Assembly: GCA_964411375.1 (NCBI GenBank)
Contig: CAYPKR010000001.1
Location: 358,629-422,628, forward strand
Direction of reading: 5' to 3'
Source of the DNA: an uncultured Candidatus Saccharibacteria bacterium
Lineage (GTDB): Bacteria; Patescibacteriota; Minisyncoccia; Phycocordibacterales; UBA12088
Length of the DNA: 64,000 nucleotides
This document shows, one piece after another, positions 1 to 64,000 of this stretch. Below the pieces are notes generated by a model. That model saw nothing but the letters and a program-made list of their open reading frames with translations. It searched no databases and was not told where the DNA came from. The position numbers and the translations under genes were made by a program. Within the stretch, counting starts at the first letter, position 1; every line of letters begins with the position of its first letter.

Positions 1-1259
1 TCGGCGGTTTCATCGTTGGCGGCTTTCTATTCTTCGTTCTCTTCAAAGGCACCAACCCACTGCAAGATGCTGGTTCAGTCACTATTTGGGGGACGTTTTC
101 AGGGGCACAAATGACCAATTCTCTCCAAACCATCCAGAAAAAAACGAGCGGGCTCGCAAGTGTAACCTACCAAGAAAAAGATCCGCGCACGTTTAAAGAC
201 ACCATTCTTGAAGCACTTGCCGCTGGGAAAGGTCCCGATCTCATTCTTCTCAATCTCGACGATATTCTATCCTACCGGGATCGAATTTTATTCATTCCAT
301 ATACTTCCTACAGCGAACGTTCGTTCCGCGACACATTTTTTGATGACGCAGGGACATTGCTATTCCCGGACGGTATTGCGGGCATACCATTTTCGTACGA
401 TCCGATCGTAATGTATTTCAACCGCGATCGATTTGCTTCTGCAGGAATCGCAAAGCCGCCGGAATATTGGGATGAAATGTTGACCTTGGTGCCAAAACTC
501 ACTAAGATCGATGACAATCAAAACGTACTCCAAAGTGGTCTTGCATTTGGCGAATCGGCAAATGTCGATCATTACAAAGAAATCCTCTCACTCCTTATTT
601 TGCAGGCAGGTTCTCCGATAACACAGGTGCAGACAAATGGTTCCGTCTCTTCTTCGCTTAATAAAAATATCGAAGGGGGAAATGAACGTCCTGGAAACGC
701 GGCGCTCCGCTTCTTTACGGAATTTTCGAATCCAATAAAATCAGTCTACTCATGGAATCGTGCGCTCCCGAGTGCACGGCAAATGTTCCTCTCGGGAGAT
801 TTAGCAATCTACTTTGGGTATGCGAGCGAATATCCTGATCTTCGCGCTGCAAATCCAAACTTGAATTTTGATCTCGCAAGCGTACCGCAATCGCGCACCG
901 CGAAGCGCCGGAGTTCGTACGGACAGATGACTGTGTTTGCGATTCCAAAACTTTCCAAAAATCCACGAGGCGCTCTGATTGCCGCTCAAATCCTTTCAAC
1001 AAACACTGCTGAGCAAGCATTTATAAAAACAACCAAGTTGCCGCCGGTTCGGAGAGATCTTCTCTCGGTTGCACAAACTGATGCATATCTAAGTGTCTTA
1101 TATGACTCAGCAATTATCGGTCGCGGATGGTTAGATCCAGGTCCAAGCGACAGTCTCCCTGTTTTCGCGCGTATGATCGATCAAGTAACTTCTGGTTCCA
1201 AAACCGTTGAAGATTCTGTAGCAGAAGGGGAAGCAGGGCTCGCAAAATTGTTTAAATGA
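1..1259 (+). CDS. ABC-transporter family-1 solute-binding protein (5' end cut by window edge)
   Basis: The frame is open from position 3 with no upstream stop. There is an N-terminal TM/signal-like stretch GGFIVGGFLFFVLF, then an ITIWG-type beginning and a DYxxxL/PDLIL pattern typical of family-1 solute-binding proteins. Confidence 0.55.
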   Translation, partial: GGFIVGGFLFFVLFKGTNPLQDAGSVTIWGTFSGAQMTNSLQTIQKKTSGLASVTYQEKDPRTFKDTILEALAAGKGPDLILLNLDDILSYRDRILFIPYTSYSERSFRDTFFDDAGTLLFPDGIAGIPFSYDPIVMYFNRDRFASAGIAKPPEYWDEMLTLVPKLTKIDDNQNVLQSGLAFGESANVDHYKEILSLLILQAGSPITQVQTNGSVSSSLNKNIEGGNERPGNAALRFFTEFSNPIKSVYSWNRALPSARQMFLSGDLAIYFGYASEYPDLRAANPNLNFDLASVPQSRTAKRRSSYGQMTVFAIPKLSKNPRGALIAAQILSTNTAEQAFIKTTKLPPVRRDLLSVAQTDAYLSVLYDSAIIGRGWLDPGPSDSLPVFARMIDQVTSGSKTVEDSVAEGEAGLAKLFK

Positions 1260-1275
1260 TATACTAAGCTCAACT

Positions 1276-1665
1276 ATGAAACTCCGCATCCGTTTTGCCT
1301 TCAAGAAAATATTTGTTTTCGGAGCACTCTTCCTTTCGAGTCCAATTTTGGTGCTTGCACAAGCGCGGACTGGCGCAAGTTTTCCAAATCCAATTGCTGC
1401 GCCTGACCTTACGACATTTCTCACGCTGGTTCTAAATGCGGTCACGCTCATTGTCTTTCCGTTCATCGTGCTTTTTATTGTCTATGCGGGATTCAAGATG
1501 ATTGCAGCGCGAGGAAACCCAGGAGAAATTTCCAAGGCAAAAGAGCAGATAATATACGCAATAATTGGTGCGCTTATCATTCTTGGTGCGCAAGCAATTT
1601 CCTTCGCGATCAAGGGCACCGTCGATACTATTCGTTGCGGTGGTGTTGGCTGTAATCCGCTCTAA
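1276..1665 (+). CDS. small two-TM VirB2/TrbC-like (CPR 'T4SS pilin-like') protein, array member 1
   Basis: 129 aa with a signal peptide, a hydrophobic helix, a short charged loop (ARGNPGEISKAKEQ) and a second helix. The architecture matches the N-terminal domain of ORFs 19076 and 20679. Confidence 0.5.
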   Translation: MKLRIRFAFKKIFVFGALFLSSPILVLAQARTGASFPNPIAAPDLTTFLTLVLNAVTLIVFPFIVLFIVYAGFKMIAARGNPGEISKAKEQIIYAIIGALIILGAQAISFAIKGTVDTIRCGGVGCNPL

Positions 1666-1670
1666 TCCAC

Positions 1671-2009
1671 ATGAATTCCAAGGTCAGATTGTTTCGAAAC
1701 AATATTATTGCGGTAGCAGTCGGTATTGGTACATTTCTTGCCCCACATATTGTCCGCGCCGATCCTCCGACACTTCGCGACATCATCGTCAAAATAACAT
1801 CGCTCATTCAGCTCGCGTCTATTTTGCTCGGTGGGCTCTTGGTTGTGGCGTTTGTGTGGGGTATCGCACGGTTTATCCTGAATGTGGGCGGATCTGACAA
1901 GCGCGCTGCCGATAAGCAATACTTATTTTGGGTAGTTGTCGCGATGTTCGTAATGTTTGGTGTCGTTGGACTCGTCACAATACTTCAAAACACGCTCCTC
2001 AATGGCTAA
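1671..2009 (+). CDS. small two-TM pilin-like protein, array member 2
   Basis: 112 aa with the same signal + TM-loop-TM layout. The 6-nt gap to the upstream gene suggests an operon. Confidence 0.5.
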   Translation: MNSKVRLFRNNIIAVAVGIGTFLAPHIVRADPPTLRDIIVKITSLIQLASILLGGLLVVAFVWGIARFILNVGGSDKRAADKQYLFWVVVAMFVMFGVVGLVTILQNTLLNG

Positions 2010-2412
2010 ACAATTCATACAAAAAGGCGGACTGGCTCTGATGTTGTGCATCAGCATTGTTCTTCCGAGTGTTGCGTACGGCGAAGCCACCATCGATGAT
2101 TTGTTGGTACATTCAATTGCTTTCGTAAACGGATATCTTATTTATGTGGCCTTTGCCGCGACATTCCTATTTTTCCTATACGGCATCGCACGGTACATTC
2201 TTGCTTCTGGAGATGATGCAAAAGTGGCGGGACGCCAGCTTATGATCTGGGGTTCGGTCGCTATGTTTATTGTTTCCTCAATTTGGGGATTGGTTGCGAT
2301 TATAAACCGCACGCTCGGACTTCCTGGCCAGCCAGAGGGAACGATTCGTGCGACCTGTGTTCATTTATTTGGTGAAGCACCTACCGAAAGCAATTGTGCC
2401 GATACCAACTAG
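2002..2412 (+). CDS. small two-TM pilin-like protein, array member 3
   Basis: The start is taken at the internal ATG 2002 (MAKQFIQKGG...), giving an 8-nt overlap with the upstream stop (aATGGCTAAa). It has two TM helices flanking a DDAKVAGRQLMIWGS loop. Confidence 0.45.
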   Translation: MAKQFIQKGGLALMLCISIVLPSVAYGEATIDDLLVHSIAFVNGYLIYVAFAATFLFFLYGIARYILASGDDAKVAGRQLMIWGSVAMFIVSSIWGLVAIINRTLGLPGQPEGTIRATCVHLFGEAPTESNCADTN

Positions 2413-2473
2413 CATTTGTGGAGAAGTCACTCGACAAATAATCGATGTACCGTAGCATGTAAGTATTATTTTC

Positions 2474-2842
2474 ATGAATCGACACGCTGTATCTCGAATC
2501 ACTGCAACCGTCGCATCGGTTTTTGTTTTCGCTACTCCGCTTATTACGCTTGCGCAAGGAAGCGATCTTTTTACTGTTGGTCAAGATAGCGCTACCGCAC
2601 TTCTTAATATTCTACAAACGCTGACGCAGGTTGCATTTCTCGCAATAATGGTCGCGTTCTTCTGGGGTCTCGCTAAATACATTTGGGGCGGCGCCGAGGA
2701 TAAAGAGCGCGGAAAAAATCTAATGGTGTGGGGAACGCTTGCCATTTTCGTCGCTGCGTCTATCTGGGGAATTGTGACGGTACTCAAAATCACTTTTGGT
2801 GTTGGTAATGAACAAACAGGCTTTGTACCGCTAGTCATTTAA
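2474..2842 (+). CDS. small two-TM pilin-like protein, array member 4
   Basis: 122 aa with a signal peptide and the conserved motif FFWGLAKYIWGGAEDKERGKNLMVWG...ASIWGIV shared with members 5 and 6. Confidence 0.55.
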   Translation: MNRHAVSRITATVASVFVFATPLITLAQGSDLFTVGQDSATALLNILQTLTQVAFLAIMVAFFWGLAKYIWGGAEDKERGKNLMVWGTLAIFVAASIWGIVTVLKITFGVGNEQTGFVPLVI

Positions 2843-2857
2843 CAGTAATAAATCAGT

Positions 2858-3223
2858 ATGACGACATCTAAAATACGATCAGCACTTATGCACGGCGTTG
2901 TCGCCGTAGGTTCTCTTGTTCCAGTTTTGGTTTCCGCACAAGCAAATGCACTCGACACAGTCGACCAGAGTACGATAACCCTTCTCACGATCGTCTCGCG
3001 CCTCTCCCTTATCGCATTCATGGCGATTCTCCTCTTTTTCTTCTGGGCAATAGCTAAATACATTTGGGGTGGCGCTGAGGATAAGGAAGAAACGAAGAAT
3101 CTCCTTATCTGGGCGGTGGTCGCACTGTTTGTCGCCGCTTCAATCTGGGGAATCGTTCAAGTGCTTAAAACAACCTTCGGGGTTGGCGACGAGACATCAG
3201 TCAATATTCCCCGCGCATTCTAA
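2858..3223 (+). CDS. small two-TM pilin-like protein, array member 5
   Basis: 121 aa carrying the motif FFWAIAKYIWGGAEDKEETKNLLIWA...ASIWGIV; a close paralog of 2474 and 3319. Confidence 0.55.
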   Translation: MTTSKIRSALMHGVVAVGSLVPVLVSAQANALDTVDQSTITLLTIVSRLSLIAFMAILLFFFWAIAKYIWGGAEDKEETKNLLIWAVVALFVAASIWGIVQVLKTTFGVGDETSVNIPRAF

Positions 3224-3318
3224 GCTTTATTTGTCCACACCGGATCCTTGCATGAAGGGCGGGAGGCGGTATTCTAAAGGGGAATTAGTCGCAATAGTTT
3301 ATTAATATTTTTGTATTC

Positions 3319-3672
3319 ATGAAAAAACTTATTTCGCTTTCCGCTCTCGGTATGTTTGCTCCGGCGCTTGCATTTGCACAGCTCACTGGTGCAGGTAATA
3401 CCATCACCGCAGCAGTAACAACGTTGGGAAATGTTGTTAACGCCCTTATTCCAATCGCGTTTGCTGCCGCACTCCTCTTCTTCTTCTGGGGTCTCGCACA
3501 GTACATCTGGGGTGGTGCCGAAGAGAAGGAAAAGGGTCGCAACCTCATGATCTGGGGCGTTGTTGCGCTCTTCATCATGGCGTCGATCTGGGGAATCGTT
3601 GGTGTGCTTCGAACAACGTTTGGTATTACTGCAAACCCATCGACTGCACAGGTTCCAGGCGTAACTCCGTAA
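3319..3672 (+). CDS. small two-TM pilin-like protein, array member 6
   Basis: 117 aa carrying the motif FFFWGLAQYIWGGAEEKEKGRNLMIWG...ASIWGIV. Confidence 0.55.
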   Translation: MKKLISLSALGMFAPALAFAQLTGAGNTITAAVTTLGNVVNALIPIAFAAALLFFFWGLAQYIWGGAEEKEKGRNLMIWGVVALFIMASIWGIVGVLRTTFGITANPSTAQVPGVTP

Positions 3673-3691
3673 TCTCTCCATTTTCCCTCAT

Positions 3692-3970
3692 ATGGGATTT
3701 CCTACTTCCGTATCGGAATTTATGAATCGGGTTGATGCCGCAATCATCAACCCGATTTTGGCATTACTCTTTACTGCAGGCATGCTGTACTTCCTCTGGG
3801 GCGGATTCCAGTTTATTGTCGGCGCAGCAGAACCATCAAAGCGCATTGAAGGGAAGCAGCACATGCTATGGGGTGTTATTGGTATGTTCGTAATGTTTTC
3901 GGTCTACGTCATTCTTCGAGTCGGACTTACGACATTTGACATAACGCCAGCACCAGGGTTGCCGCTCTAA
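3692..3970 (+). CDS. small two-TM pilin-like protein, array member 7 (no signal peptide)
   Basis: 92 aa with a diverged version of the same core (LWGGFQFIVGAAEPSKRIEGKQHMLWG). Confidence 0.45.
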   Translation: MGFPTSVSEFMNRVDAAIINPILALLFTAGMLYFLWGGFQFIVGAAEPSKRIEGKQHMLWGVIGMFVMFSVYVILRVGLTTFDITPAPGLPL

Positions 3971-3998
3971 AAATTCGCCCATTTCTCCAAAAGAAAAA

Positions 3999-4036
3999 GC
4001 AGGACGTGCGCGTTGCGCATGTCCTGCTTGTGGTAT
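3999..4036. terminator. bidirectional hairpin terminator between convergent genes
   Basis: Stem GCAGGACGTGCGC/GCGCATGTCCTGC (one G-U pair) followed by TTGTGGTAT. It lies between the end of the pilin array (+) and the stop of the 4084 (-) gene. Confidence 0.5.
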
Positions 4037-4083
4037 GTCGGCGATAATTGCCGACATACCGAATGTACTTTTTCCACATGCAG

Positions 4084-5325
4084 CTAACTTCTCTTCACCT
4101 GGATATGTATCTCCGCGGTGGGAGAGGTGTTTATAGGGCTTTTGGCGTACTTGAAGGTGAGACAATGAGCGTCTCTGCCTTCTCGTGTCCATGGCCTAGC
4201 TTTCCACCAAGGAATCCAGTCGACCGTAGTCGATGTCCACCGCTTCACTCCGATTTCCCAAGCCGCGATGGCTGGATCGGAATCCCAAGTGACAGATAGC
4301 CCGGGATTAAAGCAGAACTCCCTTTGTCCTCCTTTCTTGAGTGGTCCGGTACGTAAGTCTGAATCGGGGGTCTGCAACGTGACCTCTTGTCCCCGGATAA
4401 CCGGCTTCGTGAGGCTCTCTCCGAGATTTCTCACCAGGTTGGCACCCGGAACTGTTGGCAGGTGGATGTATCCCGAAGGTCCAGGCTTTGTCCCTTCGAT
4501 GATGGTGATCCTGTTCACGTCATCTGCTGTCGCATGTTGCTTCAGGATTCTGACGTTCGCACTCTCACCTGAACCACCGATCACATCGCCGACTTCATAG
4601 TCACCGAAGTGAAGTTGGCCGTCATCTCCGAGCGCACAGGGGCTTAATCCTGTTTTCGGATCGACTGCACAAACAGTCCTCCAACCCCAGAACAATTGAG
4701 CTGCTGCCACAAGAAGAATAATGGCGAGCATACCGACTGCAAATCGCCTTGCTTTAGGAATCAAATCCGCAGCGATAAGGGCGATAACCGTGGCAACAAT
4801 TGCTGCGGGATTTTGCTGGTACCAGAAGAGTAAATTTCTTCCGAACAGGGAAAATATCGCCCCAGCGAATATCACTCCCAGGAGGCATGCAAGAAATGCA
4901 GTTCCTCGACGAGGTGTTACACCTTGTTCCGCAAATCCACCTCTGATGGCGGAGATAAGAAATAAGAGTGCTATCACTCCGCCTCCTATCCACATCCCGT
5001 ATTCTCTTGCGAAGTTCTGGGTAGTGGCGAGGGAGGGAATGTATGGGGTTATATGACCCCACCAATACCAGGAGGCGGCAGCAAGGATACTGAAGAGTCC
5101 AAACCAACCGATTGTACTGAATTTCCTCCTTGGCCGGTCTTGTGTCTCCGCGGGATGCGTGACAATAGTTTGGGTCGTTGTTCCCGCCCTTCTCCTTCTC
5201 GGAGGCGGGGGAGCTGGCGCTGCACCGGTTCCTACCGGTGCAGCGTCTGCGGTTGCAGCAGTCGTCGTTACTGCTCCTTCTTCCGGTCTCGACACTGTCG
5301 CCGAGTTCCTTGTTATCCTTGGCAT
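4084..5325 (-). CDS. membrane protein with a Pro/Ala-rich N-terminus, about 5 TM helices and a C-terminal soluble domain (possible NfeD-like partner of the SPFH protein)
   Basis: 413 aa lying in a high-GC island directly downstream of the SPFH gene (16-nt gap). The membrane-plus-C-terminal-beta-rich layout recalls NfeD/YuaF proteins, but I see no recognizable motif. Confidence 0.4.
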   Translation of the reverse strand: MPRITRNSATVSRPEEGAVTTTAATADAAPVGTGAAPAPPPPRRRRAGTTTQTIVTHPAETQDRPRRKFSTIGWFGLFSILAAASWYWWGHITPYIPSLATTQNFAREYGMWIGGGVIALLFLISAIRGGFAEQGVTPRRGTAFLACLLGVIFAGAIFSLFGRNLLFWYQQNPAAIVATVIALIAADLIPKARRFAVGMLAIILLVAAAQLFWGWRTVCAVDPKTGLSPCALGDDGQLHFGDYEVGDVIGGSGESANVRILKQHATADDVNRITIIEGTKPGPSGYIHLPTVPGANLVRNLGESLTKPVIRGQEVTLQTPDSDLRTGPLKKGGQREFCFNPGLSVTWDSDPAIAAWEIGVKRWTSTTVDWIPWWKARPWTREGRDAHCLTFKYAKSPINTSPTAEIHIQVKRS

Positions 5326-5340
5326 CCTCTCTTCCCTTGC

Positions 5341-6654
5341 TTACGGTGAGTTGCCCTCCGCTGGTGGCGGTGGGGAGTGGTCGGTGTTTGCAGAACCAGA
5401 ATTAGCCGGTGTACCCCTAAAGATCGCACCTGCAAGTCCTGCCATTTCCTCGATACCCCTTGCTCCGAAGAAAAAGGTAGCCTTATCTCCGAGCGCTTTA
5501 GTGGTTTCGAGCCCTACGGCGATGCGAGATACATCGTCCAGAGAACCATCAGCTTGTGTTAAACCAGCCTTGATGCCCTCCAGTCGTGCAGTGCTCGCAG
5601 CACCGTCACCTTCGCCTTCCCTCGTTCGCTTAACCCTGTCTGCTTCAGCAGCCAGAACCGTAGCTCGTGCCGCCGCAACCGCCTGAGCGGGCCTCTGGAG
5701 CTGAGTATTCAGCTCATGTGACAGACCAATTGCTTTGATCGCTCCCTGAGTTATTTTTGTACCCCAGGTTTTAGAACGATCTTGCAGTCGAGCGAGGATT
5801 TGATCGCTGAACTCCCTCACCCTGACCATCACTTCCGCGAGCGTATGTGAAGGCAAGAGTTCAGTCAGTGTACGAGTGACCACGTCTTCGAGCAGCCGTT
5901 TTGCTGTGTCGAGATCACGAAGCTCTCGTACAAAGACTCGAGGATTCAGTATCTGAAAGGCAAATATAGCAGATACCTCCTGAGTCACACGCTGCGCAAG
6001 CGGGTCGGGATTGTTTGCATCCCCACCTTGCGCAAATGTGATTCGGAAGACCGGCCTTCTGCCTGGCGGGACGGGAACCCTGTCCTCGTTTCGTACCAGA
6101 AATTCTGGTTCATCCGGCACCTCCTTTTGGATTTCTCCGCTCGGAAAGGTTATTAACGAGCAGAGTCCATAGGGAAGAAATACCGGACCGCTCGTAACGT
6201 TCATGATTGGACGATTGAGCAGGAGTACGACCCCCACTTCATCCGGACCAACGGTGATAACCGAGAGCCCGTCTTCGTCTATCGTGAAGAAGCTGGCAAG
6301 TATATAAGCCAGCACCAAGAGACTCGTAAGAATGCTTGACCAGAGATGGTTATACCCCTGCATATACTGGGCGAGTCGGTGAGGAATAACGTAGAGGGTG
6401 AGATAGACAGCACCGCAAACGAGAACGATCGCGATAAGCGACCATACGACTCTGCGGATAGTCTCGCCGAATCCCGGCGCACCCTCATTTCCGTTTTGGA
6501 TGGGGGAAGGAGCTGGTGGAGTTCTTCGACGCGCACGCATTTTTAGTCCGTAGCGCACGATGACCCCCAAGAATGAGATAGTTACCAAGAAGAAGATTCC
6601 ACCAAAGACGAGATTGCCTGCTCCAAAGGAGTCGACAAGCTGATTGGTGTCCAT
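5341..6654 (-). CDS. SPFH/band-7 (stomatin/prohibitin/HflK-C-like) membrane protein
   Basis: 437 aa with an N-terminal TM region, a core segment (AQRVTQEVSAIFAFQILNPRVFVRELRDLDTAKRLLEDVVTRTL...) and an Ala-rich helix (QAVAAARATVLAAEADRVKRTREGE) typical of SPFH domains. GC is about 57-60%. Confidence 0.65.
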   Translation of the reverse strand: MDTNQLVDSFGAGNLVFGGIFFLVTISFLGVIVRYGLKMRARRRTPPAPSPIQNGNEGAPGFGETIRRVVWSLIAIVLVCGAVYLTLYVIPHRLAQYMQGYNHLWSSILTSLLVLAYILASFFTIDEDGLSVITVGPDEVGVVLLLNRPIMNVTSGPVFLPYGLCSLITFPSGEIQKEVPDEPEFLVRNEDRVPVPPGRRPVFRITFAQGGDANNPDPLAQRVTQEVSAIFAFQILNPRVFVRELRDLDTAKRLLEDVVTRTLTELLPSHTLAEVMVRVREFSDQILARLQDRSKTWGTKITQGAIKAIGLSHELNTQLQRPAQAVAAARATVLAAEADRVKRTREGEGDGAASTARLEGIKAGLTQADGSLDDVSRIAVGLETTKALGDKATFFFGARGIEEMAGLAGAIFRGTPANSGSANTDHSPPPPAEGNSP

Positions 6655-6767
6655 GTTCCTAACCTTCCATTGTCAGAGAGCGGGTACGGCAGTGTCCTGC
6701 GTCATGCAGAAGGTGGCCGTTCTATCGAGTTTATATCATATAAATATTAAAAAGTCAAGGCATTTTC

Positions 6768-7988
6768 ATGGCTCTACTAGAGGGGAAATGGCGTTTGATT
6801 GCTACAATAGCCGCATCCATGAACTGGTGTAAAACTGCCCTACAACGCATGCCGATTGAGGTATTTGTCCTCGGTATCCCATCATTTTTTCTCATAGTTG
6901 GAGGAATTGTATATCGACTATTTTTTATGGCCGGTTCGGATGTAAACACGATCTTTACTACCTTCGCGGCACAGTCAATTGGTGGCGCGTGGTTTTGGAT
7001 GGCGTTTCTCGCCATCATTTGTTGGCTTATCTTGAGAAGTGGCAGAATGATCAATCGTTTTTTGGCGGAACATGATTCAACCGAAGCATCACTTCGATCG
7101 GAATTCCCGAGTCTTCAAAAAAAAATCGGTATGCTGTGGGGAAGCGCCGGATTCATTTTGGCGCTGACCGCACTTTGCTCGATTGCAGTCGCGCTCTCTA
7201 TTACCGCGCTGTTTCATACCGCATCAGCAGCACGGACGATTTATTTTTCACACACACTCTCCGAGATCGAATATGGAGTCTTTGGAGCATATCCACATTT
7301 TGCTATCATCGAATTTTTCGAACGATTTCCATCACTCGATTACTTTATTGTGAATGGATACAACGGACTTTTTGTGTGTGTATCATTTACGTTTTTGCTT
7401 TCACTCGCAACATCGACCCGAATCTTCCGAAGGTACGTACTCGCGTTTTTTATTACTTTCGGCATCGCACTTCCAATTTGGTTTATTTTTCCTCTAGTCG
7501 CACCGCTTGAACTACATGTCGATAATGTATTTCGACAATCCCAATCATCCGCTGTCGTTGCCGCACTTACTGAGTACAATGCTGAACCACTTCCACCAGC
7601 ATCGGAAATGTATCGCAAACAACTTGAAAAATTATGGATTGCACCAGACGGCGATTGGCTTGCGGTCAGTGCGTTTCCAAGCATGCATGCGGGGTGGGCA
7701 CTTATCACCATCATTACGTTATTTTCAATCGATACATTACTTGGACTTATATTTGTACCGACTTTTATTTTCTGCATTATCGGAACGGTGTATACGCTGA
7801 ACCATTATGTTTCCGATGTTGCTGCCGGTTTCTTGGTAGGGATACTTGCGTTTTGGATTGCGGAGCGCGTACTTCGATTCGAGGAAAAATATCGAAGTGA
7901 CGGAGGAAATTTCTTTCTCGCCGCAACGTTGATGCAAACAGATTTAAAGGATCTGTGGAGAAAGGTAGGGAGGTTTTTGAAGGTGTAG
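6768..7988 (+). CDS. PAP2-superfamily integral membrane protein (phosphatase / IPC-synthase-like)
   Basis: 406 aa and polytopic. It carries the motifs FPSMHAGWA (PSGH-like) and LNHYVSDVAAG (H-x3-D) of the PAP2 fold. The start codon is uncertain. Confidence 0.5.
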   Translation: MALLEGKWRLIATIAASMNWCKTALQRMPIEVFVLGIPSFFLIVGGIVYRLFFMAGSDVNTIFTTFAAQSIGGAWFWMAFLAIICWLILRSGRMINRFLAEHDSTEASLRSEFPSLQKKIGMLWGSAGFILALTALCSIAVALSITALFHTASAARTIYFSHTLSEIEYGVFGAYPHFAIIEFFERFPSLDYFIVNGYNGLFVCVSFTFLLSLATSTRIFRRYVLAFFITFGIALPIWFIFPLVAPLELHVDNVFRQSQSSAVVAALTEYNAEPLPPASEMYRKQLEKLWIAPDGDWLAVSAFPSMHAGWALITIITLFSIDTLLGLIFVPTFIFCIIGTVYTLNHYVSDVAAGFLVGILAFWIAERVLRFEEKYRSDGGNFFLAATLMQTDLKDLWRKVGRFLKV

Positions 7989-8032
7989 GGATTATTGGCA
8001 TACAGAGCTTTTTTAGGTAAGATTCAAAACAT

Positions 8033-8105
8033 CCGCCCATAGCTCAGTTGGTAGAGCGACTCCCTCTTAAGGAGACGGTCCAAGGTTCGAGTCCTTGTGG
8101 GCGGA
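8033..8105 (+). tRNA. tRNA-Lys (anticodon CTT)
   Basis: Hand-folded cloverleaf: acceptor CCGCCCA/TGGGCGG, D-stem GCTC/GAGC, anticodon loop CTCTTAA, T-arm CAAGG-TTCGAGT-CCTTG, discriminator A. No CCA is encoded. Confidence 0.8.
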
Positions 8106-8150
8106 CAAGCGTTAAGAAATCCTGATCTACGTCAGGATTTTAGCTTGTCC
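8103..8150. terminator. nested perfect hairpin overlapping the tRNA-Lys 3' end
   Basis: Outer stem GGACAAGC/GCTTGTCC and inner stem AAATCCTGA-TCTACG-TCAGGATTT. The left arm begins inside the tRNA acceptor 3' strand. Confidence 0.55.
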
Positions 8151-8260
8151 GAGCCGGAGCAATGTTGCGTAGCAACTGCGAGGCGGGATCGCGAGTGCTT
8201 AGCATTTTGTGCGTAGCTACAAAATACTTAGCAACTCGTGATGACTTTTTAAAAGACGGC

Positions 8261-8384
8261 AATCGGTCACCGATAATTTTGCGTAGCAAAATTTCGTCGA
8301 CCCCAGCTCGCCGTCGCTTCGCGACATGGCTGCGCTTTTCGATTCCCAACACACTCAAAGCAGCTTGAGTGCTCTCTCGGCACT
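8261..8384 (+). ncRNA. structured non-coding element, copy A (44-nt conserved module, GCGTAGC-loop hairpin, GTCGC hairpin, inverted pseudo-copy of the tRNA-Leu 3' half)
   Basis: 8261-8304 is identical to 9116-9159. Hairpin AATTTT-GCGTAGC-AAAATT; hairpin GTCGC-TTC-GCGAC. TTTTCGATTCCCAAC is a T-loop copy, CACTCAA-AGCAGC-TTGAGTG is an inserted hairpin, and CTCTCGGCAC is a plus-orientation copy of the tRNA-Leu 3' acceptor. Confidence 0.5.
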
Positions 8385-8409
8385 CTTTACTCAACTTCGT
8401 TTCGTTCGG

Positions 8410-8496
8410 TGCCGAGAGTGGGAATCGAACCCACACGAGCGTTTATAGCCCTCGGGATTTTAAGTCCCGTATGTCTACCAATTCCATCATCTCGGC
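8410..8496 (-). tRNA. tRNA-Leu (anticodon TAA), long variable arm
   Basis: The reverse complement folds with acceptor GCCGAGA/TCTCGGC, anticodon stem CGGGA/TCCCG with loop CTTAAAA, a long variable arm, T-arm GTGGG-TTCGATT-CCCAC and discriminator A. Confidence 0.8.
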
Positions 8497-8503
8497 GTAC
8501 TCG

Positions 8504-9097
8504 CTATTGTAAATTAGTACCCCAATATTGTCTCGATGCAAGTATTGCAATAAATCCGCACCCTATGAATGAATAGATAGGATAGGCTAAGTTATAGGCT
8601 GCGTACGAGGAAACTGCAAGAATCCCGCAGAGTGCGGAAAGGGTGATGAGTGCCCAAGGTAGCAACGCCTCCGACTCGGGCATTCGGTATGTTTTAGTGA
8701 TCGTTGGGATGGTAAAAAATGCATCGCCGATGATTGAAATATAAATTGCAAGTACTGGGTCGTTGGTATACACCCATGCGGCTATTGCCATGATTCCTAT
8801 TAGGAACGCAAGTGTATCAATCCAGTGGTACGCCGTAAGATATTTTTTGTAATAAACCGAGACGCCGAGTGTTAGTAGGCAATTAAAGGTGAATATGGTT
8901 GGAATGACTATCGACCAATCTGCGCCTTTTGAAAACTGCGCAAGAGCCGGAATTGCAGAAAGGAGTGACCAACCTATTTGTGAATAAATATGTGGACGAG
9001 TAGTGCCGTATATAACGCTCCGCAAATAGGGAACCGCCGAAGAAAGCGCAATGCACGTTGCAGCTATTCCGAGTAGTGCGTGGGAATTGATAGGCAT
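8504..9097 (-). CDS. polytopic membrane protein (hypothetical, about 6 TM)
   Basis: 197 aa and hydrophobic throughout. It sits between tRNA-Leu and the second copy of the 44-nt module. Confidence 0.5.
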   Translation of the reverse strand: MPINSHALLGIAATCIALSSAVPYLRSVIYGTTRPHIYSQIGWSLLSAIPALAQFSKGADWSIVIPTIFTFNCLLTLGVSVYYKKYLTAYHWIDTLAFLIGIMAIAAWVYTNDPVLAIYISIIGDAFFTIPTITKTYRMPESEALLPWALITLSALCGILAVSSYAAYNLAYPIYSFIGCGFIAILASRQYWGTNLQ

Positions 9098-9115
9098 TGG
9101 TTTCTTAATTTTAGG

Positions 9116-9320
9116 AATCGGTCACCGATAATTTTGCGTAGCAAAATTTCGTCGACCCCGCCTTACTCATCCATAAGCCAGTCCACGCAGGATCGGTCCT
9201 TACAGGACCAGTATACCGTGCGGATTTTTTCTTCGCCTTCGGCTCGAAAAAAGTCTCGCACGGTTTTCGATTCCCGCACGAACGCTCCCCCGGAGCGTTC
9301 TCGGGCCCCAACTTCGTTGG
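9116..9320 (+). ncRNA. structured non-coding element, copy B (44-nt module + variable hairpins + T-loop copy of tRNA-Cys + CCC-triloop hairpin)
   Basis: 9116-9159 is identical to 8261-8304. There is a GGTCC-TTACA-GGACC hairpin; TTTTCGATTCCCGC is a plus-orientation copy of the tRNA-Cys T-loop/T-stem; and there is a GAACGCTCC-CCC-GGAGCGTTC hairpin. Confidence 0.5.
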
Positions 9321-9392
9321 AGTCCACGGCGGGAATCGAACCCGCGTATAAGGGTTTTGCAGACCCATGCCTTACCACTTGGCCACGTGGAC
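9321..9392 (-). tRNA. tRNA-Cys (anticodon GCA)
   Basis: The reverse complement folds with acceptor GTCCACG/CGTGGAC, anticodon stem TGGGT/ACCCT (a 27-43 U-U pair) with loop CTGCAAA, T-arm GCGGG-TTCGATT-CCCGC and discriminator T. Confidence 0.75.
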
Positions 9393-9397
9393 AATTT

Positions 9398-9715
9398 TTA
9401 TTGCAGTGCCTCGGCGCTGGTATCCGTCATCGGAATATCCGGCGCAATGACAAAATCGATGAAGGGAAGTCCGCGGAGCGCGCTCTTCTCCTTTAAATAT
9501 TCACGAAATTCACTTCGCTTCCGCTTCAAAAAATCAAGCGCTGCAGCTTCGTGATCTTTTGGATACACCGAGCAAAAAATCTTTGCCTGCTTTAAATCTT
9601 CCGAAAGATACACGCCGGTTACGGTTATGAGCGACTGACGATTGGATTCTATATTCACAAATGTCGCAGCAAGATGCTGAAGCTCTTCCCTCGTGCGTGC
9701 AGTACTGTCCTCCAT
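9398..9715 (-). CDS. rbfA: ribosome-binding factor A
   Basis: 105 aa carrying the RbfA core ITVTGVYLSEDLKQAKIFCSVY. It lies immediately downstream of infB, the conserved infB-rbfA order. Confidence 0.75.
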   Translation of the reverse strand: MEDSTARTREELQHLAATFVNIESNRQSLITVTGVYLSEDLKQAKIFCSVYPKDHEAAALDFLKRKRSEFREYLKEKSALRGLPFIDFVIAPDIPMTDTSAEALQ

Positions 9716-9724
9716 AAAACTATC

Positions 9725-11227
9725 TTATTTAACGACAATAATAAAGCACTGCAGAGTGTCCCCCGGAGCGATCAAGGTTTTTGATTCGACTTCCGCACCA
9801 AACTCTCCCGATTCAACCGATTTTGTTGGTGCTTTCTGTTGTTGGAGTCCAATGATTACTCCGTCTCCTATAATCTCGCCACGACGATCAATTGAGAATC
9901 GATCTTTGATTTTTAACACACCGTTTTCTGCTTTGCCGCCGATGATTTGCTTGTCCTTGTTGGTGCTAAATACTTTAAGTACTTTTGCGCTGCCAGTTTC
10001 ATCCCTTCCTTCTTTTTTCGGTCGGCGGGTTTCGAGTTTTTCTTCGAGCCATTCGGCAAGGCGATAGATGATATCGAAAAGACCGATGTCGATACCGTTT
10101 CGTCGCGCGGACTCTTCTGCCGCACTATCCACTTTCACATTGAACCCAACGATGAGTCCTTGTTTGCCAAAGCCGATCGATTGCGCATCATTTTCGCTGA
10201 TTGTCCCAATGCCTTCCGAAATGATCTTACAGCGCACACCTTCCATGTGAATTTTTCCGATCTCGTGTTTGATCGCGTCGATCGCACCTGCTGCGTCCGC
10301 CTTGATTACAACCGGCACGATAAATGTATCCTGATCTTCCGCTTCTGGAGCGACCGTGCCTTTTCCACTTCGACGGAATTCATCCGCAATGGCTTCCGCT
10401 TCTTTTTTGCTCCCCACTGTTTGGAAATGAGCCCCCGTTTCGGGAACTTCAGAAAAACCAATTATTTGAATGGGGCTTGAAAACATTGCTTCGGTGATAC
10501 TCCGTCCCGCAAAATCTTGCATAATGCGAGTCGGTGCAAACGCGCTTCCTGCGACAACAAATTGTCCGCTCCGGAGCGTACCGTCTTTTAGGATGAGTGT
10601 TGCGGAAATTCCTTTTTTCGGATCGCGTGATGCTTCAATGATGAAACCGCTCGCGTCCGCGTCCGGGTTTCCTTTGAGTTCACCAAGTTCGGAAAGTAAG
10701 AGAAGAACATCGAGCAGATCTTCAACGCCGTCGCCGGTTTTTGATGAGAGGGGAACATACGGCACATCACCACCAAGTCCTTCGAGGTAAATTTCATTTT
10801 CAATCAACGAGCTTTTTGCCCGCTCTATATTTGCTCCACTCTTGTCGATTTTGGTGAGCGCGACTACAAACGGCGTTCCTTGCGAGCGGATCGCATTCAT
10901 TGCTTCTATTGTCTGCGCTTTTACACCGTCTTCTGCGGATACGACCAAAATGGCAATATCGGCGACTTCAAGCCCTTGCGAGCGCATTCTCGAGAATGCT
11001 TCGTGTCCGGGCGTATCGAGAAAAGTGATTTTCTTTTTTTCTCCCTCCTTTGTTTCGTGGAGAACTTCATACGCCGAAAGCCGCTGAGTGATGCCGCCTG
11101 CTTCCGAGTCAACGACCCGCGTTTTTCGGATGTAGTCCAAAAGGGTTGATTTGCCATGATCAATATGCCCAAGGATTGCGACAACCGGGGGACGAGTATT
11201 CTTTTGTTCAGGAGTAGAGGTGGACAT
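9725..11227 (-). CDS. infB: translation initiation factor IF-2 (short form starting at the G domain)
   Basis: 500 aa with G1 AILGHIDHGKSTLLD, a DTPGHEAF switch, NKID and the IF-2 C-terminal domains (GFNVKVD..., IIYRLAEWL). Confidence 0.85.
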   Translation of the reverse strand: MSTSTPEQKNTRPPVVAILGHIDHGKSTLLDYIRKTRVVDSEAGGITQRLSAYEVLHETKEGEKKKITFLDTPGHEAFSRMRSQGLEVADIAILVVSAEDGVKAQTIEAMNAIRSQGTPFVVALTKIDKSGANIERAKSSLIENEIYLEGLGGDVPYVPLSSKTGDGVEDLLDVLLLLSELGELKGNPDADASGFIIEASRDPKKGISATLILKDGTLRSGQFVVAGSAFAPTRIMQDFAGRSITEAMFSSPIQIIGFSEVPETGAHFQTVGSKKEAEAIADEFRRSGKGTVAPEAEDQDTFIVPVVIKADAAGAIDAIKHEIGKIHMEGVRCKIISEGIGTISENDAQSIGFGKQGLIVGFNVKVDSAAEESARRNGIDIGLFDIIYRLAEWLEEKLETRRPKKEGRDETGSAKVLKVFSTNKDKQIIGGKAENGVLKIKDRFSIDRRGEIIGDGVIIGLQQQKAPTKSVESGEFGAEVESKTLIAPGDTLQCFIIVVK

Positions 11228-11309
11228 AGGACTTTTTTGAAATGCAAAAATAACTGCTTTCTGATGCTATCTCTTTTACCGCTCTTTGGCTACCCCGAGC
11301 TATTTCCTG

Positions 11310-11813
11310 TTATTTCTTTGCCGATTCAAGACGTGCCTTGAGCCGCTCCGCCGCCTCATTCTCTTCATCGGTCAGATCGTACGTCGAAGCAAAATGGTGG
11401 AGCGGTTTCGAATAGACACTTACTCGATCTCTCGAGTGAAGACCCGTTATGACAAATCCGTCTCCCTCTTCGCTCGCTGCCGCAACCGAAAAACTTTGGT
11501 TGCCGCCCGATCCATCTCCCTTGAACGGATGGAATCTGATTACTTCACTTCCTTGGAGAGAGCGGCGAAGACGCTTTTCGACGCCTTCGAGATAGATTTC
11601 CAAATCTTTTCGAAATGTCGCTTCTTTTGAATATTGTTCGGCGATAGTGCGAAGCATTGCTTCCAAGTTTTTCTCTGGACTCCCACGAAGTAGGCGAGAA
11701 ATGCGCCACTCGAGATGGATTACCCAAAAGAGCAATATCAATATCGCGGCAATAAGAAAAAGCGCGCCGATTACCGACGGAGTTTTCAGGGTTTCGATTG
11801 AGAGTGCCTGCAT
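11310..11813 (-). CDS. single-TM protein, DUF4446-like
   Basis: 167 aa with an N-terminal TM helix then RFHPFKGDGSGGNQSFSVAAASEEGDGFVITGLHSRDRVSVYSKPL, which resembles the DUF4446 core. Assigned from memory of the family. Confidence 0.35.
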   Translation of the reverse strand: MQALSIETLKTPSVIGALFLIAAILILLFWVIHLEWRISRLLRGSPEKNLEAMLRTIAEQYSKEATFRKDLEIYLEGVEKRLRRSLQGSEVIRFHPFKGDGSGGNQSFSVAAASEEGDGFVITGLHSRDRVSVYSKPLHHFASTYDLTDEENEAAERLKARLESAKK

Positions 11814-11895
11814 GACGATTTTCAGTATACCGTGAGTCGGGGTTCATTCGAAATTCACTTTCCAAAAACGGATTGTACGGTACAATCGAAAAGTT

Positions 11896-13080
11896 ATGGC
11901 AGAAGAAAGCAAGTCTCGAATATATCTCGACCATGCCGCATCTACTCCGGTTTTGCCGGAAGTGATGGACAGGATGGCACCATATTGGAATGATGTCTTT
12001 GCGAACGCGGGAGCGATTCATTCGGATGGAGTCAAAGCAAAGCAGGCTTTGGAGGATGCACGCGAAGTATGCGCAAAATCGCTTGGGGTCAAGTCGAGCG
12101 ATATTATTTTTACTTCCGGCGGAACCGAAGGAAACAACCTTGCAATTTTCGGACTTGCAGAATCCTTGCTCGACAGCGGACTCGCCTATGGCGATATGCA
12201 TTTCATAACGGGCGCGATCGAGCACGCATCGGTGCTTGATTGTTTTAAAGTACTTGAGAAAAAAGGTGCGAGCTTTACGATCGTACCGGTTGGCGAAGAA
12301 GGACTCATCTATCCAGAAGATGTTGCCGCGGCAATCACAGAAAAGACGGTGCTTGTTTCAATAATGTATGCAAATTCCGAAATCGGCACCATCCAGCCGA
12401 TTCGTGATATTAGCGAAGCGATCAAAAAGAAAATCGCTGGATCGGCGCAGAAAATATATTTTCATACCGACGCATGCCAAGCGCCCGTGTATCTTTCGTG
12501 CCACGCAGATACACTCGGCGTTGATTTGATGACTATCGATGCACAAAAACTCTACGGACCAAAAGGATCTGGTGCGTTGTATATAAAACAGGGGACGCCG
12601 ATTGCGCCAATTATGCGTGGCGGAAACCAAGAAAGAAATTTGCGTCCCGGTACACCAGTCGTCATGCTCGCTGTGGGACTTGCAGAAGCGTTGAAAATCG
12701 CAGATCTGAATCGAACAGAAGAAAGCGAGCGTGTACTTGAACTCCGTGACTATTTTATCGATGAGGTTCTCAAAGAAATTCCAACTGCCCACGTAAATGG
12801 TTCTCGCAAAAATCGACTTCCAAACAATGCAAATTTTTCATTTCCTGGGAAGCTGGCAGAAATGATCGTGCTCGGTCTTGATCAGAAGGGAATTTCTGCA
12901 TCAACAAGAAGCGCGTGTCACATTAATGAAAAAGGCGGTTCGCATGTCGTACGCGCACTCGGACTTGGGGAAGATTATGCAACAAGCGCAGTCCGCTTCT
13001 CGCTCGGACGATCAACAACGAAAGAAATGATTGATGCGACTGTTGCAGCGCTGAAAGAGACTATTGACAAAAATAAATAA
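11896..13080 (+). CDS. cysteine desulfurase (class-V aminotransferase, IscS/NifS-like)
   Basis: 394 aa with LDHAASTP, a PLP-lysine region DAQKLYGPKGSGALYIK, and an active-site Cys loop STRSACHINEKG. Confidence 0.8.
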   Translation: MAEESKSRIYLDHAASTPVLPEVMDRMAPYWNDVFANAGAIHSDGVKAKQALEDAREVCAKSLGVKSSDIIFTSGGTEGNNLAIFGLAESLLDSGLAYGDMHFITGAIEHASVLDCFKVLEKKGASFTIVPVGEEGLIYPEDVAAAITEKTVLVSIMYANSEIGTIQPIRDISEAIKKKIAGSAQKIYFHTDACQAPVYLSCHADTLGVDLMTIDAQKLYGPKGSGALYIKQGTPIAPIMRGGNQERNLRPGTPVVMLAVGLAEALKIADLNRTEESERVLELRDYFIDEVLKEIPTAHVNGSRKNRLPNNANFSFPGKLAEMIVLGLDQKGISASTRSACHINEKGGSHVVRALGLGEDYATSAVRFSLGRSTTKEMIDATVAALKETIDKNK

Positions 13081-13103
13081 TTAGTGTAAAAAATTAGGAG
13101 CTT

Positions 13104-13490
13104 TTGGGCATGGAGCCCGTACGTAGATACGAGGAGGAATCTTCAGTGCAGACGCAAGGAACTCTCGAGAGGTGCGCAGAGAGTGCAGTTCGTCAGTTTT
13201 TGAACGATCAAGTTGGAACGCTTTTGATCGGCGTAAAGAGGAAAACGCCAATCAGTTTCATCGTCTACTGGTTTGCGAATGATCCGACAACCGGTCGCGA
13301 AGCTCGCGGTTTGGTGATGTGTGATCGAGACGGAACATACCTTCTTGTATTAAAGCGTACGTATTTTCCGGACACACGCACCTGGATACAATACGACACA
13401 GCGACAAAACAAATGTCAGCTTATACTCACGCAAGGGGTAGAATCAGCGGTGATCGCGCTTTCCAATATGCTGTATCAGCAGCGGCATGA
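13104..13490 (+). CDS. hypothetical protein
   Basis: 128-aa ORF followed by a clean terminator (13503-13538). No recognizable motif. Confidence 0.35.
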   Translation: MGMEPVRRYEEESSVQTQGTLERCAESAVRQFLNDQVGTLLIGVKRKTPISFIVYWFANDPTTGREARGLVMCDRDGTYLLVLKRTYFPDTRTWIQYDTATKQMSAYTHARGRISGDRAFQYAVSAAA

Positions 13491-13502
13491 GCCGCTCCAT
13501 TT

Positions 13503-13538
13503 CGACCAGCCGCAAGTGGCTGGTCGAATTCTTTTTTG
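13503..13538 (+). terminator. rho-independent terminator
   Basis: CGACCAGCCGCAAGTGGCTGGTCG stem-loop followed by AATTCTTTTTT. Confidence 0.6.
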
Positions 13539-13683
13539 GCTTTCTTTACGAAAGCTCTTTTTTATGATTTTATAGTGATACCAACCGCATCTCCCGAGAC
13601 GCTATCGATACGAAACCCTGAAACGCGTCCGCACGGGAGGCAGTGTTTGGTACAATATATTTTGTAACGACGATACAAAGGGC

Positions 13684-14544
13684 ATGAATCTTGAGGATTT
13701 GTCAAAAACACAGTTGGTATTACTCACCCTCTTGGTGAGTTTTATCACCTCGATCGCAACCGGTATCATGGCGGTCGCGCTTTTGACATCGCAAAATCAG
13801 CAGAGTCCGATTACGCGCACGATCAACAACGTTATCGAGCACACGATTGAAAAAGTCGTGCCGAGCGATACAAAAACAAAAGAGGCGCCTGCGGTAACGA
13901 GCCAAGATCAGATTACTAATGCGATTGCGGGGGCGAGCAAATCAATCGTTCGCATCTACACGACCCTTGATCCAACCGCATCAACCACTAACATTTCAGA
14001 AAAAGGCGTGTTCCATGGAATCGGGGTACTTGTTTCAAGTGATGGACTCTTCCTTGTTCCAGATTCACTTGCAATCAAGGGACGCACATACACAGTTGAA
14101 ACGGGAAATGGTATCCAAACTCCCGCAACGATTGTTGCAGAAGGAAGAGGGGATGTTGCGCTTATGAAGATGACTCTCGCAACTAACACACCCACTCTAT
14201 CAAGTGCAACGCTCGGCACACCAGCCTCGCTCAAACTTGGTCAGACAGTGGTTGGAGTTGGCGGAGAATCGCGCACATCGGTATCGGTCGGAACTATTTC
14301 GAGTCTCGTATCAGGAGAAGGAGATAGTATCAAAGCGATCGAAGCTGAAACTGCCGGAGTTTCCACGCTCGGAAGCGTCCTCATTTCATCTTCTGGATTG
14401 GCGCTCGGACTTTACTTACCAGATTCAAAAACATATGCGCCGATTTCTTCTGATCTGGTAAAAAGCTTGCAGAAACCCGTAACAGAAAAGCCGCAAGGAA
14501 CGTCATCACAAGCAGCGAGCGGCAGTACGGCCAACACCCCATAA
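13684..14544 (+). CDS. membrane-anchored trypsin-like (S1/HtrA-fold) domain protein, probably catalytically inactive
   Basis: 286 aa with an N-terminal TM helix and HtrA-like strands (SIVRIYTT..., GDVALMKM ~ DIALLKI) but no GNSGG/GDSG serine motif. A TGGTACAAT extended -10 sits about 30 nt upstream. Confidence 0.4.
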
Positions 14545-14564
14545 ATTCCGAATTATTTGCTTAC

Positions 14565-17270
14565 TTGTCTAAATCTACTCACATGACTCCATTCAATAAT
14601 TTCACAACCAAGGCGAAGGAAGCGGTACGAAAAGCCCACGAACTTGCTATTGAACGCGGACAAAATCACGTCAATCCGCTCCATCTTCTAACCGCACTCA
14701 TCCTGCAGGAAGAAAATACTGTCTTTTCTATACTCGAGCGACTCGACGTCGATACGGTACTTTTGACTGACACACTCCTTGAAGCACTTGAAGCGCCGGA
14801 AGGATCATCAGTGCTCTCACCTTCATATCAGCTCTACCTCACGCCAGAACTTGCACACGTACTTGAAAATTCTGCACGCATTGCGTCAGCACTTGGCGAT
14901 CAGTTTGTTTCTACCGAACATCTTTTCATCGCTATTCTTGATAATCCGGGCCCAGCGCGCGAAGTAATCGCTCGTTTCCGATTTGATCGGAATTCTGTCA
15001 TCAGAATTATTCAGGAACTCAAGGCAAACAATGTTACTGATGTCGCACAACCAAAGAAATTTAAAGCCCTCGCAAAATTTACGCGTAATCTAACGGCGCT
15101 TGCCGCTGACAACAAACTCGATCCAGTCATCGGTCGTGATGGTGAAATCACCCGCGTCATTCAGATCCTTTCTCGTCGAACCAAAAATAATCCGATTTTG
15201 ATCGGTGAGGCGGGTGTTGGAAAAACCGCAATCGCCGAAGGTCTCGCAAATCGTATCGCATCAGGTGACGCACCAGAATCGCTTCGCGGAAAGGAACTTG
15301 TTGCGCTCGACTTAGGGCTTCTCATTGCGGGTACGAAATATCGCGGCGAATTTGAAGAGCGTCTCAAAAACATTATGAAAGAAGTTGAGAAGGCGGATGG
15401 GAAAGTCATCCTCTTTATCGACGAGCTTCATACGATCGTTGGTGCGGGTGCAGCAGATGGCGCGATGGATGCGTCAAACATGCTGAAGCCAGCGCTTGCG
15501 CGCGGAGAACTTCGGGTTATCGGTGCAACGACGCTTGCTGAATATCAAAAGCACATCGAAAAAGATGCAGCGCTCACGCGTCGCTTCCAGCCGGTCATTG
15601 TAAATGAACCGTCGATCGAAGATGCGGTCGCGATTCTTCGTGGACTTCGTGAAAAGTACGAAGTCTTCCATGGCGTTCGAATTACCGATGAAGCAATCGT
15701 TGCGGCAGTTAATCTTTCTTCCCGCTATATCACTGATCGATTCTTGCCGGACAAGGCGATCGATTTGATTGACGAATCTGCGTCAGCACTCCGTATCTCG
15801 CTTGAAAATAAACCGGCGGCTCTCGAAGATGCACACCGCAAAATAATGCGCCTCGAAGTCGAGAAGGAAGCGCTTTCAAAAGACTTGGAAATTCACGAAG
15901 GTCGTGATACCAAGGCGCGCATCAAACAAATTGAAAAAGAAATCGCCGATCTTCGCGAGAAGACTGCCGACCTCGAACTTCGATGGAGCAACGAAAAGGA
16001 AGTGCTCTCTGATATCAAGGCGCTCAAAAAACAACTTGAAACGCTTCGAAATGAAGCAGAAAACGCGGAAGCAGTTGCTGATCTTTCTCGTGCTGCCGAA
16101 GTACGCTATGGAAAAATTCCGGCACTTGAGCGCGATCTCGATCAGAAGGTCAAAAAATTAAAGCGATTCCAGCAGACGCGCCGTGTGCTGAAAGAAGAGA
16201 TTATGGAAGAGGATATTGCAGCAGTTGTTGCGCGCTGGACGGGTGTTCCGGTTTCTCGAATGCTCGAAGAAGAAGCACAGAAGCTTTCTCGTATGGAAGA
16301 TTCGCTGAAAGATCGAATCGTGGGACAAGATGATGCAATTACGAAGGTTGCCGCTGCGGTGAAGCGATCTCGTGCAGGCATTGCTGATCCAAATCGTCCA
16401 ATCGGTTCGTTCCTCTTCCTCGGTCCAACGGGAGTTGGTAAAACGGAACTCTCAAAGGCGCTCGCTGAATTCATGTTTGATGACGAGAAATCGCTCATTC
16501 GAGTCGACATGTCCGAATACATGGAACGCCACGCAGTGTCCAAGCTCATCGGTGCGCCTCCAGGATATGTTGGATTTGAAGAAGGCGGATCTTTGACCGA
16601 ACTCGTTCGTCATCGTCCGTACTCGGTTTTGCTCTTCGACGAAATTGAAAAAGCGCATCCCGAAGTCTTCAACATTCTGCTTCAAGTTCTCGACAGCGGT
16701 CATTTGACCGATTCAAAGGGACGCAAAGTGAACTTCAAAAATACAATCATCATTTTGACTTCGAACATTGGTTCGCAATACATCGATCGCATGACGCAGA
16801 TCGGATTCTCGAAAGATAATGGTAACGAGGCGGTGCAGTACGAAATGACAAAGGACAAGGTGATGGATTCGCTCAAAGAATTCTTCCGCCCTGAATTCCT
16901 CAATCGTCTTGATGAAATCATCATCTTCAATATGCTCTCCGAGGACGCGATTAAGAATATTGTCGCGATGCAGGTGAAGTTGGTCGCTGATCGCTTGCTC
17001 CAAAAGGGAATCACGCTCACGCTCACTGATGCCGTCTATGCGCATCTCGCAAAAACTGGATACGATCCGCACTACGGTGCCCGTCCACTGAAGCGCTTGA
17101 TTCAAAACAAGATTTTGACCCCGGTCGCCTCGATGATGATCTCCGAAGGACTGCTTGGGGGTGGCTCGGTTGTCGTCGACATGAAGGGGACGGAATTCGC
17201 ATTCGATGTGAAGAAAAAGAAGGGAACCGTTCGTCGGGCTTCAAAGAAAGAGGAGAAGGTGTTGGTATAG
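14565..17270 (+). CDS. clpB: ATP-dependent chaperone ClpB
   Basis: 901 aa with Clp-N repeats, D1 Walker [16 protein letters not shown], a long coiled-coil M-domain, D2 Walker [16 protein letters not shown], Walker [11 protein letters not shown] and sensor GARPLKR. Confidence 0.85.
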
Positions 17271-17280
17271 TAATTTAATC

Positions 17281-17326
17281 GAGCGGAGAATCCGGTGCGA
17301 AGCGGTTCGCACCGGATTCTCCGCTC
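17281..17326. terminator. 21-bp perfect palindrome (clpB terminator)
   Basis: GAGCGGAGAATCCGGTGCGAA-GCG-GTTCGCACCGGATTCTCCGCTC. Confidence 0.6.
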
Positions 17327-17343
17327 GATTGTTGTATGAAAAC

Positions 17344-17371
17344 AAAAAATCCCTGTGAGGGGATTTTTTGG
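17344..17371. repeat. AAAAAATCCC-N6-GGGATTTTTT palindrome (family member 1)
   Basis: Perfect 10-bp stem. Same-family hairpins lie at 18243-18272 and 22570-22617. Confidence 0.6.
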
Positions 17372-17382
17372 TAAAGTTCGAA

Positions 17383-18066
17383 TTAATTTTTGGAAGATTC
17401 GGGTTTATTCGTTTTCTTCTTTTGATCAGCCATTGCCCTTACATTCTCCAGACGTTGCTGTCGTTCATAACGTGTCACATACCAATCCTCAACTAAATTC
17501 TCTATGAGACCTATAAGTAATTGCGCCTCGTTTGGATCAATTTCGATAATTACATTTACGTCCTTTTCCATGTGTGCACCGATATTCCCTACGGAACGTA
17601 CAGCGTCAATAGCGTCCCAAGTATCAATATTCACCTGATCTTTTATGGCTTCAATCTCATTTTTTAACATTCCTGATTCTACTTTCCAGAAATCTCGAAT
17701 CATTCCTTGCAGAGCACGCCTAGCAAGGGTAGCCGAAGCTTTCGGACTTAGATCTCTAATTCTGCAGGCTTCGTAGTAATCCTCTTTGATAGCAACTGGT
17801 ATGTATTCTGGCAATACTTTGGCCGAAGACTCTGGAAGCAGTTGCCAGGTTTGAGTAGTAGGCCCCTCTTCCCCCTGCACTAATCTTGTGAGTCTCGTTT
17901 TTAAATAAAGCTCGTGGCACATAGGATTGGGACATCGTACAGCAAAAAAACCAACGCCCACAGCACCCTTTTTCGTAGCATTGATATAGACACTTCTCCA
18001 GTGATTAAAGCTGTCATTTCCCACAATGGTGGAGTGGTGACCACAGTATGGACATGTGTAATTCAT
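17383..18066 (-). CDS. Zn-ribbon + DUF4145 domain protein (defence-island-associated family)
   Basis: N-terminal CPYCGHH...CPNPMC ribbon and C-terminal ...AVRSVGNIGAHMEKDVNVIIEIDPNEAQLLIGLIENLVEDWYV, matching the R-x2-GN-x-GAH core of DUF4145. The start is taken at ATG 18066 (GAGGG RBS), because the upstream GTG-extended frame to 18207 overlaps the tRNA-Tyr-associated hairpin region. Confidence 0.5.
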   Translation of the reverse strand: MNYTCPYCGHHSTIVGNDSFNHWRSVYINATKKGAVGVGFFAVRCPNPMCHELYLKTRLTRLVQGEEGPTTQTWQLLPESSAKVLPEYIPVAIKEDYYEACRIRDLSPKASATLARRALQGMIRDFWKVESGMLKNEIEAIKDQVNIDTWDAIDAVRSVGNIGAHMEKDVNVIIEIDPNEAQLLIGLIENLVEDWYVTRYERQQRLENVRAMADQKKKTNKPESSKN

Positions 18067-18191
18067 AATACCCTCAATATATTCCTCTCTTCTTTGTATG
18101 TCCAAAATATTTTGAGAGGGAGTTTCGACCCCTACAGGGTCAGTCCAGGTTGTATGATCTTTTCTTCCTTCGGTCGAAAAGCTCGACAACC

Positions 18192-18242
18192 TTTTCGAAT
18201 CCCTCACGAAAGTTCCCCCGGAGCTTTCTCTGTGCCACCAAA
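18192..18242 (+). ncRNA. inverted pseudo-copy of the tRNA-Tyr 3' half with a CCC-triloop hairpin insert
   Basis: TTCGAATCCCTC is a plus-orientation copy of the tRNA-Tyr T-loop/T-stem, followed by the GAAAGTTCC-CCC-GGAGCTTTC hairpin and GTGCCACCA, which resembles the acceptor 3'-CCA. Confidence 0.45.
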
Positions 18243-18272
18243 CAAAAAATCCCTTTCAAGGGATTTTTTGTT
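18243..18272. repeat. CAAACAAAAAATCCC-TTTCAA-GGGATTTTTTGTTTG perfect palindrome abutting the tRNA-Tyr 3' CCA
   Basis: 15-bp perfect stem ending 1 nt before the tRNA-Tyr 3' end. Confidence 0.6.
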
Positions 18273-18358
18273 TGGTGCGCCGGGAGGGATTCGAACCCCC
18301 GTAGGCATAAGCCGCTTGGTTTACAGCCAAGTGCGATTGACCACTCCGCCACCGACGC
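18273..18358 (-). tRNA. tRNA-Tyr (anticodon GTA), long variable arm, CCA encoded
   Basis: The reverse complement folds with acceptor GCGTCGG/CCGGCGC (a G-U pair), anticodon stem CTTGG/CCAAG with loop CTGTAAA, a long variable arm, T-arm GGGGG-TTCGAAT-CCCTC and ACCA. Confidence 0.75.
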
Positions 18359-18408
18359 GTTCCCACAAATTATCACGCTCCCTAGAATCTGGGAAGGAGT
18401 GGTGAATA

Positions 18409-18924
18409 TTACTTACAAATCGACGTTGAAGAGGCTATATGTCCCACGGTCGAACTTGAGGTTCCTACAATGCAGATGATACCTCTGCCAAATGCCCCGC
18501 TGCCCACTTCGAGAAATGCAAGAACAGAATAATCATCTGTCTTCGGAGAACTGCCTCCGCCGCTTGAAGAAATGCCATATTGGCACACGCCTGTTGAAGA
18601 TAGAGTACAAACTGTTGTTCCGTTCGGATCCTTAAATTTGGAGAGTTGGGTCATATCAATTCCATTTATTGTTCCCGTGCACGAATTTATATTCGAGCTT
18701 GCCGCGGTACAGCCTTGAAGCGCTGGACCCGTAGCTCCGGTTGCGAGATTGAGTACGCGCCCAATCTGTTCAAGATCAGAAATACGTTGGGCATCACGCG
18801 CCTTGGTCCTGGCGCTATTCAAGGATGCAAGAACAACTGATGAGAGAATGCCGATGATTGCGATGACCACGAGAAGTTCGATAAGCGTGAATCCATAACT
18901 CCTCCTTATTTGGGGGCTGCTCAT
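18409..18924 (-). CDS. type IV pilin / pseudopilin (class III signal peptide)
   Basis: N-terminus MSSPQIRRSYG|FTLIELLVVIAIIGIL with the prepilin-peptidase site G-F and a Glu at +5. The remainder is Ser/Thr/Gly-rich with 6 Cys. Confidence 0.7.
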   Translation of the reverse strand: MSSPQIRRSYGFTLIELLVVIAIIGILSSVVLASLNSARTKARDAQRISDLEQIGRVLNLATGATGPALQGCTAASSNINSCTGTINGIDMTQLSKFKDPNGTTVCTLSSTGVCQYGISSSGGGSSPKTDDYSVLAFLEVGSGAFGRGIICIVGTSSSTVGHIASSTSICK

Positions 18925-19075
18925 ACTGATGTAGTTCAAATTAATTACAACAAATTTATCATAGCATCCTTCAAGGAAGCGGCGCAGGGTTCCGAGGCCG
19001 AGGTGGGGAAATCTTTCCCCGCGTTCTGTGTATAAAAACAGCCATATCGTCGCATTTTATCGTTATACTAATTTC

Positions 19076-20053
19076 ATGAAGTATCTTGCATGGCTCCTTG
19101 CCTTGCTCTCGTTTTCGATTATCCCGACGGCCGTGTTTGCCGCTGGTGGACTTGTACCGTGCGATGGACCGGAGTGTGATATCTGTTCGTTTGTTGCGCT
19201 CGGACAAAAAATCCTCAATTTCCTCGTCTATGCTTCGGTCCTTATTGCGACCATCATGTTCACGTATGCAGGGATTGAAATGCTCATTCATTCCGACAAT
19301 TCCGGAGCGATCTCGCAAGCGCGACATACGTTTATGAATGTACTGATTGGACTCGTCGCAATTCTCGCCGCGTGGCTCATCATCGATACAGTTATGCGCG
19401 TTCTCTTTACCTACAACAATGGTTTTGAAGGAACGGCAGGATACGGAAAGCCTTGGGAGGATATTTTGTGCGCGTATCAATCGGAACCGCCTCCACCCAC
19501 TACCGGAGGCGGTGGAACGACTGCTACCGCAGGAGGGGGTAGCGCGACCGCGGGAGGTGGAGGTGGATCATGCACAGTACAAACGGATGGTGCGTGTAGT
19601 GTGAGTGCGCTGACACCAGTCTTCGATACCGTAGCAAGCCAAGCATCGCAAATCTGCAATGCAGAAAGCGGCGGAAATCCGAACAGTGAAAGTGCTGTGG
19701 ATCGCATTCTCGCTGGCGGACAGGCATTTTCAGTCGGGCTATTTCAAATAAACATGACGCAACATGATCTCACTGCTCCGGCATGCAAGGCGCTAAACGG
19801 CGGTAATCCAATGGATTGCTCCCAATTAGATACTTCTGTAATAGGTCCACCGCTCACTCCACCTGCATTTACCGGCTCAAATCGAAATGCCCGCATTACT
19901 AATACTGCTTTGTACAATGCATGTAGTGCAGCGCTCAAAAATCCTGCGTGCGCAATACAGACTGCCAAACAAATTTACATTGCTGGCGGAGGTCCTTCGC
20001 GCCCAAATTCATGGGCACAGTGGTCGACTGCTGCAACCTGTCATCTTCCGTAA
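19076..20053 (+). CDS. fusion protein: N-terminal VirB2/TrbC-like two-TM pilin domain, Gly/Thr linker, C-terminal lytic-transglycosylase/lysozyme-like domain
   Basis: The start is taken at MKYLAWLL. It has a signal peptide, then PCDGPECDICS, two TM helices (the same layout as array gene 1276) and a GGGTTATAGGG linker. The C-terminal CNAESGGNPNSES...GLFQIN matches the E-S...GL(F/M)QI signature of SLT/Rpf-type transglycosylases. Confidence 0.5.
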   Translation: MKYLAWLLALLSFSIIPTAVFAAGGLVPCDGPECDICSFVALGQKILNFLVYASVLIATIMFTYAGIEMLIHSDNSGAISQARHTFMNVLIGLVAILAAWLIIDTVMRVLFTYNNGFEGTAGYGKPWEDILCAYQSEPPPPTTGGGGTTATAGGGSATAGGGGGSCTVQTDGACSVSALTPVFDTVASQASQICNAESGGNPNSESAVDRILAGGQAFSVGLFQINMTQHDLTAPACKALNGGNPMDCSQLDTSVIGPPLTPPAFTGSNRNARITNTALYNACSAALKNPACAIQTAKQIYIAGGGPSRPNSWAQWSTAATCHLP

Positions 20054-20084
20054 TTTTTGCTCGTAGCATAGTATTAGTACAACC

Positions 20085-20666
20085 ATGAAAATATTCCTCA
20101 AATTTTTTCTCGGCATAGGGGTGATCGGGCTCATTGGAGTTTCCATTCTCTATTTCTTTTTTACGAAACAGCAACCAATCGAGGAGCCAACAACTGGAGA
20201 GGCAACGATAAACGGATTTCCAACAAGTGGCGGTGGAACAATTATCGGAGGAGGATCGGCGGGGAGCACAACAACCACTGGAGAGATTCCTCCCGGCAAG
20301 CGCGCTATTCAGACCCGTGGATCTGACAAGATTGTGGTAAATGATTTCCTCGCAAGTTCAACACCGCATCAGGACGAATATATCGGCGAATATTATTTAC
20401 TGAATGAATCGACGACGACACCGCCATTCCAAATTATTTACACGGCGAAAGATCAGTTTTTCCAGATTTCGATTGAAAAAGCTCCGCTCGGAATTGTCCG
20501 AAAAGATGCAGAAACATTTCTTCTTACCTCGCTCGGTATAAACCAACAGACGGCGTGCTTACTGAAACATTCAGTCGGAGTTCCTAATTGGCTCGATACG
20601 CATTATTCGGGAAAGAATGTGGAATTTAGTTTTTGCCCAGGTACTGTATTGCTTCCAGAAATTTAA
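20085..20666 (+). CDS. membrane-anchored hypothetical protein with Gly/Thr-rich linker
   Basis: 193 aa with an N-terminal TM helix, a GGGTIIGGGSAGSTTTTG linker and a beta-rich C-terminus. Confidence 0.4.
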   Translation: MKIFLKFFLGIGVIGLIGVSILYFFFTKQQPIEEPTTGEATINGFPTSGGGTIIGGGSAGSTTTTGEIPPGKRAIQTRGSDKIVVNDFLASSTPHQDEYIGEYYLLNESTTTPPFQIIYTAKDQFFQISIEKAPLGIVRKDAETFLLTSLGINQQTACLLKHSVGVPNWLDTHYSGKNVEFSFCPGTVLLPEI

Positions 20667-20678
20667 TTTATCCTCGAT

Positions 20679-21617
20679 ATGAAATCAGTAATCCGATTTT
20701 TTACAGTGACGGTAGTTGCATTTATGCCGTTTGTCGTTTTGTATGCCGCGGGTGGACTCGTACCGTGCGACGGACCAGAGTGTGATCTATGTTCACTTGT
20801 CGCGCTCGCTCAGAAAATAATGAATTTCCTGATTTTCATTGCGGTCATTATTGCGACCATCATGTTTGTCTACGCGGGATTCACGATGCTCGTGAATGCA
20901 GACAATGCAGGAAAGCGAAGTGAGGGGCGGAAAATTTTTGTGAATGTACTGATTGGACTCGTCGCAATTCTCGCCGCGTGGCTCATCATCGATACGGTCA
21001 TGAAAGTTCTCTTCGTCAATTCTGAACTCAACAACGATCGGGTCGGGCGCCCGTGGCAGGATATTTTGTGCGAGTTTCAATCCGTAAAGCCGCCACCCGA
21101 TGGGGGTGGAACTGCAACTGCAGGAACAGCTACCGCAGGCACCGCGACTGCTGGCGGTACCGCAACAGCAGGAGGCGGAACCGCAGGTGGTAGTGGTAGC
21201 GGAGCTCCATTGCATCAGGATGCGGCGTTCGCTCTTCTTAATGCAAGTAACATCGCAATACATAGCTCAGGTGATTGTACCGATCCGAATATTTCCACCT
21301 GTACATCTCTTGAAGGAATGCGGCAGGGAACTGTTGCCGGCATCATCAATCTATCGAATAGCGTCTGTGGCTCGGATGGGGGTTGTGTCGTAGTGACCGG
21401 AGGTACGGAAGTAGGGCATGAACCAGGAGTCTGTTCTCATTCAAATGGATGCAAGGCAGACGTTGCATTTAATCCTGCGGTCGATGCATATATCACGACC
21501 TTTGTTCGAATAGGCGACCGGACTGACGGTGCGGCGCAGTATCAGGATAGGTGTGGAAATATCTATGCCCGAGAGTCAGACCATTGGGACATCTCTTTCC
21601 CGAACGCATGCTCCTAA
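20679..21617 (+). CDS. fusion protein: N-terminal pilin-like two-TM domain (paralog of 19076) + (GTATA)n linker + Cys-rich C-terminal domain of unknown function
   Basis: The N-terminal 130 aa is about 75% identical to 19076, including a 55-nt identical DNA tract (20941-20995 = 19335-19389). The C-terminal domain is unrelated and has 12 Cys. Confidence 0.5.
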   Translation: MKSVIRFFTVTVVAFMPFVVLYAAGGLVPCDGPECDLCSLVALAQKIMNFLIFIAVIIATIMFVYAGFTMLVNADNAGKRSEGRKIFVNVLIGLVAILAAWLIIDTVMKVLFVNSELNNDRVGRPWQDILCEFQSVKPPPDGGGTATAGTATAGTATAGGTATAGGGTAGGSGSGAPLHQDAAFALLNASNIAIHSSGDCTDPNISTCTSLEGMRQGTVAGIINLSNSVCGSDGGCVVVTGGTEVGHEPGVCSHSNGCKADVAFNPAVDAYITTFVRIGDRTDGAAQYQDRCGNIYARESDHWDISFPNACS

Positions 21618-21629
21618 TAGGAATCGACC

Positions 21630-21658
21630 TTTGACCGCAGGAAACCCTCGTGCTATAG
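21630..21658 (+). promoter_or_regulatory. sigma-70-like promoter (TTGACC-17-TATAGT) giving a leaderless rpmG mRNA
   Basis: Consensus -35, 17-nt spacer and consensus -10. The ATG at 21668 lies 9 nt after the -10. Confidence 0.5.
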
Positions 21659-21667
21659 TCTCATCCT

Positions 21668-21823
21668 ATGTCACAGGATAACTTGGTAAAAATCAAAAAT
21701 AGCCAGACGGGAGAAATGTATTTCACCCGTAAAAATCGTCGCAAAGTCGAGAAAAAGCTCGACCTTAAGAAGTACTCTCCAAAGCTTCGCAAACACGTTT
21801 CTTTCAAGGAAGTAAAAAAATAA
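21668..21823 (+). CDS. rpmG: 50S ribosomal protein L33
   Basis: 51 aa, [51 protein letters not shown]. It fits the L33 pattern (...Y.T.KN.R...KLELKK..P..RKHV..KE.K). It is absent from the ORF track because it is under 60 aa. Confidence 0.75.
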
Positions 21824-21824
21824 T

Positions 21825-21868
21825 CAAAACAACAAACCCCGCCAATTGGCGGGGTTTGTTGTTTTGAT
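21825..21868 (+). terminator. rho-independent terminator
   Basis: AAAACAACAAACCCCGCC-AATT-GGCGGGGTTTGTTGTTTT followed by a T-rich tract. Confidence 0.65.
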
Positions 21869-21912
21869 CACTGCGCCGTACACTTACGGTATTATTCTTT
21901 TACAATTCCGAC

Positions 21913-22203
21913 ATGAATATGGAGGGACAAAATCAGGGAGCGGAAGCAACTCCTGATTTTACAAAAGCGGATACGTGGGAAGATGTCATGACTGTTTTAG
22001 ACACCGTCGAGGGTGTGCAGGGATCCAAGCAGTTCTACCCAGTAGATATGATTCACGAGCAGATGAGTACATACGCTGCTCGACTCGCAGAAGGAAATGA
22101 AGATTTGGCGGCAGATGAACTTGCCCAAATAACTGGAACGGGAGGTCTTCGAGGTGCAGTAGAGCGGGCAGTACAGAAAAGAATTGAAAACGCAAAAAAG
22201 TAA
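21913..22203 (+). CDS. hypothetical acidic protein
   Basis: 96 aa followed by the hairpin AAACCGCC-TTTCGA-GGCGTTT. Confidence 0.35.
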   Translation: MNMEGQNQGAEATPDFTKADTWEDVMTVLDTVEGVQGSKQFYPVDMIHEQMSTYAARLAEGNEDLAADELAQITGTGGLRGAVERAVQKRIENAKK

Positions 22204-22245
22204 CCAAAACCGCCTTTCGAGGCGTTTACCTTCTACTACTCAACT

Positions 22246-22365
22246 TTATCGTCGCTTCTTACTTGCTCGCTTTGTCAACATTTCTCTCTTCGCCGCAAGT
22301 CGCTTTTTTGTTTTCCGTGAGCGAGATTTTCTAGCTCGCGCCGGTCCTGTGTCTCTTTTTGCCAT
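22246..22365 (-). CDS. possible very basic 39-aa protein (ribosomal-protein-like composition)
   Basis: MAKRDTGPARARKSRSRKTKKRLAAKREMLTKRASKKRR; 17 of 39 residues are K/R. The ATG is at 22365 and a terminator hairpin follows. Confidence 0.25.
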   Translation of the reverse strand: MAKRDTGPARARKSRSRKTKKRLAAKREMLTKRASKKRR

Positions 22366-22432
22366 ATGACTCTAGTATATCGTACCGAAAGGGTAAGAGG
22401 AAACATTTACATGTTGGCGGACTATGAGGAAC

Positions 22433-22560
22433 TCGGTCACGGATAATTGTTGCTACGCACAATTTCCGCGACCCGTGAAAAGGTGTCCGTACACCTTTTC
22501 ACCACCGTCGCTATGCGACATGGCTCCGTCTTTCGATTCTGAAGGAGGTCTGCGCAGGCA
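22433..22560 (+). ncRNA. structured non-coding element, copy C (diverged homolog of copies A/B, with T-loop copy of tRNA-Trp)
   Basis: CGGTCACGGATAATTGTTGCTACGCACAATTTCCGCGACCCG aligns to the 44-nt module; the loop GCGTAGC becomes GCTACGC while the stem is kept. It has an inserted 12-bp hairpin, a GTCGC-TAT-GCGAC hairpin conserved with copy A, TTTCGATTCTGAA (a tRNA-Trp T-loop copy) and a GTCTGCG-CAGG-CAGAC hairpin. Confidence 0.5.
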
Positions 22561-22569
22561 GACTTCTGT

Positions 22570-22617
22570 GGCCCGCAAATGTAAAATCCCTCAAAAGGGA
22601 TTTTACATTTGCGGGCC
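22570..22617. repeat. 21-bp perfect palindrome GGCCCGCAAATGTAAAATCCC-TCAAAA-GGGATTTTACATTTGCGGGCC overlapping the tRNA-Trp 3' end
   Basis: The right arm includes the tRNA-Trp acceptor 3' strand (GGGCCC). Confidence 0.6.
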
Positions 22618-22682
22618 CACTCAGAATCGAACTGAGAACGTCGGTTTTGGAGACCGAAATTTTACCGTTAAACTATAGGCCC
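22612..22682 (-). tRNA. tRNA-Trp (anticodon CCA)
   Basis: The reverse complement folds with acceptor GGGCCTA/TGGGCCC (a U-G pair), anticodon stem TCGGT/ACCGA with loop CTCCAAA, T-arm CTCAG-TTCGATT-CTGAG and discriminator G. Confidence 0.75.
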
Positions 22683-22736
22683 AATCGTGACTGTGTAGCC
22701 ATTCTTCCAGAGAATCGGATAAAACTCAAATGGAAA

Positions 22737-23648
22737 TTATTTTTGAGCCCATTTTGAAACTATTGGGAGAATGTTTGGATCAGTACCACTTTCGTACCAC
22801 TGAATATCCGGATTCCGTTTAAACCACCGGAGCTGACGCTTTGCATATTGCCAATCCCCATACTCGAGTCGCTTTGCGAGTTCCTCTTTTGAAATTTTAC
22901 CGTTTAGATATTCAAGCGTCAGTGAAAAATCAAATCCAAGCTCTGATGCGCGTCCAGTGTTGAGTGCGCCGCTTTCATATTCTTTTTGAATTTCTTGAAT
23001 CATGTCGTCGAGTCGCGTCTCAATTCGTTTTTGAATACGTTCGCGAAGAAGTTCATCTTGGGGTTTTAGACCAATTATGAGCGAATCAAATCGTGATTTG
23101 TATAGAGCGGGGATTTCTGGAACTTTGCCAAGCACGGTCGCAATTTCAATCGCACGTATAAGCCGGCGCGGATTTTCTCTTTCAATCGATAGCGTGCGAA
23201 CTGGATCGAGTTCCTCAAGTATTTTGAAAAGTTCTTCTGCTGATTTTTCCGAAAGCTCTGCTCGTAATATTGAATTTTCTTGAACTTCAGGAAATTCTCG
23301 ATCATATAAAACAGCATCAATGTAGTAACCGGTTCCACCACAGAGAATTGGAAGCTTTCCCCGACTTTGAATATCGGCGATAATCGCTTCCGCCCGTTTC
23401 TGATATTCAGCAACTGAAACGCGCTCGGTGATATCCGCGATATTAAGAAGATGGTGGGGAACACCGCTCATTTCTTCTTCGGTTACTTTGACGGTTGTTT
23501 GATCAAATCCGCGATACACCTGTCTGGAGTCAGCAGAAACTACCTCGCCGTCAAAATGTTTCGCGAGCAGAATAGAAAGCGCCGTCTTGCCGGAAGCGGT
23601 TGGTCCAACGATTGCGAGGAGTTTTTGGTTGTCTGTATTGCGTTTCAT
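22737..23648 (-). CDS. miaA: tRNA dimethylallyltransferase
   Basis: 303 aa with the P-loop GPTASGKTALSILLAK and ADSRQVYRG (the MiaA signature). Confidence 0.8.
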   Translation of the reverse strand: MKRNTDNQKLLAIVGPTASGKTALSILLAKHFDGEVVSADSRQVYRGFDQTTVKVTEEEMSGVPHHLLNIADITERVSVAEYQKRAEAIIADIQSRGKLPILCGGTGYYIDAVLYDREFPEVQENSILRAELSEKSAEELFKILEELDPVRTLSIERENPRRLIRAIEIATVLGKVPEIPALYKSRFDSLIIGLKPQDELLRERIQKRIETRLDDMIQEIQKEYESGALNTGRASELGFDFSLTLEYLNGKISKEELAKRLEYGDWQYAKRQLRWFKRNPDIQWYESGTDPNILPIVSKWAQK

Positions 23649-23701
23649 TTCAAGGTAGATTACCTTACGACCAGAACCACCACAACAAGGGACTATTCAC
23701 T

Positions 23702-24367
23702 ATGACTGAGACCGCACACGAACAAGCGCTCCGCTTGTTCAAGGAAGCTGGGGCACTGCTCGAAGGCCATTTTGTCGGCACCTCGGGCAGACATTTGGAA
23801 CATTACGTGAACAAGGATGCACTATATGTATCTCCCTACACCATAAGCACCATCTGTCGGTTGGTTGCGCAGATGATTGCTGAGCTGGGTCTTGGTATAG
23901 ATGTTGTCCTCGGCCCTGCATGCGGCGGTATCGTACTTTCGCAGTGGACAGCATTTCACCTTTCAGAGATCGTTGGTGGCGATGAAGTCCATGCGGTGTT
24001 TGCCGACAAAAATAATGACGGCACACTCGTTCTCAAGCGAGGCTACGATAGGATTGTCAAAGGCAGTCGTGTTCTGGTGACAGAAGATATCTTGAATACA
24101 GGCAAATCTACGCGTCGCTCTGTTGATCTGGTAACTAAACACGGAGGTTTTATAATCGGCGTCAGCGCTTTGTGGAACAGGAGCAGTAAAAATGTTCTTG
24201 ATCTTGGTTTGGGCACGAAGTTGTATCCTCTCATCGAACAGAGCCTTCCTTCGTGGGCCGCAACGCCGCAAGATCCTTGCCCGCTCTGCGACGCGCTTGT
24301 TCCCATTAATACTGAATTCGGTCACGGTCGTAAGTATTTAGCGACGCTTACCGCCTCGAATTCCTAG
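23702..24367 (+). CDS. type-I phosphoribosyltransferase, orotate-PRTase-like
   Basis: The start is taken at MTETAHE. It has the PRPP-binding motif RVLVTEDILNTGKSTRRSV and a C-terminal CPLCD. Confidence 0.55.
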   Translation: MTETAHEQALRLFKEAGALLEGHFVGTSGRHLEHYVNKDALYVSPYTISTICRLVAQMIAELGLGIDVVLGPACGGIVLSQWTAFHLSEIVGGDEVHAVFADKNNDGTLVLKRGYDRIVKGSRVLVTEDILNTGKSTRRSVDLVTKHGGFIIGVSALWNRSSKNVLDLGLGTKLYPLIEQSLPSWAATPQDPCPLCDALVPINTEFGHGRKYLATLTASNS

Positions 24368-24456
24368 ACTTCGCTCGTCTGCACCGCCTCGAAAGAGGCG
24401 GTGCTTTCTTTTTTGCATGTTTTCATATACAGTCTTGCGCAGATCAACTGTGACGC

Positions 24457-25197
24457 ATGTGCGTCCAAACCACGGGAAAAGTAAGGATGACGATAGTCTA
24501 CTTGGCGCTTCATGGTCTGCATATGTATGACAATCAAGCGCTGACCGCTGCGAAGCTCTTCCGCGGTCCCCTCAGATCCTACATCGTTCCGAAAGTAGGA
24601 TTGCCCACGATGAATGCCTTGAGTCCAAGTGGAGTAAAAATGGCGCTCCAAAGGGTTGAGATTCCAACCGGCGGCGATCTCTTTCTAGACCTGAAAATCC
24701 AGACAGGTGATCCACGGGAGGTTCTCGAAATACTTGAGATATGGGGTTCGGTATTCCCGAATGCCTACATAAATGTGTTGCCGGCGGCATTCTATACGTT
24801 ACCGAATGTATTGCCTCAAATACCCGATTCTCGCAGGCTTCGTATTCTCTCGCTCTTCAATATGTCATTTCGAGGAGGAAGTGACCATGCAGACTCAGCT
24901 GTTGAAAGCAGTGTTGAATTCTCTCAACGCTTTGGATGCGATGGGATCATTATGCCGGGTTCTGGTGGTGAGTGGGGATTCGAGTTTGCACGAAGACATG
25001 GACTAAAGATTGTTGTTACCGGAGTTCGCCGACCAGGCGATCGGAATGATGATGTTCATGCGTTACCTGTAGAGCCGGGTGTCGTGCGGGAAATCAATCC
25101 CTTTGCGTTTGTGCTTGGCAATCCGGTTTTGAATGCGACTGATCCCGAAAAGGCACTCTCGGTGTATTTAGAAGAAGCCGGAGCTCTCCAACCTTGA
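24457..25197 (+). CDS. orotidine-5'-phosphate decarboxylase-like (PyrF-like) TIM-barrel protein
   Basis: FLDLKIQTGDP (cf. FLDLKFHDIPNT), KIVVTGVRRPGD (cf. LVTPGIRPQG) and FAFVLGNPVLNATDPEKAL (cf. YMVIGRPVTQSVDPAQTL). The spacing of the second Asp in the DxKxxD motif is altered. A hairpin + T6 terminator follows at 25209-25238. Confidence 0.45.
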   Translation: MCVQTTGKVRMTIVYLALHGLHMYDNQALTAAKLFRGPLRSYIVPKVGLPTMNALSPSGVKMALQRVEIPTGGDLFLDLKIQTGDPREVLEILEIWGSVFPNAYINVLPAAFYTLPNVLPQIPDSRRLRILSLFNMSFRGGSDHADSAVESSVEFSQRFGCDGIIMPGSGGEWGFEFARRHGLKIVVTGVRRPGDRNDDVHALPVEPGVVREINPFAFVLGNPVLNATDPEKALSVYLEEAGALQP

Positions 25198-25246
25198 TTG
25201 TTTTGCGACCCCGAGCGCTAACGTGCTCGGGTTTTTTATATTGTTG

Positions 25247-25329
25247 TGCCCGAGGTGGGAATCGAACCCACACTTCTTGCGAAACACGATTTTGAGTCGT
25301 GCGCGTCTACCAATTCCGCCACTCGGGCA
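25247..25329 (-). tRNA. tRNA-Leu (anticodon CAA), long variable arm
   Basis: The reverse complement folds with acceptor GCCCGAG/CTCGGGC, anticodon stem CACGA/TCGTG with loop CTCAAAA, a long variable arm, T-arm GTGGG-TTCGATT-CCCAC and discriminator A. Confidence 0.8.
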
Positions 25330-25482
25330 TTCCCTAGATTTTGGGTCGTGGAGAAAATGTCTCCCAGACATTTTCTCCTACCAATTCCGCCATCCCGGCA
25401 ATTGGCTTGAGTGTAGCAGATTCACATATTGCCGCAATTTTTTCACATTTTTTGCCTGCAAATGGCGTGGTACAATCACCGA

Positions 25483-26523
25483 ATGAAATCAGAACAGCAG
25501 TACGAAGCGTCCATCTTCTGGGTGCCGATCGAAAAGATTATTCCGAATCCTTTCCAGCCACGCAAAGATTTTGATGAAGCGAGACTTCGAGAACTTGCTG
25601 AATCTATCCGCCAATACGGAGTACTCCAACCGCTTGTTGTCACCAAAAAAGAAACGGAACATCAAGACGGCAATCTCACGGTAAATTACGAACTCATTGC
25701 CGGTGAGCGCCGTCTGCGCGCTTCCAAACTCGCAGGACTTTCGCAACTTCCGGTTTTGATTCGCTCTGCTGATGAATCTGATCAGATGAAGTTGGAGCTC
25801 GCGATCATCGAAAACTTGCAGCGTGAAGATCTAAATCCTGTTGATCGTGCTCGCGCGTTTCGCCAACTTGCGGATCATTTTAAATTTACGCATCAGGAAA
25901 TCGGTACCAAAGTAGGAAAGAGTCGCGAATATGTATCCAACTCGCTTCGCGTTCTTCTCCTTCCCGACAATATTCAAAAAGCAATCACGGACGGAATGCT
26001 CTCTGAAGGTCACACACGTCCCTTGCTCATGCTCGTTGGTCGTGACGCTGAACAAGAAACGCTCTTTGCCGATATTCTTTCGAAGAAACTTACCGTTCGC
26101 GAAGCTGAACAAATTGCGCGCCGCATCGCAGTGGATCGTGCAAGAAAGAAGCCCTTGAATCCTGAAATGATCGAACTTGAACGCGAACTTTCGGAATCGC
26201 TCGGAACACGCGTACACATCGAAGCAAAAGAAGTTGGTGGAAAATTAGTTATCGATTATTTTTCTGCATCCGACCTCCAGAGCATACTCGCACTGATTAA
26301 AGAGAAAAAAGAAATCGCAGAAATTACTGGCGTTCAGCCAAAAGTAGAACTTCCCGCGTCTGTGCTTGATACGCCTTCTGCCGTTCCTGATGGTCCGCTT
26401 TCGGCTGCGATTGCACCTGAGGACGCTCCCGCAGTTGTTGAAGAGACAAAAATTATGCAAAACGATGTTCCACCTAAAGAAGAGGAACAAGACCTGTATT
26501 CGATACGAAATTTTACACTCTAA
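25483..26523 (+). CDS. parB: chromosome partitioning protein ParB/Spo0J
   Basis: ParB box PNPFQPRKDFDE, LAESIRQYGVLQPLVV, GERRLRASKLAGL and the HTH region. TGGTACAAT lies at 25466-25474, suggesting a leaderless or near-leaderless start at 25483. Confidence 0.8.
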   Translation: MKSEQQYEASIFWVPIEKIIPNPFQPRKDFDEARLRELAESIRQYGVLQPLVVTKKETEHQDGNLTVNYELIAGERRLRASKLAGLSQLPVLIRSADESDQMKLELAIIENLQREDLNPVDRARAFRQLADHFKFTHQEIGTKVGKSREYVSNSLRVLLLPDNIQKAITDGMLSEGHTRPLLMLVGRDAEQETLFADILSKKLTVREAEQIARRIAVDRARKKPLNPEMIELERELSESLGTRVHIEAKEVGGKLVIDYFSASDLQSILALIKEKKEIAEITGVQPKVELPASVLDTPSAVPDGPLSAAIAPEDAPAVVEETKIMQNDVPPKEEEQDLYSIRNFTL

Positions 26524-26795
26524 AGATCGTCTGAACTTGCTATTGCAAATTTTGTTTCTGCAGTTAATCCGTCTACGAAACGTCCATCTTCAGTGGCATA
26601 CCCGTGTATCGCGGTACCATTTAAAATTTCGTCATCCAAATCAACGCTAGGATTCTCCGCAGCACATTGTTTATTAGCTAAGGAATGGTCGAATCCTTTA
26701 TACACCTTGCCGCCATATAATACGGCGGCATAATGCAAATCCTTCCTTCGAATCGAGGGATCAATTTCATTATTTTGAGGACTTTCGGCTGACAT
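26520..26795 (-). CDS. hypothetical protein
   Basis: 92 aa, with the start taken at MSAESPQ. No motif recognized. Confidence 0.3.
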   Translation of the reverse strand: MSAESPQNNEIDPSIRRKDLHYAAVLYGGKVYKGFDHSLANKQCAAENPSVDLDDEILNGTAIHGYATEDGRFVDGLTAETKFAIASSDDL

Positions 26796-26808
26796 AGTAT
26801 TGATTATA

Positions 26809-28392
26809 TTACCCCTTGGGAATATCGTGTATTGCTTTTGGTTGTGCATCGACTGCAGTTCGAATATGTTTCCTCGCAGTTGCTGTTTTTACTAGATCAA
26901 GCCATTTGCCAGTTGGTTTTGAAGACTTTTTGGTTATGACTTCAACAATGTCACCGTTTCGAAGTTTGGTGTCGAGCGTGACGAGCTTGCCGTTTACTTT
27001 GACTCCAGAGATGTGGTCACCAATGTCTGAATGAATCGCATATGCAAAATCGATCGGACTTGATGCGATTGGTAAATCAACAACGTCACCCTTCGGGGTG
27101 AATACGAACACGCGGTGGCTGAAAAAATCTCCTTTAAGTTCATTGAAGAAATCATCACTTTCTTGGAGTTCTTCCTGGGTATCGGCAACTTCAGCAATCC
27201 ATTTTGGAATATTTTCGGTCGAATACGATACCGCCTCATTCGGTTTTTCTCTACCCATCCGGCGCGCGCCAGGAAGAAGCGACCATAGCCACATGAATGC
27301 CGAGTAACTCGAACGACCTTCATCGCCAGATTCTTTGTATGCAAAATGCGCAGCAATACCAAATTGTGCTTCTTTATGCATCACTTCGGTTCGAATTTGA
27401 ATTTCAACAATACCGCCGTCTCCAGTAAATACCGTGGTATGGAGTGACTGATACCCATTTGGTTTTGGAAAGGCGATGTAATCTTTGATTTTTCCCGGAA
27501 GTGGTCGCCAGAGGCTGTGTACGATACCGAGTGCGCGATAACAATCAGAAACCGTTTTTACAATGATACGAATCGCAATAATGTCATAGATTTTCTCAAC
27601 TTCGCCTTCCTTACGCTCAACTTTTTTGTGAAAACTGTACACACCTTTGGTGCGGGCTTCAGTTCGGAAATCAGTCATCCCTTGCGCCGCAAGTTCTTTT
27701 TTCAAAACCTTCTGGACTTTTTCAAGATCAACGCCACTTTCTTTGCGTCGCTCATCGAGTTTGCGCTTCGCTTCCTCATATTCTTTCGTATAGACGAAAG
27801 GAAATGCGAGATCTTCGAGTTCGCGCTTCAGCCGACCCATTCCGAGCCGATCAGCAATCGGCGCGTAGATTTCGAGTGTTTCAAGCGCGATGCGTCGCTG
27901 TTTCTCTTTTTTCACATGACCCAATGTTTTCATATTGTGGAGGCGGTCCATGAGTTTGATGATGATGACGCGCACATCTTGAGATGTTGCGACGAAGAGT
28001 TTACGCAAACTCTCTACGTGACGTGTTGCACCGCGGTATTTGAGCGCTCCAAGTTTGGTGACGCCTTCGACAAGAAAGAGCACATCTTTGCCGAATTCTT
28101 TTTCGATGGTGTCTTGCGTAATATTCACATCTTCAATGGAGTCATGAAGAAATCCGGCTGCTATGGTCTGTGCGCCCATCCCAAGTTCGGCGAGTGATTT
28201 TGCGGTTTCAAATAAATGAAGAAAATAGGGTTCTCCGGAAAGCCGGGTGTGGTCTTTGTGCGCTTCTTTTGCAAAATCGTACGCTTTGCGAATGAGGGCT
28301 TCGTCTCCGGGAGAGAGGGAACCCGTTACGGTGAAGATTTCTTTGACATCAGGCATGATTTTCATTATGGTGAATCGCAGTCGAAAGCGCAA
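26809..28392 (-). CDS. bifunctional (p)ppGpp synthetase/hydrolase, RelA/SpoT family (short form, HD + synthetase + TGS)
   Basis: HD motif GFLHDSIED, the synthetase region (RxKxxxS-like YSFHKK..., DIIAIRII) and a TGS domain VFVFTPKGDVVDLPIASSPIDFAYAIHSDIG. Confidence 0.8.
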   Translation of the reverse strand: MRFRLRFTIMKIMPDVKEIFTVTGSLSPGDEALIRKAYDFAKEAHKDHTRLSGEPYFLHLFETAKSLAELGMGAQTIAAGFLHDSIEDVNITQDTIEKEFGKDVLFLVEGVTKLGALKYRGATRHVESLRKLFVATSQDVRVIIIKLMDRLHNMKTLGHVKKEKQRRIALETLEIYAPIADRLGMGRLKRELEDLAFPFVYTKEYEEAKRKLDERRKESGVDLEKVQKVLKKELAAQGMTDFRTEARTKGVYSFHKKVERKEGEVEKIYDIIAIRIIVKTVSDCYRALGIVHSLWRPLPGKIKDYIAFPKPNGYQSLHTTVFTGDGGIVEIQIRTEVMHKEAQFGIAAHFAYKESGDEGRSSYSAFMWLWSLLPGARRMGREKPNEAVSYSTENIPKWIAEVADTQEELQESDDFFNELKGDFFSHRVFVFTPKGDVVDLPIASSPIDFAYAIHSDIGDHISGVKVNGKLVTLDTKLRNGDIVEVITKKSSKPTGKWLDLVKTATARKHIRTAVDAQPKAIHDIPKG

Positions 28393-28420
28393 TGGTGCGC
28401 AAATACGGAGGCTACGAATG

Positions 28421-28690
28421 ACGATCGATCAATCTGTACTTGATACAGAGGGAGGAGATATTGCCGCATTAGAGTGCCGGGTTCGAGACTTGCTCATGCA
28501 GGGTCAGAGAATCCACCCAGGATTAGCGGGAGAGTTTTCTCATCCCAAATTCTCTCAATTGGTAGGCGATGCCCAGCAAGCCCTTGCCGAGGATGGGAAT
28601 TTCATCTTGGCTCGTCAAATTGATTTGCTGTTCCCGGGAGATGGGATAATCGGCGAAGGCCCGATCATCCAAAATGGGAGATGCGACTGA
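28421..28690 (+). CDS. hypothetical small protein
   Basis: 89 aa from MTIDQSVL. The longer track ORF from 28247 overlaps relA on the opposite strand, so the internal start is preferred. Confidence 0.3.
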   Translation, partial: TIDQSVLDTEGGDIAALECRVRDLLMQGQRIHPGLAGEFSHPKFSQLVGDAQQALAEDGNFILARQIDLLFPGDGIIGEGPIIQNGRCD

Positions 28691-28862
28691 AAGCGAGGCA
28701 AAAATGCGGAAGACCGACTGTCCAGTGTGTCTCGATCAGCGTTCGGTATGCCTGTTTCATCAAATGACGGTTCGGACTTTTGTCGCAATCATTCTTTTTG
28801 CTCCTGCCGCCAATATGACGGTATATGCGCTTCGTCGTTTTCGCAGACGAAGGCGCCAGTGA
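28674..28862 (+). CDS. hypothetical small membrane/zinc-ribbon-like protein
   Basis: 62 aa with CPVC...C, then a TM helix and an R-rich tail. A GC hairpin terminator follows at 28866-28893. Confidence 0.3.
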   Translation: MGDATESEAKMRKTDCPVCLDQRSVCLFHQMTVRTFVAIILFAPAANMTVYALRRFRRRRRQ

Positions 28863-28985
28863 GTTTGACCGGTGCGGGCGAATGCCCGCACCGGATCTCT
28901 ATTTGACATCGTTTGTTTATTTTTCTATGGTCGAACAAGAACTACTCAAAAACAGAGGAGATTGGTCGTGGGAGAAGCATATGAC

Positions 28986-29477
28986 GAAATGGTAGATCGA
29001 TATCGATGTACCGCATGCGGTTCGTTTTCCGGAAGATACAAGAAGTGTTTTGGTTGCGAGAATAAATATCGAAGACACTGTATTTCTTGTACGCGATTTG
29101 TTAGGCGCGGTCACAAGAAGTGTGATAGGTGTGAACGTGGAGACTTGATTAATGAGTGGGATCAGGGGATTCAAACACTCAAAACAGAAATTGCCAAGGC
29201 GCTTGGGCATACCCACGTCTCGATTAGAGCAATCTTTGCGGCGCGTGTGGAAAAATCAAGGAAAAGAAAGTTATTGCTCTCAGAGAACGCGTATGCACGG
29301 GGAAGATTTTCTGAGCGAAAACTAATATTGCTCCAATTGTACCAACGGGCAGAACATTTTCAGAATCGACTCAACAGAGAATTAGTACTGCCATACCGTT
29401 TTTACTGGGATGCTGGTTTTTTAAATCAGTATTGGGATATTATTCATGCTCCCGAGTTCGCATTATATGTAAAATAA
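28986..29477 (+). CDS. Cys-rich (multi CxxC) zinc-ribbon protein, hypothetical
   Basis: The start is taken at MVDRYRCTACGSF, which has a GGAGA RBS. It carries 4 CxxC pairs in 60 aa. Confidence 0.4.
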   Translation, partial: EMVDRYRCTACGSFSGRYKKCFGCENKYRRHCISCTRFVRRGHKKCDRCERGDLINEWDQGIQTLKTEIAKALGHTHVSIRAIFAARVEKSRKRKLLLSENAYARGRFSERKLILLQLYQRAEHFQNRLNRELVLPYRFYWDAGFLNQYWDIIHAPEFALYVK

Positions 29478-29502
29478 AAGGAGCCACCTGGCTCCTTTCT
29501 TT

Positions 29503-31869
29503 TTATGACTTCAATGCTTCAATCGCGTCGTCAACCGTAAACTTTTCCAAATCTACTCCGGACGGAAGCGGAATTCGTTTGAATCCTTTTTTGAGGAAGA
29601 GTCCTGATTTTGATTCGTAGACGCGAATCATCTTTTTTGTTTTTGGGTGGAGTCCGACTTCCTTCGCGACCTTTTCTCCTTTTCGTCCTTTCTTTTCTTC
29701 TTTCAAAATTTCGAGTGCGCGTGGAAGCTTGATTTCATAAATATCGTCAGGAGATTTGACCGAACGGAAATCGCCTTCGTGTACGATAAAAGGACCAAAG
29801 CGACCAATTGACGCGGTGATTTCTGAACCGGTGTCAGGATGCGTGCCGAGAACTCGCGGGATCGTCAAAAATTTAAGTGCCTGCTCGAGTGTTACTGTTG
29901 TCGGATCGAATTCTTTTGGAATCGAGGCGCGTTTCGGCTTTATTTCTTCAGTCACTTTTTTTCCACGCCCTTTTTTCTTTTCAGGCGTTTCGCCAACTTG
30001 TACATACGGACCAAAACGTCCATTCATGACGTACACATTTTCTCCAGTTTCGGGATAGGTTCCAATCGGTGCTTCTGGTTTCACTTCACTGCCATCTTCA
30101 AGACGCGCGCCTTTGCAATCAGGGAAGCGCGAACAGCTCATGAATTTGCCGCTTCGAGACAATTTGTAAATCATCGGTGAGCCGCACACCGGACATGGAA
30201 ATTCTTTTGGCGCAGAACCAAGATCCGTAATTTTTGATGCGTCTTTTTCCTTAACCTTCACATCCTTCTGGAATGGACTATAAAACGCCTTGAGCGTTTT
30301 TACATATTCCCGTTCTCCGCGCGCGATCTCGTCGAGCTCGTCCTCCATTTCTGCTGTGAAGGAATCACTAATATAGTTCATAAAATTCTGCTCGAGGAAG
30401 CTCGAAACAACGTCTCCGGTATCCGTTGGTCGGAGCGTGCGTCCTTCTTTCAGAACATAGCCGCGATCTTGAAGCGTTTTCATAATCGACGCATAGGTTG
30501 AAGGTCGTCCGATTCCGCGCTTTTCAAGTTCTTTGACAAGCCCTGCTTCGGTGTAGCGACCAGGCGGTTGTGTTTCTTTTCCTTCCGCGTCGAGAGAAAG
30601 AATGGCAACCGGTTCTCCAACAACTACTTTTGGAAGTTCAACATCTTCGCCCCGCGCACGAGGATCAACAACGAGCCATCCATCGAATGTGACGCGCGAA
30701 CCGTTCGCAGTGAAGTCGGGAATGTCAGCACTCTTCGGTCGTGCCGTGATTTTAGTGCGAAGCGTTTCTGCATCCGCCATCTGCGAAGCGACTGTTCGCT
30801 CCCAAATAAGCTGATAGAGCATTTTTTGTTCTGCATTTGCACCAGCACTTTCTTTTTCAACATGTGCGGGGCGAATCGCTTCGTGCGCTTCCTGCGCGTT
30901 CTTGCTTTTTGTTTTGAATGTACGTCCCTCAACGTACTTTTTGCCAAACTTCTTTTCGACAAGTTTTAGAATGCCTGCAACTGCTCCGGCCGAGAGATTC
31001 ACCGAGTCGGTTCGCATATAAGTGATATGACCGGCTTCATAGAGTTTTTGAGCAATACCCATGGTGCGCGCCGGAGAAAATCCAAGGCGCGTTGATGCCG
31101 CTTGCTGAAGTGTCGATGTAGTGAACGGAGGGCGTGGCGTGCGCTTAACTGCGGTTTCGGTGACATCAGTGATTGTCCACAATTCTTTTCTTCCGACTTC
31201 GAGAATGTGATCAACGATTTTTTTATCGCGCGGCTCCTCGACACAGGTAAAGGTGATCTTTTCATTCGCCTTCGTTTTTGTTTCTGCAGTAATTACCCAA
31301 TATGCTTCGGGAATGAAGGAGCGAATTTCGCGCTCGCGCTCCATAAGAATACGAAGGGCAGGCGATTGTACGCGTCCCGCAGAAAGTCCGTAGCGTACCT
31401 TTTTCCAGATCAAACCTGAAAGGTCATAGCCCACGAGGCGATCCAAGACGCGCCGTGCTTCCTGTGCCTGACGGAGATCCTCATCAATATCACGAGGATT
31501 TTTCATCGCTTCTTGAACTGCTTCTTTGGTGATTTCGTTGAACGTAATTCGCTTCGTCTTTTTCTTTGGAAGTTTAAGCGCTTCGAAAAGGTGCCACGCG
31601 ATCGCTTCGCCTTCGCGGTCGGGGTCGGTTGCAAGAACAATTTCATCCGCTTTGTCGGCAAGCGTTTTCAGTTCATGGATCACATGCTCTTTGCCGCGCG
31701 ATACTTCGTAGCGCGGGACAAATCCTGCATCGATGTCGATCGCGTCTTTGTTTGATTTTGGCAAATCACGAACATGCCCCACGGACGCTTTGACCGTGTA
31801 TTCGTTGTTCAAATATTTTGCGATCGTTTTTGCTTTCGCGGGGGATTCGACAATTAAAAGTTTTGACAT
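29503..31869 (-). CDS. topA: DNA topoisomerase I
   Basis: 788 aa with Toprim LLIVESPAKAKTI, the active-site region GHITYMRTDS and C-terminal Zn-ribbon and Lys-rich repeats. Confidence 0.9.
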   Translation of the reverse strand: MSKLLIVESPAKAKTIAKYLNNEYTVKASVGHVRDLPKSNKDAIDIDAGFVPRYEVSRGKEHVIHELKTLADKADEIVLATDPDREGEAIAWHLFEALKLPKKKTKRITFNEITKEAVQEAMKNPRDIDEDLRQAQEARRVLDRLVGYDLSGLIWKKVRYGLSAGRVQSPALRILMEREREIRSFIPEAYWVITAETKTKANEKITFTCVEEPRDKKIVDHILEVGRKELWTITDVTETAVKRTPRPPFTTSTLQQAASTRLGFSPARTMGIAQKLYEAGHITYMRTDSVNLSAGAVAGILKLVEKKFGKKYVEGRTFKTKSKNAQEAHEAIRPAHVEKESAGANAEQKMLYQLIWERTVASQMADAETLRTKITARPKSADIPDFTANGSRVTFDGWLVVDPRARGEDVELPKVVVGEPVAILSLDAEGKETQPPGRYTEAGLVKELEKRGIGRPSTYASIMKTLQDRGYVLKEGRTLRPTDTGDVVSSFLEQNFMNYISDSFTAEMEDELDEIARGEREYVKTLKAFYSPFQKDVKVKEKDASKITDLGSAPKEFPCPVCGSPMIYKLSRSGKFMSCSRFPDCKGARLEDGSEVKPEAPIGTYPETGENVYVMNGRFGPYVQVGETPEKKKGRGKKVTEEIKPKRASIPKEFDPTTVTLEQALKFLTIPRVLGTHPDTGSEITASIGRFGPFIVHEGDFRSVKSPDDIYEIKLPRALEILKEEKKGRKGEKVAKEVGLHPKTKKMIRVYESKSGLFLKKGFKRIPLPSGVDLEKFTVDDAIEALKS

Positions 31870-32094
31870 ACTGTCCGCTCACTAATACGGGGACTTCGCT
31901 TTTTTGTCAAATGCGCTTATTCAAGAAATACGGATTTCACCCATGCGCTCCGTGATAATTCCCGAAAGTTGCATGGGGGATAACAATACATTTATATGTG
32001 TGATTTTGAAGCCATTCTTTGTTGCGTAGAAGGCGGATGAGCTCATTCTGTGAATGAGGATTTTCGAGAAATTCGGTTACGATTTCGCAATTCC

Positions 32095-32664
32095 TTAATT
32101 TCCGCCTACGCAAACAGTCGTCTGACTGCCCCACCAATTGCCGTTTGCGCCTGTATATTTGCCGACACAATAATGCGGCTGGGAGCCAATTTCATAATAC
32201 GCGCCGCCGCTGTTGTAATAGCCCTTGTCTCCGGTTGCGTGGGAAAAACTGCCCGCATCCGCCAGACGAATCATGAATCCGTACGTTTGGTAGTTGTCGC
32301 CGGAATCTGAATCGTAATAATACCGATATACGTTTGCGCCGGGATTCGGATCGATCGGTACTTTGAGGTAGGGAGCGAGGTCGGTAACCAATCCGCACCA
32401 CGCAGCATTTCCTCCGCATGCTTGCGTCACATCAGTCTGGGCGTTGTTACGCTTCGGGTAATAACCGTACGTGTTCACATAGAGAGCGAGTGCCGTTCGT
32501 ATCTGTTTTACGTCTGATAATCGAGTGGCGTCCTGTGTTTTGGTACGCGCAGATGCAAGGGAAGCGAGAATGACGCCTGCAAGCAGTCCAATAATCGCGA
32601 TGACGACAAGAAGTTCGATGAGGGTAAAAGCGCGTTGTCGGGCGCGCTGTTCGGAGGTGACCAT
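32095..32664 (-). CDS. type IV pilin (class III signal peptide)
   Basis: MVTSEQRARQRA|FTLIELLVVIAIIGLLAG. Ala rather than Gly sits at -1. The globular part is Tyr/Gly/Asn-rich with 4 Cys. Confidence 0.65.
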   Translation of the reverse strand: MVTSEQRARQRAFTLIELLVVIAIIGLLAGVILASLASARTKTQDATRLSDVKQIRTALALYVNTYGYYPKRNNAQTDVTQACGGNAAWCGLVTDLAPYLKVPIDPNPGANVYRYYYDSDSGDNYQTYGFMIRLADAGSFSHATGDKGYYNSGGAYYEIGSQPHYCVGKYTGANGNWWGSQTTVCVGGN

Positions 32665-32776
32665 ATATTTTCAGAATATCAATATATGGCGGGAATACAA
32701 TCTCACCATTTCTGTAGGTGGGGATTAAAAGCACATCGTAGCAAGACATAATTTTTACCCAAGCAATATGTTTTTG

Positions 32777-33646
32777 CTAACACCTATGCAGTGAGCCGCT
32801 TCGCTCAATGATGATTCCTTTGAGTTCCAGCGTTGCGAGAAGTACGTTTGTTTTTGAAATGGGAAAATTGAGCACTCGGATGATTTCATCGCGAGGAAGC
32901 GGATTCTCAAGAAGATCAATAATCCGGCGTTCATCTAGGGAAAGAGAGGAAAGGTCAATGCTTGGCTTTTCGCCTTCTACCGAAAAGCCGAGTGCTTCCA
33001 AAATATCTTCGCTTTTAGTTATTGGTGTCGCACCATTTCGAATGAGCATATGCGGTCCATACGAGTGTGGATTAAAAATCGAACCAGGAACTGCAAAAAC
33101 ATCACGATTATATTCGGTCGCAAGTTTTGAGGTAATGAGCGTTCCTGATTTTTCTCCAGCCTCGATCACGAGTGTCGCATGAGAAATTCCTGCCATAAGG
33201 CGATTGCGGCGCGGGAAGCTCCAAGTCGTCGCTTTGAAATCAGGTTCGAATTCAGAAAGTAATGCGCCCTTTGTATCCAAAATTCTTTTTGCAAGTAAAC
33301 GATTTGATGCGGGGTAGAGAACGGCGTCAGCAATTCCACTTCCGGGAATCGCAAGTGTGTAGAGACTCGCATCAAGTGCCGCTTCGTGCGCGAGCGCGTC
33401 AGTTCCAAGCGCGAGACCAGAAACAATTCCAACCTTGTAGCCGCGAAGTCCCGCAATCAATTTTTGCGTCACTTCTTTTCCGTACGAAGAAATCGCACGC
33501 GAACCAACGACTGCGAGCAACTTCAAATCCGGCGAGGGAAGTGTCCCGCGCAAATATAGTTTCTTTGGCGGATCAGTAATTTCTTTCAGGAGTTGAGGAA
33601 ACTCGTCGAACGAAAGTGTTTCCATATCAATATATTGTAGCGCCAC
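32777..33646 (-). CDS. dprA: DNA processing protein DprA (Smf)
   Basis: LAVVGSRAISSYGKEVTQKLIAGL, GIVSGLALGTDALAHEAAL and a C-terminal wHTH. The dprA-topA neighbourhood is conserved. Confidence 0.8.
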   Translation of the reverse strand: MALQYIDMETLSFDEFPQLLKEITDPPKKLYLRGTLPSPDLKLLAVVGSRAISSYGKEVTQKLIAGLRGYKVGIVSGLALGTDALAHEAALDASLYTLAIPGSGIADAVLYPASNRLLAKRILDTKGALLSEFEPDFKATTWSFPRRNRLMAGISHATLVIEAGEKSGTLITSKLATEYNRDVFAVPGSIFNPHSYGPHMLIRNGATPITKSEDILEALGFSVEGEKPSIDLSSLSLDERRIIDLLENPLPRDEIIRVLNFPISKTNVLLATLELKGIIIERSGSLHRC

Positions 33647-33755
33647 ATGGATTGTATAAAAAAGAAAACCCCGCTCGGCAGTTACGTGCTGCTCAAGCGG
33701 GGGTGACTCATGGAGTCAAATTGGTTGGTCGCAGGTCAACGACCTAGAAAAGGAG

Positions 33756-34310
33756 CTAGTTCGACTGCATTCGTAGATGATTGGCGAGCGCTTTACGTCG
33801 CCGTGCGACTTCGGCCTGACTTAGCCTTGAAGGGACGCTTCTGACGGCGTCCACTGGATCCGGCATCTTGGCTGTGATTGTCGGCTGGGGCTCGTGTCGA
33901 ATATCGAACCGAATGACCCGTTTGCCTGCCGGTGGGATGACCCAATCCGTTGTTGCAGGCCTTGAAAAGGCAACGTGCATGCCCTCCTCGAAATCGAGGT
34001 CGAGGCCGATCACCCGGTCGCCGACATGATCGGGCCACGTCAAACCCTCGAGATGACGGAAATACCTTTGACGATTCTGCCGGGCTTTTGCCGCCAGCTC
34101 GTCGTAGGCCTGCCCCCGAAGGAGGGCGATCTCGGGGTTCATGCCCCGATGGTCCGGCACCTGCTCGATCGGGACATATGGTCCCAAACCACGTGCGCCG
34201 GTGTCGTAGGTTGCTGTACTAAACATCGCCATTTCCCTGTCTGGCGTTTTTAGGACATCAGACCGTCTGAGTCCAGAAAAATATATACCATACTGAAGGG
34301 GTATTGTCAA
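33756..34310 (-). CDS. hypothetical protein in a GC-rich segment
   Basis: 184 aa with GC clearly above neighbours (about 58%). No motif recognized. Confidence 0.35.
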   Translation of the reverse strand: MTIPLQYGIYFSGLRRSDVLKTPDREMAMFSTATYDTGARGLGPYVPIEQVPDHRGMNPEIALLRGQAYDELAAKARQNRQRYFRHLEGLTWPDHVGDRVIGLDLDFEEGMHVAFSRPATTDWVIPPAGKRVIRFDIRHEPQPTITAKMPDPVDAVRSVPSRLSQAEVARRRKALANHLRMQSN

Positions 34311-34435
34311 TTAACAACTTTCGTGTTACAGATGAATTAGTTCATCATCAATCAGCTGCGAGGGATTTGGGACCCACCCCTCGTATGCTGTAGAGCCGCA
34401 TGCTCCTACGGTGTGACCGTCGCGCCGGAAAGCGT

Positions 34436-34480
34436 GTGGTTCCGACCCCTCGACCGCGAATTTTTCTCGCGGTCGAGGGG
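34436..34480. terminator. 14-bp GC-rich hairpin + T-tract
   Basis: CCCCTCGACCGCGA-ATTTTTC-TCGCGGTCGAGGGG followed by ATTGTCTTTT. Confidence 0.5.
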
Positions 34481-34667
34481 ATTGTCTTTTATTGACGACA
34501 CGCCAGGCACTTGCTACCTTTTTGGTATGAGTAGTATCTCGTCGTCCTCGAGCTCACGTATCCGCTAAGCGGGGCTTTGGATTATGAGACCAGAACCCGC
34601 CACAAGCGGGCATTTTTTATCCATTATTATTTCGCTTCGGCGCATATACATATATAATTGCCTCACC

Positions 34668-35942
34668 ATGCTAGACATCAATTTCATCCGCGAGAATCTC
34701 GATATTGTTAAGATGGCAGCGAAGAAGAAGCATATCGATGTCGATCTTGACCGACTCATTGCGCTCGATGACGAACGCAAAGTACGCCAAACAAAGATAG
34801 AAGCGATGCGCGCTGATCAAAACGTCGCGAGCGATCAGATTGCTCGTGCCCGCGATTCTGCGGAACGTGAAGCAATCATCACGAGCGTGCGCGCCGTCAA
34901 AGATGAAATGCAGAAAGAAGAAGAAGCGATTCGTCCGATTCTTGAAGAATGGCGAGGACTTATGGTGATGGTACCGAACGTTCCGGATATGTCGGTTCCT
35001 GATGGTGATTCTGACGAAGACAATGTTGAAGCACGCGTATGGGGTGAAAAAACGACATTTGATTTTGAACCAAAAAATCATGTCGATCTTATGCTGGCAA
35101 ACGACATGCTCGATTTGGAGCGCGGCACCAAGGTTGCGGGATTTCGTGGATATTTTTTGAAAGGAGATGGTGCCAGGCTCGCGTTTGCGCTTTGGCAATT
35201 TGTTATTGATGAATTTTCAAAACAAGATTTTACGCCGATGATTGTGCCGTCTTTGGTTCGCCGCGAGCCATTTATCGGCACCGGGTATCTGCCACAATCG
35301 GAAGAAGATCTCTACAAAACGCAGGATGGCGATTATCTCGCGGGAACCGCAGAAGTCGCAACGATGGGCTACTACATGGACGAAGTCATCGATTCGAAAC
35401 AACTTCCAATAAAATATTTTGCATTTTCTCCATGTTTCCGTCGCGAAGCGGGAAGTCACGGCAAGGATACCCGCGGCATCATTCGCGTGCATGAGTTTTT
35501 CAAATTTGAACAAGTGGTGCTCTGCGAAGCGAATCACGAAACATCGGTCAAATTCCATGAAGAATTGACGAAGAATTCTGAAGAGCTTTTAAAGCTTCTA
35601 AACCTTCCATACCACGTTGTGGTAAATTGCGGCGGTGATATTGGACTTGGACAAGTGAAGAAATACGACATCGAAGCATGGATGCCATCAGAGAAAAAAT
35701 ATCGCGAGACACATTCGTCTTCGTACTTCCATGATTTTCAGACACGCCGCCTCAACATTCGTTATCGCGATGAAACCGGCAAAATGCGCTTTGTACATTC
35801 CTTGAATAACACCGCAATCGCAACTCCGCGCATCTTGGCACATATTATCGAAAACAATCAGCGTGCGGACGGTTCAATCTATATTCCCGAAGTATTACAA
35901 AAATACATGGGCAAAGCAGTAATCGAAGCGAAGCAGAAATAA
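34668..35942 (+). CDS. serS: seryl-tRNA synthetase
   Basis: The start is taken at MLDINFIRENLD, with TATATAAT at 34643. It has an N-terminal coiled coil and class-II motifs (FRREAGS, GRDTRGIIRVHEF, ...ATPR). Confidence 0.85.
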   Translation: MLDINFIRENLDIVKMAAKKKHIDVDLDRLIALDDERKVRQTKIEAMRADQNVASDQIARARDSAEREAIITSVRAVKDEMQKEEEAIRPILEEWRGLMVMVPNVPDMSVPDGDSDEDNVEARVWGEKTTFDFEPKNHVDLMLANDMLDLERGTKVAGFRGYFLKGDGARLAFALWQFVIDEFSKQDFTPMIVPSLVRREPFIGTGYLPQSEEDLYKTQDGDYLAGTAEVATMGYYMDEVIDSKQLPIKYFAFSPCFRREAGSHGKDTRGIIRVHEFFKFEQVVLCEANHETSVKFHEELTKNSEELLKLLNLPYHVVVNCGGDIGLGQVKKYDIEAWMPSEKKYRETHSSSYFHDFQTRRLNIRYRDETGKMRFVHSLNNTAIATPRILAHIIENNQRADGSIYIPEVLQKYMGKAVIEAKQK

Positions 35943-36809
35943 ATGATTAGAAGAAGGGGAATCGGAAAAGGGAGGCTTGAGGTAACGACAAAGGAGCGTG
36001 CAGAAAAGCGCCGCCTAAAAAGACGACGACGCATGATTCTCATTTTTATCTGCATACTTTTTCTCATCGCAGGAATTATTGGAATCTTCCATATCCCTGC
36101 GCTACGAATCAAAAGTGTTAAGGTTGCTGGAGTTGAAACAATTCCAGAAAATGCGCTCGAATCATTGATCAAAGACAATCTTGCCGGTTCGTATTTTTTC
36201 CTAATCCCCAAAGACAGCATTTTCTTTTATCCAAAGCGATCAATTGAGGGAACGGTCACCGATACCTATCCTGAAATTAAAGACGTTGGGGTTTCACTTT
36301 CAAATCTCACCACGCTTTCTAGTTCAGTTTCTGAGCGCCATCAAATCGGCGTGTGGTGTAAGGAGGAGATCACGTGCTATTTCCTCGACGACACCGGATA
36401 TCTTTTTGAAAATGCGCCGCAAATTTCTGGCAACGTGTATTTCACCTATCGCGGTGATCTCGTAAGCGGAACTTCAACTGATGCACTCAAAGGATCATTT
36501 CTTGATGAAGCCACATTCAAAAAATTAAACACCTTCATTCAAGCGCTCAAAGATCTCCATGTCTTTACGCCAATTGCATTTACCAAAACTGCCCAAGGAG
36601 AAGGAGTGATCTCGACTGAAGAAGGTGTCGATATTCGCATTAATACAGTGAGTGATATAAGCGCAACACTTGAAAATCTCACCTCAGCACTTGGAAGTTC
36701 GTCGCTCCAAGATCCAAAAACTCGCGCGAGCCTTGAATATATCGATCTCCGTTTTTCAAATAAAATTTACTACAAGCTCAAGGGAGGAAGTGCAGTCAAA
36801 GAGGAGTAG
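35943..36809 (+). CDS. FtsQ/DivIB-like cell-division protein (basic tail, TM, POTRA)
   Basis: RRRGIGKGRL...KRRRRM, a TM helix and IKSVKVAGVETIPENAL (POTRA-like). Confidence 0.5.
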   Translation: MIRRRGIGKGRLEVTTKERAEKRRLKRRRRMILIFICILFLIAGIIGIFHIPALRIKSVKVAGVETIPENALESLIKDNLAGSYFFLIPKDSIFFYPKRSIEGTVTDTYPEIKDVGVSLSNLTTLSSSVSERHQIGVWCKEEITCYFLDDTGYLFENAPQISGNVYFTYRGDLVSGTSTDALKGSFLDEATFKKLNTFIQALKDLHVFTPIAFTKTAQGEGVISTEEGVDIRINTVSDISATLENLTSALGSSSLQDPKTRASLEYIDLRFSNKIYYKLKGGSAVKEE

Positions 36810-36873
36810 CTATTGACGAGATGGTAATTTTGATGGTATAGAAAAGGTTGAACAATGTAGGGAGAGTCCTTGC

Positions 36874-37236
36874 ATGGGTTCATTCCACGAGTCTCATGTA
36901 GCAGACGCGAAAATCCTCGCAGAACTTTTTGCGGCGCTTAAAGATCCGGTTGCCGTTCTTATTTTTCTTTCGGCAAAGAAGGGGGAATTTTGGAGCGCGC
37001 ATGACATGGCTGCCTCGTTCGATGCGTCGCTCGATTGGCGGGCAAGCGCGGTTGCTCCGAGTGTAGCTACGATTCTCAGGCATGCAAATATACTCCATAG
37101 GCTTGGATTGCTGGAACAGGGTCCGTGGACCGATGGTTTCAAACGATTCTCGATCTCTTCACACGGTCTGCTGTTAAGGGAGCAATTCGTCTGGATAAGT
37201 GCTGCACGCAAGTCACGAAATATTTTTTCTCCTTAG
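36874..37236 (+). CDS. possible ArsR-like winged-helix regulator
   Basis: LAELFAALKDPVAVLIFLS...VATILRHANILHRLGLLE resembles the ArsR/SmtB HTH. Confidence 0.3.
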   Translation: MGSFHESHVADAKILAELFAALKDPVAVLIFLSAKKGEFWSAHDMAASFDASLDWRASAVAPSVATILRHANILHRLGLLEQGPWTDGFKRFSISSHGLLLREQFVWISAARKSRNIFSP

Positions 37237-37335
37237 GAGAAGCCGATTACACCCGCGTGGCGTCAGCCGCGCGGGAATTCTTTTTAACACTCACCCTCTC
37301 TCTAAACAGTTGATACACGGTATACTAAGGAGACG

Positions 37336-37719
37336 ATGCCCCTGGTATTTATCTATTACACCTATTGGCACTACACCCATGCGCCACGGGATATTTTCCA
37401 GATTTGGAAAAATTTCCTATGGTTTTTTCTCAATTTTTTCTCCATCCCTCTTCTCCTTATGTCGCTCTTTGCGCCATTTGAGCGACTCGATGAAAAACCG
37501 CGAAAAGGATTTGATCTCGAAGCGATCGGGGAAGCTTTGATTGTGAATATCCTGATGCGCATCGTTGGATTTGCGGTCAGGGCAGGAACAATCGCGATCG
37601 GACTCGTATTTCTGGCAGTCACTTTTTTTGGTGGAATACTTTTTCTTCTCGCATGGCTTTTGATGCCACTTCTGATTCTCTCCCTTATCGTTGCCGGAAT
37701 GTTTCTTATAGTTGTCTAA
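37336..37719 (+). CDS. small polytopic membrane protein, translationally coupled to the downstream AAA+ gene
   Basis: 127 aa with about 4 TM helices. It overlaps the next start by 8 nt. Confidence 0.45.
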   Translation: MPLVFIYYTYWHYTHAPRDIFQIWKNFLWFFLNFFSIPLLLMSLFAPFERLDEKPRKGFDLEAIGEALIVNILMRIVGFAVRAGTIAIGLVFLAVTFFGGILFLLAWLLMPLLILSLIVAGMFLIVV

Positions 37720-40189
37720 TATGATCTTCTCCGCATTCCAAGACACGGTCGAGAAAGTGTATGCGCCCGCGCTGCTTCTTGAACGAACACTGCCGCATCG
37801 TCTGCGCCATCGAATTGAACTCATACTCGACGGCATTCTCGCGCTTACATTTGCGGGGATCCTTGTTTCTTTTTTGTCTGCAAATGTTGCAAGTAATCTC
37901 GGCACCTATCCTGCGTTTCATTTCTTCACACTCTATGCGGATAAACTGTACGGCATTTTTTTGATCGCGGTCGCGCTTCGCGCAATCCTCTCCGGTCTTG
38001 AATCATTTTTTCGCTCGTATTATTTTCGAGGACTTGAAACAATCCTGAAAGAAAATACCCTCCATGAAATGCCGACCACTCTCGAAGTCGCGTCGTTCAT
38101 TTCCGGAATAAAAGGTGATGATTTGGTTGGCGGGTTTTTCATGTCGGAATATGGCGCTGAGATTGCACTCCGCTCCGGTCTTTCGCTCGAAAAAGTGCAA
38201 GCATTTCTTTCTGCTCGCGAACATTCACTTCCGCCGGCGACTCTAAATCTCACCGAACCAGTTTCGATGAAAAGCTATGCTTCCGACATCGTGCATTCAG
38301 ATGAGGGATTTGCACAATTTCTTCGCGAGTCAGGAATCACCGAAGATATTTTTATTGAAACGGCAGATTGGATAGAGCGTGCTCATTCAGAGGCGAAATA
38401 TCACCGAAGATGGTGGTCGCGCGACAATCTGGGACGCATTCCATCAATCGGCAAAAACTGGTCGTATGGTCAGGTACAAGTTCTTGAAAAATACGCGCAT
38501 CCGCTTGCGAGCGACCCGGTGTACCGTGCAACTGAAAATCAGTCGTGGGGAGATGAGGAGTCCGTCAAAAAATTGGAAACCATACTTTCGCGCGATCGCG
38601 AAGCAAATGCGCTTATGGTTGGAGAAGCGGGAGTTGGTGTTCTTGAAATTATCGCGCGACTTGGACACATGGTTGAAAGCGGTCAGGCGCTCCCACAACT
38701 TGAGCGCAAACGAATATATCTCTTGCAGGGAGATGCAATCATCGCAGGCACTCGCGAAAAAGGCGCATTCGAAGCCGCATTTCATTCGGCGATGAAAGAA
38801 GCGATTCGAGTCGGGAACATCATTTTGGTTATTGAAAATTTTCCACTCTTTGTGGAAAGCGCTTCGTCAATCGGATCCAATCCAGTCGAGCTTCTTGAAG
38901 ACTATCTTCGCTCGAATAAAATCCAATTTGTCGCGACTGCGGATCAAGGCGATTATCATCGCGTACTCGAACAAAATACGCTTTTCATGGAACTTTTCGA
39001 GCGAGTCCAGATTGGAGAAATGGGCGGCGAAACCTTGATTCGACTGCTTCAAAATCTTGCGCTCGAACTCGAACATCACACCGGAATTCTCATAACCTAT
39101 CCGGCGCTCAAGGAAATTGCCGAGGGTGCTGATCGTTACATCCCAGATGGCGTGATGCCAGACAAAGCGATCGACCTTCTCTCCGAAGTCATTCCCGCAG
39201 TTGAAGAAAAGAAAAAAGATACGGTTGAGAAAAGTGACGTGCTCGATCTCATCTCTGGCAAAACTGGCGTGCCGCTTGGAGATGTATCGACTGCAGAAAA
39301 AGACAAGCTCTTGAATCTCGAATCGATTCTTCATAGTCGGGTGATCGGACAGGATGCGGCGATTTCGGGCGTTGCAAATGCGATGCGACGAGCACGTGCG
39401 GGAATTCAAAATCCAAATCGTCCAATCGGCTCATTCCTTTTCCTTGGACCAACCGGAGTTGGAAAAACTGAGACGACCAAAGCGCTTGCGGCAGTGTTCT
39501 TTAATAACGAGGACGCGATGATCCGTCTCGACATGTCGGAATACAAAGGGGCGGATGCGCTGGAGCGGCTCATCGGCTCGTTTGAAACGGGGAAGCCAGG
39601 CACACTCGTTTCTAAACTTCGTGAAAAACCATATGCTGTTCTCCTCCTCGACGAGTTTGAAAAAGCAACTGCAGAAGCGCAGGATCTGTTCCTCCAAGTT
39701 CTTGACGAAGGTAAGTTTAAAGACGCGAGCGGCAAAGAAGTGAATGCGCGAAATACGATAATCATCGCGACATCGAACGCCGCGAGCGACAAAATTTGGG
39801 AATATTTCAAATCGAATACGCCGATTGACGGACACGAGCGCGAAATCATCGACACGATTATCGAGCGGAAAATTTACAAGCCGGAACTTTTAAACCGCTT
39901 CGACGGCGTCATCGTCTTCCATCCTTTGAGCGAGGCGGATATCGAAAAAGTCGCGCGCCTCATGCTTGAGCGTCTTGCGAAGCGCCTCAAAGAACGCGGC
40001 GTGATTCTTACGATTAACGATCCGCTGATCAAATACCTAACCAAGATCGGATACGATCCAGAGTTCGGTGCTCGTCCGATGAATCGCGCGATTCAAGAAA
40101 AAATAGAACAGCTCATCGCTGACCGAATGCTTCAAGGAACAATCAAATCTGGCTCGCACGTAGAACTTACTGATGCGGATTTGAAATAA
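37712..40189 (+). CDS. membrane-anchored Clp/Hsp100-family AAA+ protein with a degenerate (ATPase-dead) D1 and intact D2
   Basis: Two N-terminal TM helices are followed by one Clp-N-like repeat. The D1 Walker A is GEAGVGVLEIIARLG (K and T lost) and Walker B is ILVIENFP (DE lost). D2 is intact: [28 protein letters not shown] and GARPMNR. There is no long M-domain. Confidence 0.65.
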   Translation: MSNMIFSAFQDTVEKVYAPALLLERTLPHRLRHRIELILDGILALTFAGILVSFLSANVASNLGTYPAFHFFTLYADKLYGIFLIAVALRAILSGLESFFRSYYFRGLETILKENTLHEMPTTLEVASFISGIKGDDLVGGFFMSEYGAEIALRSGLSLEKVQAFLSAREHSLPPATLNLTEPVSMKSYASDIVHSDEGFAQFLRESGITEDIFIETADWIERAHSEAKYHRRWWSRDNLGRIPSIGKNWSYGQVQVLEKYAHPLASDPVYRATENQSWGDEESVKKLETILSRDREANALMVGEAGVGVLEIIARLGHMVESGQALPQLERKRIYLLQGDAIIAGTREKGAFEAAFHSAMKEAIRVGNIILVIENFPLFVESASSIGSNPVELLEDYLRSNKIQFVATADQGDYHRVLEQNTLFMELFERVQIGEMGGETLIRLLQNLALELEHHTGILITYPALKEIAEGADRYIPDGVMPDKAIDLLSEVIPAVEEKKKDTVEKSDVLDLISGKTGVPLGDVSTAEKDKLLNLESILHSRVIGQDAAISGVANAMRRARAGIQNPNRPIGSFLFLGPTGVGKTETTKALAAVFFNNEDAMIRLDMSEYKGADALERLIGSFETGKPGTLVSKLREKPYAVLLLDEFEKATAEAQDLFLQVLDEGKFKDASGKEVNARNTIIIATSNAASDKIWEYFKSNTPIDGHEREIIDTIIERKIYKPELLNRFDGVIVFHPLSEADIEKVARLMLERLAKRLKERGVILTINDPLIKYLTKIGYDPEFGARPMNRAIQEKIEQLIADRMLQGTIKSGSHVELTDADLK

Positions 40190-40207
40190 AAAAACAGGAG
40201 CCGTATT

Positions 40208-40540
40208 TCAGACTCCTGTAGAAGGGACGTGGTCGGGAATACCGATCTCGTCAAATATATACACGCAATCTCTGACAAACTGTCCGAATCGGTAGGGAAC
40301 CACCATCCGCTCCTCCCACTTGTCGGCGATGATGATCGCAAGCATTTTTGGTACGCAAATCGCGTCGAGAAGGGTTAGCAGAACCTGCCGTGGGCTAGCT
40401 TCTTCCGCATTTCCCCGTACTACGAGATACAACAGTTCCCTTGGTAGAAATACCCACGGCTTATCGTCAAGAATACCGAACGGAATATTGTCGTTCGCAA
40501 TCTCGAGGGATCGTATCAGCTCTGCAAACGCTTTGTCCAT
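40208..40540 (-). CDS. hypothetical protein (member of a 4-gene small-ORF operon)
   Basis: 110 aa. A hairpin at 40196-40222 follows the stop. Confidence 0.35.
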   Translation of the reverse strand: MDKAFAELIRSLEIANDNIPFGILDDKPWVFLPRELLYLVVRGNAEEASPRQVLLTLLDAICVPKMLAIIIADKWEERMVVPYRFGQFVRDCVYIFDEIGIPDHVPSTGV

Positions 40541-40549
40541 CGATTTCTC

Positions 40550-40882
40550 CTAGAATCTGAGCGTGTAGAACTCAAGATGTTCATGATGTTCCCGAGCGAT
40601 CGAGATAGCCATCGGAACAGGAAGAACATGATCTTGTTCCCACTCTCTAAGTATTAGGAATGTCTTCACATTCGAATACCCGGCAGCTTTCGCATGGACT
40701 GAAAGATATTCCTTGGACCCATCATTCTCAATGATCCACGCATGTAGTTGAGGATCTTCCTCCTTAATGCTTACAAATTCGTTGACATCCAAATCGGGAA
40801 GAAAATCATCATTGGCTGCGATGGGCATAACCCACCACTTAGGGTGTAACTCTATGACCGTATCGGTCATCGTATGCTCCAC
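40550..40882 (-). CDS. hypothetical protein
   Basis: 110 aa, acidic, lying 10 nt from the neighbouring gene. Confidence 0.35.
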   Translation of the reverse strand: MEHTMTDTVIELHPKWWVMPIAANDDFLPDLDVNEFVSIKEEDPQLHAWIIENDGSKEYLSVHAKAAGYSNVKTFLILREWEQDHVLPVPMAISIAREHHEHLEFYTLRF

Positions 40883-40963
40883 TTCTCGGTTACTTCCTCA
40901 GATTACCTTGAACCGCTGAGTCGCTCTTGTCAATTACTCTATCTCATATAGAAAAGGGGAGCC

Positions 40964-41329
40964 TTAATTGCTCCCCCACCTCGCCACTATTTTCGGATCG
41001 TCTCTTGCTAGACGATATAATTTTACTGCTTCGAGAAAATTCAGCACCCATTCGATTGAAAGATATCCCGGTCGCCTAGCATCATTCCTAAATCTCGATT
41101 TGAGTACTCGATGCGCTTCACTGTCTTTGTGCAGAGTAATGTAGCGGTGTACGAAAATCCAATATCCACTGGGATCAAATTCCATTCGAGCGGCAGTAAC
41201 AAGTGCTACTTCACAAAGCGGAGAAGTTTTTTCCCGCTTGAATAATACCAAGTAGGTGTCGGCAAATTCGCTGGGGATAAATTCACAGGAAAATTCTCGA
41301 ATTACCCTCAAACGTTCACGGGTAACCAT
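40964..41329 (-). CDS. hypothetical protein
   Basis: 121 aa. Confidence 0.35.
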   Translation of the reverse strand: MVTRERLRVIREFSCEFIPSEFADTYLVLFKREKTSPLCEVALVTAARMEFDPSGYWIFVHRYITLHKDSEAHRVLKSRFRNDARRPGYLSIEWVLNFLEAVKLYRLARDDPKIVARWGSN

Positions 41330-41562
41330 GCCCCTCTCCTCAAGCTTCGTCTGTGATGTTGTTGCGCTAAGAACGCTTCTCGAGCTTCTCGTGCATCTTG
41401 TTCCGCGAGCGTAGAACGCAGGCGATCCCTTTGGCTCTGCAAGCAGTCTCTTACGAGCTCTTCAGTAAGCGGCCCACCATATTTTTGTTGATGGCGAACT
41501 GCACCCCACGGGATGAAGTCAAAGCCTTCGCGCATGACACGCTCCCAACTGTCTCCAATCAC
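41308..41562 (-). CDS. hypothetical protein
   Basis: 84 aa, with a 22-nt overlap with the downstream gene. Confidence 0.3.
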   Translation of the reverse strand: MIGDSWERVMREGFDFIPWGAVRHQQKYGGPLTEELVRDCLQSQRDRLRSTLAEQDAREAREAFLAQQHHRRSLRRGAWLPVNV

Positions 41563-41599
41563 AATTCCACTTGTACATTATGCTGTCAATCGGTAGAGT

Positions 41600-42583
41600 G
41601 TGCGCATGTCATTTTGGAATAATTTGAAGAAACCGATACTCGTACTTGCGCCGATGGCAGACGTGACTGACGCGGCATTTCGTCGTGTCATTGCAAAATA
41701 CGGCAAACCGGACGTGATGTGGACTGAATTCGTTTCTGCCGATGGTCTCTATCATACTCGTGAAATTCAAAAAATTCCCGATGATCAGAATCCGCTAATG
41801 AGTGATCTTATTTTTTCCGAAGCGGAACGACCAATTGTCGCGCAATTTTTTACCGCAAAGCCGGAGATGATGGAATATGCCGCACGTCTCGCGCGTGAAC
41901 TCGGTTTCGACGGTGTTGATATCAACATGGGCTGTCCTGACCGAAGTATCGAAAAGCAGGGTGCAGGCGCGTCCCTCATCAAAAATCCGGAGCTCGCGAT
42001 CAAACTCGTCGAAGCCGCTAAGCGAGGTGCAGGCGATCTTCCTGTTTCAGTAAAAACTCGTATCGGATATTCGAAGCGCGAAGAACTTGAAGAATGGATT
42101 CCAAAAATTCTTGCTGCAAAGCCAGCGGCGCTTACGCTCCACGCGCGAACACGAAAAGAAATGTCGAATGTTCCTGCACGATTCGAACATGTGAAGCGCG
42201 CAGTCGAAATTAGAGACGCAGTTTCTCCAGAGACGCTCATTCTTGGAAATGGAGATGTAATGACAATCGAAGAAGGGAAAGTAAAAACTAAAGAAACGGA
42301 TTCTGACGGCGTCATGATCGGTCGTGGCATTTTTGGCAATCCATATTGCTTTAATCCGGAAATCAAGATGAATGAATTGCCTCTTTCTGAGCGATTCAAG
42401 ATTATGATTGAACACACCAAACTATTCAGTGAACTGTTGCAACACAAGAATTTTGCAATCATGAAAAAACACTACAAAGCCTATGTGAATGGATTTGATG
42501 GCGCCAAAGAACTCCGAATGAAACTGATGGACGCAAAGGATGTGAAAGAAATTGAGGCAATTGTGTCCGAGTATCTCAGGTGA
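41600..42583 (+). CDS. dus: tRNA-dihydrouridine synthase
   Basis: LAPMADVTDAAFRRV, the FMN-binding region INMGCP, catalytic Cys at GCP and the VKTRIGY lysine. Confidence 0.8.
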   Translation: MRMSFWNNLKKPILVLAPMADVTDAAFRRVIAKYGKPDVMWTEFVSADGLYHTREIQKIPDDQNPLMSDLIFSEAERPIVAQFFTAKPEMMEYAARLARELGFDGVDINMGCPDRSIEKQGAGASLIKNPELAIKLVEAAKRGAGDLPVSVKTRIGYSKREELEEWIPKILAAKPAALTLHARTRKEMSNVPARFEHVKRAVEIRDAVSPETLILGNGDVMTIEEGKVKTKETDSDGVMIGRGIFGNPYCFNPEIKMNELPLSERFKIMIEHTKLFSELLQHKNFAIMKKHYKAYVNGFDGAKELRMKLMDAKDVKEIEAIVSEYLR

Positions 42584-42883
42584 TGCAGGGTGCACTTATT
42601 TGTGTTACATAGAATCTAGAGCTCGTCTCTAGAGGGGAAGAGTAATGTCCTTGGACACACACCTACCACTTTTTATTGGGTCCCATCATCTCGTACTTGA
42701 GCAAATAATCAGACAAGGCATATTTCCTTTCTGGCTAATTCCTGACTATAGCTATCACCTGGCGGTCAGGATCAACTCGATCGGAGATCTATGCGAACGT
42801 CTTCCCGATGTTTTTGGGAGGAGTGACAAACGAAGACTTCAACTTTCGCATGAAAGAGCCGCAGGAGGAGTATTCGCGCATGC

Positions 42884-43327
42884 ATGTTTGAGGTAGAAAG
42901 GAAGACCTTCGCGCCGGAGAAACTCTCCGGCGCGATTCATTTTGACTTGTCCCCATACTTTTCGATCCTCATTCTATTTTCAGATACAAAGGGTCAGTAT
43001 AATAGAGACGTGGAGCAGATACTTGAGACGAACATTTTTTTCTACATCACCTCTGTCGCCGTTGTGGTGGTAGCAGTCTTAGTCTGTATCGCGCTCTACT
43101 ACATCATTGGCATACTTCAGAATGTTCGTGATGTCACCGATCGGATTCGTCGTGGTAGCGAACAGCTTGCGGAAGATGCGAGTGAATTTCGTGAACAGAT
43201 TATCCAAACGACAACGCCGATTCGTGATGTCGCTGCGTTCGTAGGACGAAGAACCGGATGGTTCGAAGGCGGTAAGAAAAAACGTGCCAAACGAAAAAGC
43301 ACGAAAAAGCCGAAGACAGAGGAATAG
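42884..43327 (+). CDS. single-TM hypothetical protein with Lys-rich tail
   Basis: 147 aa. Confidence 0.3.
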   Translation: MFEVERKTFAPEKLSGAIHFDLSPYFSILILFSDTKGQYNRDVEQILETNIFFYITSVAVVVVAVLVCIALYYIIGILQNVRDVTDRIRRGSEQLAEDASEFREQIIQTTTPIRDVAAFVGRRTGWFEGGKKKRAKRKSTKKPKTEE

Positions 43328-43365
43328 TACGGACGCCCAGTAATTACAAATAATTCAGGACGAAT

Positions 43366-43770
43366 ATGAAAAAAGCAGTTAAACGAAATCTCGGTGTCGC
43401 AGCTGCAGCAGCGGCAGCAGGAGTCGCGGCAGCAGGGGCAGGCGCATATTATTTTTATGCAAGTAAAGATGCGAAGAAACATCGTAAGGTAGCTGCTGCG
43501 TGGATGCTTAAAGCAGAAAAAGAAATAAAATCACAGGCAGGGAAGCTCAAGGATGCAGCGATGAACGAAAAGAACTACAAACAGATCGTTCAAACTGTTT
43601 CGAAGAAGTATCAGCAGGCAAATAAGGTTGGTGGCGCGGAGCTCGCATCATTCGTCAAAAATTTGAATGGCGAATGGAAGAAAATGAAGAAGCAGGCGCC
43701 AGCTGCAAAGAAGGCAGTCACAAAAGCAGTACAGAAGGTGGCGAAGAAGGCCGCTGCAAAGAAAAAATAA
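43366..43770 (+). CDS. Ala/Lys-rich protein (TM helix + histone-H1-like AKKA-repeat tail)
   Basis: 134 aa followed by a strong terminator at 43778-43826. Confidence 0.4.
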   Translation: MKKAVKRNLGVAAAAAAAGVAAAGAGAYYFYASKDAKKHRKVAAAWMLKAEKEIKSQAGKLKDAAMNEKNYKQIVQTVSKKYQQANKVGGAELASFVKNLNGEWKKMKKQAPAAKKAVTKAVQKVAKKAAAKKK

Positions 43771-43870
43771 TATTTTGAAACAAACCCCCGCGCGACCGAA
43801 GGTCGCGCGGGGGTTTGTTATTTTATAAAAAAGTTGTAATTTACTTCAAGCGCTATTTGGGGACAGTCCG

Positions 43871-44197
43871 ATGAAGCATGTCTTCTTGGTTCTATGGATG
43901 TTTTCTTGCCTCTTCTTCTCTGTACTGTGTGTCAGCGGTCTTTTTGAGGAGAATTACCCACAAGCAGGTTTTGGGGTGATTCTTGTTTCCTACGCATACT
44001 TTCGTTTCTTCCGAACTTCAAGACAGCCCCTTTCTCTACATAATGCGCGAGATAACGTGCTGGATGGAGGACTCTCTGTATGCGTCGGAGTCTACGGTCT
44101 TTTCTTTACAAATCTGTTTCCTGATCTGACTCCATATCTCTGGCTCTTGTTCATTTGCTTTGGCGTTCGCATCGCGTTTTCAAATGCTCCAACATAA
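43871..44197 (+). CDS. small membrane protein, hypothetical
   Basis: 108 aa with 3 TM helices. Confidence 0.35.
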   Translation: MKHVFLVLWMFSCLFFSVLCVSGLFEENYPQAGFGVILVSYAYFRFFRTSRQPLSLHNARDNVLDGGLSVCVGVYGLFFTNLFPDLTPYLWLLFICFGVRIAFSNAPT

Positions 44198-44247
44198 TAA
44201 TGGCGGCCCTTCGGGGCCGTTTCTATTTTCTGCTATACTGAATCCTT

Positions 44248-45306
44248 ATGAAAAATGCTGACCGAAGTGAACATCAGACCCTTTACCGTAAATACCGTCC
44301 AGAAGACTTCGAGGAAGTATTAGGACAGGAACACATCACCAGCGTACTCAAGGGTGAAATTGAAAAAGGTACGGTCGCTCACGCATATCTCTTTGCGGGT
44401 CCGAGGGGAACCGGAAAAACCTCAACCGCACGCATTCTTGCCCGCGCGATTGGTACGACCGACAACGATCTTTACGAAATCGATGCGGCTTCAAACCGCA
44501 AGATTGATGAAATGCGCGCTCTTCGCGAAGCAGTTCTCGCACTTCCATTTGAATCACCAAAAAAAGTCTACATTCTCGACGAAGTGCACATGCTGACCAA
44601 CGAGGCGTTTAATGCATTTCTTAAAACGCTCGAAGAGCCGCCAGCTCATGTTGTCTTTATTCTTGCAACAACCGATTTCGACAAAGTGCCGGAAACGATC
44701 ATCTCTCGGTGCGAAACATTTACATTCCGTAAACCATGGCAGAAAATTCTCTCGGAACTCATTTTGAAAACGGCAAAGAAAGAAGGCGTATCGCTTGACT
44801 CCGCCTCTGCCGATCTTATCGCGCTTCTCTCCGAAGGATCGTTTCGTGATGCGCATGGCATTCTCCAAAAAATTCTTTCTTCGACTTCAGACAAAAAAGT
44901 GACGATCGATGAAGTTGAAATTGTTACTGGAAGCCCGAAGGGAAGCTTGGTCAATCAGGTCATTCAAGGAATAGCAGAAGGCGCGGCTGAAAAAAGTCTG
45001 GACGCGCTTCGAAGCGCGTCTGCAAGCAATATCGACATGAAATTGTTTTTGCGGCTTGTGCTTGAAAAATGCCGCGCAATTCTTCTTTTCCGTTTTGCGC
45101 CGTCTCATAAGAAATCGCTTGAAGAAAAATATACCGCTGAAGATGTTGCGTTTCTTCAGTCGATTGCCGGAGAAAAACAGTCAAAACTCAATTCAAACGC
45201 ACTTCGCGAACTATTGCTCGCCTACAACGAACTCTCATATTCCGCGCTTCCCGAAATTCCTATCGAATTAGCACTCATGAAAATCAGCAATGCCGAAGGA
45301 AACTAA
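44248..45306 (+). CDS. dnaX: DNA polymerase III subunit gamma/tau (short form lacking zinc module)
   Basis: YRKYRPEDFEEVLGQEHI, GPRGTGKTSTARILA, ILDEVHML and SRC sensor, 352 aa. Confidence 0.75.
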   Translation: MKNADRSEHQTLYRKYRPEDFEEVLGQEHITSVLKGEIEKGTVAHAYLFAGPRGTGKTSTARILARAIGTTDNDLYEIDAASNRKIDEMRALREAVLALPFESPKKVYILDEVHMLTNEAFNAFLKTLEEPPAHVVFILATTDFDKVPETIISRCETFTFRKPWQKILSELILKTAKKEGVSLDSASADLIALLSEGSFRDAHGILQKILSSTSDKKVTIDEVEIVTGSPKGSLVNQVIQGIAEGAAEKSLDALRSASASNIDMKLFLRLVLEKCRAILLFRFAPSHKKSLEEKYTAEDVAFLQSIAGEKQSKLNSNALRELLLAYNELSYSALPEIPIELALMKISNAEGN

Positions 45307-45928
45307 AACAATATGGCTCGTGCGGCACGGGCTTACCGTTTCAAATATTTCAAACACGATCCAGGGACTTGATGATCCGCTCACTGAAGAGGGAATCAAG
45401 CAGGCAAAAAAGCTGGGCGAGCGATTCATAAAAATCGATTTCGATTTGCTTCTTGCGAGCGACGCCATCCGCGCAATTGGGACTGCAGAGCAGATTGCAA
45501 AGTTCAGCAATCACAATATCCAATCAAGCCCGCTCTTCAGAGAGCTGTCTGATCCGACAGAACTCATTGGGCAAATGAGGACAGAACCAGATGCGGTCGT
45601 GTATCTGGAAGCGCAAAGAGAAAATAACGAAGATCCGGATTGGAAGTATCGCGATGAAGAAAGCTACGCTGACCTTTTTGCTCGCGCGGAAGCCGCATTT
45701 ATGCACATCCTTTCCCACGAAGAGGAGCGAATTGTAGTGGTCACGCACGGACGGTTTCTAAAATTTCTCACCGCATACGCGATGTTTGGCGACACGCTGA
45801 CTCCGAATATTTGGAATTCCATGAATGGATCGATGCGAACCGTGAATACCGGAATTACGCTTCTGAAATGGAATGGGGAGAAGTGGCATCTTCTTGCGTG
45901 GAATGATCATGCGCATTTAGGGGAATAG
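45290..45928 (+). CDS. histidine phosphatase (phosphoglycerate-mutase-like) family protein
   Basis: IWLVRHGLTVSN (the RHG motif) and a C-terminal VVTHGRF second His. It overlaps dnaX by 17 nt. Confidence 0.65.
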   Translation: MPKETKTIWLVRHGLTVSNISNTIQGLDDPLTEEGIKQAKKLGERFIKIDFDLLLASDAIRAIGTAEQIAKFSNHNIQSSPLFRELSDPTELIGQMRTEPDAVVYLEAQRENNEDPDWKYRDEESYADLFARAEAAFMHILSHEEERIVVVTHGRFLKFLTAYAMFGDTLTPNIWNSMNGSMRTVNTGITLLKWNGEKWHLLAWNDHAHLGE

Positions 45929-45936
45929 CAAACGCC

Positions 45937-45962
45937 GGTTTTTCCCTTCGGAAAAACCGGCG
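45937..45962. terminator. bidirectional hairpin terminator
   Basis: GCCGGTTTTTCC-CTTC-GGAAAAACCGGC between convergent genes. Confidence 0.55.
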
Positions 45963-45982
45963 CCACTTCTTTCTTATTGCTA

Positions 45983-46216
45983 TCACTCATCTCGCAACCG
46001 ATCCTCTAATTCGTTCTGACGCGCAATCGTTTCGCGGCAGCCGTTAATTTGACCGGTCAGTATTGCAACTTGGTCTTCGAGTGCTTGCTTTTCCCTCGGC
46101 AGGTCGGGCACGACTATTATCAGCGCGAAAACTGCTCCAACGATACCAGATATAACAGCAACGACCATTGTAGCTATAACAGAAATTAGACACCTTTTTA
46201 GACGTCTCATCTCCAA
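45983..46216 (-). CDS. small TM + coiled-coil protein, hypothetical
   Basis: 77 aa. Confidence 0.3.
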   Translation of the reverse strand: MEMRRLKRCLISVIATMVVAVISGIVGAVFALIIVVPDLPREKQALEDQVAILTGQINGCRETIARQNELEDRLRDE

Positions 46217-46305
46217 TACCTCGTCATGCTAGTTCAACTTCGCCTACCTTAGAATATGAGGATGCCGAAGTCAATTCTATTGACTCCTTGGCGGATGGGT
46301 ATTAA

Positions 46306-46575
46306 ATGAACTCAGCGCAATTCGAGTCAGGGAGAAACACTTCGATGACACGGGGTTCCGGTCTTCAGCACTTTATGGGACGGTATCAATGTTTGATGCC
46401 ACGTTGGTCTTGTCGTGCGGAGCAGCCTTCGAAGCCGTCAGAACCAGAGCCGCCAACCTATGGCGATGACGTTCATCTGATCGCGGTTATCCAAGAACTC
46501 GAAGCTGCACGCCTTCCTAGGCGTGTCGAGCAACCAGACGAACCTTCGCCTGCCGATCAAATGCCGGCGTATTGA
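46306..46575 (+). CDS. hypothetical protein
   Basis: 89 aa followed by the terminator GAAAGCGGAGAGCAC-ATAC-GTGCTCTCCGCTTC. Confidence 0.25.
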   Translation: MNSAQFESGRNTSMTRGSGLQHFMGRYQCLMPRWSCRAEQPSKPSEPEPPTYGDDVHLIAVIQELEAARLPRRVEQPDEPSPADQMPAY

Positions 46576-46639
46576 AATACCGAAAGCGGAGAGCACATAC
46601 GTGCTCTCCGCTTCGAACTTTTTAATACAGTGGCTTTAA

Positions 46640-47212
46640 CTATATTTGCGCGCCGTCGCCAACATTCATCTGCGCTTTGTAGCGTTCAATGACTTCAGGA
46701 TGTTTGCCTTCTTTGCATTCCGCGACAAATTTGTCCGCACTTGCTCCGTCAGGGAATGTCATGTATGCAAGTGCACCTCGGCATACCGCATTGATATCAA
46801 TTTTCATACTCGCGGTTGAAGTCGCCGTGGTTGTTGCAGGACTCGTAACCGTGAAGATTCCTTTCATGTTGTATCTCTGCCATTGATCGGAATTAAGCGC
46901 TTCTTTTGGTACAAAGAAACCGCTGATCGTCACATGTTGGCCGCTTTGAAATGCGTTCATCGCATCTGCCGATTGCCCAAAATTGACTGCGTAATGGTCG
47001 CCTTGGTCGCTTTTAATTCCGAATGCGCATTCCATCGTTTGTGGACCATCAGGATTTGCGTGCGGCAAACATTCATAGGTTCCCGAGATTGTCATGGGTT
47101 GCGGAGTTGAATCGATCGGAGCAGCATCGTGCTCTTTCATTCCTCCAAATGCTAAAAGTGCGCCGATAAGCACCACCAGCACGCCAAGCGCGATTACTAT
47201 TTTTGTTTGCAT
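46640..47212 (-). CDS. membrane-anchored/secreted hypothetical protein
   Basis: 190 aa with an N-terminal hydrophobic anchor. Confidence 0.4.
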   Translation of the reverse strand: MQTKIVIALGVLVVLIGALLAFGGMKEHDAAPIDSTPQPMTISGTYECLPHANPDGPQTMECAFGIKSDQGDHYAVNFGQSADAMNAFQSGQHVTISGFFVPKEALNSDQWQRYNMKGIFTVTSPATTTATSTASMKIDINAVCRGALAYMTFPDGASADKFVAECKEGKHPEVIERYKAQMNVGDGAQI

Positions 47213-47358
47213 ACGCTAAGTATAACGAAGTACTAATAGATTTCTATATCATTGAAGACATTTCATGAAGGCAAAACTTACAGTTTCGAAGAAATCTAGA
47301 TTCATATAAAAGTGAGAAGCGGCCACCTTCGAGAGGTTGGCCGCTTGTCGACAGAAGA

Positions 47359-47715
47359 TCAGGGCTCTGTCAGGAAATGGTGTTTGTAAAGTGGGTGTCT
47401 GGTCACGCGAGTGGCCGCTGCGTCCACCCATTCCTGGCTATCGCAGCGAAGAATGACTGAACCGCAATTGTCCACCCCTCCACGTTCCAGCTCTATTTCT
47501 GTCTCCACGCAGGGAGACCATTGCGCCAAATCCTTTATTAACGCGCCTCGGATACCCTGCGCAGTGGCACGAAAGTATAGTCTGGCTTCTGGCATGGTGA
47601 CATCCCAAAAAGTTGCACTGTCGGCACAGTACAAGTACACATGTGAAATGTCAATTTCTACCCAACAAGAATTGCCACTAGTTGCGACACTCCGTCTACG
47701 GCAAGTTCTGCCCAA
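47359..47715 (-). CDS. hypothetical protein
   Basis: 118 aa (or fewer if the start is MPEARL). A terminator-like hairpin lies at 47318-47350. Confidence 0.3.
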   Translation of the reverse strand: MGRTCRRRSVATSGNSCWVEIDISHVYLYCADSATFWDVTMPEARLYFRATAQGIRGALIKDLAQWSPCVETEIELERGGVDNCGSVILRCDSQEWVDAAATRVTRHPLYKHHFLTEP

Positions 47716-47984
47716 ATAAGGACGAGCGCAAAGATAATTCCAATACAGGCAATCACTCGATGAAGCGGACTCTGTATTTTTCGTATTGCAAAATCAATCG
47801 AAAGACCAGTCACAAAAAGGAGTGCTCCCATAATCACAAAATCCATAGCGCCCCAATCAAAACCGCCGCCTACTCCGCCGTTAACGGTTGCGTTTGGATT
47901 CATAAGAGTTGCTACGAAGGGGACAAGGAGCAGCAGTCCGGTAATAGCCGCAACACGAACAATATTTCTCGTTGAAGTAATCAT
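47658..47984 (-). CDS. small membrane protein, hypothetical
   Basis: 108 aa with 3 TM helices. Confidence 0.35.
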   Translation of the reverse strand: MITSTRNIVRVAAITGLLLLVPFVATLMNPNATVNGGVGGGFDWGAMDFVIMGALLFVTGLSIDFAIRKIQSPLHRVIACIGIIFALVLIWAELAVDGVSQLVAILVG

Positions 47985-48032
47985 ATTCCTCTAGAACGTG
48001 TAGCGGGGGAAAAAGGTTACCAAGGCTTCAAT

Positions 48033-48563
48033 CTACCTTGATTCTCCTTCGAAATTTGGTTCGACAATCGCCCACTGCATGCGTTCAGTATCGAGTTTTA
48101 GATACACGCTTTTGCCGACCGTTGGCGCTGCAGCCATGGGATCGGTTGGTTTTCGATCCGCATAATTTACAACGATGACATTTTTCTGTTTTGGATTTTG
48201 ACTCTCTTCAATTGTCTGCGGCGCTATCCGATCGCCGAGCAAATACCCATCCGTGCCGCTATATCCGTTTGTTGCATCTTGAATTGCGCCGACCACATAA
48301 AAAAATGTGCCGCTTCCGCTCAAACTTTGCGTAACGATAAACGCGAGATCGGGAATTCCGTCGCCATTCAAATCGGTCTTCAGTTCATTTCCAAAATACT
48401 GTGTCGTCGTGCCGTCTATCGTTGTCGGCTTTCCATCAATAAAATACGTAGCGGCTTTATAGTTAGTTGGTGCTTGCTTCTGATGATAGATATAGGAATT
48501 CAATACAAAAAATCCGCCCACTAAAACGACCACGATTCCAAGTACCCCAAGTGTCCATTTCAT
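48033..48563 (-). CDS. membrane-anchored hypothetical protein
   Basis: 176 aa with an N-terminal TM helix. Confidence 0.4.
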   Translation of the reverse strand: MKWTLGVLGIVVVLVGGFFVLNSYIYHQKQAPTNYKAATYFIDGKPTTIDGTTTQYFGNELKTDLNGDGIPDLAFIVTQSLSGSGTFFYVVGAIQDATNGYSGTDGYLLGDRIAPQTIEESQNPKQKNVIVVNYADRKPTDPMAAAPTVGKSVYLKLDTERMQWAIVEPNFEGESR

Positions 48564-48596
48564 ATCATTAGTATATCTCTATTTGGCTTTCTTTTG

Positions 48597-48665
48597 CTGC
48601 GGGACTAGGGGTCGAACCTAGATTAAAGGCTTCAAAGGCCTCTGTCCTGCCATTAGACGATCCCG
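48597..48665 (-). tRNA. tRNA-Gln (anticodon TTG)
   Basis: The reverse complement folds with acceptor GCGGGAT/GTCCCGC (a U-G pair), anticodon stem GAGGC/GCCTT with loop CTTTGAA, T-loop TTCGACC and discriminator A. The D-arm is short, so tRNAscan should confirm. Confidence 0.65.
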
Positions 48666-48764
48666 CAATAGTAGAGTAAAAGTAGCAAATTCAAGAGTTA
48701 ATTGCTACTTAATGCGAGTATGCATACCTTTCTTTCGTGAGGTTTTTATGCGATAACATGGACG

Positions 48765-49148
48765 ATGGCAACAGGACCAGACCTTAAGGCTATAGCCCAA
48801 TCGCGTCTCAATACGGCTAAGATGTTGATGGAGACTGAAGATTGGCATGGCGCTAGTTATATGCTTCCTCATGCTCTTGAATGCGCATTAAAAGCAGCAA
48901 TCTGTAAGACTCTTCACTTAGGAGTATACCCAGACAACGAGAAGAGCACCGCTATAAGAACTTTTTTTGCCACCCACTATTTTGTCCAGCTCCTTGTTGC
49001 GTCAGGTTTACAAGATATCATTAGTCCAACGGGGGCAAAGAAGGTAGACCAGAACTGGGCTGACTTCACTCTCGTGTTTGCAGGAAACTGGCCTGAAATG
49101 GAAGATACGAAGAAAAATATGAACGAGATCTTAGTTTTGCGGAATTGA
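48765..49148 (+). CDS. HEPN-domain protein
   Basis: The N-terminal pattern A..DL..A..MLMETEDWHGASYMLPHALECALKAAICK matches the HEPN helix-1/2 consensus (...QAvEKaLKA...), and R-x5-H (RTFFATH) is present. Confidence 0.55.
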   Translation: MATGPDLKAIAQSRLNTAKMLMETEDWHGASYMLPHALECALKAAICKTLHLGVYPDNEKSTAIRTFFATHYFVQLLVASGLQDIISPTGAKKVDQNWADFTLVFAGNWPEMEDTKKNMNEILVLRN

Positions 49149-49567
49149 AACAACTCGAAAGTCTCCGTGCCATGGATCCGCTTCACTTTGAAAAATATAT
49201 AGTGGATATGTTCAGAAAGAAAGGATATGAAGGAAAAGAAGGTGCTGGACGAGGTGATCACGGGATTGATGGCGAAATATGGAGTGGACACGCGATATTC
49301 GCCCTTCAGATGAAAAGATATCAGATAGGACACAATGTGGGAGAAAGAGAGATACGAGATTTTCATGGCAGTATTTCAAAGCTCCATAAATATTTAGGTG
49401 GAAAGTTTATAACCACCAGTGATTTCACTCCGGCTGCACGAAAGTGGGCAGAGGATACACCAATGATTGAATTATGGAATGGTGAAAAACTACTCGAAGA
49501 GTTAGGAAAAGTGGAAGCTCCTGTTCATATCGCTGACCGAGCTTTTGGATCGAAAAGAAATATCTAA
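49145..49567 (+). CDS. Mrr-cat / restriction-endonuclease-fold (PD-(D/E)xK) protein
   Basis: FEKYIVDMFRKKGY...GDHGIDGEIW...ALQMKRY gives D...D...Q-x-K, as in Mrr_cat (PF04471). There is a 4-nt ATGA overlap with the HEPN gene. Confidence 0.6.
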   Translation: MKQLESLRAMDPLHFEKYIVDMFRKKGYEGKEGAGRGDHGIDGEIWSGHAIFALQMKRYQIGHNVGEREIRDFHGSISKLHKYLGGKFITTSDFTPAARKWAEDTPMIELWNGEKLLEELGKVEAPVHIADRAFGSKRNI

Positions 49568-49577
49568 ACTAATTTTT

Positions 49578-50468
49578 CTACAAACTCTCCAATCTAAAAT
49601 TATCGAACTTCACATCCATGAAGTCGGTGCGCACTCCGGCATAGCCCGTCTGCGTTATTGGCGGCGTGCCGCCAATAACTTTGCCATCATCTTTTGCGGA
49701 AAGTAAAAGCATCCACGCGGTTTCATTTGCACGCATCATATAGAGCGCTATGCCGACAGAAGACCCGTCGGGAGTCGTCGTCGTTTCGCTTCTGAGGCGA
49801 ATCCATTCGTTGTGAGGAATTAAATTAACGTTTGGTTGATTGCCCGCGTATGTTCCGGGGAAAATCTGCTTCTGCGCCATCGTGAAATACGTGCCGTTAT
49901 ATTTTTTCTTGATGACTGCCGTACCGTCGACGCGAATTCCTGCGTAGTAGAGCGTTTGTCCACCGATTTGGTAGCGGCTCATGAGCAAGAGTCCGTTGGA
50001 TGCATTTCGGCTGGGGCTCGAAGAAAAATTGTCCGCCGCGATGTAAAAACTCGTGTCTGCGCGCACATTATTCCACTCTTGCCGAGTGACCAGGCGGAAA
50101 ATATTTTGCGGATGAAATCCGTTGTCAGTATCGATCGGATTTGCTGACGCATACGCAATACGCCACGGATCAAGAGCCGGAAGCGAACCTTGGATCGTTT
50201 CACCCGCGCCATTTTCGATAATCATTTTTCCGCCAGAGTTTACAAACCAATACGGACTCCAACTTTCATTGATCGATCCAGCTTCGTTCACCACGCCGTT
50301 TGAGTTGAATGAGTAGACGAATGGGGAAGTGACGAGCGCCGCTGCGGCACCTATAGATAGTGGAGGAATTATTCCAGAAAGTTTTGCGGTCTCAATACCA
50401 AGAGTACTTGCGAGCATCACTCCTACCACAACGATAGCGATTCTACTTCGTGTAGTCAGCGTGTCCAT
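49578..50468 (-). CDS. exported hypothetical protein (beta-rich; first gene downstream in the EPS operon)
   Basis: 296 aa with an N-terminal signal/anchor. Confidence 0.4.
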   Translation of the reverse strand: MDTLTTRSRIAIVVVGVMLASTLGIETAKLSGIIPPLSIGAAAALVTSPFVYSFNSNGVVNEAGSINESWSPYWFVNSGGKMIIENGAGETIQGSLPALDPWRIAYASANPIDTDNGFHPQNIFRLVTRQEWNNVRADTSFYIAADNFSSSPSRNASNGLLLMSRYQIGGQTLYYAGIRVDGTAVIKKKYNGTYFTMAQKQIFPGTYAGNQPNVNLIPHNEWIRLRSETTTTPDGSSVGIALYMMRANETAWMLLLSAKDDGKVIGGTPPITQTGYAGVRTDFMDVKFDNFRLESL

Positions 50469-50491
50469 CTTGCTACTTAGTATAGTTCATC

Positions 50492-52117
50492 TCATAGTGC
50501 GTGTGCAGTTACTTTTTCTACATCAAGCGATGCGGCGTTTGGTTCGGCGCTCCAGATTTGAATTCCTAAGCTTCCGCTATGCACGTATGAAGGCTTCACC
50601 GCGCTCGATACGGTTTTTCCATACGCGCTGCATGATGCTCTGTTACCATCGACTTTCATCGATGCTTCGAATGTGCCGGTCGTAGTCGGATAGTTGTACG
50701 GTGTCGCTTCAATTGTTTGTTGTTCTTTGTTGATATGCGCGACGAGCGAGATGGTCGATGTTGAAAATGCGCATGAGAGGAATGACTTTGAGTCAGTCTG
50801 GTAGCGGGAAATAAGCGAGAGGTGACTTCCGCTATTCCACTTTGCAGAAATAGTCATTTCGTAGTCATGCCAGAGACGTGAGCCATTCAGAAGTCCTGCT
50901 GCACCCGTCGTATCCGGAGTCGAGCGGAGATGCAGTGTATTATCGCTTCTGGTGACTTTGCCCCAGTTACTGCTCCAATCGGTCGTGAAGGTATCGCTCG
51001 TGTAGGGAAGCGGGCGAGGCGCAGAATCATTCAGCATATTGCGGAGATCATCACCACTCCACGATGCGACTGGTTCGATACGCTTCACCATGTACGCATT
51101 TGGATCAGCGTAGTTGAACGGGTCGTCGCGGCTCGGGTCGATCTGATAGAAGGCGTACATAAACTGCGCTTTCACCACGTTTGAGAGAATATCTTTTGCA
51201 TCCGCAAAGTTCACCGTGTCTTGTCCGTAATCGTTAAAGGGAAACGCGAATGCGGTGACTTTTTTTCCAAATGCATTTTCGAGTTTTTGTTTGGAGAATA
51301 TAAGGTCGTCAGTGACGCGCTTGGTGTATTCGTTGTTTGTTTCAAGGCGTTTGTCGCCCGTTCGCCAAAATTTGTTACTTAAGAATCGATTTTGCGGCAG
51401 AACATCGAGATTGTCTCCGGTTGATGACGCGGTTGGCACATCGTAGAGGCGGTGATCTTCATCGCCGTGCGATTCAAGCTCCCATCTGCCGCTGTCTGCC
51501 ATGAATGCGAGTTCTGATTTCGAGAGATAAAAGTTTGACGTCTTTTTTACATCATCTGGAAGGGAGAAGCCGGTGATGACGAACATGACTGCATTGAAGC
51601 CGAGATCTTTGAGAACCGGGTCGACTGGATAAAAACTTTCTTTGCGTCCATCGTCGAATGTGAGGAGGAATGATTTTGGCGGCAATGTTATTTTCCCTTG
51701 CATAAACTGCTCAAACTGATCGAGCGTGATCGTATGCCAGCCGTCGTCATGGAGCGCACGCATTTGTTCGACGAAAATATTTTGTGGAAGTGGAGGATTA
51801 TCGTTTCCTTCTGGTGGTGTGCCGTGATAGAGGAGAACAGGAACTCCGCCCGAACCATCGCTCGAACTTTGTGAAAACCACACCGCAGCCGCCTGATTCC
51901 CCCACGGAAGGCGATAAAATGCGGTGTAGAAGGTGTTTCCGGTAATGCGGGAAATCAATTCTCCGGTTCCGTTCACAAAATTGTAGGCGCCGTTATATAC
52001 GAGGAAGCCCATGACTGCGCCAAGCAGAATGATGATGAAGGAAGACATCAGCGCTACTTTTTTGAAGGAAAATTCGAAAAACATTTTTTGAAGATTATCT
52101 ATTATCTCGTTCCCCAA
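50492..52117 (-). CDS. polysaccharide deacetylase (NodB-domain; PgaB/IcaB-like) with C-terminal beta-rich domain
   Basis: Motif FLLTFDDGRKESFY (TFDDG) and His motifs. An N-terminal TM helix is present. Confidence 0.65.
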   Translation of the reverse strand: MGNEIIDNLQKMFFEFSFKKVALMSSFIIILLGAVMGFLVYNGAYNFVNGTGELISRITGNTFYTAFYRLPWGNQAAAVWFSQSSSDGSGGVPVLLYHGTPPEGNDNPPLPQNIFVEQMRALHDDGWHTITLDQFEQFMQGKITLPPKSFLLTFDDGRKESFYPVDPVLKDLGFNAVMFVITGFSLPDDVKKTSNFYLSKSELAFMADSGRWELESHGDEDHRLYDVPTASSTGDNLDVLPQNRFLSNKFWRTGDKRLETNNEYTKRVTDDLIFSKQKLENAFGKKVTAFAFPFNDYGQDTVNFADAKDILSNVVKAQFMYAFYQIDPSRDDPFNYADPNAYMVKRIEPVASWSGDDLRNMLNDSAPRPLPYTSDTFTTDWSSNWGKVTRSDNTLHLRSTPDTTGAAGLLNGSRLWHDYEMTISAKWNSGSHLSLISRYQTDSKSFLSCAFSTSTISLVAHINKEQQTIEATPYNYPTTTGTFEASMKVDGNRASCSAYGKTVSSAVKPSYVHSGSLGIQIWSAEPNAASLDVEKVTAHAL

Positions 52118-53490
52118 CGGGTGTCAGCGATTGTGACCAAGGCCCACGGCAACTGCCACATGAGAATCACACTGTAAAACCAGAACGATAGGACTGCGCG
52201 AAGCCATGGTCGTCTACCAACCTGCGCGCGGTAATAGATGCCGTGGAGGAGAAGCATAAGGAGGAGACCGACCAGGTAGACAACCGGAACGATGTGATAC
52301 ACGACTGGATTCCAAACAACGGCGTGCAGGAAGACGAATGGACCAGCGAATGCGAGAAACACATACATATAGAAGAAGACTGCCGCAAACGGATGCTTCT
52401 TCCAGAGGAATGAGGACGCGATAAAGGTTTCGCGAATCCACGATTTCTTCCAGCGTTGTTGTTGCTTCACATACTTTGAGAACGAACTTGGTACCACCGT
52501 ATGTGCTTTTGCTTCGGGAGAGTACGCGGTCATATATTTGCGAAGCATGTAATTGGTGAGTGAGCGATCGTCGCCGAAGGTGCATTCGGTTCCGAAGAAT
52601 GTTTGATGTAGCCAGTCGTCGATGAACTCGTCGAGATATTCTTTTCGATACGCACTACAACAGCCGGGACAGCAGGTTACGATTCCGAATACTGATTCCG
52701 CCGCTTTGTACACTTTGAATGCGATGTAGTAGCGAAGCGCCTGCATTTGGGTCAACACATTTTCGTCTGCATTGTAGACGTCCGTGTGTCCCGAAACTGC
52801 TCCGACTCTTCTATCGGCAAAATATTTTACGAGATGACGTACGCCGTCTGGTGAGATGAAGCTGTCAGAGTCGATGAAAATAATGATTTCATTTTTGGCG
52901 CGCTTTACTCCTTCCGCCATTCCGGCGCGCTTGCCGCGATTGACCTTCCAGTCGACGACTTCGACGCGCGCGACACTGCCTGATATATCTTTTGCTGCGC
53001 GTTCCATTTCTCCAAACGTGCCGTCGGTTGAGCCGTCATTGATCGCGATAACCTCGATTTTTTCGGATGGATATTCGACTTCCGCAAAGCGGAGCAAGGT
53101 TTCCCGAATATTGTCTTCTTCGTTTTTCGCGGGCACGACGAAGGTTATCGTCGGTTCGTAATCTGCTTTGAAATGAATGGTGCGATGGAAGAACGAGAGG
53201 AAAAAGCGTGAGAAGATATAACCGGTAATCGTAATACTGTAGATACGGAAGAAAAGGTCGTCGTTCAGGTAACTTCCGCTCGTCACCTTGACCAGAATGA
53301 TCGTGTAGATGATGCAGAAGAATGCAAACCACAGTCCGGCGTCTCCCCAGACAAACTGGATCTCCCTCTCTTTTTTCTGTCGGCGAGGATTGGTTAGCGT
53401 CGTTTGCATGATGGTGTGATTATCTGCCAATACCGCGATATGCGATGTCACTTTCGATAAATGATTCTTTGTCGAGACAATTGCGCCCAT
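52102..53490 (-). CDS. processive family-2 glycosyltransferase (PgaC/IcaA/cellulose-synthase-like)
   Basis: D, DxD (IDSDS), TED-like and QQRW (QQRWKKSW) motifs, flanked by TM helices. Confidence 0.7.
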   Translation of the reverse strand: MGAIVSTKNHLSKVTSHIAVLADNHTIMQTTLTNPRRQKKEREIQFVWGDAGLWFAFFCIIYTIILVKVTSGSYLNDDLFFRIYSITITGYIFSRFFLSFFHRTIHFKADYEPTITFVVPAKNEEDNIRETLLRFAEVEYPSEKIEVIAINDGSTDGTFGEMERAAKDISGSVARVEVVDWKVNRGKRAGMAEGVKRAKNEIIIFIDSDSFISPDGVRHLVKYFADRRVGAVSGHTDVYNADENVLTQMQALRYYIAFKVYKAAESVFGIVTCCPGCCSAYRKEYLDEFIDDWLHQTFFGTECTFGDDRSLTNYMLRKYMTAYSPEAKAHTVVPSSFSKYVKQQQRWKKSWIRETFIASSFLWKKHPFAAVFFYMYVFLAFAGPFVFLHAVVWNPVVYHIVPVVYLVGLLLMLLLHGIYYRAQVGRRPWLRAVLSFWFYSVILMWQLPWALVTIADTRWGTR

Positions 53491-54778
53491 CGATCACGAT
53501 CTCGATATTTTTCTCTCTGAATTCATACGGCGTCAGCGAGACGAATTCTTTGTGGGCGGTCGCGATGATTGCTGCTGACGCGCCGTCGAGGGCCTTTTCA
53601 AGTGAATCAACATTGGATTCTTTGGGCGCATACGGATCGAATACTTGCACATTCGCGCCTTTCTTTTTGAGCGCGTGCCAGATCTCGTAGGCTGGGCTTT
53701 CGCGCAAGTCGCTGATATTTGCTTTGTAGGAAAGTCCGAGAAGGGCAATCGTTGTTCCTTGGAGCGAACTGTTTTTTTCTTGGAGTTCTTGTTCCAAAAT
53801 ATGAACGGTGAATTCCGGCATGCCGTTGTTTATTTCACGAGCAAGTGAAAGGAATCGATGCGTAAATCCATTTTCTTTTGCATAGCGAATCAAGTAGTAC
53901 GGATCAACGGGGATGCAGTGTCCGCCAACTCCCGCACCCGGATGATGGAGCATGAAGCCGAATGGTTTGGTCGAGGCGCCTTCGAGTACGTTGGTGACAT
54001 CGATCCCGAGCATGTCGAAGGACATCGCGAGTTCGTTGACGAATGCAATGTTTACATCGCGGAAGGAATTTTCAACCATCTTCACTGCTTCTGCTTCGCG
54101 AATGGTTTGCATTTCGTGTACATTTGCATCGAGAATCGATCGATAAAAACGTGCGGCACGTTCGCGTGCTTCTGGTGTTATACCTCCAACCACGCGCGGG
54201 ATTTTATTTGCTGGCCATTTTTTGTCACCTGGATTGATTCGCTCTGGACAATGTGCAAAATCAAAATCAACGCCACCCTGAAGACCAGATTCTTTTTCGA
54301 GAATTGGAATGAGAATTTCTTCAGATGTTCCGGGATGCACTGTCGATTCGAGAATAAGTAATTGTCCCGGAGTCATATTTTTCCCAATCGAACGGCATGC
54401 CTCTTGGAGAAGGGTGAGGTCAGGCATATGTGATTCATCGACGGGAGTTGGTACACAGATAATCACTGTTTCATTCGTACCAATGGTAGAAAATCGATCA
54501 GAGAGTCCGAGTTGTCCGCTTCGAAGTTCACTCTCAAGTCGTTCATCTAAGTCGGGAACCGAACCATTTCGAATGCGCTCTAATTTTTTGCTATCAATAT
54601 CAATACCGGTCGAAGCATATCCGTTCCGTTTGGCGAGAAGGAGAAGCGGAAGTCCAACATATCCGAGTCCAACGACCGCAACACTTCCAACCGTATATTT
54701 TGAATCTTCAGAAAAGTCCGCATCTCTATTCCACTTGGTGCGAGGATTCCTTCTTTGAATAAGCGCATTTTTTTCCAT
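53420..54778 (-). CDS. nucleotide-sugar (UDP-glucose/UDP-ManNAc) 6-dehydrogenase
   Basis: N-terminal Rossmann fold VAVVGLGYVGLPLL, a catalytic Cys region and a UDPG_MGDP_dh C-terminal domain. Confidence 0.75.
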   Translation of the reverse strand: MEKNALIQRRNPRTKWNRDADFSEDSKYTVGSVAVVGLGYVGLPLLLLAKRNGYASTGIDIDSKKLERIRNGSVPDLDERLESELRSGQLGLSDRFSTIGTNETVIICVPTPVDESHMPDLTLLQEACRSIGKNMTPGQLLILESTVHPGTSEEILIPILEKESGLQGGVDFDFAHCPERINPGDKKWPANKIPRVVGGITPEARERAARFYRSILDANVHEMQTIREAEAVKMVENSFRDVNIAFVNELAMSFDMLGIDVTNVLEGASTKPFGFMLHHPGAGVGGHCIPVDPYYLIRYAKENGFTHRFLSLAREINNGMPEFTVHILEQELQEKNSSLQGTTIALLGLSYKANISDLRESPAYEIWHALKKKGANVQVFDPYAPKESNVDSLEKALDGASAAIIATAHKEFVSLTPYEFREKNIEIVIDGRNCLDKESFIESDIAYRGIGR

Positions 54779-55127
54779 AGTAATTTTGTGTTAGCTATTC
54801 TCTATCTGAAGACGACAGGTTATTCGAAGCACTTACCGGTTCATGTAAACTTCAGGAACTCGTCGTTTTGTCAGAAGAAGCAATTCGGTCAAAGTGAGGG
54901 CCCCTTGCGTTTATATTCCGCAAAGGGCCCTCAACTACGGCATCACCAGCCGTAAACGCTCCTCAGACATTGATAGGTACTTAGTCTAATAACTCGTCTT
55001 CCGATATATCTGCATAATAAATTGAACGTCGATGCGAATTTTTTCTTCGCATACCAGAATCGTAGCAATGTAGTGGTGAAGGAAAAATGAAAAAAACCAT
55101 GAAGAAAAATTCATACAAAGAAAACAA

Positions 55128-55160
55128 AAAATGCGCAGGGAAGCCTGCGCATTTTTTGTA
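55128..55160. terminator. bidirectional hairpin terminator
   Basis: AAAAAATGCGCAGG-GAAG-CCTGCGCATTTTTT. Confidence 0.6.
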
Positions 55161-55167
55161 CCTATTG

Positions 55168-56334
55168 CTATATTGTTTCGCCGCGCGTCTCCGAACTACT
55201 CGAAAAATCAACCGATATCTCACTCTTGAGTTCAGATTTCTCCTCGGAGGTAGAGGGTTCCATAACGGGAGTGCCGCTTGGCAAATATACGGATACTGTT
55301 GTACCTTGTCGGAGCGCGCTTCTGATAGTGATTCGTCCATGATGTACGCGGACAATTTCATTCACGATCGTGAGCCCAAGTCCGCTTCCGGCTCGACGCA
55401 CGCGACGCACTCTCGAAGTGTCTGCGCGATAAAACGGTTCAAAAATATGGAAGAGATCTTCCTGAGAAATACCGATACCGGTGTCTGCAACCGAGAAGAG
55501 AACGCGGTTACGATCATTTCGCTCTAATAGAACAGTGACGACACCGCCAGAATCGCGTGGAGTATAGCTGATCGCATTTTTAATCACGTTCATAACGACT
55601 TGTTCGAGTGCAGTTGCGTTGCCCCACACGGTGCGGTACGTATCCATTTTGACAACTATTTTGACATTTCGTTCTTCTGCGAATGAACGAAGCCTCCGCA
55701 CCGTATCTTCAACAATCACTCCAAGATCAGTATCCTGAAATTGGATTCGCTCGGGTCTTGTGAACATGTCGAGCGAAAGCAAGTTGTTGATAATCGAAGA
55801 AATGCGATCAAGCTCATCAACGGTGCTGTGGAATACTTTTTTTATTGATGGATCGAGTTCGGGATCGAGGAGTGCGACCTCACTTGATGTCTTGATCGTT
55901 GAAAGCGGTGTGCGAAGTTCGTGCGCGATATTACTGATGAAGAGTTTCTGATAGCGAAGCGTGTCGCGTGCGGGGCGAAGTGTAAAGCGCGCAACCAATA
56001 TCCCGAATCCAATTGCGATCAATATGACACCGCCAAATATATACCAGATGCTTTTTTCTTGGATTCCACTAATCGACTTGGCAAGCTCTTCGGGTGTTTG
56101 CAGTGGTGCATTTGTGAGGATCGCACGGATATTTTCGACGACGAACATCGCAATCGCGTGGTTGTTGTATTCAAGCACCATGCCGAAGGCGATGATGAGA
56201 ATCAAAACCATTCCTGCTTGGAGCAGAATGACGTGCGTTGTTGTTCGGAAAAAGAGATCGCTACGATACTTCTCCCGTAATCCGGTAGCCCACTCCGCGA
56301 ACTGTTTCAAATAACGTTTCGCCATCTTTTCCAT
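55168..56334 (-). CDS. sensor histidine kinase
   Basis: 2 TM helices, H-box NIAHELRTPLSTI and HATPase N/G boxes. Confidence 0.8.
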   Translation of the reverse strand: MEKMAKRYLKQFAEWATGLREKYRSDLFFRTTTHVILLQAGMVLILIIAFGMVLEYNNHAIAMFVVENIRAILTNAPLQTPEELAKSISGIQEKSIWYIFGGVILIAIGFGILVARFTLRPARDTLRYQKLFISNIAHELRTPLSTIKTSSEVALLDPELDPSIKKVFHSTVDELDRISSIINNLLSLDMFTRPERIQFQDTDLGVIVEDTVRRLRSFAEERNVKIVVKMDTYRTVWGNATALEQVVMNVIKNAISYTPRDSGGVVTVLLERNDRNRVLFSVADTGIGISQEDLFHIFEPFYRADTSRVRRVRRAGSGLGLTIVNEIVRVHHGRITIRSALRQGTTVSVYLPSGTPVMEPSTSEEKSELKSEISVDFSSSSETRGETI

Positions 56335-56947
56335 TTTCGAGTTTTTTACGAAGATTTTTCATGTGCACGTCAAGTACGTTGGACCACCGAAGGGCATTGA
56401 AATCCCAGACTCGGTCGAAGAGCGTTTCGCGAGATAATACCACTCCTGGTTCCTTGAGGAAACATTCAAGCAGCGCGAATTCTTTGAGCGTGAGTGGCAC
56501 CTCGTCGCCATCCTTTCTGACAGTTCTGGTTGCCACATCCATTTCAATCACACCAACTTTGAGCACAATCGGTTCTGAAGTCTTGGGACGACGAAGCACC
56601 GAATTGATGCGCGCCACTACTTCCTCGAATGAGAAGGGTTTGACGATATAATCGTCGGCGCCTTTATTCAAGACTTCGATTTTATGTTCGGTTTCGTTTC
56701 GTGCGGTCAAGACGATGATTGGTGTCGTAACCCCTTCTTTTCGAACCGTTTCGGTAATGGTCGCTCCATCCATGCCGGGGAGCATAAGGTCGAGTAAGAT
56801 AAGGTCGTATTCTTTTTGGTAGAGTATAATTCGTTTGCAGGCTTTCTCGGAATCGGAGAGCCAATCTACCGCAAATCCTTCAAGTTCAAGTCCTTTTTTA
56901 AGAGCTTTTGCTAGTTTTTCCTCATCTTCAACTATTAGCAGTCGCAT
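56261..56947 (-). CDS. OmpR-family response regulator
   Basis: Receiver domain (LLIVEDE..., LDLMLPGMDG) plus a winged-helix C-terminus (LTLKEFALLECFL). Confidence 0.8.
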   Translation of the reverse strand: MRLLIVEDEEKLAKALKKGLELEGFAVDWLSDSEKACKRIILYQKEYDLILLDLMLPGMDGATITETVRKEGVTTPIIVLTARNETEHKIEVLNKGADDYIVKPFSFEEVVARINSVLRRPKTSEPIVLKVGVIEMDVATRTVRKDGDEVPLTLKEFALLECFLKEPGVVLSRETLFDRVWDFNALRWSNVLDVHMKNLRKKLENGKDGETLFETVRGVGYRITGEVS

Positions 56948-57209
56948 ATTATTGTAGTGGTTAAGCTAGTAATCCTACTCTGCGATCTTCTATATTCTCG
57001 AAGACGAACTAAGTATGAAGTACCTTACCTGAAGCTTTAATGAAGAATTGTTCAGAGAGGGAAAATGCCTCTATAATTATATTCTGTGGAATATCGGAGA
57101 GCCAGCGAAGTACTAGTACCTATGGGAATTATAACAGGAAAAAATATTACGATTTTGACACTCGTCATTTTTGTGGTCGGGGCGATTATTGCGTACGTGA
57201 CGATCTAAT

Positions 57210-57638
57210 ATGGAAACCTTTCTTTTTTATGCACATCTCACGTCGCTCGCGGTTGCTGCCGTCGGAGTTTTCTATGCAGATTCGCTCGCGATGAAATGGA
57301 CCCGAGGAAAATCTGCCACCCTTGAACTTCGACACTTGAACTTCGCACATCTCATCGTTTCATTCGCACTTCTCTCACTCGTCATCACCGGCGGATTCTT
57401 ATTTTGGCCAATGCGAAGTTATTTGCTCTTTTATCCGCCATTCTTGCTCAAAATGGCGTTCGTCCTTGTACTTATATTGAATTCTTTTGCGATCGACACA
57501 TTCATGCATGTCGCGCGTGCGAGATCGTTTGATTCGCTTTCTCCCAAAGAAAAATTGCCGCTCTTTATCAGCGGTGCTCTTTCAACACTTTGTTGGTTTG
57601 GCGCGGGTATCACTGCACTCGTGATTTTTGGAATCTAA
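57210..57638 (+). CDS. polytopic membrane protein, hypothetical
   Basis: 142 aa with 4 TM helices. Confidence 0.4.
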   Translation: METFLFYAHLTSLAVAAVGVFYADSLAMKWTRGKSATLELRHLNFAHLIVSFALLSLVITGGFLFWPMRSYLLFYPPFLLKMAFVLVLILNSFAIDTFMHVARARSFDSLSPKEKLPLFISGALSTLCWFGAGITALVIFGI

Positions 57639-57642
57639 TTCC

Positions 57643-57882
57643 ATGTACTTCGTGTATATACTCGAGTGCAAAGATCGTACGCTGTATACAGGAATCACGA
57701 CTGACGTCACCCGTCGATTTTCTGAGCACAAAGCAGGAAAGGGCGGACATTACACCAGAGCACACCCACCGAAGAAAATGCTCTATGTCGAAGACGCGGC
57801 AAACAGAAGTACAGCCTCAAAGCGCGAAGCAGAAATCAAACGCATGACTCGGAGGGAGAAATTGCTCCTGGTGCGTAGATAA
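57643..57882 (+). CDS. GIY-YIG nuclease-domain protein (UPF0213/YhbQ-like)
   Basis: MYFVYILECKDRTLYTGITTDVTRRFSEH: GIY-YIG with conserved R and E. Confidence 0.65.
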   Translation: MYFVYILECKDRTLYTGITTDVTRRFSEHKAGKGGHYTRAHPPKKMLYVEDAANRSTASKREAEIKRMTRREKLLLVRR

Positions 57883-57991
57883 TCTGTTGTACCGTGCTAT
57901 CCCCAAACGATCCTGTGAGGAAGTTTTCGATTGACTGATAGAATACAGGCAACACTCTTCGGTGAATTTTCAGTGAGGAGCTGTTCGGCAA

Positions 57992-58603
57992 ATGTTGTTG
58001 CCAACAAAATATTCGTTTCGATTGATATCCTCACGGAAGTATGAGGAGAATTTGGCTACCACGATTCCACCGATTACTAAGAATGTTTCTCAAGAGGATA
58101 TTGATGATGGTAAGCGAGTATTTTTGAAACTCGCGGGAATGGTTGGACTTGGCGTTGTTGCTTCGCAAGTATTTTCAAATAAAGCAGAAGCGTACGTCAT
58201 GGGAAGCGCACCGACCTCGGGAGTTGTCGGAGTAAAAAATTCCTCGAACACGCGCATTAATCCGGCAACGGATGAAAGTCTCACCTCGCTCTTAACCGGT
58301 CAAGGGGTTACGAAGCTTACGACAAATCTTACTGCTTCGGGCACGGTACGTACGCCAACGAGCGGCAAAAAAATTCGAGTCTACGCGACTCGCTTTTCTC
58401 TGACTGCTGACATGACCAGCGTCTCATTCCGATTCACCTCGGGAGGCACTGATTATGAAAAGTTTCTTGCGCCAAAAACCGGAGGACTCTACGGATCAAA
58501 CAATCATCCGAATTATGTCGAAGGTGGCGTCGATCAAGTATTGTACTGTGCAATTTCAGGAACCGGCACAGTACAAATTAATGTTGATTATCTCGAAGTA
58601 TAA
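57992..58603 (+). CDS. exported protein with Tat-type (KR-variant) signal peptide
   Basis: DDGKRVFLKLAGMVGLGVVASQVFSNKAEA|Y: the Tat motif (S/T-R-R-x-F-L-K) appears as KRVFLK with an h-region and an AxA site. The mature part is Ser/Thr/Gly-rich and beta-rich. Confidence 0.45.
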   Translation: MLLPTKYSFRLISSRKYEENLATTIPPITKNVSQEDIDDGKRVFLKLAGMVGLGVVASQVFSNKAEAYVMGSAPTSGVVGVKNSSNTRINPATDESLTSLLTGQGVTKLTTNLTASGTVRTPTSGKKIRVYATRFSLTADMTSVSFRFTSGGTDYEKFLAPKTGGLYGSNNHPNYVEGGVDQVLYCAISGTGTVQINVDYLEV

Positions 58604-58619
58604 TCGCTAGCAGATTTCC

Positions 58620-59054
58620 ATGCGTGATTCGATCAATCTCCGCGGCGCACTTCATATCGAACTTCGAAATAAAGAAGGAGATCTTGTGAGTGATATCAAG
58701 GTGCCAAATACAATTACCGATTTGGGCAAAGCATACATTGCTGATCGCTTGGGCTCACAGACACAAACAGCAATGAGTAATATGGCAATCGGAACAGGAA
58801 CGCCCTCCACGACAACGCTCGGCACTGAACTTGCAAGACGAAATTTTCGAACCCCTACATCAAGTAGTGCAACGTGGACGTATGTTGCGGAGTGGAATAT
58901 TGATGACAATGTTTCTGGAACAATAACCGAAGCAGGAATTTTTAATTCTGACCTGGCAAATAGCGGCACGATGCTCTGCTCATCTTCTTTTACGGGAATC
59001 GTAAAAGCAGTGAATGACACGCTGACCATAACGTGGACGATAACAATTTCATAA
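58620..59054 (+). CDS. hypothetical beta-rich protein
   Basis: 144 aa ending ...LTITWTITIS. Confidence 0.35.
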   Translation: MRDSINLRGALHIELRNKEGDLVSDIKVPNTITDLGKAYIADRLGSQTQTAMSNMAIGTGTPSTTTLGTELARRNFRTPTSSSATWTYVAEWNIDDNVSGTITEAGIFNSDLANSGTMLCSSSFTGIVKAVNDTLTITWTITIS

Positions 59055-59800
59055 TGCCTCCAACTGAAAACAGACGAAGAGACAGGAAGCAAGATGGATC
59101 AGATGGTCCTGAATTTTCTCTCGGTGAAAATTTGATTCTTCGAAGACTTCGGTGGGGAAGTCTTGGCCCTCGCGCGCTTCGGTCGATGGATGCAGTTGCT
59201 GACGATTCTCTCGTTGATGAAAGTCTGGCACTTGCGAGACATATGCAGTCAATGATTGCTGACAAAATCGAGATTGCATCTGCCGGCGCACACCCGCTCG
59301 TAAATCAGGGAATGCAAATAGCGAAGCAAATTGTTGCTGACATTTTTAATGAAAAATCTGATGAGGAAGTTCCGCCAGAGCCAGCACCAGCGGATCAGGT
59401 ACCGGTAGAAACTCCGCCGCCAGAAGAAGTTCCTCCAGAAGAACCGATACAAACAGAAACTGAAACAACAACGCCAGAACAAATTCCTGCCGAAGAAGAA
59501 AGTCCAGTTGAGGAATCGAAGGTTCCGGAACCTGAGATACAAGAAACTCCACCGGTAGAAGATACAGCAAGTTCAACTCCTAAAGTGGAGATTCCCGAAT
59601 CTGCTCCAGAGACAAATTCAACGACGACTGATGAAAATGGTGTCGAGTTAGATACTGAATATAATCCAGTCACGGAAGACTCGCCGCCAGCGCTTTCACC
59701 TCAAGCAGAAGGGAACGCAAGTACGACTTCACCCGCTCCAAATGTTCAGAAAGCGGAATCCACCACATCAAATCCGTCAGAGCCTGTTGAAGACGAGTAG
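59033..59800 (+). CDS. highly acidic Pro/Glu/Thr-rich (disordered) protein
   Basis: 255 aa. The C-terminal 150 aa is PE-repeat-like, reminiscent of scaffold/spacer proteins. Confidence 0.4.
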   Translation: MDDNNFIMPPTENRRRDRKQDGSDGPEFSLGENLILRRLRWGSLGPRALRSMDAVADDSLVDESLALARHMQSMIADKIEIASAGAHPLVNQGMQIAKQIVADIFNEKSDEEVPPEPAPADQVPVETPPPEEVPPEEPIQTETETTTPEQIPAEEESPVEESKVPEPEIQETPPVEDTASSTPKVEIPESAPETNSTTTDENGVELDTEYNPVTEDSPPALSPQAEGNASTTSPAPNVQKAESTTSNPSEPVEDE

Positions 59801-59842
59801 TGCCCTCATGGTATTCTAATAAGTAATTAATTTTTTTAAGAT

Positions 59843-60646
59843 ATGGCCATAACGACACTCGACGGAGCACTCGCGGGAATGCAACCCCCGGTTGAATTTT
59901 CAAAATCGCTCACCGGTACCATGGTTGCTGGTCGTGCGCACTCACTCTTTTATCTTTCAGGTATTCCTGGCGCTGCAGTCGCTCCGTCTCCCGGTATCGG
60001 TGGGGCAGTACTCACTAGTTATTCCGGACAGTTACCATTTACGAATCCAGGTGCAGGAAATAGTTATCTTGCACGTTTTTGTGCACAAGCAACGATCGCA
60101 GGGACACTTCTTCTTTGCGATCGACTCTGGCACAACAGCGGTATCAACATTACAGCAACCAGCGAACAGACATTTACCAGTTCTGCACAAATCCCTACAC
60201 GCGATAATACTGGCACCAACAATGGCGTTGGAGTGTATGCAGGAGTAGAAGTATCAAGTGCGACTGGTTCTGGTACTCCGACTCTGACACTCAAATATAC
60301 AAATTCTTCCGGTACTCAAAATCAAACGGCAACCAACACGGTCGCAACCGTTGCGTCATCGATTGCAGGAACGTTTCATACTATTGGTCTTGCGGCGGGG
60401 GATGTTGGAATTCAAAAAGCCCAATCGCTGACGCTCTCTGCTACATGGACTTCGGGCACGATTCATGTCGTTCTCTACCGCGTACTTGCCCGAATGGAGC
60501 TTGGTCCCCAAATTCCAAACGCAATGGATCTTTTGACCGCCGGATTTACTCGCATGTACGACAACACGGTTCCATTCCTCGTATTTATTCCAAACACCAC
60601 GACGACTTCAAACATTTCAGGAAATGTAATCTGGACGCAAGGCTAA
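59843..60646 (+). CDS. hypothetical 267-aa protein, paralog 1
   Basis: About 60% identical to the next gene (MAITT..., LPFTNP, CDRLWHNSG, NNGVGVYAGVEV, TLKYTNSSGT, VLYRV). Confidence 0.45.
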   Translation: MAITTLDGALAGMQPPVEFSKSLTGTMVAGRAHSLFYLSGIPGAAVAPSPGIGGAVLTSYSGQLPFTNPGAGNSYLARFCAQATIAGTLLLCDRLWHNSGINITATSEQTFTSSAQIPTRDNTGTNNGVGVYAGVEVSSATGSGTPTLTLKYTNSSGTQNQTATNTVATVASSIAGTFHTIGLAAGDVGIQKAQSLTLSATWTSGTIHVVLYRVLARMELGPQIPNAMDLLTAGFTRMYDNTVPFLVFIPNTTTTSNISGNVIWTQG

Positions 60647-60653
60647 TTTTTGT

Positions 60654-61463
60654 ATGGCTATTACAACAATAAGCGGTGCGGTCAGCAGCATGATGCAGCC
60701 GATTGATTTTGTTAAGCAAGCGACTGGTACCTTGGTAGGCGGTCGCCCGATATCGCTATTTTATTTAGCTGGTACTCCTGCTGCTGCAACCGCTCCTTCT
60801 CCCGGAATCGATGGAGCAGCGCTTACTACGTACACGGGTCAATTGCCATTCACGAATCCCTTGAGTGGAAATACATACTTGGCACGAATGCAGGCACAAG
60901 CATCAATTCCAGGCACCCTTATGTTATGCGACCGACTCTGGCATAACAGCGGATATAACGTAACCTTAACCACGGAACAAACAAGTAATGCCGCGCAAAT
61001 CCCTGCACGCGACAATAATGGAACTAACAACGGAGTTGGAGTGTACGCCGGTGTGGAAGTTGCAACGGCACTTGGAAACGGTACGCCGACGTTCACACTT
61101 AAATATACAAATTCATCGGGAACCGCGGGACAAACCGCAACCAATACGATTGCGACTGCAAACGGTCCCGTTGCCGGCACCTTTTTTCCAATCGGTCTTG
61201 CAAACGGAGATGTGGGAATCCAAAAAGTTGAATCACTCACACTTTCTGCAACGTATACGTCGGGCAAGATTGGAGTCGTGTTGTACCGAGTCATTGCGCG
61301 ACTTGAAATTGGGGTAACAGGCGGAATCATGACGAATGCGATTGATGCAGTGACTGCCGGTTTTCCGCGCCTCTATGATAACAGCGTACCGTTTCTCATT
61401 TTTAATCCGAACGGTGTCAACTCAACAAATATCAATGGACACATTATCCTCTCGCAAGGATAA
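60654..61463 (+). CDS. hypothetical 269-aa protein, paralog 2
   Basis: A tandem paralog of 59843. Confidence 0.45.
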   Translation: MAITTISGAVSSMMQPIDFVKQATGTLVGGRPISLFYLAGTPAAATAPSPGIDGAALTTYTGQLPFTNPLSGNTYLARMQAQASIPGTLMLCDRLWHNSGYNVTLTTEQTSNAAQIPARDNNGTNNGVGVYAGVEVATALGNGTPTFTLKYTNSSGTAGQTATNTIATANGPVAGTFFPIGLANGDVGIQKVESLTLSATYTSGKIGVVLYRVIARLEIGVTGGIMTNAIDAVTAGFPRLYDNSVPFLIFNPNGVNSTNINGHIILSQG

Positions 61464-61472
61464 TAGAAATAT

Positions 61473-61706
61473 ATGGCACAAGTAGGACGAGCAAATTTTA
61501 CATCCGCATTTGGAATGAAACACCGAAAGACGGATCGTTTTGCGCTGATGCGTGATACGTGTTCTGAGTCAGATAACAAACCAAATATCTGGAAGACGTG
61601 GTGGCTTGATGATATCTCCGTCTCTGCAACCACAAAAACACTTACGGATACTCTCTCCGGAAGTGGTGGTGGATCATCCGGCAATATTTTCATAATGTCT
61701 GAGTGA
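61473..61706 (+). CDS. small hypothetical protein
   Basis: 77 aa. It overlaps the tatC start by 4 nt. Confidence 0.3.
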   Translation: MAQVGRANFTSAFGMKHRKTDRFALMRDTCSESDNKPNIWKTWWLDDISVSATTKTLTDTLSGSGGGSSGNIFIMSE

Positions 61707-62440
61707 GCATGGATTCTCTGACGGCGTTTACGGAAAAATACGGCACCTATCTTGAAGATGTCCGTGTTCGAGTGTACCGACTGGTAGTTATTTTTGCGAT
61801 TACTTTCGTGGTCGGATTTTTTTCGACCTCATGGCTCGTTAAAATATTGGTTGATGTTTGGAAAATAGAAAATGTAACGATTGTTGCGACTTCGCCGTTT
61901 CAGTTGGTTGATCTTGCGGTATCGATCGGATTTTTTCTTGCGATAATTGTCATTTTACCTCTCAGTGTACGAGAGATGTATGCGTTTCTCCGCACCGGTC
62001 TCCTCAAGCGTGAGCGGCGCCTATTTCTTTCGCTCCTTCCGGTCGCATTTCTATTGTTTGTTATTGGTTTTGCGTATGGAGTTGCGGTCATGTATTTTGC
62101 GCTCCAGGTCATTGCACAAGTGAATGTTTCTTTAGGTGTTGCTAATTTGTGGGACATCACTCGATTTGTATCCCAAATAATGATTACTTCGGCACTCCTT
62201 GGCGTTGTATTTGAATTTCCGGTAGTACTAACTTTTTTGATTCGACTTGGGATCGTGCCAATTTCATTCCTAACTCGGAAGCGTCGCCATGCGATCGTAG
62301 TTATCCTCATTTTAGTTGCGCTTCTGCCTCCAACAGACGGAATATCCTTTATAATAATGTCAGTGCCGCTCATCGGTATTTATGAGCTGACTATCTTTTT
62401 TAATTCTTTTAAGAAGCGTGGTCGAAATTTACCAGTATAA
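61703..62440 (+). CDS. tatC: twin-arginine translocase subunit TatC
   Basis: 245 aa with 6 TM helices in TatC topology and conserved FFSTSWLV..., PFQLVDLAVSIGFF and LPPTDG motifs. Confidence 0.7.
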   Translation: MSMDSLTAFTEKYGTYLEDVRVRVYRLVVIFAITFVVGFFSTSWLVKILVDVWKIENVTIVATSPFQLVDLAVSIGFFLAIIVILPLSVREMYAFLRTGLLKRERRLFLSLLPVAFLLFVIGFAYGVAVMYFALQVIAQVNVSLGVANLWDITRFVSQIMITSALLGVVFEFPVVLTFLIRLGIVPISFLTRKRRHAIVVILILVALLPPTDGISFIIMSVPLIGIYELTIFFNSFKKRGRNLPV

Positions 62441-62455
62441 AAAGGAGAGCAAAAT

Positions 62456-62626
62456 ATGTTTGGACTAGGAACTCGAGAAATAATCATCATTGGTGTTGTC
62501 GCCGTATTGCTGTTTGGATCAAGCCGCATACCTGCGCTTACGAAGAGTATTGTTGATGCAATTCGTACACTTCGTGGAGCATTCAAAGAGGAGGAAATAG
62601 TGTCGTCGAAAAAAGTTATTAAATAA
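62456..62626 (+). CDS. tatA: twin-arginine translocase TatA/E-family subunit
   Basis: MFGLGTREIIIIGVVAVLLFGSSRIPALTKSIVDAIRTLRGAF: TM helix + FG hinge + amphipathic helix. AAAGGAGAG RBS. Confidence 0.7.
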   Translation: MFGLGTREIIIIGVVAVLLFGSSRIPALTKSIVDAIRTLRGAFKEEEIVSSKKVIK

Positions 62627-62636
62627 AGAGTATTCT

Positions 62637-62801
62637 ATGGATATTGGAGTGAAGGAAATAGCAATTATCGCAGTCGTGATGGTGGTCCTCTTTGGATCAA
62701 GTCGTATCCCAGAATTTGCAAAAAACATTGTTGAAGCGATGCGCAATGTTCGCAATGCATTTTCTGGTAAAGAAACGGTTGCAGTAAGCAAACGCCGCTA
62801 A
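62637..62801 (+). CDS. second TatA/TatB-family subunit
   Basis: MDIGVKEIAIIAVVMVVLFGSSRIPEFAKNIVEAMRNVRNAF. Confidence 0.65.
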   Translation: MDIGVKEIAIIAVVMVVLFGSSRIPEFAKNIVEAMRNVRNAFSGKETVAVSKRR

Positions 62802-62832
62802 TACTTCGCGGCACTGCCGCCTGTACTCGGGT

Positions 62833-64000
62833 ATGAACATAATCGGCGACCCTAAGCTAGGTATATTCAGGGCGTGCCTTGGTATATTTTTTATTAGTGG
62901 GATTCTATTCCACGCTTCTCCTCTATTTGCCGATAGTTATCCAACGTATGCTCCAGGCGTTCAGATCACTATCGGAGAATTTGTATATAACGACGATTTT
63001 TCTCCGAGCACCGATGATTGCACGATAACTGTTTATAATCCATCGGGAACAACAGTGGTGAGTGCAGTCACCATGACTGCAAATGCAAACGGATGGCATT
63101 ACTATGCTTTTACTCCTTCAAGTATTGAGGGAACATGGCCCGCCTTCATTTCGTGCGGCTCAACTCTTACCGGAGATTTGATAAAGGAAGACAAGACATT
63201 TCAAATTAGTTCATATGTCGTTTCCTCGACGACCGTTGCCTCCCTCGTAAACGCAAACACCAACTCAGTCGTCACTTCCGCTTCTTCTTCGCTCCCTGCA
63301 ACGGTGTGGAATTACACATCGCGTACACTTTCATCGTTCGGCACGCTCGCGACTGATGTATGGAGCGCGACGACTCGGCTACTCACGGGCGCAAGTATTA
63401 CTGGCGGTTCACTCGCGACACTTTCTGATGTTCAAAACGCTACTTCATCGATTGCCTCTGCAATTACTACCGCTTCAAGTTCGGTCGCGAATAGTGTGAA
63501 TGGAAATACTAATTCGCAAACGAGCGGTATTACATCGGCGGTTAACTCACATACTGATTCAGCACTGAATACCGCAACTTCTTCTATCCAATCGGCAATT
63601 ACGACCGCCTCATCGTCCGTTGCAAATTCAGTAAATGCAAACACCAACACGGTTGTTGGAAATGCTTCCTCCTCATTGTTTGCGATGCTTCCGTCAGCAA
63701 TCTGGTCCTATAGCGCACGCACCCTTACTTCATTCGGAACATTGGCAACTGATGTGTGGAGCGCAACCACACGCCTCCTCACGGGTGCCGGTATAACCGG
63801 AGGTTCTCTCGCAACACTCTCTGACGTAAATTCAGCCTCGAGCTCAATTCAATCTGCAATCACAACCGCGTCATCGTCCGTTGCAAATTCAATTAATGGC
63901 AACACAAACTCGCAGACTTCGGGAATTACTTCAGCCGTAAACGCACACACTGATTCTGCACTCGCAACCGCAACCTCATCGGTCGCAGCAGTTGTAAATG
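62833..64000 (+). CDS. large secreted Ser/Thr/Ala/Asn-rich repeat protein (3' end beyond window)
   Basis: Signal peptide MNIIGDPKLGIFRACLGIFFISGILFHASPLFA. Repeats of about 123 aa (...TVWNYTSRTLSSFGTLATDVWSATTRLLTGA.ITGGSLATLSDV...SSVANSVNGNTNSQTSGITSAVN.HTDSAL...) occur at least 2.5 times. The frame is open to the window end. Confidence 0.55.
   Translation, partial: MNIIGDPKLGIFRACLGIFFISGILFHASPLFADSYPTYAPGVQITIGEFVYNDDFSPSTDDCTITVYNPSGTTVVSAVTMTANANGWHYYAFTPSSIEGTWPAFISCGSTLTGDLIKEDKTFQISSYVVSSTTVASLVNANTNSVVTSASSSLPATVWNYTSRTLSSFGTLATDVWSATTRLLTGASITGGSLATLSDVQNATSSIASAITTASSSVANSVNGNTNSQTSGITSAVNSHTDSALNTATSSIQSAITTASSSVANSVNANTNTVVGNASSSLFAMLPSAIWSYSARTLTSFGTLATDVWSATTRLLTGAGITGGSLATLSDVNSASSSIQSAITTASSSVANSINGNTNSQTSGITSAVNAHTDSALATATSSVAAVVN

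Follow-up and report, generated by a model that had tools for sequence, protein, structure and literature searches.

The window, that is, the whole stretch of 64,000 nucleotides analysed here, contains seven tRNA genes found by ARAGORN and Rfam, one fewer than had been counted in an earlier inspection of the letters alone (the sequence-only reading). Four main copies of a non-coding element, belonging to two body types, accompany tRNA-Leu(TAA), tRNA-Cys, tRNA-Tyr, and tRNA-Trp (E1, E2, E4, and E3, respectively), and a truncated fifth lies beside the Leu copy (Table 1). Comparison with the type II copies suggests that the truncated one is probably the older member of a two-element stack. The loci of E1 and E2 have in common a 44-nt module that is 100% identical (8261-8304 and 9116-9159).

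Table 1. Positions of the tRNA genes, element copies, and hairpins discussed in the text
Feature	Position	Strand	Remarks
tRNA-Lys(CTT)	8033..8105	+	ARAGORN; Rfam, 67.4 bits; terminator only, without family element
Lys palindrome	8102..8151	+	outer arms CGGACAAGC/GCTTGTCCG; terminator core AAATCCTGA..TCAGGATTTT 8117-8141
Outer truncated type II copy	8176..8254	+	degenerate antisense tRNA-Leu(TAA) tail remnant CTGCGAGGCGGGATCG 8176-8191, and long hairpin
E1, type II, tail-to-tail with tRNA-Leu(TAA)	8255..8408	+	sequence reading; covariance model, 3' module; remnant 8255-8265; 5' hairpin module 8261-8304; inverted-orientation T copy TTCGATTCCCAA 8338-8349; hairpin C 8352-8371; acceptor copy CTCTCGGCAC 8374-8383 (left arm of palindrome); spacer 8384-8408 without T-tract
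tRNA-Leu(TAA)	8410..8496	-	ARAGORN, Rfam; acceptor 3' strand (8409-8418, + strand) is right arm of palindrome
Partial type II 5' module	9116..9159	+	44/44 identical to 8261-8304 (44-nt repeat D19)
E2, type I, tail-to-tail with tRNA-Cys	9180..9317	+	covariance model, 102 bits; remnant AGTCCACGCAGGATCGG 9180-9196; hairpin A, TTACA loop, 9195-9209; hairpin B; T copy TTCGATTCCCGC 9266-9277, match 12/12; hairpin C GAACGCTCC-CCC-GGAGCGTTC 9280-9300; diverged acceptor copy 9303-9312
tRNA-Cys, encoded CCA	9318..9392	-	ARAGORN, Rfam
Predicted bidirectional terminator CAAAAAATCCC-TGTGAG-GGGATTTTTTG	17343..17370	.	90% identical to 18240-18270 (D13)
E4, type I, tail-to-tail with tRNA-Tyr	18114..18272	+	covariance model, 58.5 bits; remnant 18114-18128; hairpin A 18127-18141; hairpin B; T copy TTCGAATCCCTC 18194-18205, match 12/12; hairpin C 18208-18228; partial acceptor copy; terminator-type spacer
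tRNA-Tyr, encoded CCA	18273..18358	-	ARAGORN, Rfam
E3, type II, tail-to-tail with tRNA-Trp	22413..22611	+	sequence reading, relatives' loci; remnant GTTGGCGGACTATGAGGAACTCG 22413-22435, similar to relatives' tRNA-Trp tail; hairpins 22435-22473, 22475-22502, 22507-22519; T copy TTCGATTCTGAA 22532-22543; hairpin C 22544-22567; acceptor copy with terminator-type spacer
tRNA-Trp	22612..22682	-	ARAGORN, Rfam

Palindromes and terminator cores at the tRNA 3' ends

The perfect inverted repeats that the sequence-only reading had placed over the 3' ends of tRNA-Leu(TAA), tRNA-Trp, tRNA-Tyr, and tRNA-Lys are all present, with small corrections. In the Leu(TAA) palindrome, reported at 8375-8418 and thus one base off, CTCTCGGCAC (8374-8383) is followed after a loop of 25 nt by GTGCCGAGAG (8409-8418), and nine tRNA nucleotides lie inside the 10-bp arm. 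The Trp palindrome has arms of 22 bp (22570-22591 and 22596-22617) with six tRNA nucleotides in the arm, and the 18-bp arms of the Tyr palindrome (CACCAAACAAAAAATCCC, 18236-18253 and 18260-18277) share with the gene only C72, A73, and the encoded CCA. The Lys palindrome is a marginal case, with 9-bp arms (8102-8110 and 8143-8151) and a tRNA share limited to the four nucleotides CGGA. A small CCAAC/GTTGG hairpin at tRNA-Cys takes in the CCA of the gene. Of 3000 random anchor sites in the window, 1.5% carried a similarly anchored perfect inverted repeat with arms of 8 bp or more, and 0.5% one with arms of 10 bp or more; three of the seven tRNAs have arms of at least 9 bp (p ~1e-4 by binomial arithmetic). 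The palindromes at the tRNA ends far exceed chance.

The core AAATCCC-N6-GGGATTT occurs exactly three times (17347, 18247, and 22584), with none expected from 100 shuffles. Such cores look like bidirectional intrinsic terminators borne by some copies of the element. A hairpin with a T-tract is present at tRNA-Lys (8117-8141), tRNA-Tyr (18240-18270), and tRNA-Trp (22577-22607), as well as at 17343-17370, and is absent from the Leu(TAA) palindrome. The terminators at 17343-17370 and 18240-18270 bracket E4 together with a DUF4145 gene. A terminator scan rated the core at 17343-17370 as terminator-like on both strands; the Tyr and Trp cores escaped the scanner, as the extended stems take up their T-tracts. 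Among the matches listed from other genomes (see below), 37 of 74 elements carry a terminator core in the apex spacer, and in the other half the apex is formed by a C(GNA)G mini-hairpin.

The A-tract, short GC stem, and T-tract of the Tyr, Trp, and Lys cores, the terminator-like character of the 17343-17370 core on both strands, and the presence of such a core in half of the listed family members all favour taking the palindromes for plain intrinsic terminators of the tRNAs, with stems that extend into the acceptor strand by chance. The same cores bear out in part the earlier proposal that intrinsic terminators start inside the tRNA 3' end. However, the Leu(TAA) palindrome, with its 25-nt loop, has no T-tract on either strand, and the portion of a palindrome that lies within the tRNA falls outside the terminator core. 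The element shares with Rho-independent bidirectional terminators of tRNAs the A-tract, GC hairpin, and T-tract found at the Tyr, Trp, and Lys apex and in about half of the family, but its pairing passes an inserted hairpin and runs on to the T-loop, for a total of 20 nt (T54-N73) outside the terminator proper, and it is a conserved unit of 120-200 bp. Half of the family, among the matches listed, has no terminator core at all, and the direct duplicate of the tRNA tail, the conserved 100-nt body, and the arrays described below would be left unaccounted for. As a complete explanation the terminator reading is already contradicted, and we give it very little credence.

Anatomy and distribution of the element

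Each palindrome is the junction of a tRNA 3' end with an inverted partial copy of the last 20 nt of the same tRNA (T54-N73), usually split by a hairpin at position 65/66. This copy is part of a non-coding element of 120-200 bp that lies tail-to-tail with the tRNA. Read on the strand opposite the tRNA, the element starts with an antisense duplicate of T54-N73, which is often decayed, followed by hairpin A with an invariant TTAC loop, the linker AGTACA, and the long hairpin B. A copy of tRNA positions 54-65 comes next, then AC, hairpin C, and TC, and then a copy of positions 66-73 with the trailer; the apex spacer leads from there to the real tRNA. The second body type has other internal hairpins and the same ends.

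Complementarity to the tRNA thus reaches T54 beyond hairpin C, with most copies matching at 7-8 of 8 positions in the acceptor copy and at 11-12 of 12 in the T copy; the values for E1 against tRNA-Leu(TAA) are 8/8 and 11/12, with a gap of 25. In 74 copies among the matches listed, the tRNA-specific T positions match the neighbouring tRNA at 3.45 of 4 positions, compared with 1.44 in permutations, and the whole inverted copy matches at 18.4 of 20, compared with 15.0, being perfect in 26 of the 74. No other tRNA in the sample clearly beats the neighbouring one as donor of the inverted arm of fresh copies. The sequence-only reading had also offered template switching or hairpin-mediated duplication at tRNA genes as a source of the palindromes. 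That suggestion came closer, as the outer arm is indeed an inverted copy of the tRNA 3' end that tracks its neighbour, but it missed the extent of the copy past the hairpin into the T-loop, the structured element of 120-200 bp with a direct duplicate at its far end, and the widespread family.

In genomes and metagenomes of Patescibacteria, pattern scans revealed over 130 additional copies, which neighbour tRNAs with at least 30 anticodons; the patterns bias this sample towards intact bodies. Complete or nearly complete genomes with the element include OZ246398.1 and CAZMLK01. All 20 genome matches to the hairpin-C pattern are elements of this kind, and each of the 19 that have enough flank is separated by 23-55 nt from a convergent tRNA or, within an array, from the following element. 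Those positions of the stem that the pattern did not constrain are complementary in every case. These genome matches all come from Patescibacteria MAGs, except for one contig binned as Acidimicrobiales. The metagenome scan yielded at least 117 unique type I copies, of which, among the matches listed, 74 have a tRNA called by ARAGORN (at least 30 anticodons), and the others lie at contig ends, in arrays, beside tRNAs missed by ARAGORN, or next to only a degenerate remnant of a tRNA tail. Every copy with enough sequence to judge adjoins a tRNA or a tRNA-tail remnant. On reading their sequences, some of the tRNA genes missed by ARAGORN beside elements apparently are interrupted by introns. The body motifs (TTAC, AGTACA, and the hairpin C loop) are conserved over deep lineages of Patescibacteria, and the element is abundant in streamlined genomes.

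With the gathering thresholds of Rfam 15, only the tRNAs were matched in the whole window, and at E values up to 10 in 8000-9450 and 17200-22800 the elements gave only sub-threshold matches at chance level. The Rfam families considered (tmRNA, Y RNA, T-box, group I and group II introns, OMEGA/HEARO, and others) had no match to the element near the gathering score. Several structural candidates were rejected for want of model support and for misfits of topology or size, namely tmRNA-like 5' motifs (UUCGAC), T-box, H/ACA-type bipartite guides, split or permuted tRNAs, group I P1/IGS pairing, group II EBS/IBS, retrons, and bridge RNAs. A group I tRNA intron was likewise rejected, as the element sits behind an intact tRNA, measures 120-200 nt, and has no group I match. 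The self-splicing group I introns described for Patescibacteria tRNAs lie in the anticodon loop (35/36 and other sites), in a report with no mention of T-loop or downstream elements (bioRxiv 10.1101/2025.07.03.662931). No match to the element was found in the viral contigs scanned, and no description of it in full-text literature searches. It apparently represents an undescribed family of small non-coding repeat elements, widespread in Patescibacteria.

E4, which was absent from the training set, is recovered with 58.5 bits (E 5e-17) by a covariance model based on other genomes, and the 3' module of E1 with 16.8 bits (E 0.003). The detection of an untrained copy, together with a homologous body whose motifs are invariant across more than 130 copies in many genomes, weighs against independent, sporadic template-switch products at tRNA genes that belong to no element family. 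Template-switch mutation is known to give perfect hairpins (PMC8794818), the stems are Watson-Crick only, and the junction overlaps, 1-4 nt past N73, are of microhomology size, all as expected for such products. The sporadic origin is nevertheless already contradicted by the conserved body and survives only as a process maintaining the arms; by itself it is the least credible of the explanations considered here.

More than 100 copies from diverse lineages have invariant loop and linker motifs and three strongly covarying stems. One pair of stem A is found as CG in 57 copies, GC in 28, AU in 18, and UA in six, with none broken. The stems of hairpin C include 951 Watson-Crick pairs, no G.U, and a single A.C, and stem A, with ~545 pairs, has one U.G. 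The G.U share in hairpin B is 2.4-3.8% versus 10.6% in the neighbouring tRNAs, and the 'G.U' seen most often, located at the hairpin B base, could just as well be a bulged U. Strand tests are in conflict. According to RNAfold, 16 of 23 bodies have the better energy on the tRNA-sense strand; the summed hairpin B energies are -2127 kcal/mol on this strand and -1811 kcal/mol on the other, and hairpin B is ~2.9 kcal/mol per copy more stable on the former. The tRNA-sense strand is also favoured by the apex loops, and the opposite one by a few wobbles in hairpin C of the window's own copies. The near absence of wobble pairs is more informative than these tests, and stems that are Watson-Crick only point to palindromes at the DNA level, kept perfect by template switching.

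The invariant motifs and covarying stems would also be expected of an RNA module with a function for the host, acting either as an antisense 3' extension of the pre-tRNA (in folding, 3' processing, or stability) or as a convergent small RNA, with selection matching the arms. The antisense arm on the tRNA-sense strand is tRNA-like, its 5' strand being broken at the place of the D and anticodon arms; on that strand the apex loops are C(GNA)G or GNRA; hairpin B is more stable on it, as given above; and the element is plentiful in streamlined genomes, with arms that follow the tRNA even among close relatives. Against an RNA module stand the stems nearly devoid of G.U, compared with the adjacent tRNAs, the lack of a matching Rfam family, and the bidirectional terminator found between tRNA and element in half of the copies among the matches listed, so that either transcript would stop before the long pairing could form.

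Signs of insertion and comparison with known systems

Fresh copies of the element are flanked by an exact direct duplication of 20-21 bp that extends from T54 to N73/C74. Among the matches listed, a perfect 20-nt direct repeat is found in 16 of 74 copies, starting exactly at T54 in 15 of the 16 and ending 1-4 nt past N73, with 136-202 nt from repeat to repeat. Target duplications of 20 bp are unusually long for bacterial transposons. Duplications were also noticed at tRNA 5' ends. Stacked arrays stand beside the tRNA at L015, L006, L023, L061, L087, L118, and L146. The tRNA-Trp locus is empty in the relative L004, occupied by a type II element in the window and in L145, and by a type I element in L002; the E3 remnant and flank in the window align to the tRNA tail and trailer of L004. 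Relatives, the place where the sequence-only reading itself had looked for a refutation, thus carry such palindromes, though with turnover, and its view stands in this respect. Within one genome, bodies at different tRNAs are 0.89-0.91 identical with wholly different arms. One body lineage occurs at Trp, Ser, and Lys and another at Tyr and Arg, each with tRNA-specific repeats and arms.

Remnant identity and inverted-copy identity are anticorrelated (Spearman -0.47, p 2.5e-5); among the matches listed, the inverted arm is perfect in none of the 16 fresh copies and in about half of the old ones. This anticorrelation could reflect two structural subfamilies instead of ageing. The arms imperfect in fresh copies, the absence of the tRNA-Trp element from one relative and its replacement by the other body type elsewhere, as well as the existence of arrays and decaying copies, add to what speaks against the host-functional RNA module, which we hold to be rather unlikely.

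The 40 ORFs of the window are housekeeping; neither a transposase nor an integrase, reverse transcriptase, or Cas1 was detected among them, nor any Y1_Tnp domain in the window ORFs scanned. Since no mobility enzyme is present in these ORFs and none is linked to the element elsewhere, its mobility can be read from the footprints only.

Direct repeats of a tRNA from the T-loop to its end, as well as tandem accretion, are established marks of integrase islands, as in CIME and ICE accretion. Both are found here, and the repeats might then be attL and attR scars of tyrosine-integrase integration, the elements being CIME-like miniature derivatives of islands. In common with tRNA-targeted islands and CIMEs, the element leaves the tRNA intact; unlike in those systems, one body family serves at least 30 tRNAs with their own repeats, in a unit of ~150 bp that carries no integrase and has an extra inverted copy. 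An attP carries one fixed tRNA tail, but near-identical bodies occur here at different tRNAs of one genome with tRNA-specific repeats. A unit of merely 136-202 bp, the lack of an integrase in the window ORFs and of matches in the viral contigs, and an inverted copy that has no counterpart in att sites are further difficulties, and we judge such an origin highly improbable.

Similar to MITEs, the element is short, non-coding, and multi-copy, with related copies at unrelated loci, a target-site duplication, and polymorphism for presence or absence. Its arms, however, vary with the neighbouring tRNA and are not fixed terminal inverted repeats, and no transposase is encoded in the 40 window ORFs. 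MITE, REP, BIME, and REPIN sequences are also intergenic and rich in hairpins, with stems perfect at the DNA level, often lie 3' of genes, and can act as terminators; like them, the element would need a factor supplied in trans, if it is mobile at all. It differs in always lying at a tRNA tail and in its apparent target duplication of 20-21 bp, compared with their 2-10 bp. REP and REPIN are imperfect palindromes of ~20-40 nt with a conserved 5' tetranucleotide and an associated RAYT; the element is larger and modular, and we know of no cognate transposase or RAYT.

Palindrome-associated derivatives of IS200/IS605, which are ssDNA elements of the 'peel and paste' kind, share with the element subterminal perfect hairpins and ends defined by internal nucleotides that pair with the flank. 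At hairpin A of the element, the flanking T54-T55-C56 are matched by an internal GAA, and the opposite end is set by pairing between the internal antisense arm and the tRNA tail. TTAC resembles the target of IS608, but it is located in a hairpin loop and not in the flank. In addition, IS200/IS605 make no target duplication when they insert 3' of their fixed tetra- or pentanucleotide, their guide has 4 nt as opposed to 20, and neither TnpA nor TnpB was found in the window ORFs. Casposons and CRISPR (Cas1-type) systems offer a long exact target duplication, entry of casposons into tRNA 3' ends, and additions at the 'leader' side that lead to arrays, whereas the element is non-coding, without Cas1 or PolB, has a duplication of 20-21 bp compared with 14-15 bp in casposons, and carries an inverted copy of its target. 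Primer-binding sites of LTR retroelements are likewise complementary to ~18-20 nt at the 3' terminus of a tRNA and end in the T-loop, but the copy in the element lies in cis behind the tRNA, is interrupted by a hairpin, and occurs in a bacterial host without reverse transcriptase or LTRs. Finally, quasipalindrome or template-switch mutation (PMC8794818) accounts for perfect Watson-Crick stems and for compensatory jumps of several bases, and it can turn an imperfect arm into a match for the other one; being a mutational process and not an element, it leaves the conserved body and its spread to many tRNAs unexplained.

Proposed origin and its implications

We estimate at about 0.6 the probability that the palindromes are explained by an insertion-like non-coding element behind tRNAs, whose inverted arm is re-templated from the adjacent tRNA. 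The element would be, or would recently have been, a non-autonomous insertion element whose landing place is in or behind the segment from the tRNA T-loop to the 3' end, the tRNA being spared through the target-site duplication. The inverted arm may then be re-templated from the adjacent, constrained tRNA by intrastrand template switching (quasipalindrome correction), and the palindromes would stay perfect over time because of this re-templating. Template switching gives perfect stems and multi-base compensatory change (PMC8794818). The hairpins of the element would exert their effect in the DNA, or on both strands alike, and the core in the apex spacer would, after insertion, supply the tRNA with a terminator directly behind its 3' end. 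Survival of hairpin C is not accounted for by re-templating of the arm, and the conserved body motifs and abundance in streamlined genomes would also fit a function beneficial to the host.

We can speculate further that the element represents a new class of self-retargeting mobile DNA or, in a weaker form, a new cis-acting pre-tRNA module specific to Patescibacteria, a proposal that we regard as doubtful and put forward only tentatively. Its internal antisense copy of T54-N73 would serve as a guide (ssDNA or RNA) that pairs with a tRNA gene at its tail; both nick sites would be set by the ends of the duplex, and the guide would be rewritten from each new target. The target duplication would then measure exactly 20-21 bp because the nick sites are set by the ends of the guide duplex.

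Due to its palindromes and 20-nt repeats, the element is a trap for annotation of tRNAs and pseudogenes, as well as for assembly. Its empty and filled alleles and stacked arrays are ready markers for strain-level population studies. If self-retargeting were true, it would be a natural programmable, protein-light insertion mechanism, and it could be the driver of the exceptionally rapid T-arm co-evolution observed among relatives. If the insertion-like element with a re-templated arm is the correct explanation, streamlined Patescibacteria genomes would harbour a very successful non-coding element, present at about half of the tRNA genes of the window with their tails unbroken, and its choice of target and rewriting of the arm would be of a kind not described for bacterial repeats. 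It would also provide a natural case in which template switching shapes long perfect palindromes against a constrained gene, and rapid compensatory change in tRNA T-arms may be explained by the element.

Palindromes behind the tRNA genes and the element they belong to

In the window, seven tRNA genes are called by both ARAGORN and Rfam, one fewer than the eight counted in the sequence-only reading. Lys(CTT) is encoded on the plus strand; the other six, Leu(TAA), Cys, Tyr, Trp, Leu(CAA) and Gln, are on the minus strand. The perfect palindromes reported for Leu(TAA), Lys, Tyr and Trp are all present (see the table), the first with coordinates originally one base off. Of 3000 random sites, 1.5% carry a perfect, identically anchored inverted repeat of 8 bp or more, so three or four matches among seven tRNAs are not due to chance. 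The core AAATCCC-N6-GGGATTT, also pointed out before, occurs exactly three times in the window, with 0 expected in shuffles.

The palindromes make up just the acceptor-proximal portion of a larger inverted repeat, which is carried by a repeated element on the plus strand that lies tail-to-tail with four tRNAs of the minus strand, Leu(TAA), Cys, Tyr and Trp. The tRNA-proximal module starts with TTCGANTCC and the neighbouring tRNA's own T-stem 3' strand, followed by the dinucleotide AC, a perfect hairpin (hairpin C) and TC, and ends by copying the neighbour's acceptor 3' strand together with the first bases of the trailer; a short spacer separates it from the real tRNA. This module is the inverted T54-N73 segment of the tRNA, interrupted at the 65/66 junction by the hairpin. 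In the type I body (Cys, Tyr), hairpin A, whose loop is TTACA, is joined to the long hairpin B by the linker AGTACA. The type II body (Leu(TAA), Trp) starts with GGAATCGGTCAC, which is followed by a hairpin and CGCGACCCC; its 44-nt module is 100% identical in the copies at 8261 and 9116. Both ends of the element lie within helices formed between flank and internal bases: TTC of the flank with an internal GAA at the hairpin A end, and T54-N73 with the antisense arm inside the element at the other. Rfam holds no family for the window elements, even at E up to 10.

As intrinsic terminators, which the palindromes had been taken for, they hold up only in a sub-module. An A-tract, GC hairpin and T-tract occupy the apex spacer in 37 of the 74 copies among the metagenome matches listed, and the window cores belong to this type, one of them serving also to close the adjacent DUF4145 gene; in the other half of the copies a mini-hairpin capped by C(GNA)G or GNRA stands there instead, as at Leu(TAA) and Cys, so that the reading does not extend to the palindromes as a whole. 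The other proposal, footprints of duplication, comes nearer the mark, although what is present is an element family.

The DUF4145-domain gene and the Tyr copy are bracketed by 90%-identical bidirectional terminators; the syntenic 71% relative (L002) has the element and lacks the gene. Gene and element together look like a small cassette insertion behind tRNA-Tyr.

Coordinates of features in the window and, where named, in compared loci
Feature	Position	Remarks
Tandem paralogous small membrane/pilin-like genes	1276-3970; 19028-21617	repeat families D1, D3, D4, D8; relatives T4SS_pilin/TrbC-like
Lys palindrome	8102-8110 / 8143-8151	9-bp arms; tRNA part only CGGA
Truncated fifth copy, type II	8176-8254	stacked outside the Leu(TAA) copy
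Stacked copies at Leu(TAA)	8176-8408	
Leu(TAA) palindrome	8374-8383 / 8409-8418	10-bp arms, 25-nt loop; nine tRNA nt within arm
Perfect palindrome CGAGCGGAGAATCCGGTGCGAA-gcgg-TTCGCACCGGATTCTCCGCTCG	17280-17327	22 bp; immediately after ClpB stop codon, shortly ahead of terminator 17343-17370
Core closing the DUF4145 gene	17343-17370	
DUF4145-domain gene	17383-18207	
Bracketing terminators	17340-17370; 18240-18270	
Tyr palindrome	18236-18253 / 18260-18277	18-bp arms; tRNA part only C72, A73 and encoded CCA
Inverted tRNA-Trp block	21600-22740	compared with L002 10906-12074
Tiny basic ORF (MAKRDTGPARARKSRSRKTKKRLAAKREMLTKRASKKRR)	22250-22366	minus strand; L004 2911-3036
Trp palindrome	22570-22591 / 22596-22617	22-bp arms
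tRNA-Trp	22612-22682	T-stem compared with L004, L145 and L002
tRNA-Leu(CAA) 5' end	25307-25329	minus strand
Hairpin C-like perfect hairpin GGAGAAAATGTCTCCCAGACATTTTCTCC	25350-25378	between 5' end and its copy
Copy of tRNA-Leu(CAA) 5' end	25378-25400	21/23 identical
Second ClpB-like paralogue	37712-40189	

Occurrence in relatives and across Patescibacteria

By its MiaA protein, the window belongs to Patescibacteria (Paceibacteria/Parcubacteria-like). At orthologous loci, relatives do carry palindromic elements at Tyr and Trp, with one relative lacking an element at Trp. In GCA_964567265.1 (syntenic, MiaA 71% identical), the element also stands behind tRNA-Tyr and tRNA-Trp; its Tyr palindrome is 25 bp long and spans the whole acceptor strand. 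The T copy varies with the tRNA, being TTCGATTCTGA(G/A) in the window and TTCGAGTCCTG(C/A) in that genome. At tRNA-Trp, the copy in an 81% relative (L145) is of type II, with an inverted T copy that matches that genome's own T arm; the 71% relative has a type I copy and a 70% relative two stacked copies, whereas in an 80% relative (L004) the element is missing and a small basic-protein gene directly follows the tRNA. Past the window Trp element, a tRNA-Trp tail resembling that of the relatives persists in decayed form and is followed by a flank homologous to the L004 trailer; the element is thus an insertion relative to an empty allele.

A tiny, very basic ORF, without Pfam assignment, is conserved immediately 3' of tRNA-Trp in the window and L004. 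At 80% MiaA identity, the tRNA-Trp T-stem differs in three base pairs and one loop base (CTCAG/CTGAG vs CGAGG/CCTCG), and the element's inverted copy shifts in parallel; a palindrome partner may speed T-arm evolution. In the 71% relative, tRNA-Trp, its promoter-like GAAGAATGGCT box and the element form a block that is inverted with respect to MiaA and L33; so is tRNA-Tyr with its element with respect to ClpB and the pilin genes.

A scan for the hairpin-C pattern in one genome per species yielded 20 loci, every one with such an element and with hairpin-C stem bases unconstrained by the pattern always complementary. The 19 loci with enough flank place the element 23-55 nt from a convergent tRNA 3' end or beside the next array element. 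All are from Patescibacteria except one 10-kb contig labelled Acidimicrobiales (L009, JBLIMJ010000027.1), which is probably mis-binned from Patescibacteria, since neither its tRNA-Gln nor its element departs from the family pattern. The type I pattern matched at least 117 unique copies in metagenomes and 0 in the viral contigs scanned. Among the matches listed, 74 have an ARAGORN-called neighbour tRNA, with at least 30 anticodons in all. Of the remainder, most are located at the end of a contig, within an array or next to a tRNA gene missed by ARAGORN, and for a few the downstream sequence has no more than a degenerate remnant of a tRNA tail. With a covariance model derived from 109 of the listed type I copies, the window Tyr element, which was not used for training, scored 58.5 bits (E 5e-17), and the Leu(TAA) 3' module was recovered at E 0.003.

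Four metagenome elements (L031, L042, L078, L112) lie tail-to-tail with tRNA genes missed by ARAGORN. Judged from their antisense strand, ...TTAC..[insert]..GGACTATATCATC, these genes seem to contain an intron; this would agree with the group I introns described from anticodon loops of Patescibacteria tRNAs (bioRxiv 10.1101/2025.07.03.662931).

Match of the arms to the tRNA and their proposed maturation

The arms follow the neighbouring tRNA. At the tRNA-specific T-arm positions (59, 63-65) the observed match is 3.45/4, against 1.44 when permuted (maximum 1.81 of 2000); the corresponding values are 6.69/8 and 5.09 for the acceptor copy, and 18.4/20 and 15.0 (maximum 15.6) for the whole inverted copy with a gap allowed for hairpin C. 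Among the listed metagenome matches, 26 of 74 inverted copies are perfect. Bodies from the same genome share 0.89-0.91 identity between Trp, Ser and Lys or between Tyr and Arg, while their arms are wholly different and each fits its own tRNA, which argues that the arms are re-templated rather than slowly mutated.

Stem A and the base of hairpin B covary massively, with one stem A pair found as CG (57), GC (28), AU (18) and UA (6), and none broken. Hairpin C contains 951 Watson-Crick pairs, 0 G.U and 1 A.C, and stem A 1 U.G in about 545 pairs; G.U pairs make up 2.4-3.8% in hairpin B and 10.6% in the adjacent tRNAs. The near absence of wobble pairs is the pattern expected from a constraint at the DNA level or on both strands, or from templated repair, and not from a one-strand RNA.

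Perfection of the inverted arm is anticorrelated with integrity of the far-side remnant of the tRNA tail (Spearman -0.47, p 2.5e-5): the arm is perfect in 0 of the 16 fresh copies, those with a perfect direct repeat, and in about half of the old ones. On the simplest reading, the arm was converted towards the constrained tRNA after insertion, although two structural subfamilies, rather than maturation, could also lie behind this anticorrelation. For maturation, intrastrand template switching, a documented source of perfect stems and multi-base compensatory change (PMC8794818), would convert the inserted element's arm to tRNA sequence.

A mirror-image phenomenon exists at tRNA 5' ends, where a direct copy (at least 17/22) of the first 22 nt lies at most 200 nt upstream in 16 of 178 tRNAs, seen at tRNA-Leu(CAA) of the window and at L009, L064, L098, L104, L113, L039, L016, L127, L051, L074, L133 and L143. 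The tRNA-Gln cases have an inverted D-arm copy beside the tRNA as well, and the Val and Ile cases share a common non-random variant, TAGCTGTTTTGGT.

Insertion footprints and probable mobility

On its far side, the element is often flanked by a direct copy of the tRNA tail, with a mean identity of 14.2/20 against 10.4 permuted among the metagenome matches listed. This repeat is perfect in 16 copies, starting exactly at T54 in 15 of them, right after the element's ...CTGTAAGN end, and ending at N73 plus 1-4 nt, with C74 in every case; the two repeats are 136-202 nt apart. From sequence, it looks like a 20-21 bp target duplication. An attP/attB identity block was ruled out, because one body lineage serves many tRNAs. 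Copies stacked between older copies and the tRNA occur in the window and at L015, L006, L023, L061, L087, L118 and L146.

Forty window ORFs are all housekeeping (IF-2, RbfA, ClpB, MiaA, TopA, DprA, RelA, ParB and SerRS among them) and include no transposase, integrase, reverse transcriptase or Cas1. The element might be moved by a nuclease or integrase that acts in trans and nicks at sites 20 bp from each other, or the internal antisense arm might be used in a guide-like manner. We can also envisage a transposase-free copy-paste through two template switches, of which one would exploit the universal T-loop homology and the other a 1-4 nt microhomology after N73, matching the observed junction overlaps.

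We classify the element as a small non-autonomous repeat element whose target duplication is unusually long and defined by structure, and whose arms are templated from the target, representing an apparently undescribed, widespread Patescibacteria family of palindromic elements associated with tRNA tails.

Follow-up and report, generated by a model that had tools for sequence, protein, structure and literature searches.

RAZR (ring-activated zinc-finger RNase), formerly named PD-T7-4, is a defence protein in which a zinc-finger domain is joined to a DUF4145 HEPN RNase domain with catalytic residues R146 and H154 (PMC13017515). It is known from E. coli UMB1727 and Klebsiella variicola (PDB 9y9c; Zhang et al., Nature 2026; PMC13017515), and the system was also reported, as PD-T7-4, by Vassallo et al. 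2022 (PMC9519451). Activation of RAZR consists of assembly around rings of phage Gp77 or portal protein, and activated RAZR cleaves ssRNA and defends the population by abortive infection (PMC13017515). It is for the E. coli and Klebsiella proteins alone that this ring-triggered assembly, the non-specific cleavage of ssRNA and the abortive infection have been demonstrated (PMC13017515). The E. coli protein functions as a single gene, and the inter-dimer contacts that build its higher-order oligomers involve D179, D180, R184 and V21 (PMC13017515). Across the family, a variable sensor domain is followed by a conserved linker and HEPN domain (PMC13017515, section 9), and E. coli homologues of RAZR often overlap an integrase (PMC9519451).

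We analyzed a 64-kb stretch of DNA, referred to below as the window, from a member of the Paceibacteria (Parcubacteria, CPR). Its ultra-small CPR genome has very few known immune genes. Between clpB and tRNA-Tyr, the window carries a gene whose 227-aa product is, as judged from its sequence, a distant relative of RAZR, that is, a zinc-ribbon HEPN RNase of the RAZR/PD-T7-4 type. We consider it probable that the locus represents a 684-bp insertion at the clpB/tRNA-Tyr junction that belongs to one lineage and encodes a RAZR/PD-T7-4-type immune protein. The principal features of the locus are the following.

14565..17270, plus strand: clpB, 901 aa, the conserved left flank (open reading frame).
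17383..18066 (stop codon included), minus strand: the RAZR/PD-T7-4-like gene (open reading frame, Pfam, PADLOC, PHROGs and hhalign).
18076..18104, minus strand: promoter-like site, TGGACA-17 nt-TATATT (consensus match only, 10/12).
18112..18242, unstranded: 131-nt tRNA-3'-flank element, a three-way junction plus a 9-bp hairpin (conserved structure).
18273..18358, minus strand: intact tRNA-Tyr (GTA), the conserved right flank (ARAGORN; Rfam tRNA, 59.7 bits).

The open reading frame at 17383-18066 is 684 bp long and encodes a protein of 227 aa, the length given in the initial annotation, with the N-terminus MNYTCPYCGHH. When called mechanically, this frame extends further upstream to a GTG at 18207, giving 274 aa. 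We take the ATG at 18066 to be the start because MNYTCPYCG is the beginning of 52/52 homologues and because the extension overlaps the structured non-coding element. The promoter-like site ends 10 nt upstream of this ATG; sites of this kind occur in the region just as often as expected by chance. The GC content of the gene, which had been described as lower than that of its flanks, is indeed low at 42.3%, compared to a window mean of 47.3% (z = -1.9, within the lowest 2.5% of windows of the same size), and its GC3 is 37.7%, compared to 47.9% for clpB. Within the protein, we distinguish two regions and a pair of catalytic residues.

17848..18066, minus strand: N-terminal zinc-ribbon domain, residues 1-73, the presumed sensor (invariant cysteines, AF2, profile alignment).
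17452..17847, minus strand: conserved linker (residues 74-98) and DUF4145/HEPN domain (residues 99-205).
17596-17598, minus strand: catalytic R157.
17572-17574, minus strand: catalytic H165.

Both domains had been recognized from the sequence, and both hold up. The four cysteines of the zinc ribbon, C5 and C8 (CPYC) and C45 and C50 (CPNPMC), are invariant in 52/52 homologues, and residues 1-73 are all-beta in an AF2 model with an overall pLDDT of 84.4. Residues 99-182 match Pfam DUF4145 (PF13643) with E=1.7e-10 and 41.3 bits, above Pfam's own cut-off of 23.1 bits. This domain has the HEPN fold; a Foldseek search of the PDB with the 227-aa protein gave no significant match, the best being a HEPN protein (E=0.16). 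R157 and H165, which form an Rx7H pair, are invariant across the 52 homologues, and this pair and the HEPN fold together point to an RNase. The mean pairwise identity of the 52 homologues is 50% in the zinc ribbon, 77% in the linker and 78% in the HEPN domain, making the zinc ribbon the most variable part.

The relationship to RAZR was apparent in several comparisons. PADLOC returned PD-T7-4 as the sole match (E=1.8e-12), with residues 2-199 aligned on profile positions 13-184 of 211. The protein sequence by itself matches RAZR (PDB 9y9c) with E=2.2e-5, a profile built from the 52 homologues does so with E=2.3e-8, and RSVGNIGAH of the 227-aa protein aligns on RIVGNQAVH of 9y9c. Alignment of the 52-sequence profile with a 15-sequence RAZR-family profile by hhalign gave 98.7% and E=2.7e-16 over 171 columns, which extend from the two zinc knuckles through the linker and the HEPN domain. 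E193, D194 and R199 lie at the aligned positions of D179, D180 and R184 of RAZR, with a one-residue gap in the alignment.

We infer the RNase activity, trigger, oligomeric switch and abortive-infection outcome of the 227-aa protein from its homology with E. coli RAZR. The protein would be kept in the cell as an inactive oligomer. Upon infection, its zinc-ribbon domains would bind a multimeric ring-forming protein made by the phage, such as the portal, and this binding would bend the oligomer so that adjacent HEPN domains form active sites. The active enzyme would then be expected to cut single-stranded RNA without sequence preference, such that translation would stop and the infection would be aborted.

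To place the gene in its genomic setting, we compared the site with 160 genome and metagenome loci whose ClpB is 65-74% identical to that of the window; all of these relatives are distant (at most 74%). Of the Paceibacteria loci whose sequence continues for 400 nt or more past clpB, 123 of 140 (63/71 from genomes and 60/69 from metagenomes) have tRNA-Tyr next after clpB. None of the 160 relatives carries a homologue of the RAZR-like gene within 4-6 kb of clpB, and several relatives with long gaps between clpB and tRNA-Tyr hold unrelated genes in that same gap. The gene is solitary, with no other defence, R-M or recombinase gene nearby. Between clpB and tRNA-Tyr there is no second open reading frame apart from overlaps of the RAZR-like gene; its neighbors are clpB, tRNA-Tyr and pilin genes, PADLOC and Pfam identified only housekeeping and pilin genes among ten neighbors, and the 64-kb window holds no homologue of the methylases, SMODS, S24 repressors or recombinases for which we searched. 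Because the clpB/tRNA-Tyr arrangement is conserved, the gene occurs in 0/160 relatives and unrelated cargo occupies the gap elsewhere, we regard the gene as a solitary, defence-type insertion. Judged against distant relatives (ClpB at most 74% identical), it appears to be a lineage-specific accessory insertion, to which its low GC and GC3 also point. This agrees with the initial annotation, which had described a single-gene accessory insertion and had proposed variable presence in this interval as a check. The locus is an ordinary but clear case of a one-gene immune insertion, and the site offers a clean natural example of one, since the junction is conserved and its empty state is well defined from relatives.

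The gene had also been described as framed by palindromes. The structures at its borders are the following.

17277-17301 and 17306-17330, unstranded: perfect inverted repeat with 25-nt arms and a 4-nt spacer, 100% complementary, terminator-like on the plus strand.
17340..17370, unstranded: A-tract/T-tract hairpin AAACAAAAAATCCC-TGTGAG-GGGATTTTTTG, the left copy of a 31-nt direct repeat, terminator-like on the minus strand.
18236-18255 and 18258-18277, unstranded: perfect palindrome with 20-nt arms that includes the CACCA 3' end of tRNA-Tyr.

On the clpB side, the palindrome is real but longer than the 21 bp first ascribed to it, having 25-nt arms; it starts 6 nt past the clpB stop codon, and GC-rich hairpins follow clpB in relatives too. 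The hairpin noted on this same side is present as CAAAAAATCCC/GGGATTTTTTG at 17343-17370, 12 nt beyond the stop codon of the RAZR-like gene. On the tRNA side, a hairpin and a palindrome had been proposed, and these turn out to be one structure, the palindrome at 18236-18277. The 31-nt direct repeat has its right copy inside this palindrome, at 18240-18270. The two copies are identical at 28/31 positions and start exactly 900 nt apart, and the motif has no further match in the 64 kb, where none would be expected by chance. A hairpin of the same type also abuts tRNA-Tyr in three relatives that lack the RAZR-like gene (L052, L035 and L021). Since the hairpin type of the 31-nt repeat follows other tRNAs in relatives, the repeat may reflect a terminator of a generic type and not a duplication at the borders of an insertion. 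The gene is thus framed as described, but the flanking hairpins are ordinary terminator-type hairpins of the clade, and part of the frame is the separate tRNA-flank element.

tRNA genes are classic integration targets, and the site adjoins one. An alternative is that the gene encodes the toxin of a toxin-antitoxin (TA) or addiction module, or is left over from a prophage or an integrative element, and is kept by selfish stabilization rather than for defence. HEPN domains are frequent among TA toxins (PMC3710099), and homologues of the 227-aa protein are found in the lysogeny region of temperate phages and in 309 viral contigs. We find this explanation improbable, since the interval from clpB to tRNA-Tyr has no second small open reading frame that could encode an antitoxin, the neighborhood has no integrase, recombinase or further phage gene, and no direct repeat of the tRNA 3' end flanks the gene, the 31-nt repeat being a terminator-type hairpin common in the clade. 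Three specific models were rejected: a HEPN-MNT or other type II TA pair, given the absence of an adjacent small antitoxin frame between clpB and tRNA-Tyr; a tRNA-targeting integrative island, given that there is no integrase or recombinase homologue and that the far border carries the hairpin next to the tRNA and not a repeat of the tRNA end; and an integron gene cassette, given that the flanking hairpins are perfect palindromes, unlike an attC site with its unpaired and extrahelical bases, and that the neighborhood holds no integrase.

The CPR subfamily to which the 227-aa protein belongs is large, comprising thousands of 90%-identity clusters, and the nearest homologues of the protein lie mostly within or beside restriction-modification (R-M) operons or in prophages. 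Among close homologues, 5/7 are in or adjoin R-M modules. Two that are 58-59% identical (P0048 and P0086, at loci L002 and L247) are encoded within Type I systems, between hsdS and hsdR, one comes after a Type IIG enzyme, one is upstream of a methylase and a ResIII helicase, and two are near methylases; close homologues also occur beside S24 repressors and serine recombinases, and the one at L249 is solitary. The initial annotation had named R-M among the contexts in which DUF4145 recurs, and close homologues do lie in Type I R-M operons and beside other R-M genes. Homologues also occur in temperate Streptococcus phages, and IMG/VR gave 309 matches. The protein matches phrog_1305 with E=5.6e-32, and the phage relatives are 40-45% identical over 81-97% of the protein.

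The R-M associations raise the alternative that the gene is an orphaned R-M accessory module, for instance an RNase that serves as a fail-safe once restriction is blocked, whose partners were lost or never present. The window copy would then be non-functional or dependent on an R-M system elsewhere in the genome of roughly 514 kb. In addition to the placement of P0048 and P0086 between hsdS and hsdR and of other close homologues near Type IIG, methylase and ResIII genes, the listing of DUF4145 as 'in operon with R-M' by Anantharaman et al. 2013 (PMC3710099) is in line with such a role, and the subfamily may normally act with a partner that is missing at the window locus. However, tblastn searches with the R-M genes of six homologue loci (L001, L002, L004, L246, L247 and L248) found no homologue of them in the 64-kb window, the close homologue at L249 is likewise solitary, E. 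coli RAZR is active as a single gene (PMC13017515), and the intact catalytic residues and zinc ligands argue against decay. We view an orphaned module as the less likely reading. The nearest relatives are frequently placed between hsdS and hsdR, which suggests that RAZR-type RNases and R-M systems are functionally linked, a point that was not addressed in the E. coli work.

The region between the RAZR-like gene and tRNA-Tyr holds the structured element at 18112-18242. This element contains TTCGAATCCCTC (18194-18205, plus strand), an inverted exact copy of the T-loop and 3' T-stem of tRNA-Tyr. Elements of its class occur 3' of many tRNA genes, with an inverted copy of the neighboring tRNA's T-arm, and many relatives without the RAZR-like gene keep the element; it is part of the tRNA flank and not of the RAZR-like gene. 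We know of no described element of this kind, and we tentatively suggest that the Paceibacteria possess an undescribed class of structured elements located just 3' of tRNA genes, in each of which the T-loop and 3' T-stem of the adjoining tRNA recur as an inverted exact copy. Rfam searches of the whole window at gathering thresholds returned only tRNAs and hairpin noise, with no family for the flank element, as did permissive searches of 17150-18500 and 8050-9450. The conserved hairpin of the element had no match in viral contigs when these were scanned for its exact pattern, and the element's G.U and A.C counts (32 vs 26) do not distinguish the strand. A hammerhead-like reading of the three-way junction was rejected, as by eye a covarying stem consumes the would-be core and the Rfam ribozyme models gave no match; so was an intron-containing or degenerate tRNA on the opposite strand, as the element has no acceptor, D or anticodon arms and the insertion is far too short for a group I intron (compare bioRxiv 10.1101/2025.07.03.662931). 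The element might act as a trailer, transcribed together with the tRNA and pairing with its T-arm, as a processing module, or as a miniature mobile element that uses T-arm-like palindromes. If functional, such elements may shape which accessory genes land and are expressed beside tRNAs, including the RAZR-like gene, and this by-product of the analysis may matter more than the gene itself.

The RAZR-like gene lies directly after tRNA-Tyr and the structured element on the same strand, and one could imagine that it encodes a housekeeping RNA-processing factor tied to both, or a nucleic-acid-binding regulator, as the label 'DNA binding protein' on phrog_1305 and Streptococcus phage SM1 gp7 would have it. 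That label is a name by annotation only. Moreover, the gene is absent in 160/160 relatives that keep tRNA-Tyr, many of them with the flank element, and is therefore not needed for either, and both the HEPN fold and the invariance of the Rx7H pair speak for an RNase instead. We consider such a role very improbable.

When the locus is set against known systems, RAZR is the closest. Like RAZR, the window gene is a single gene of ~220 aa, and its product joins a Cys4 zinc ribbon at the N-terminus, through a conserved linker, to a HEPN domain of the DUF4145 type at the C-terminus; the Rx7H motifs correspond position by position (R157/H165 on R146/H154), the zinc ribbon is the most variable part, and the profile-profile match is full length. 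In an alignment with a one-residue gap, the acidic residues E193 and D194 and the arginine R199 fall at the inter-dimer contact positions D179, D180 and R184. Unlike RAZR, to which identity is only ~27% by profile alignment, the 227-aa protein has a CX4C rather than a CX2C second zinc knuckle, an extra variable beta-hairpin at residues 53-73, HMEKD rather than HPGEI after the catalytic histidine, and a long C-terminal helix with a lysine-rich tail in place of the conserved C-terminal LP..AR.AIEKRD; its host is a CPR bacterium, and no integrase is nearby. The relatives in phrog_1305, SM1 gp7 and the Javan, IPP16 and PH15 prophages share a full-length match and, like the window gene, are single small genes among unrelated genes, but they reside in the lysogeny/early region of temperate Firmicutes phages. 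R-M-embedded DUF4145 proteins (PMC3710099) belong to the same Pfam family, and the nearest relatives are equal in length and architecture, but in the 64 kb around the window copy there is no R-M gene. Csm6, LsoA/RnlA, AbiV and HEPN-MNT toxins have other sensor or regulatory parts (CARF domains, antitoxins) and an Rx4-6H motif, compared to Rx7H in the 227-aa protein, and none has a zinc-ribbon sensor. An architecture that was characterized only in 2026, and only in enterobacteria, is now seen in an ultra-small CPR genome, in a copy that keeps all catalytic residues and zinc ligands.

The interval between the clpB stop codon and tRNA-Tyr spans 1,002 nt and contains a single gene, which encodes a 227-aa RAZR-like protein. 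The features of the interval are as follows.

Features of the clpB/tRNA-Tyr interval
14565-17270, + strand: clpB, left flank
17330-17277: palindrome with perfect 25-nt arms, beginning 6 nt past the clpB stop codon
17370-17340: A-tract/T-tract hairpin
18066 (ATG) to 17383 (stop), - strand: RAZR-like ORF
18104-18076, - strand: promoter-like hexamer pair (consensus match only)
18112-18242: conserved structured element, 131 nt
18236-18277: palindrome with perfect 20-nt arms, taking in the CACCA end of tRNA-Tyr
18273-18358, - strand: tRNA-Tyr, right flank

Read on the minus strand, on which the tRNA is encoded, the order is tRNA-Tyr, the 20-nt-arm palindrome, the structured element, the promoter-like pair, the ORF, the A/T-tract hairpin and the 25-nt-arm palindrome. 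The initial annotation had described the gene, its framing palindromes and its lower GC content, and this description holds with three corrections: the clpB-side palindrome is present but has arms of 25 nt rather than 21, the hairpin and palindrome reported on the tRNA side are one structure rather than two, and the structured element had been overlooked. The GC content of the gene is 42.3%, compared to 47.3% for the window (z = -1.9), and its GC3 is 37.7%, compared to 47.9% for clpB.

A ClpB query was used to collect 160 loci, half of them from species-representative genomes and half from metagenomes; every one comes from a Parcubacteria/Paceibacteria-type MAG with a ClpB identity of 65-74%. 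Among loci with at least 400 nt past clpB, tRNA-Tyr comes next after clpB in 63 of 71 from genomes and 60 of 69 from metagenomes. The median gaps are approximately 200 and 230 nt, counted from the end of the protein match, and in the genome set 40 of the 63 gaps are no longer than 320 nt. A tblastn search with the window protein produced no match in any of the 160 loci. Relatives with long gaps (570-3,700 nt) hold unrelated genes at this position, namely a PD-(D/E)XK endonuclease, an APH-type kinase, an NT5C nucleotidase, a pilin, a 1,141-aa surface protein and several ORFs without a family. Given the lack of a homologue in the relatives and the unrelated cargo in the gap, the junction is a variable spot and the RAZR-like gene is a lineage-specific acquisition. 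The variable presence predicted for the gene is supported among these relatives, and so is its description as a single-gene accessory insertion of the defense type, since it is solitary, lineage-specific and homologous to the RAZR family. No integrase, recombinase, restriction-modification (R-M) or other defense gene was found in the window or among the ten neighbors, which are IF-2, a type IV pilin, T4SS-pilin-like proteins, MiaA and similar genes. We regard a reading of the gene as a regulator or housekeeping gene as very improbable.

The A/T-tract hairpins at 17340-17370 and 18240-18270 form a 31-nt direct repeat (28/31 identical) whose copies start exactly 900 nt apart and bracket the flank element and the gene. 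The motif has only these two matches in the 64-kb window, where zero are expected by chance, and deleting the 900 nt between the copies leaves a gap of approximately 100 nt, the usual size. The repeat could be a duplication produced by the insertion or, just as well, a pair of hairpins of a terminator-like type that is common 3' of tRNA genes in this clade; in three short-gap relatives with tRNA-Tyr on the minus strand (L052, L035 and L021), a similar A-tract hairpin directly abuts the tRNA end. A hairpin related to the repeat also lies at 22583-22604, beside tRNA-Trp.

Several further observations concern the surroundings of tRNA-Tyr. Across loci L005-L165, it shares the strand of clpB in approximately 73% of cases and has the opposite orientation, which is that of the window, in approximately 27% (33/123); since the position is kept while the orientation varies, repeated small inversions are suggested. 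In locus L027 (8947-12040), two genes lie 3' of tRNA-Tyr, between it and a flank element bearing a copy of its T-arm: a 640-aa helicase that matches Type IV methyl-directed restriction enzymes (PADLOC E=1.5e-42), and an ORF of 326 aa. This is a further defense-like cargo at the same tRNA. A recurrent ORF of 208-212 aa (YWGEG / VDFANSDP) adjoins tRNA-Tyr in L017 (8790-9425), L032 (9488-10117), L069 (4231-4857) and L031 (9947-10585). It may be a homing-endonuclease-like gene; a Pfam and PADLOC scan, confined to the L017 copy, gave no match. Past tRNA-Tyr in the window are a type IV pilin with an N_methyl motif (18409-18939, -) and two T4SS-pilin/TrbC-like paralogues with Gly/Thr/Ala-rich linkers (19028-20053, +; 20679-21617, +), and a T4SS-pilin-like gene is syntenic in several relatives.

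The structured element at 18112-18242, of a kind not known to have been described, has a second copy in the window at 9180-9314, directly beside tRNA-Cys, and the two share 79% identity. The fold common to three copies is a three-way junction, made of a closing stem, a hairpin (GAYCC-TTACA-GGRTC) and a long A/U-rich hairpin, and a separate 9-bp hairpin, with compensatory changes in 14-15 base pairs on either strand. With a covariance model, the window and genome loci yielded 16 copies at E<1e-3 and the metagenome loci another 12, giving approximately 28 copies from the window and loci L009-L143. In the 28-sequence alignment, which is itself fitted to the model, 91% of cells are paired, whereas shuffles give 64% and slid controls no more than 52%; both partners vary in 36 of the 39 pairs. 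Twenty-two of the 28 copies are located on the 3' side of a tRNA gene (Tyr, Cys, Trp, Lys or one of three Leu isoacceptors), no more than 60 nt from its end and nearly always in the same orientation. Within 14 of these 22, a stretch of 11-13 nt exactly repeats, in inverted form, the T-loop and 3' T-stem of the adjacent tRNA. The window has two such copies, TTCGAATCCCTC at 18194-18205 beside tRNA-Tyr and TTCGATTCCCGC at 9265-9276 beside tRNA-Cys; the longest element match to tRNAs of other anticodons is approximately 6 nt. Given this inverted copy, the closing stem resembles the neighboring tRNA's T-arm with approximately 75 nt inserted in its loop. Rfam searches returned no family matching the element, and a scan of viral contigs for the conserved hairpin found none. 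Since the element adjoins tRNA-Tyr also in relatives without the RAZR-like gene, it is part of the tRNA flank and not of the inserted gene. We consider it a more unusual object than the gene, which alone is of moderate interest.

Other tRNA flanks carry a 44-nt perfect repeat (8261-8304 = 9116-9159) and a further module (8311-8345, similar to 22505-22539), located in the tRNA-Lys/tRNA-Leu gap, after the tRNA-Cys element and near tRNA-Trp. These match tRNA flanks of relatives L041, L067, L068, L072 and L081 and constitute a second family of tRNA-flank modules. In the clpB-tRNA-Tyr gaps of L081 (~8775-8900) and L010 (~6030-6200), a direct copy of the last ~21 nt of tRNA-Tyr precedes the real gene and, with an inverted partner (GGAGGATTCG...CGAATCCTCC), surrounds a structured insert; the whole resembles a T-arm and acceptor 3' strand whose loop has been enlarged. 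A gene for a multi-pass membrane protein of 197 aa (8504-9097, -), which has no Pfam or PADLOC match, is located between tRNA-Leu(taa) and the flank element of tRNA-Cys and mirrors the tRNA-element-single gene layout of the RAZR-like gene.

The 227-aa product begins MNYTCPYCGHH, a start shared by 52 aligned homologues; a longer GTG-initiated ORF is unsupported and overlaps the structured element. The DUF4145 domain that had been proposed was recovered by Pfam (E=1.7e-10, residues 99-182). PADLOC gave one match only, to PD-T7-4 (E=1.8e-12, residues 2-199, 81% of the model), and PHROGs gave phrog_1305 close to full length (E=5.6e-32), while NCBIfam gave no match. In the AlphaFold2 model (mean pLDDT 84.4), the N-terminal domain is rich in beta structure and the C-terminal domain is helical; a Foldseek search with this model returned no significant match. 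Residues C5, C8, C45, C50, R157 and H165 are invariant in the 52 homologues.

A word-indexed search yielded 7,247 homologue clusters at E<=1e-3, the best of which are 55-66% identical, 220-260 aa long and, where named, DUF4145 proteins of Parcubacteria or Taylorbacteria. Genomic context was read for seven close homologues located on long contigs. Two are embedded in Type I systems, with hsdS on one side and hsdR on the other and serine recombinases nearby; one follows a Type IIG enzyme; one, wedged behind rpsJ, precedes a methylase and a ResIII helicase; two are near methylases and S24 repressors, with a SMODS gene near one; and one is solitary. A 164-aa RVT_3-domain ORF lies between hsdM and hsdS of one such Type I system (L002 4321-4815, also L003). 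Eight temperate Streptococcus phages carry 40-45% identical copies, that of phage SM1 being gp7 in the lysogeny/early region, and IMG/VR holds 309 relatives. This spread across R-M operons, phages and recombinase neighborhoods is the pattern of a mobile defense gene; a toxin-antitoxin or selfish reading of the gene strikes us as having little chance of being right. Given the homologues near R-M genes, the main alternative is that members of this subfamily commonly act together with R-M systems and that the copy in the window, which has no R-M gene around it, is an orphan. We consider this doubtful. The reading that we favor, with moderate confidence, is a RAZR-like abortive-infection RNase.

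PD-T7-4 now bears the name RAZR (ring-activated zinc-finger RNase; Zhang et al., Nature 2026, PMC13017515). Its N-terminal domain, a zinc finger of the Cys4 type, detects phage proteins and is followed by a conserved linker and, at the C terminus, by DUF4145, which is a divergent HEPN RNase whose catalytic residues are R146 and H154. RAZR forms a 24-mer that surrounds a ring of either phage Gp77 or portal protein, cuts single-stranded RNA non-specifically and acts by abortive infection (PMC13017515). DUF4145 had earlier been assigned to the HEPN superfamily, with fusions to zinc ribbons and links to R-M operons (PMC3710099). Against the RAZR chain of PDB 9y9c, the window protein scores E=2.2e-5 as a single sequence and E=2.3e-8 as a 52-homologue profile. 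RSVGNIGAH aligns on RIVGNQAVH of 9y9c, so R157/H165 correspond to RAZR R146/H154, and in the sequence alignment, with a one-residue gap, E193/D194/R199 fall at the positions of the inter-dimer contacts D179/D180/R184. RAZR-family proteins were gathered with the HEPN part of 9y9c and 15 were aligned for a profile; hhalign matched this to the 52-homologue profile with 98.7% probability (E=2.7e-16, 171 columns). Both zinc knuckles are covered, YTCPYCG aligning on FHCIYCG in the first and CPNPMC on CEHC in the second, and the match continues through the linker and the HEPN domain. By analogy with RAZR, the zinc ribbons of an inactive oligomer would bind a phage multimer, this binding would reposition the HEPN dimers, and these would then cut RNA, with an abortive outcome. 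The analysis shows the architecture, ligands, catalytic pair, fold, homology and accessory status of the gene, while its activity, trigger, oligomeric switch and outcome are inferred.

On the sequence, structure and conservation tests and the differences from RAZR, we place the protein, by architecture and homology, as a member of the RAZR/PD-T7-4 family in a separate subfamily: a distant member of a recently characterized defense family, inserted alone at the conserved clpB/tRNA-Tyr junction of a CPR bacterium. As in RAZR, whose zinc finger sets phage specificity (PMC13017515), the zinc ribbon is the most variable region (mean pairwise identity 50%, lowest in the beta-hairpin of residues 53-73), whereas the linker and HEPN domain are conserved (77-78%). 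Identity to RAZR is approximately 27%. Unlike RAZR, the window protein has a CX4C second zinc knuckle, an extra hairpin and HMEKD rather than HPGEI after the catalytic His, and it is missing the C-terminal LP..AR.AIEKRD motif of RAZR.

Follow-up and report, generated by a model that had tools for sequence, protein, structure and literature searches.

The bases flagged in the window (the whole 64,000-nucleotide stretch of DNA analysed here) are one arm of a non-coding element of about 160 bases that lies just behind the gene for tRNA-Tyr. Related elements, ~100–250 nt in length, are observed behind many tRNA genes in Saccharibacteria/Patescibacteria genomes, and each carries both an inverted and a direct copy of the 3′ end of its own tRNA on either side of a two-hairpin body. 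The reading favored here, to which a probability of roughly 0.45 is assigned, is that these are small, non-autonomous insertion elements directed at the 3′ ends of tRNAs. Events in which an insert enters a tRNA 3′ end and the 3′ part is duplicated are already known; new, as far as could be found, is a protein-less structured family of 100–250 nt in which an inverted copy of every target tRNA is added as well. Literature searches yielded no description of elements of this kind, and the terms palindrome, inverted, duplication, and T-loop are all absent from a 2026 paper (PMC13011429) that deals with group I introns in tRNA genes of Patescibacteria.

The window comes from a housekeeping region of a Saccharibacteria-like (Patescibacteria/CPR) chromosome. 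It holds seven tRNA genes, on which ARAGORN and Rfam agree, and the 30 proteins scanned are ordinary (ClpB/C, MiaA, ParB, RelA/SpoT, topoisomerase I, DprA, SerRS, and pilins). Its IF-2 shares 67% identity with that of L002 and 52% with that of L001, two ‘Candidatus Saccharibacteria’ assemblies. Because the 3′ part of tRNA-Tyr is identical in the window and in L002, it was used as the query for a scan of metagenome contigs, which returned 53 loci with 44 distinct downstream contexts, filled and empty sites being mixed. The window, L001, L002, and the 53 metagenome contigs together provide 116 distinct tRNA contexts, a sample biased in that all 53 loci were obtained via a single tRNA-Tyr sequence. 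Three short-read contigs anchored on IF-2 all stop just before tRNA-Cys, so no elements were recovered from them; breaks at this point are as expected from assembly failure at repeats. An exact look-up of the neighbouring 197-aa protein gave no match, and no tmRNA genes, which would have supplied an extra test case, are found in the fetched loci.

The flagged stretch, positions 18192–18272, is located downstream of the 3′ end of tRNA-Tyr, which is encoded on the minus strand. The sequence-only reading had described the copies as upstream of the tRNA genes, which is true in plus-strand coordinates only. These ~80 bases do not stand alone as a unit but form the proximal arm of a longer element. 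Read along the tRNA strand, the element architecture comprises the tRNA, a terminator palindrome or short connector, an inverted copy termed X′, a body of two hairpins (P2 and P3), and a direct copy termed X. X′ is the reverse complement of the element's own tRNA from T54 to the 3′ end, and X repeats that tRNA in direct orientation, spanning C56 to the discriminator. A further hairpin, Px, often splits X′ exactly at the junction of the T stem and the acceptor stem; the hairpin with a CCC/GGG triloop is one kind of Px and, together with X′, makes up the flagged arm. In predicted folds, helix P1 arises from pairing between X′ and X and closes a three-way junction; long P1 helices are seen in these folds as well. 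The coordinates of the elements in the window are collected in Table 1.

Table 1. Positions and strands of the tRNA-associated elements in the window and of their parts
Element	Feature	Position	Strand	Basis
tRNA-Tyr (type B)	tRNA-Tyr(GTA), cognate of the element, CCA encoded	18273..18358	-	ARAGORN; Rfam tRNA, 59.7 bits
tRNA-Tyr	Palindrome AACAAAAAATCCCTT/AAGGGATTTTTTGTT between tRNA-Tyr and X′, abutting the tRNA 3′ end	18241..18272	.	Read by eye
tRNA-Tyr	X′ acceptor part TGGTGGCACAGAG (tRNA strand), degenerate reverse complement of the tRNA 3′ acceptor strand and CCA	18228..18240	-	
tRNA-Tyr	Px, 9-bp hairpin with GGG loop (CCC on the plus strand), within X′ at the T-stem/acceptor-stem junction	18208..18228	-	
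tRNA-Tyr	X′ T part GAGGGATTCGAA, exact reverse complement of tRNA-Tyr T54–C65; plus strand TTCGAATCCCTC	18194..18205	-	
tRNA-Tyr	P2, A/T-rich hairpin of the type B body	18148..18191	-	Predicted fold; stem base covaries in 10 type B copies
tRNA-Tyr	J23 (TGGACTG; family consensus GTRTACTG), then P3 hairpin with TGTAG loop (consensus TGTAAG)	18128..18147	-	
tRNA-Tyr	Distal X CGAAACTCCCTCTC, decayed direct copy of tRNA-Tyr C56–C65; pairs with the X′ T part as helix P1	18114..18127	-	
tRNA-Cys (type B)	Whole element	9114..9320	-	
tRNA-Cys	Connector	9308..9320	-	
tRNA-Cys	X′, containing Px	9266..9309	-	
tRNA-Cys	Px	9280..9300	-	
tRNA-Cys	P2	9216..9263	-	
tRNA-Cys	J23 and P3	9196..9215	-	
tRNA-Cys	Distal X	9180..9195	-	
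tRNA-Cys	Type A P3 module, following distal X	9120..9159	-	
tRNA-Leu(TAA) (type A)	Whole element	8255..8407	-	
tRNA-Leu(TAA)	Connector	8384..8407	-	
tRNA-Leu(TAA)	X′, containing Px	8338..8383	-	
tRNA-Leu(TAA)	Px	8352..8371	-	
tRNA-Leu(TAA)	P2	8305..8336	-	
tRNA-Leu(TAA)	GGGG	8301..8304	-	
tRNA-Leu(TAA)	P3	8267..8300	-	
tRNA-Leu(TAA)	Distal X	8255..8266	-	
tRNA-Trp	Whole element	22422..22610	-	
tRNA-Trp	Terminator	22577..22610	-	
tRNA-Trp	X′, containing Px	22532..22576	-	
tRNA-Trp	Px	22546..22565	-	
tRNA-Trp	P2 region	22475..22530	-	
tRNA-Trp	P3	22435..22474	-	
tRNA-Trp	Degenerate distal X	22422..22434	-	
tRNA-Lys (degenerate type A)	Whole element	8107..8241	+	
tRNA-Lys	Terminator	8107..8146	+	
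tRNA-Lys	Weak X′	8147..8159	+	
tRNA-Lys	Hairpin	8160..8178	+	
tRNA-Lys	CGAGGCGGGA	8179..8188	+	
tRNA-Lys	Long P3	8189..8241	+	

Every string quoted in the sequence-only reading is present in the window. On the plus strand, TTCGAATCCCTC is an exact copy of the T-loop and 3′ T-stem of tRNA-Tyr, which are found on the minus strand at 18284–18295; the adjoining Px reads GAAAGTTCC-CCC-GGAGCTTTC at 18208–18228, and a palindrome does abut the real tRNA 3′ end. The proposed resemblance of GTGCCACCA to the acceptor 3′-CCA holds as a loose match to GCGCACCA, but most of that match is the palindrome arm. The palindrome looks like a bidirectional intrinsic terminator and is not called by a simple consensus terminator scan. 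Viewed by eye, the palindromes at tRNA-Tyr, tRNA-Trp, and tRNA-Lys all contain a G+C-containing hairpin between an A-run and a T-run; the connectors at tRNA-Cys and tRNA-Leu(TAA) are not terminators. A palindrome similar to that of tRNA-Tyr is located at 17340–17370, after clpC.

As had been reported, the same layout is adopted behind tRNA-Cys, tRNA-Leu(TAA), and tRNA-Trp, and the Px hairpins of the latter two differ from the CCC-loop hairpin. The tRNA-Lys element failed the strict test for a cognate inverted copy. The CCC-loop hairpin that had been noted by tRNA-Leu(CAA) exists and lies 5′ of that tRNA, but at 25350–25378 and not at 25343–25371. It is found beside a direct copy of the tRNA 5′ end and is a different arrangement from the 3′ elements.

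There are two main body types, each composed of the P2 and P3 hairpins linked by conserved junctions. In type B, represented in the window by the tRNA-Tyr and tRNA-Cys elements, GAAA is followed by P2, which is A/T-rich, then by GTRTACTG and a short P3 that has TGTAAG as its loop. Ten copies of this type show compensatory changes at 12 of 13 consensus pairs, and their junction and loop bases are invariant. A covariance model of type B, run over 419 kb, matches only type B copies, including those at tRNA-Tyr (18111–18207, 75.7 bits) and tRNA-Cys (9179–9279, 96.6 bits). The type B J23/P3 pattern gave 16 matches in viral contigs, all by chance inside unrelated sequence, and the tRNA-Tyr pattern gave none in these contigs. 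In type A, represented by the tRNA-Leu(TAA) element, GAAR is followed by a P2 whose internal loop, GGA/GA, is conserved, then by GGGG, and last by a P3 with GTCG at its start and TGAC at its end. Across ten type A copies, 94% of cells are paired, 12 of 20 pairs are compensatory, and one G.U pair is invariant; helix P1 is 91% paired in the same number of copies. A strict type A descriptor identifies 13 sites, all 43–259 nt behind a tRNA on the same strand, and gives four further matches inside genes that are evident false positives. The CCC-loop Px also covaries, as the sequence-only reading had proposed: all nine pairs are kept in five distinct copies, with five of the nine changed on both sides.

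A chance origin of the tRNA copies is excluded. An inverted 11-mer of the cognate tRNA, with at most one mismatch, is found downstream in 32 of the 116 tRNA contexts and upstream in none, compared with 1.4% of non-cognate tRNA/flank pairs. The cognate direct copy is likewise found downstream in 23 contexts and upstream in none (non-cognate pairs, 0.9%). Perfect direct copies of all 18 positions from C56 to the discriminator are present in 15 contexts, all at a distance of 89–358 nt; none are found farther out, up to 12 kb, and no kilobase-scale repeat-flanked insert is found there. In the window, the T-loop string TTCGAWTCY occurs 11 times, five times in real tRNAs, four times in inverted copies, all within ~90 nt of a tRNA 3′ end, and only twice elsewhere, which disposes of the objection that such strings are chance matches. 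The pattern recurs in relatives, where each copy follows the tRNA of its own genome. The tRNA-Trp copy reads TTCGATTCTGA in the window and TTCGAGTCCTG in L002, each in keeping with the local tRNA, and the CCCGC versus CTCGC difference between the tRNA-Cys genes of the window and L002 is tracked in the same way.

Several of these features are those of integrase-type insertion into tRNA genes, namely direct repeats with intact tRNAs in 15 contexts and both occupied and empty sites among relatives. The duplicated target measures 18–27 nt, the inserts measure 100–360 nt and contain no ORF, and the tRNAs adjoining elements are all called intact. In L002, the element plan is present behind all six of its tRNAs. 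In L001, it is present behind the Ser, Glu, and Trp tRNAs with perfect direct repeats, the Trp repeat being 27 nt long. The distal tRNA-Ser copy of L001 is positioned 4 nt from tRNA-Val, a spacing typical of an undisturbed tRNA cluster, and thus the insert sits within a formerly tight cluster. Direct repeats are perfect in some lineages, such as those of L001, L015, L024, and L052; in the lineage of the window and L002 they have decayed, including the acceptor part of distal X, and the T part of X′ is still perfect.

The locus that runs from ClpC through tRNA-Tyr to a pilin-like gene shows how variable occupancy is. The tRNA and the pilin-like gene are separated by 44 nt in L038, an empty site, by ~135–149 nt in L018 and L034, and by 452 nt in L057, where two elements are present. 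Occupied and empty tRNA-Tyr sites are interleaved across the full range of identity of the neighbouring ClpC. In L018, L011, L046, and L052, distal X is followed by CCA and the working gene copy lacks it; since about half of the empty tRNA-Tyr sites encode CCA, distal X is taken to be the ancestral 3′ end. Tandem arrays of elements are present in L015 and L024, L011 has the appearance of a deletion derivative, and the body is missing in L025. Copies within a genome are more alike than copies at the same tRNA in another genome: the P3 modules of tRNA-Leu and tRNA-Cys in the window are 100% identical over 44 nt and those of tRNA-Lys and tRNA-Leu(TAG) in L002 are 91% identical, compared with 86% or <72% identity for P3 modules at the same tRNA in two genomes. 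The terminators flanking an element on its two sides differ, so simple local duplication is no explanation either.

If the elements are insertions, entry would probably occur by recombination within X, with a fixed boundary between T55 and C56. The incoming element would bring its own copy of the tRNA 3′ end, so that the tRNA gene stays intact, and the ancestral 3′ end, with its CCA and native flank, would persist farther out as distal X. Inverted copies of the target can form a duplex copy of it, and the inverted copy may therefore allow a single-stranded form of the element, DNA or RNA, to fold into a target-like duplex with its ends held together. In old copies, template correction across the palindrome would keep X′ the same as the tRNA as distal X decays; such correction appears to be the best explanation for a perfect X′ beside a decaying X. 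The elements encode no protein, so that an enzyme, if one is involved, has to work in trans. Genes for an integrase, transposase, or reverse transcriptase are absent from the 30 proteins scanned in the 64-kb window and from the inside of every element, no recombinase gene was found within or beside the inserts, and no excised or circular form of an element was observed. Further considerations weigh against insertion. One recombinase would have to handle many tRNA sequences, or each lineage of elements would have to keep to its own tRNA, and under such lineage-bound insertion the near-identical bodies at different tRNAs of one genome need a re-targeting step. In addition, the conserved unpaired nucleotides and the invariant G.U pair would also fit an RNA that is useful to the host.

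Integrative elements such as phages, ICEs, genomic islands, and tycheposons insert in the 3′ half of tRNA genes. Similar to the elements described here, they produce direct repeats of the tRNA 3′ part that start in the T-loop, the element-borne copy restores the gene, and the ancestral end is displaced. The main differences are that the present elements are only 100–250 nt long, encode no integrase or other protein, occur behind many tRNAs of one genome, and contain an extra inverted copy of the target together with a conserved three-way junction. In the phage CTX-phi, two dif-like sites in inverted orientation fold, within the single-stranded genome, into a hairpin that serves as attP and is recombined with dif by XerCD. 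The folded single-stranded form proposed here would resemble this attP by analogy only: in both cases, two inverted target copies ~100 nt apart can fold into a duplex of the chromosomal target, and tandem arrays are found. The target in the present case is the T-arm and acceptor end of a tRNA rather than dif. The RNA of the Mauriceville and Varkud mitochondrial retroplasmids of Neurospora has a tRNA-like end, and variants of these plasmids acquire a tRNA cDNA and insert, through homologous recombination, at the tRNA gene that matches it. These also carry a copy of a specific tRNA and end up beside that gene flanked by tRNA repeats. However, they are kilobase-sized plasmids that encode a reverse transcriptase, which was not found in the window, and the copy in the present elements ends in the T-loop and has an inverted partner.

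Short non-coding repeats offer a further comparison. The REP/BIME, Correia, RUP, and ERIC sequences (bacterial MITEs and palindromic repeats) are likewise short, non-coding, multi-copy, intergenic, and able to fold back, and they are often located beside terminators and homogenised within a genome. In contrast, the terminal repeats of these sequences are constant and are recognised by a transposase, whereas X′ and X vary from copy to copy and equal the 3′ end of the adjoining tRNA; with this and a duplication of 18–27 nt, assignment to the MITEs was rejected.

The main rival reading, though unlikely, is that the elements are structured RNAs, host-useful or self-serving, that are made on the tRNA strand with the tRNA or just after it. 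In such an RNA, P1 would reproduce the acceptor/T-stem minihelix of the tRNA, with Px in place of the D and anticodon arms. Owing to this mimicry, the RNA would be a substrate for RNase P and RNase Z and could have CCA added, and it might act as a tRNA-specific decoy, a sensor, or a processing/insulator module. The conserved and covarying three-way junction is consistent with such a role, as is the position of Px, which is tRNA-like on the tRNA strand only. In L024, X′ and X have drifted jointly from the tRNA, such that GGAAGG pairs with CCTTCC.

Strand asymmetry provides further support for an RNA, at least for type A. The type A P3 contains the G.U pair, invariant in 10 of 10 copies, and an adjacent A.G pair, which on the opposite strand would become A.C and C.U, and the type A junctions (GAAR, GGA/GA, and GGGG) are purine-rich on the tRNA strand. 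These features favor the tRNA's own strand as the probable strand of type A. Of 15 distinct elements, drawn from both types, 13 have a lower folding energy on the tRNA strand than on the other, the mean difference being 4.7 kcal/mol, and the overall count of G.U versus A.C pairs, 39 to 27, weakly favors the same strand. Type B, in contrast, shows no strand signal in this count (five versus five), and its tRNA-Tyr copy in the window folds better on the plus strand (−46.2, z −4.1) than on the tRNA strand (−43.5, z −1.45); the strand evidence for type B, this copy included, points both ways. No terminator separates the tRNA from X′ in the Cys and Leu(TAA) elements of the window or in the Cys, Leu, and Trp elements of L002, so that tRNA transcripts would have to run into these elements. 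Most copies, however, lie behind a terminator-like palindrome. The distribution of the elements, patchy among close relatives and homogenised within a genome, would also be unusual for orthologous RNA genes, and decay of the acceptor part of distal X in the lineage of the window and L002 means that the minihelix mimic is not maintained there.

The resemblance to known tRNA-like minihelix RNAs (the tRNA-like domain of tmRNA, the bacterial Y-RNA-like YrlA, and viral tRNA-like structures) lies in a closing helix that copies the acceptor stem stacked on the T stem, with a large insert in place of the rest. The element helix differs in that it continues through the T-loop, so no T-loop can form, and in that the acceptor part is lost in many copies. 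Each element mimics a different tRNA, and the Rfam tRNA and tmRNA models do not match. In a search with Rfam 15 of the whole window at the gathering threshold and of two element regions at E values up to 10, only weak, chance-level matches were obtained over the elements. Neither ARAGORN nor the Rfam tRNA model (RF00005) calls a tRNA on either strand at 18110–18272, 9114–9320, 8255–8407, or 22422–22610; only the seven genuine tRNAs are called.

A bolder form of the insertion reading, and a long shot, holds that the elements are mobile units without a protein of their own and that every new tRNA serves as template for a fresh targeting helix. The body would pass from one tRNA gene to another with the universal T-loop sequence as the sole fixed homology, and new inverted and direct copies of the tRNA 3′ end would be made at insertion by template switching or by reverse transcription of the tRNA. 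Such units would be a natural, reprogrammable means of copying tRNA ends. In one variant, the RNA form would be a ‘shadow’ of the tRNA that is processed, given CCA, and possibly aminoacylated. Like the primer-binding site of a tRNA-primed retroelement, X′ is a stretch complementary to the tRNA 3′ end; no reverse transcriptase was found among the 30 window proteins scanned.

It is improbable that the elements are a passive by-product of replication, in which intrastrand template switching (quasi-palindrome correction) extends terminator palindromes, with neither function nor mobility. The inverted tRNA 3′ copy would arise first, followed by the direct copy via the self-complementary TTCGAA of the T-loop. 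Consistent with this process, X, the terminator, and X′ form one long near-perfect palindrome at tRNA-Trp (43 nt at 91%) and tRNA-Tyr (40 nt at 95%), the palindrome of L019 extends only 8 nt into the acceptor, and in L025 X′ is joined directly to X at GGATTCGAATCC with no body between them. The perfect X′ and decayed distal X of the window lineage also show the pattern of proximity-dependent correction. Such a process cannot, however, yield a shared covarying body behind different tRNAs and in distant genomes or Px hairpins with a conserved apex, and X′ is also present at elements with non-palindromic connectors.

Least probable among these readings is that of small RNAs transcribed from the opposite strand, which would converge on the tRNA, mimic its 3′ half, and regulate by antisense or mimicry. 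The sequence-only reading had suggested transcripts antisense to the tRNA 3′ region, and this antisense model breaks down on orientation, the copy being of the same sense as the tRNA: a plus-strand RNA would carry the tRNA sequence itself and could not pair with the tRNA, antisense being reached only via readthrough of the terminator. The palindromes could terminate transcription both ways, the tRNA-Tyr element of the window folds best on the plus strand, where its CCC hairpin has a U.G pair, and weak promoter-like −10 boxes (GATAAT) are present on that strand in P3 at 8248–8277 and, as the same string, near 9120. On the other side, promoter scans of the elements are no better than those of shuffled sequence, with matches at chance expectation; type A has a conserved A.C mismatch on that strand; most elements fold worse there; and no room is left for a dedicated promoter where the far end of an element abuts the start of a co-oriented gene.

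Other candidates were considered and rejected. A tRNA or pseudo-tRNA on the opposite strand does not fit, as ARAGORN and the Rfam tRNA model give no cloverleaf there, and a split, permuted, or intron-containing plus-strand tRNA lacks a 5′ acceptor/T-stem partner and is negative by the same programs. A hammerhead ribozyme, considered because of the three-way junction, is incompatible with the junctions observed (GAAR, GGGG, and none), which misfit the CUGANGA/GAA/H core, and no Rfam ribozyme model matches. The T-box, tmRNA, Y RNA, and retron msr/msd were set aside in view of absent context genes, several copies per genome, and no Rfam match. An IS110 bridge RNA, an IS200/IS605 TnpB or IscB guide RNA, and a CRISPR-transposon homing spacer were dismissed, with no matching protein gene beside the five window elements.

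Among the sampled tRNA sites of these very small Patescibacteria genomes, about one in four holds a structured element of 100–250 nt that copies the tRNA 3′ end both ways. The elements break short-read assemblies beside tRNA genes, alter the encoding of CCA, and could be confused with tRNA fragments or with prophage att sites. If they are RNAs, each would be a tRNA-specific mimic without a described counterpart. If they are mobile, they would be the smallest known tRNA-targeting elements, and they would raise the question of how one protein-less family adapts to many tRNAs.

The P3 module, the part of the type A element body that contains the hairpin P3, is found in two identical copies in the window. 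A 44-nt block composed of this module and CGATT at 8261-8304 is 100% identical to the block at 9116-9159; these blocks belong to the elements of tRNA-Leu(TAA) and tRNA-Cys, the remainders of which are unlike each other. Long P3 hairpins are observed in the window at 8189-8241, in the elements of tRNA-Lys and tRNA-Leu(TAG) of the Saccharibacteria genome L002, and in five comparison loci (L012, L015, L024, L032 and L035). Because CTTAG is present in both arms of these long hairpins, a T.T (U.U) mismatch is conserved midway along the stem; on the opposite strand it would read A.A.

The tRNA-Lys (plus strand) and tRNA-Leu(TAA) (minus strand) genes of the window are convergent, and their elements (8107-8407) adjoin back to back, jointly occupying the entire 300-nt spacer.

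The terminator-like palindrome 3' of tRNA-Tyr is of the same AAAAAATCCC...GGGATTTTTT kind as that 3' of clpC, and is therefore the ordinary terminator type of this genome rather than an element-specific feature. Directly past the distal X, the direct copy of the tRNA 3' end in the tRNA-Tyr element, begins a promoter-like site. This site would serve the DUF4145 gene (17383-18207), the likely start of which is near 18072. At several other loci, tRNA-Tyr has a pilin-like gene as its conserved downstream neighbor.

Selected features of the window
Feature	Position	Strand	Detail
Terminator palindrome, AAAAAATCCC...GGGATTTTTT kind	17340-17370		3' of clpC
Promoter-like site	18076-18104	minus	TGGACA / 17 nt / TATATT, 10/12 matches
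Two type IV secretion pilin-like protein genes and a DprA (DNA-uptake) gene	19028-21617 and 32777-33646		
Direct copy of the tRNA-Leu(CAA) 5' end, with hairpin	25350-25400	minus	5' of tRNA-Leu(CAA)

Partial copies of tRNA 5' ends are also present. The 5' end of tRNA-Leu(CAA), GCCGGGATGGCGGAATTGGTAG, is directly repeated 53 nt upstream of the gene, and a 13-bp hairpin whose loop is GGG/CCC comes after this copy. The copy is unlike the working gene of the window in its acceptor strand; over its first 18 nt it matches the genuine tRNA-Leu(CAA) of locus L018 exactly. Comparable partial 5' copies precede tRNA-Glu in the Saccharibacteria genome L001, tRNA-Tyr in L012, and tRNA-Leu(TAG) in L035.

Tandem arrays, in which the unit X, palindrome, X' (the inverted copy of the tRNA 3' end) and body is repeated in at least two nearly identical copies, are seen at tRNA-Trp (L024 and L060) and at tRNA-Tyr (L015, L035 and L049). 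Three short-read Logan contigs anchored on IF-2 (L008, L009 and L010) all terminate ~40-470 nt past rbfA, just short of the site of tRNA-Cys and its element, which suggests that assemblies are broken by the repeats.
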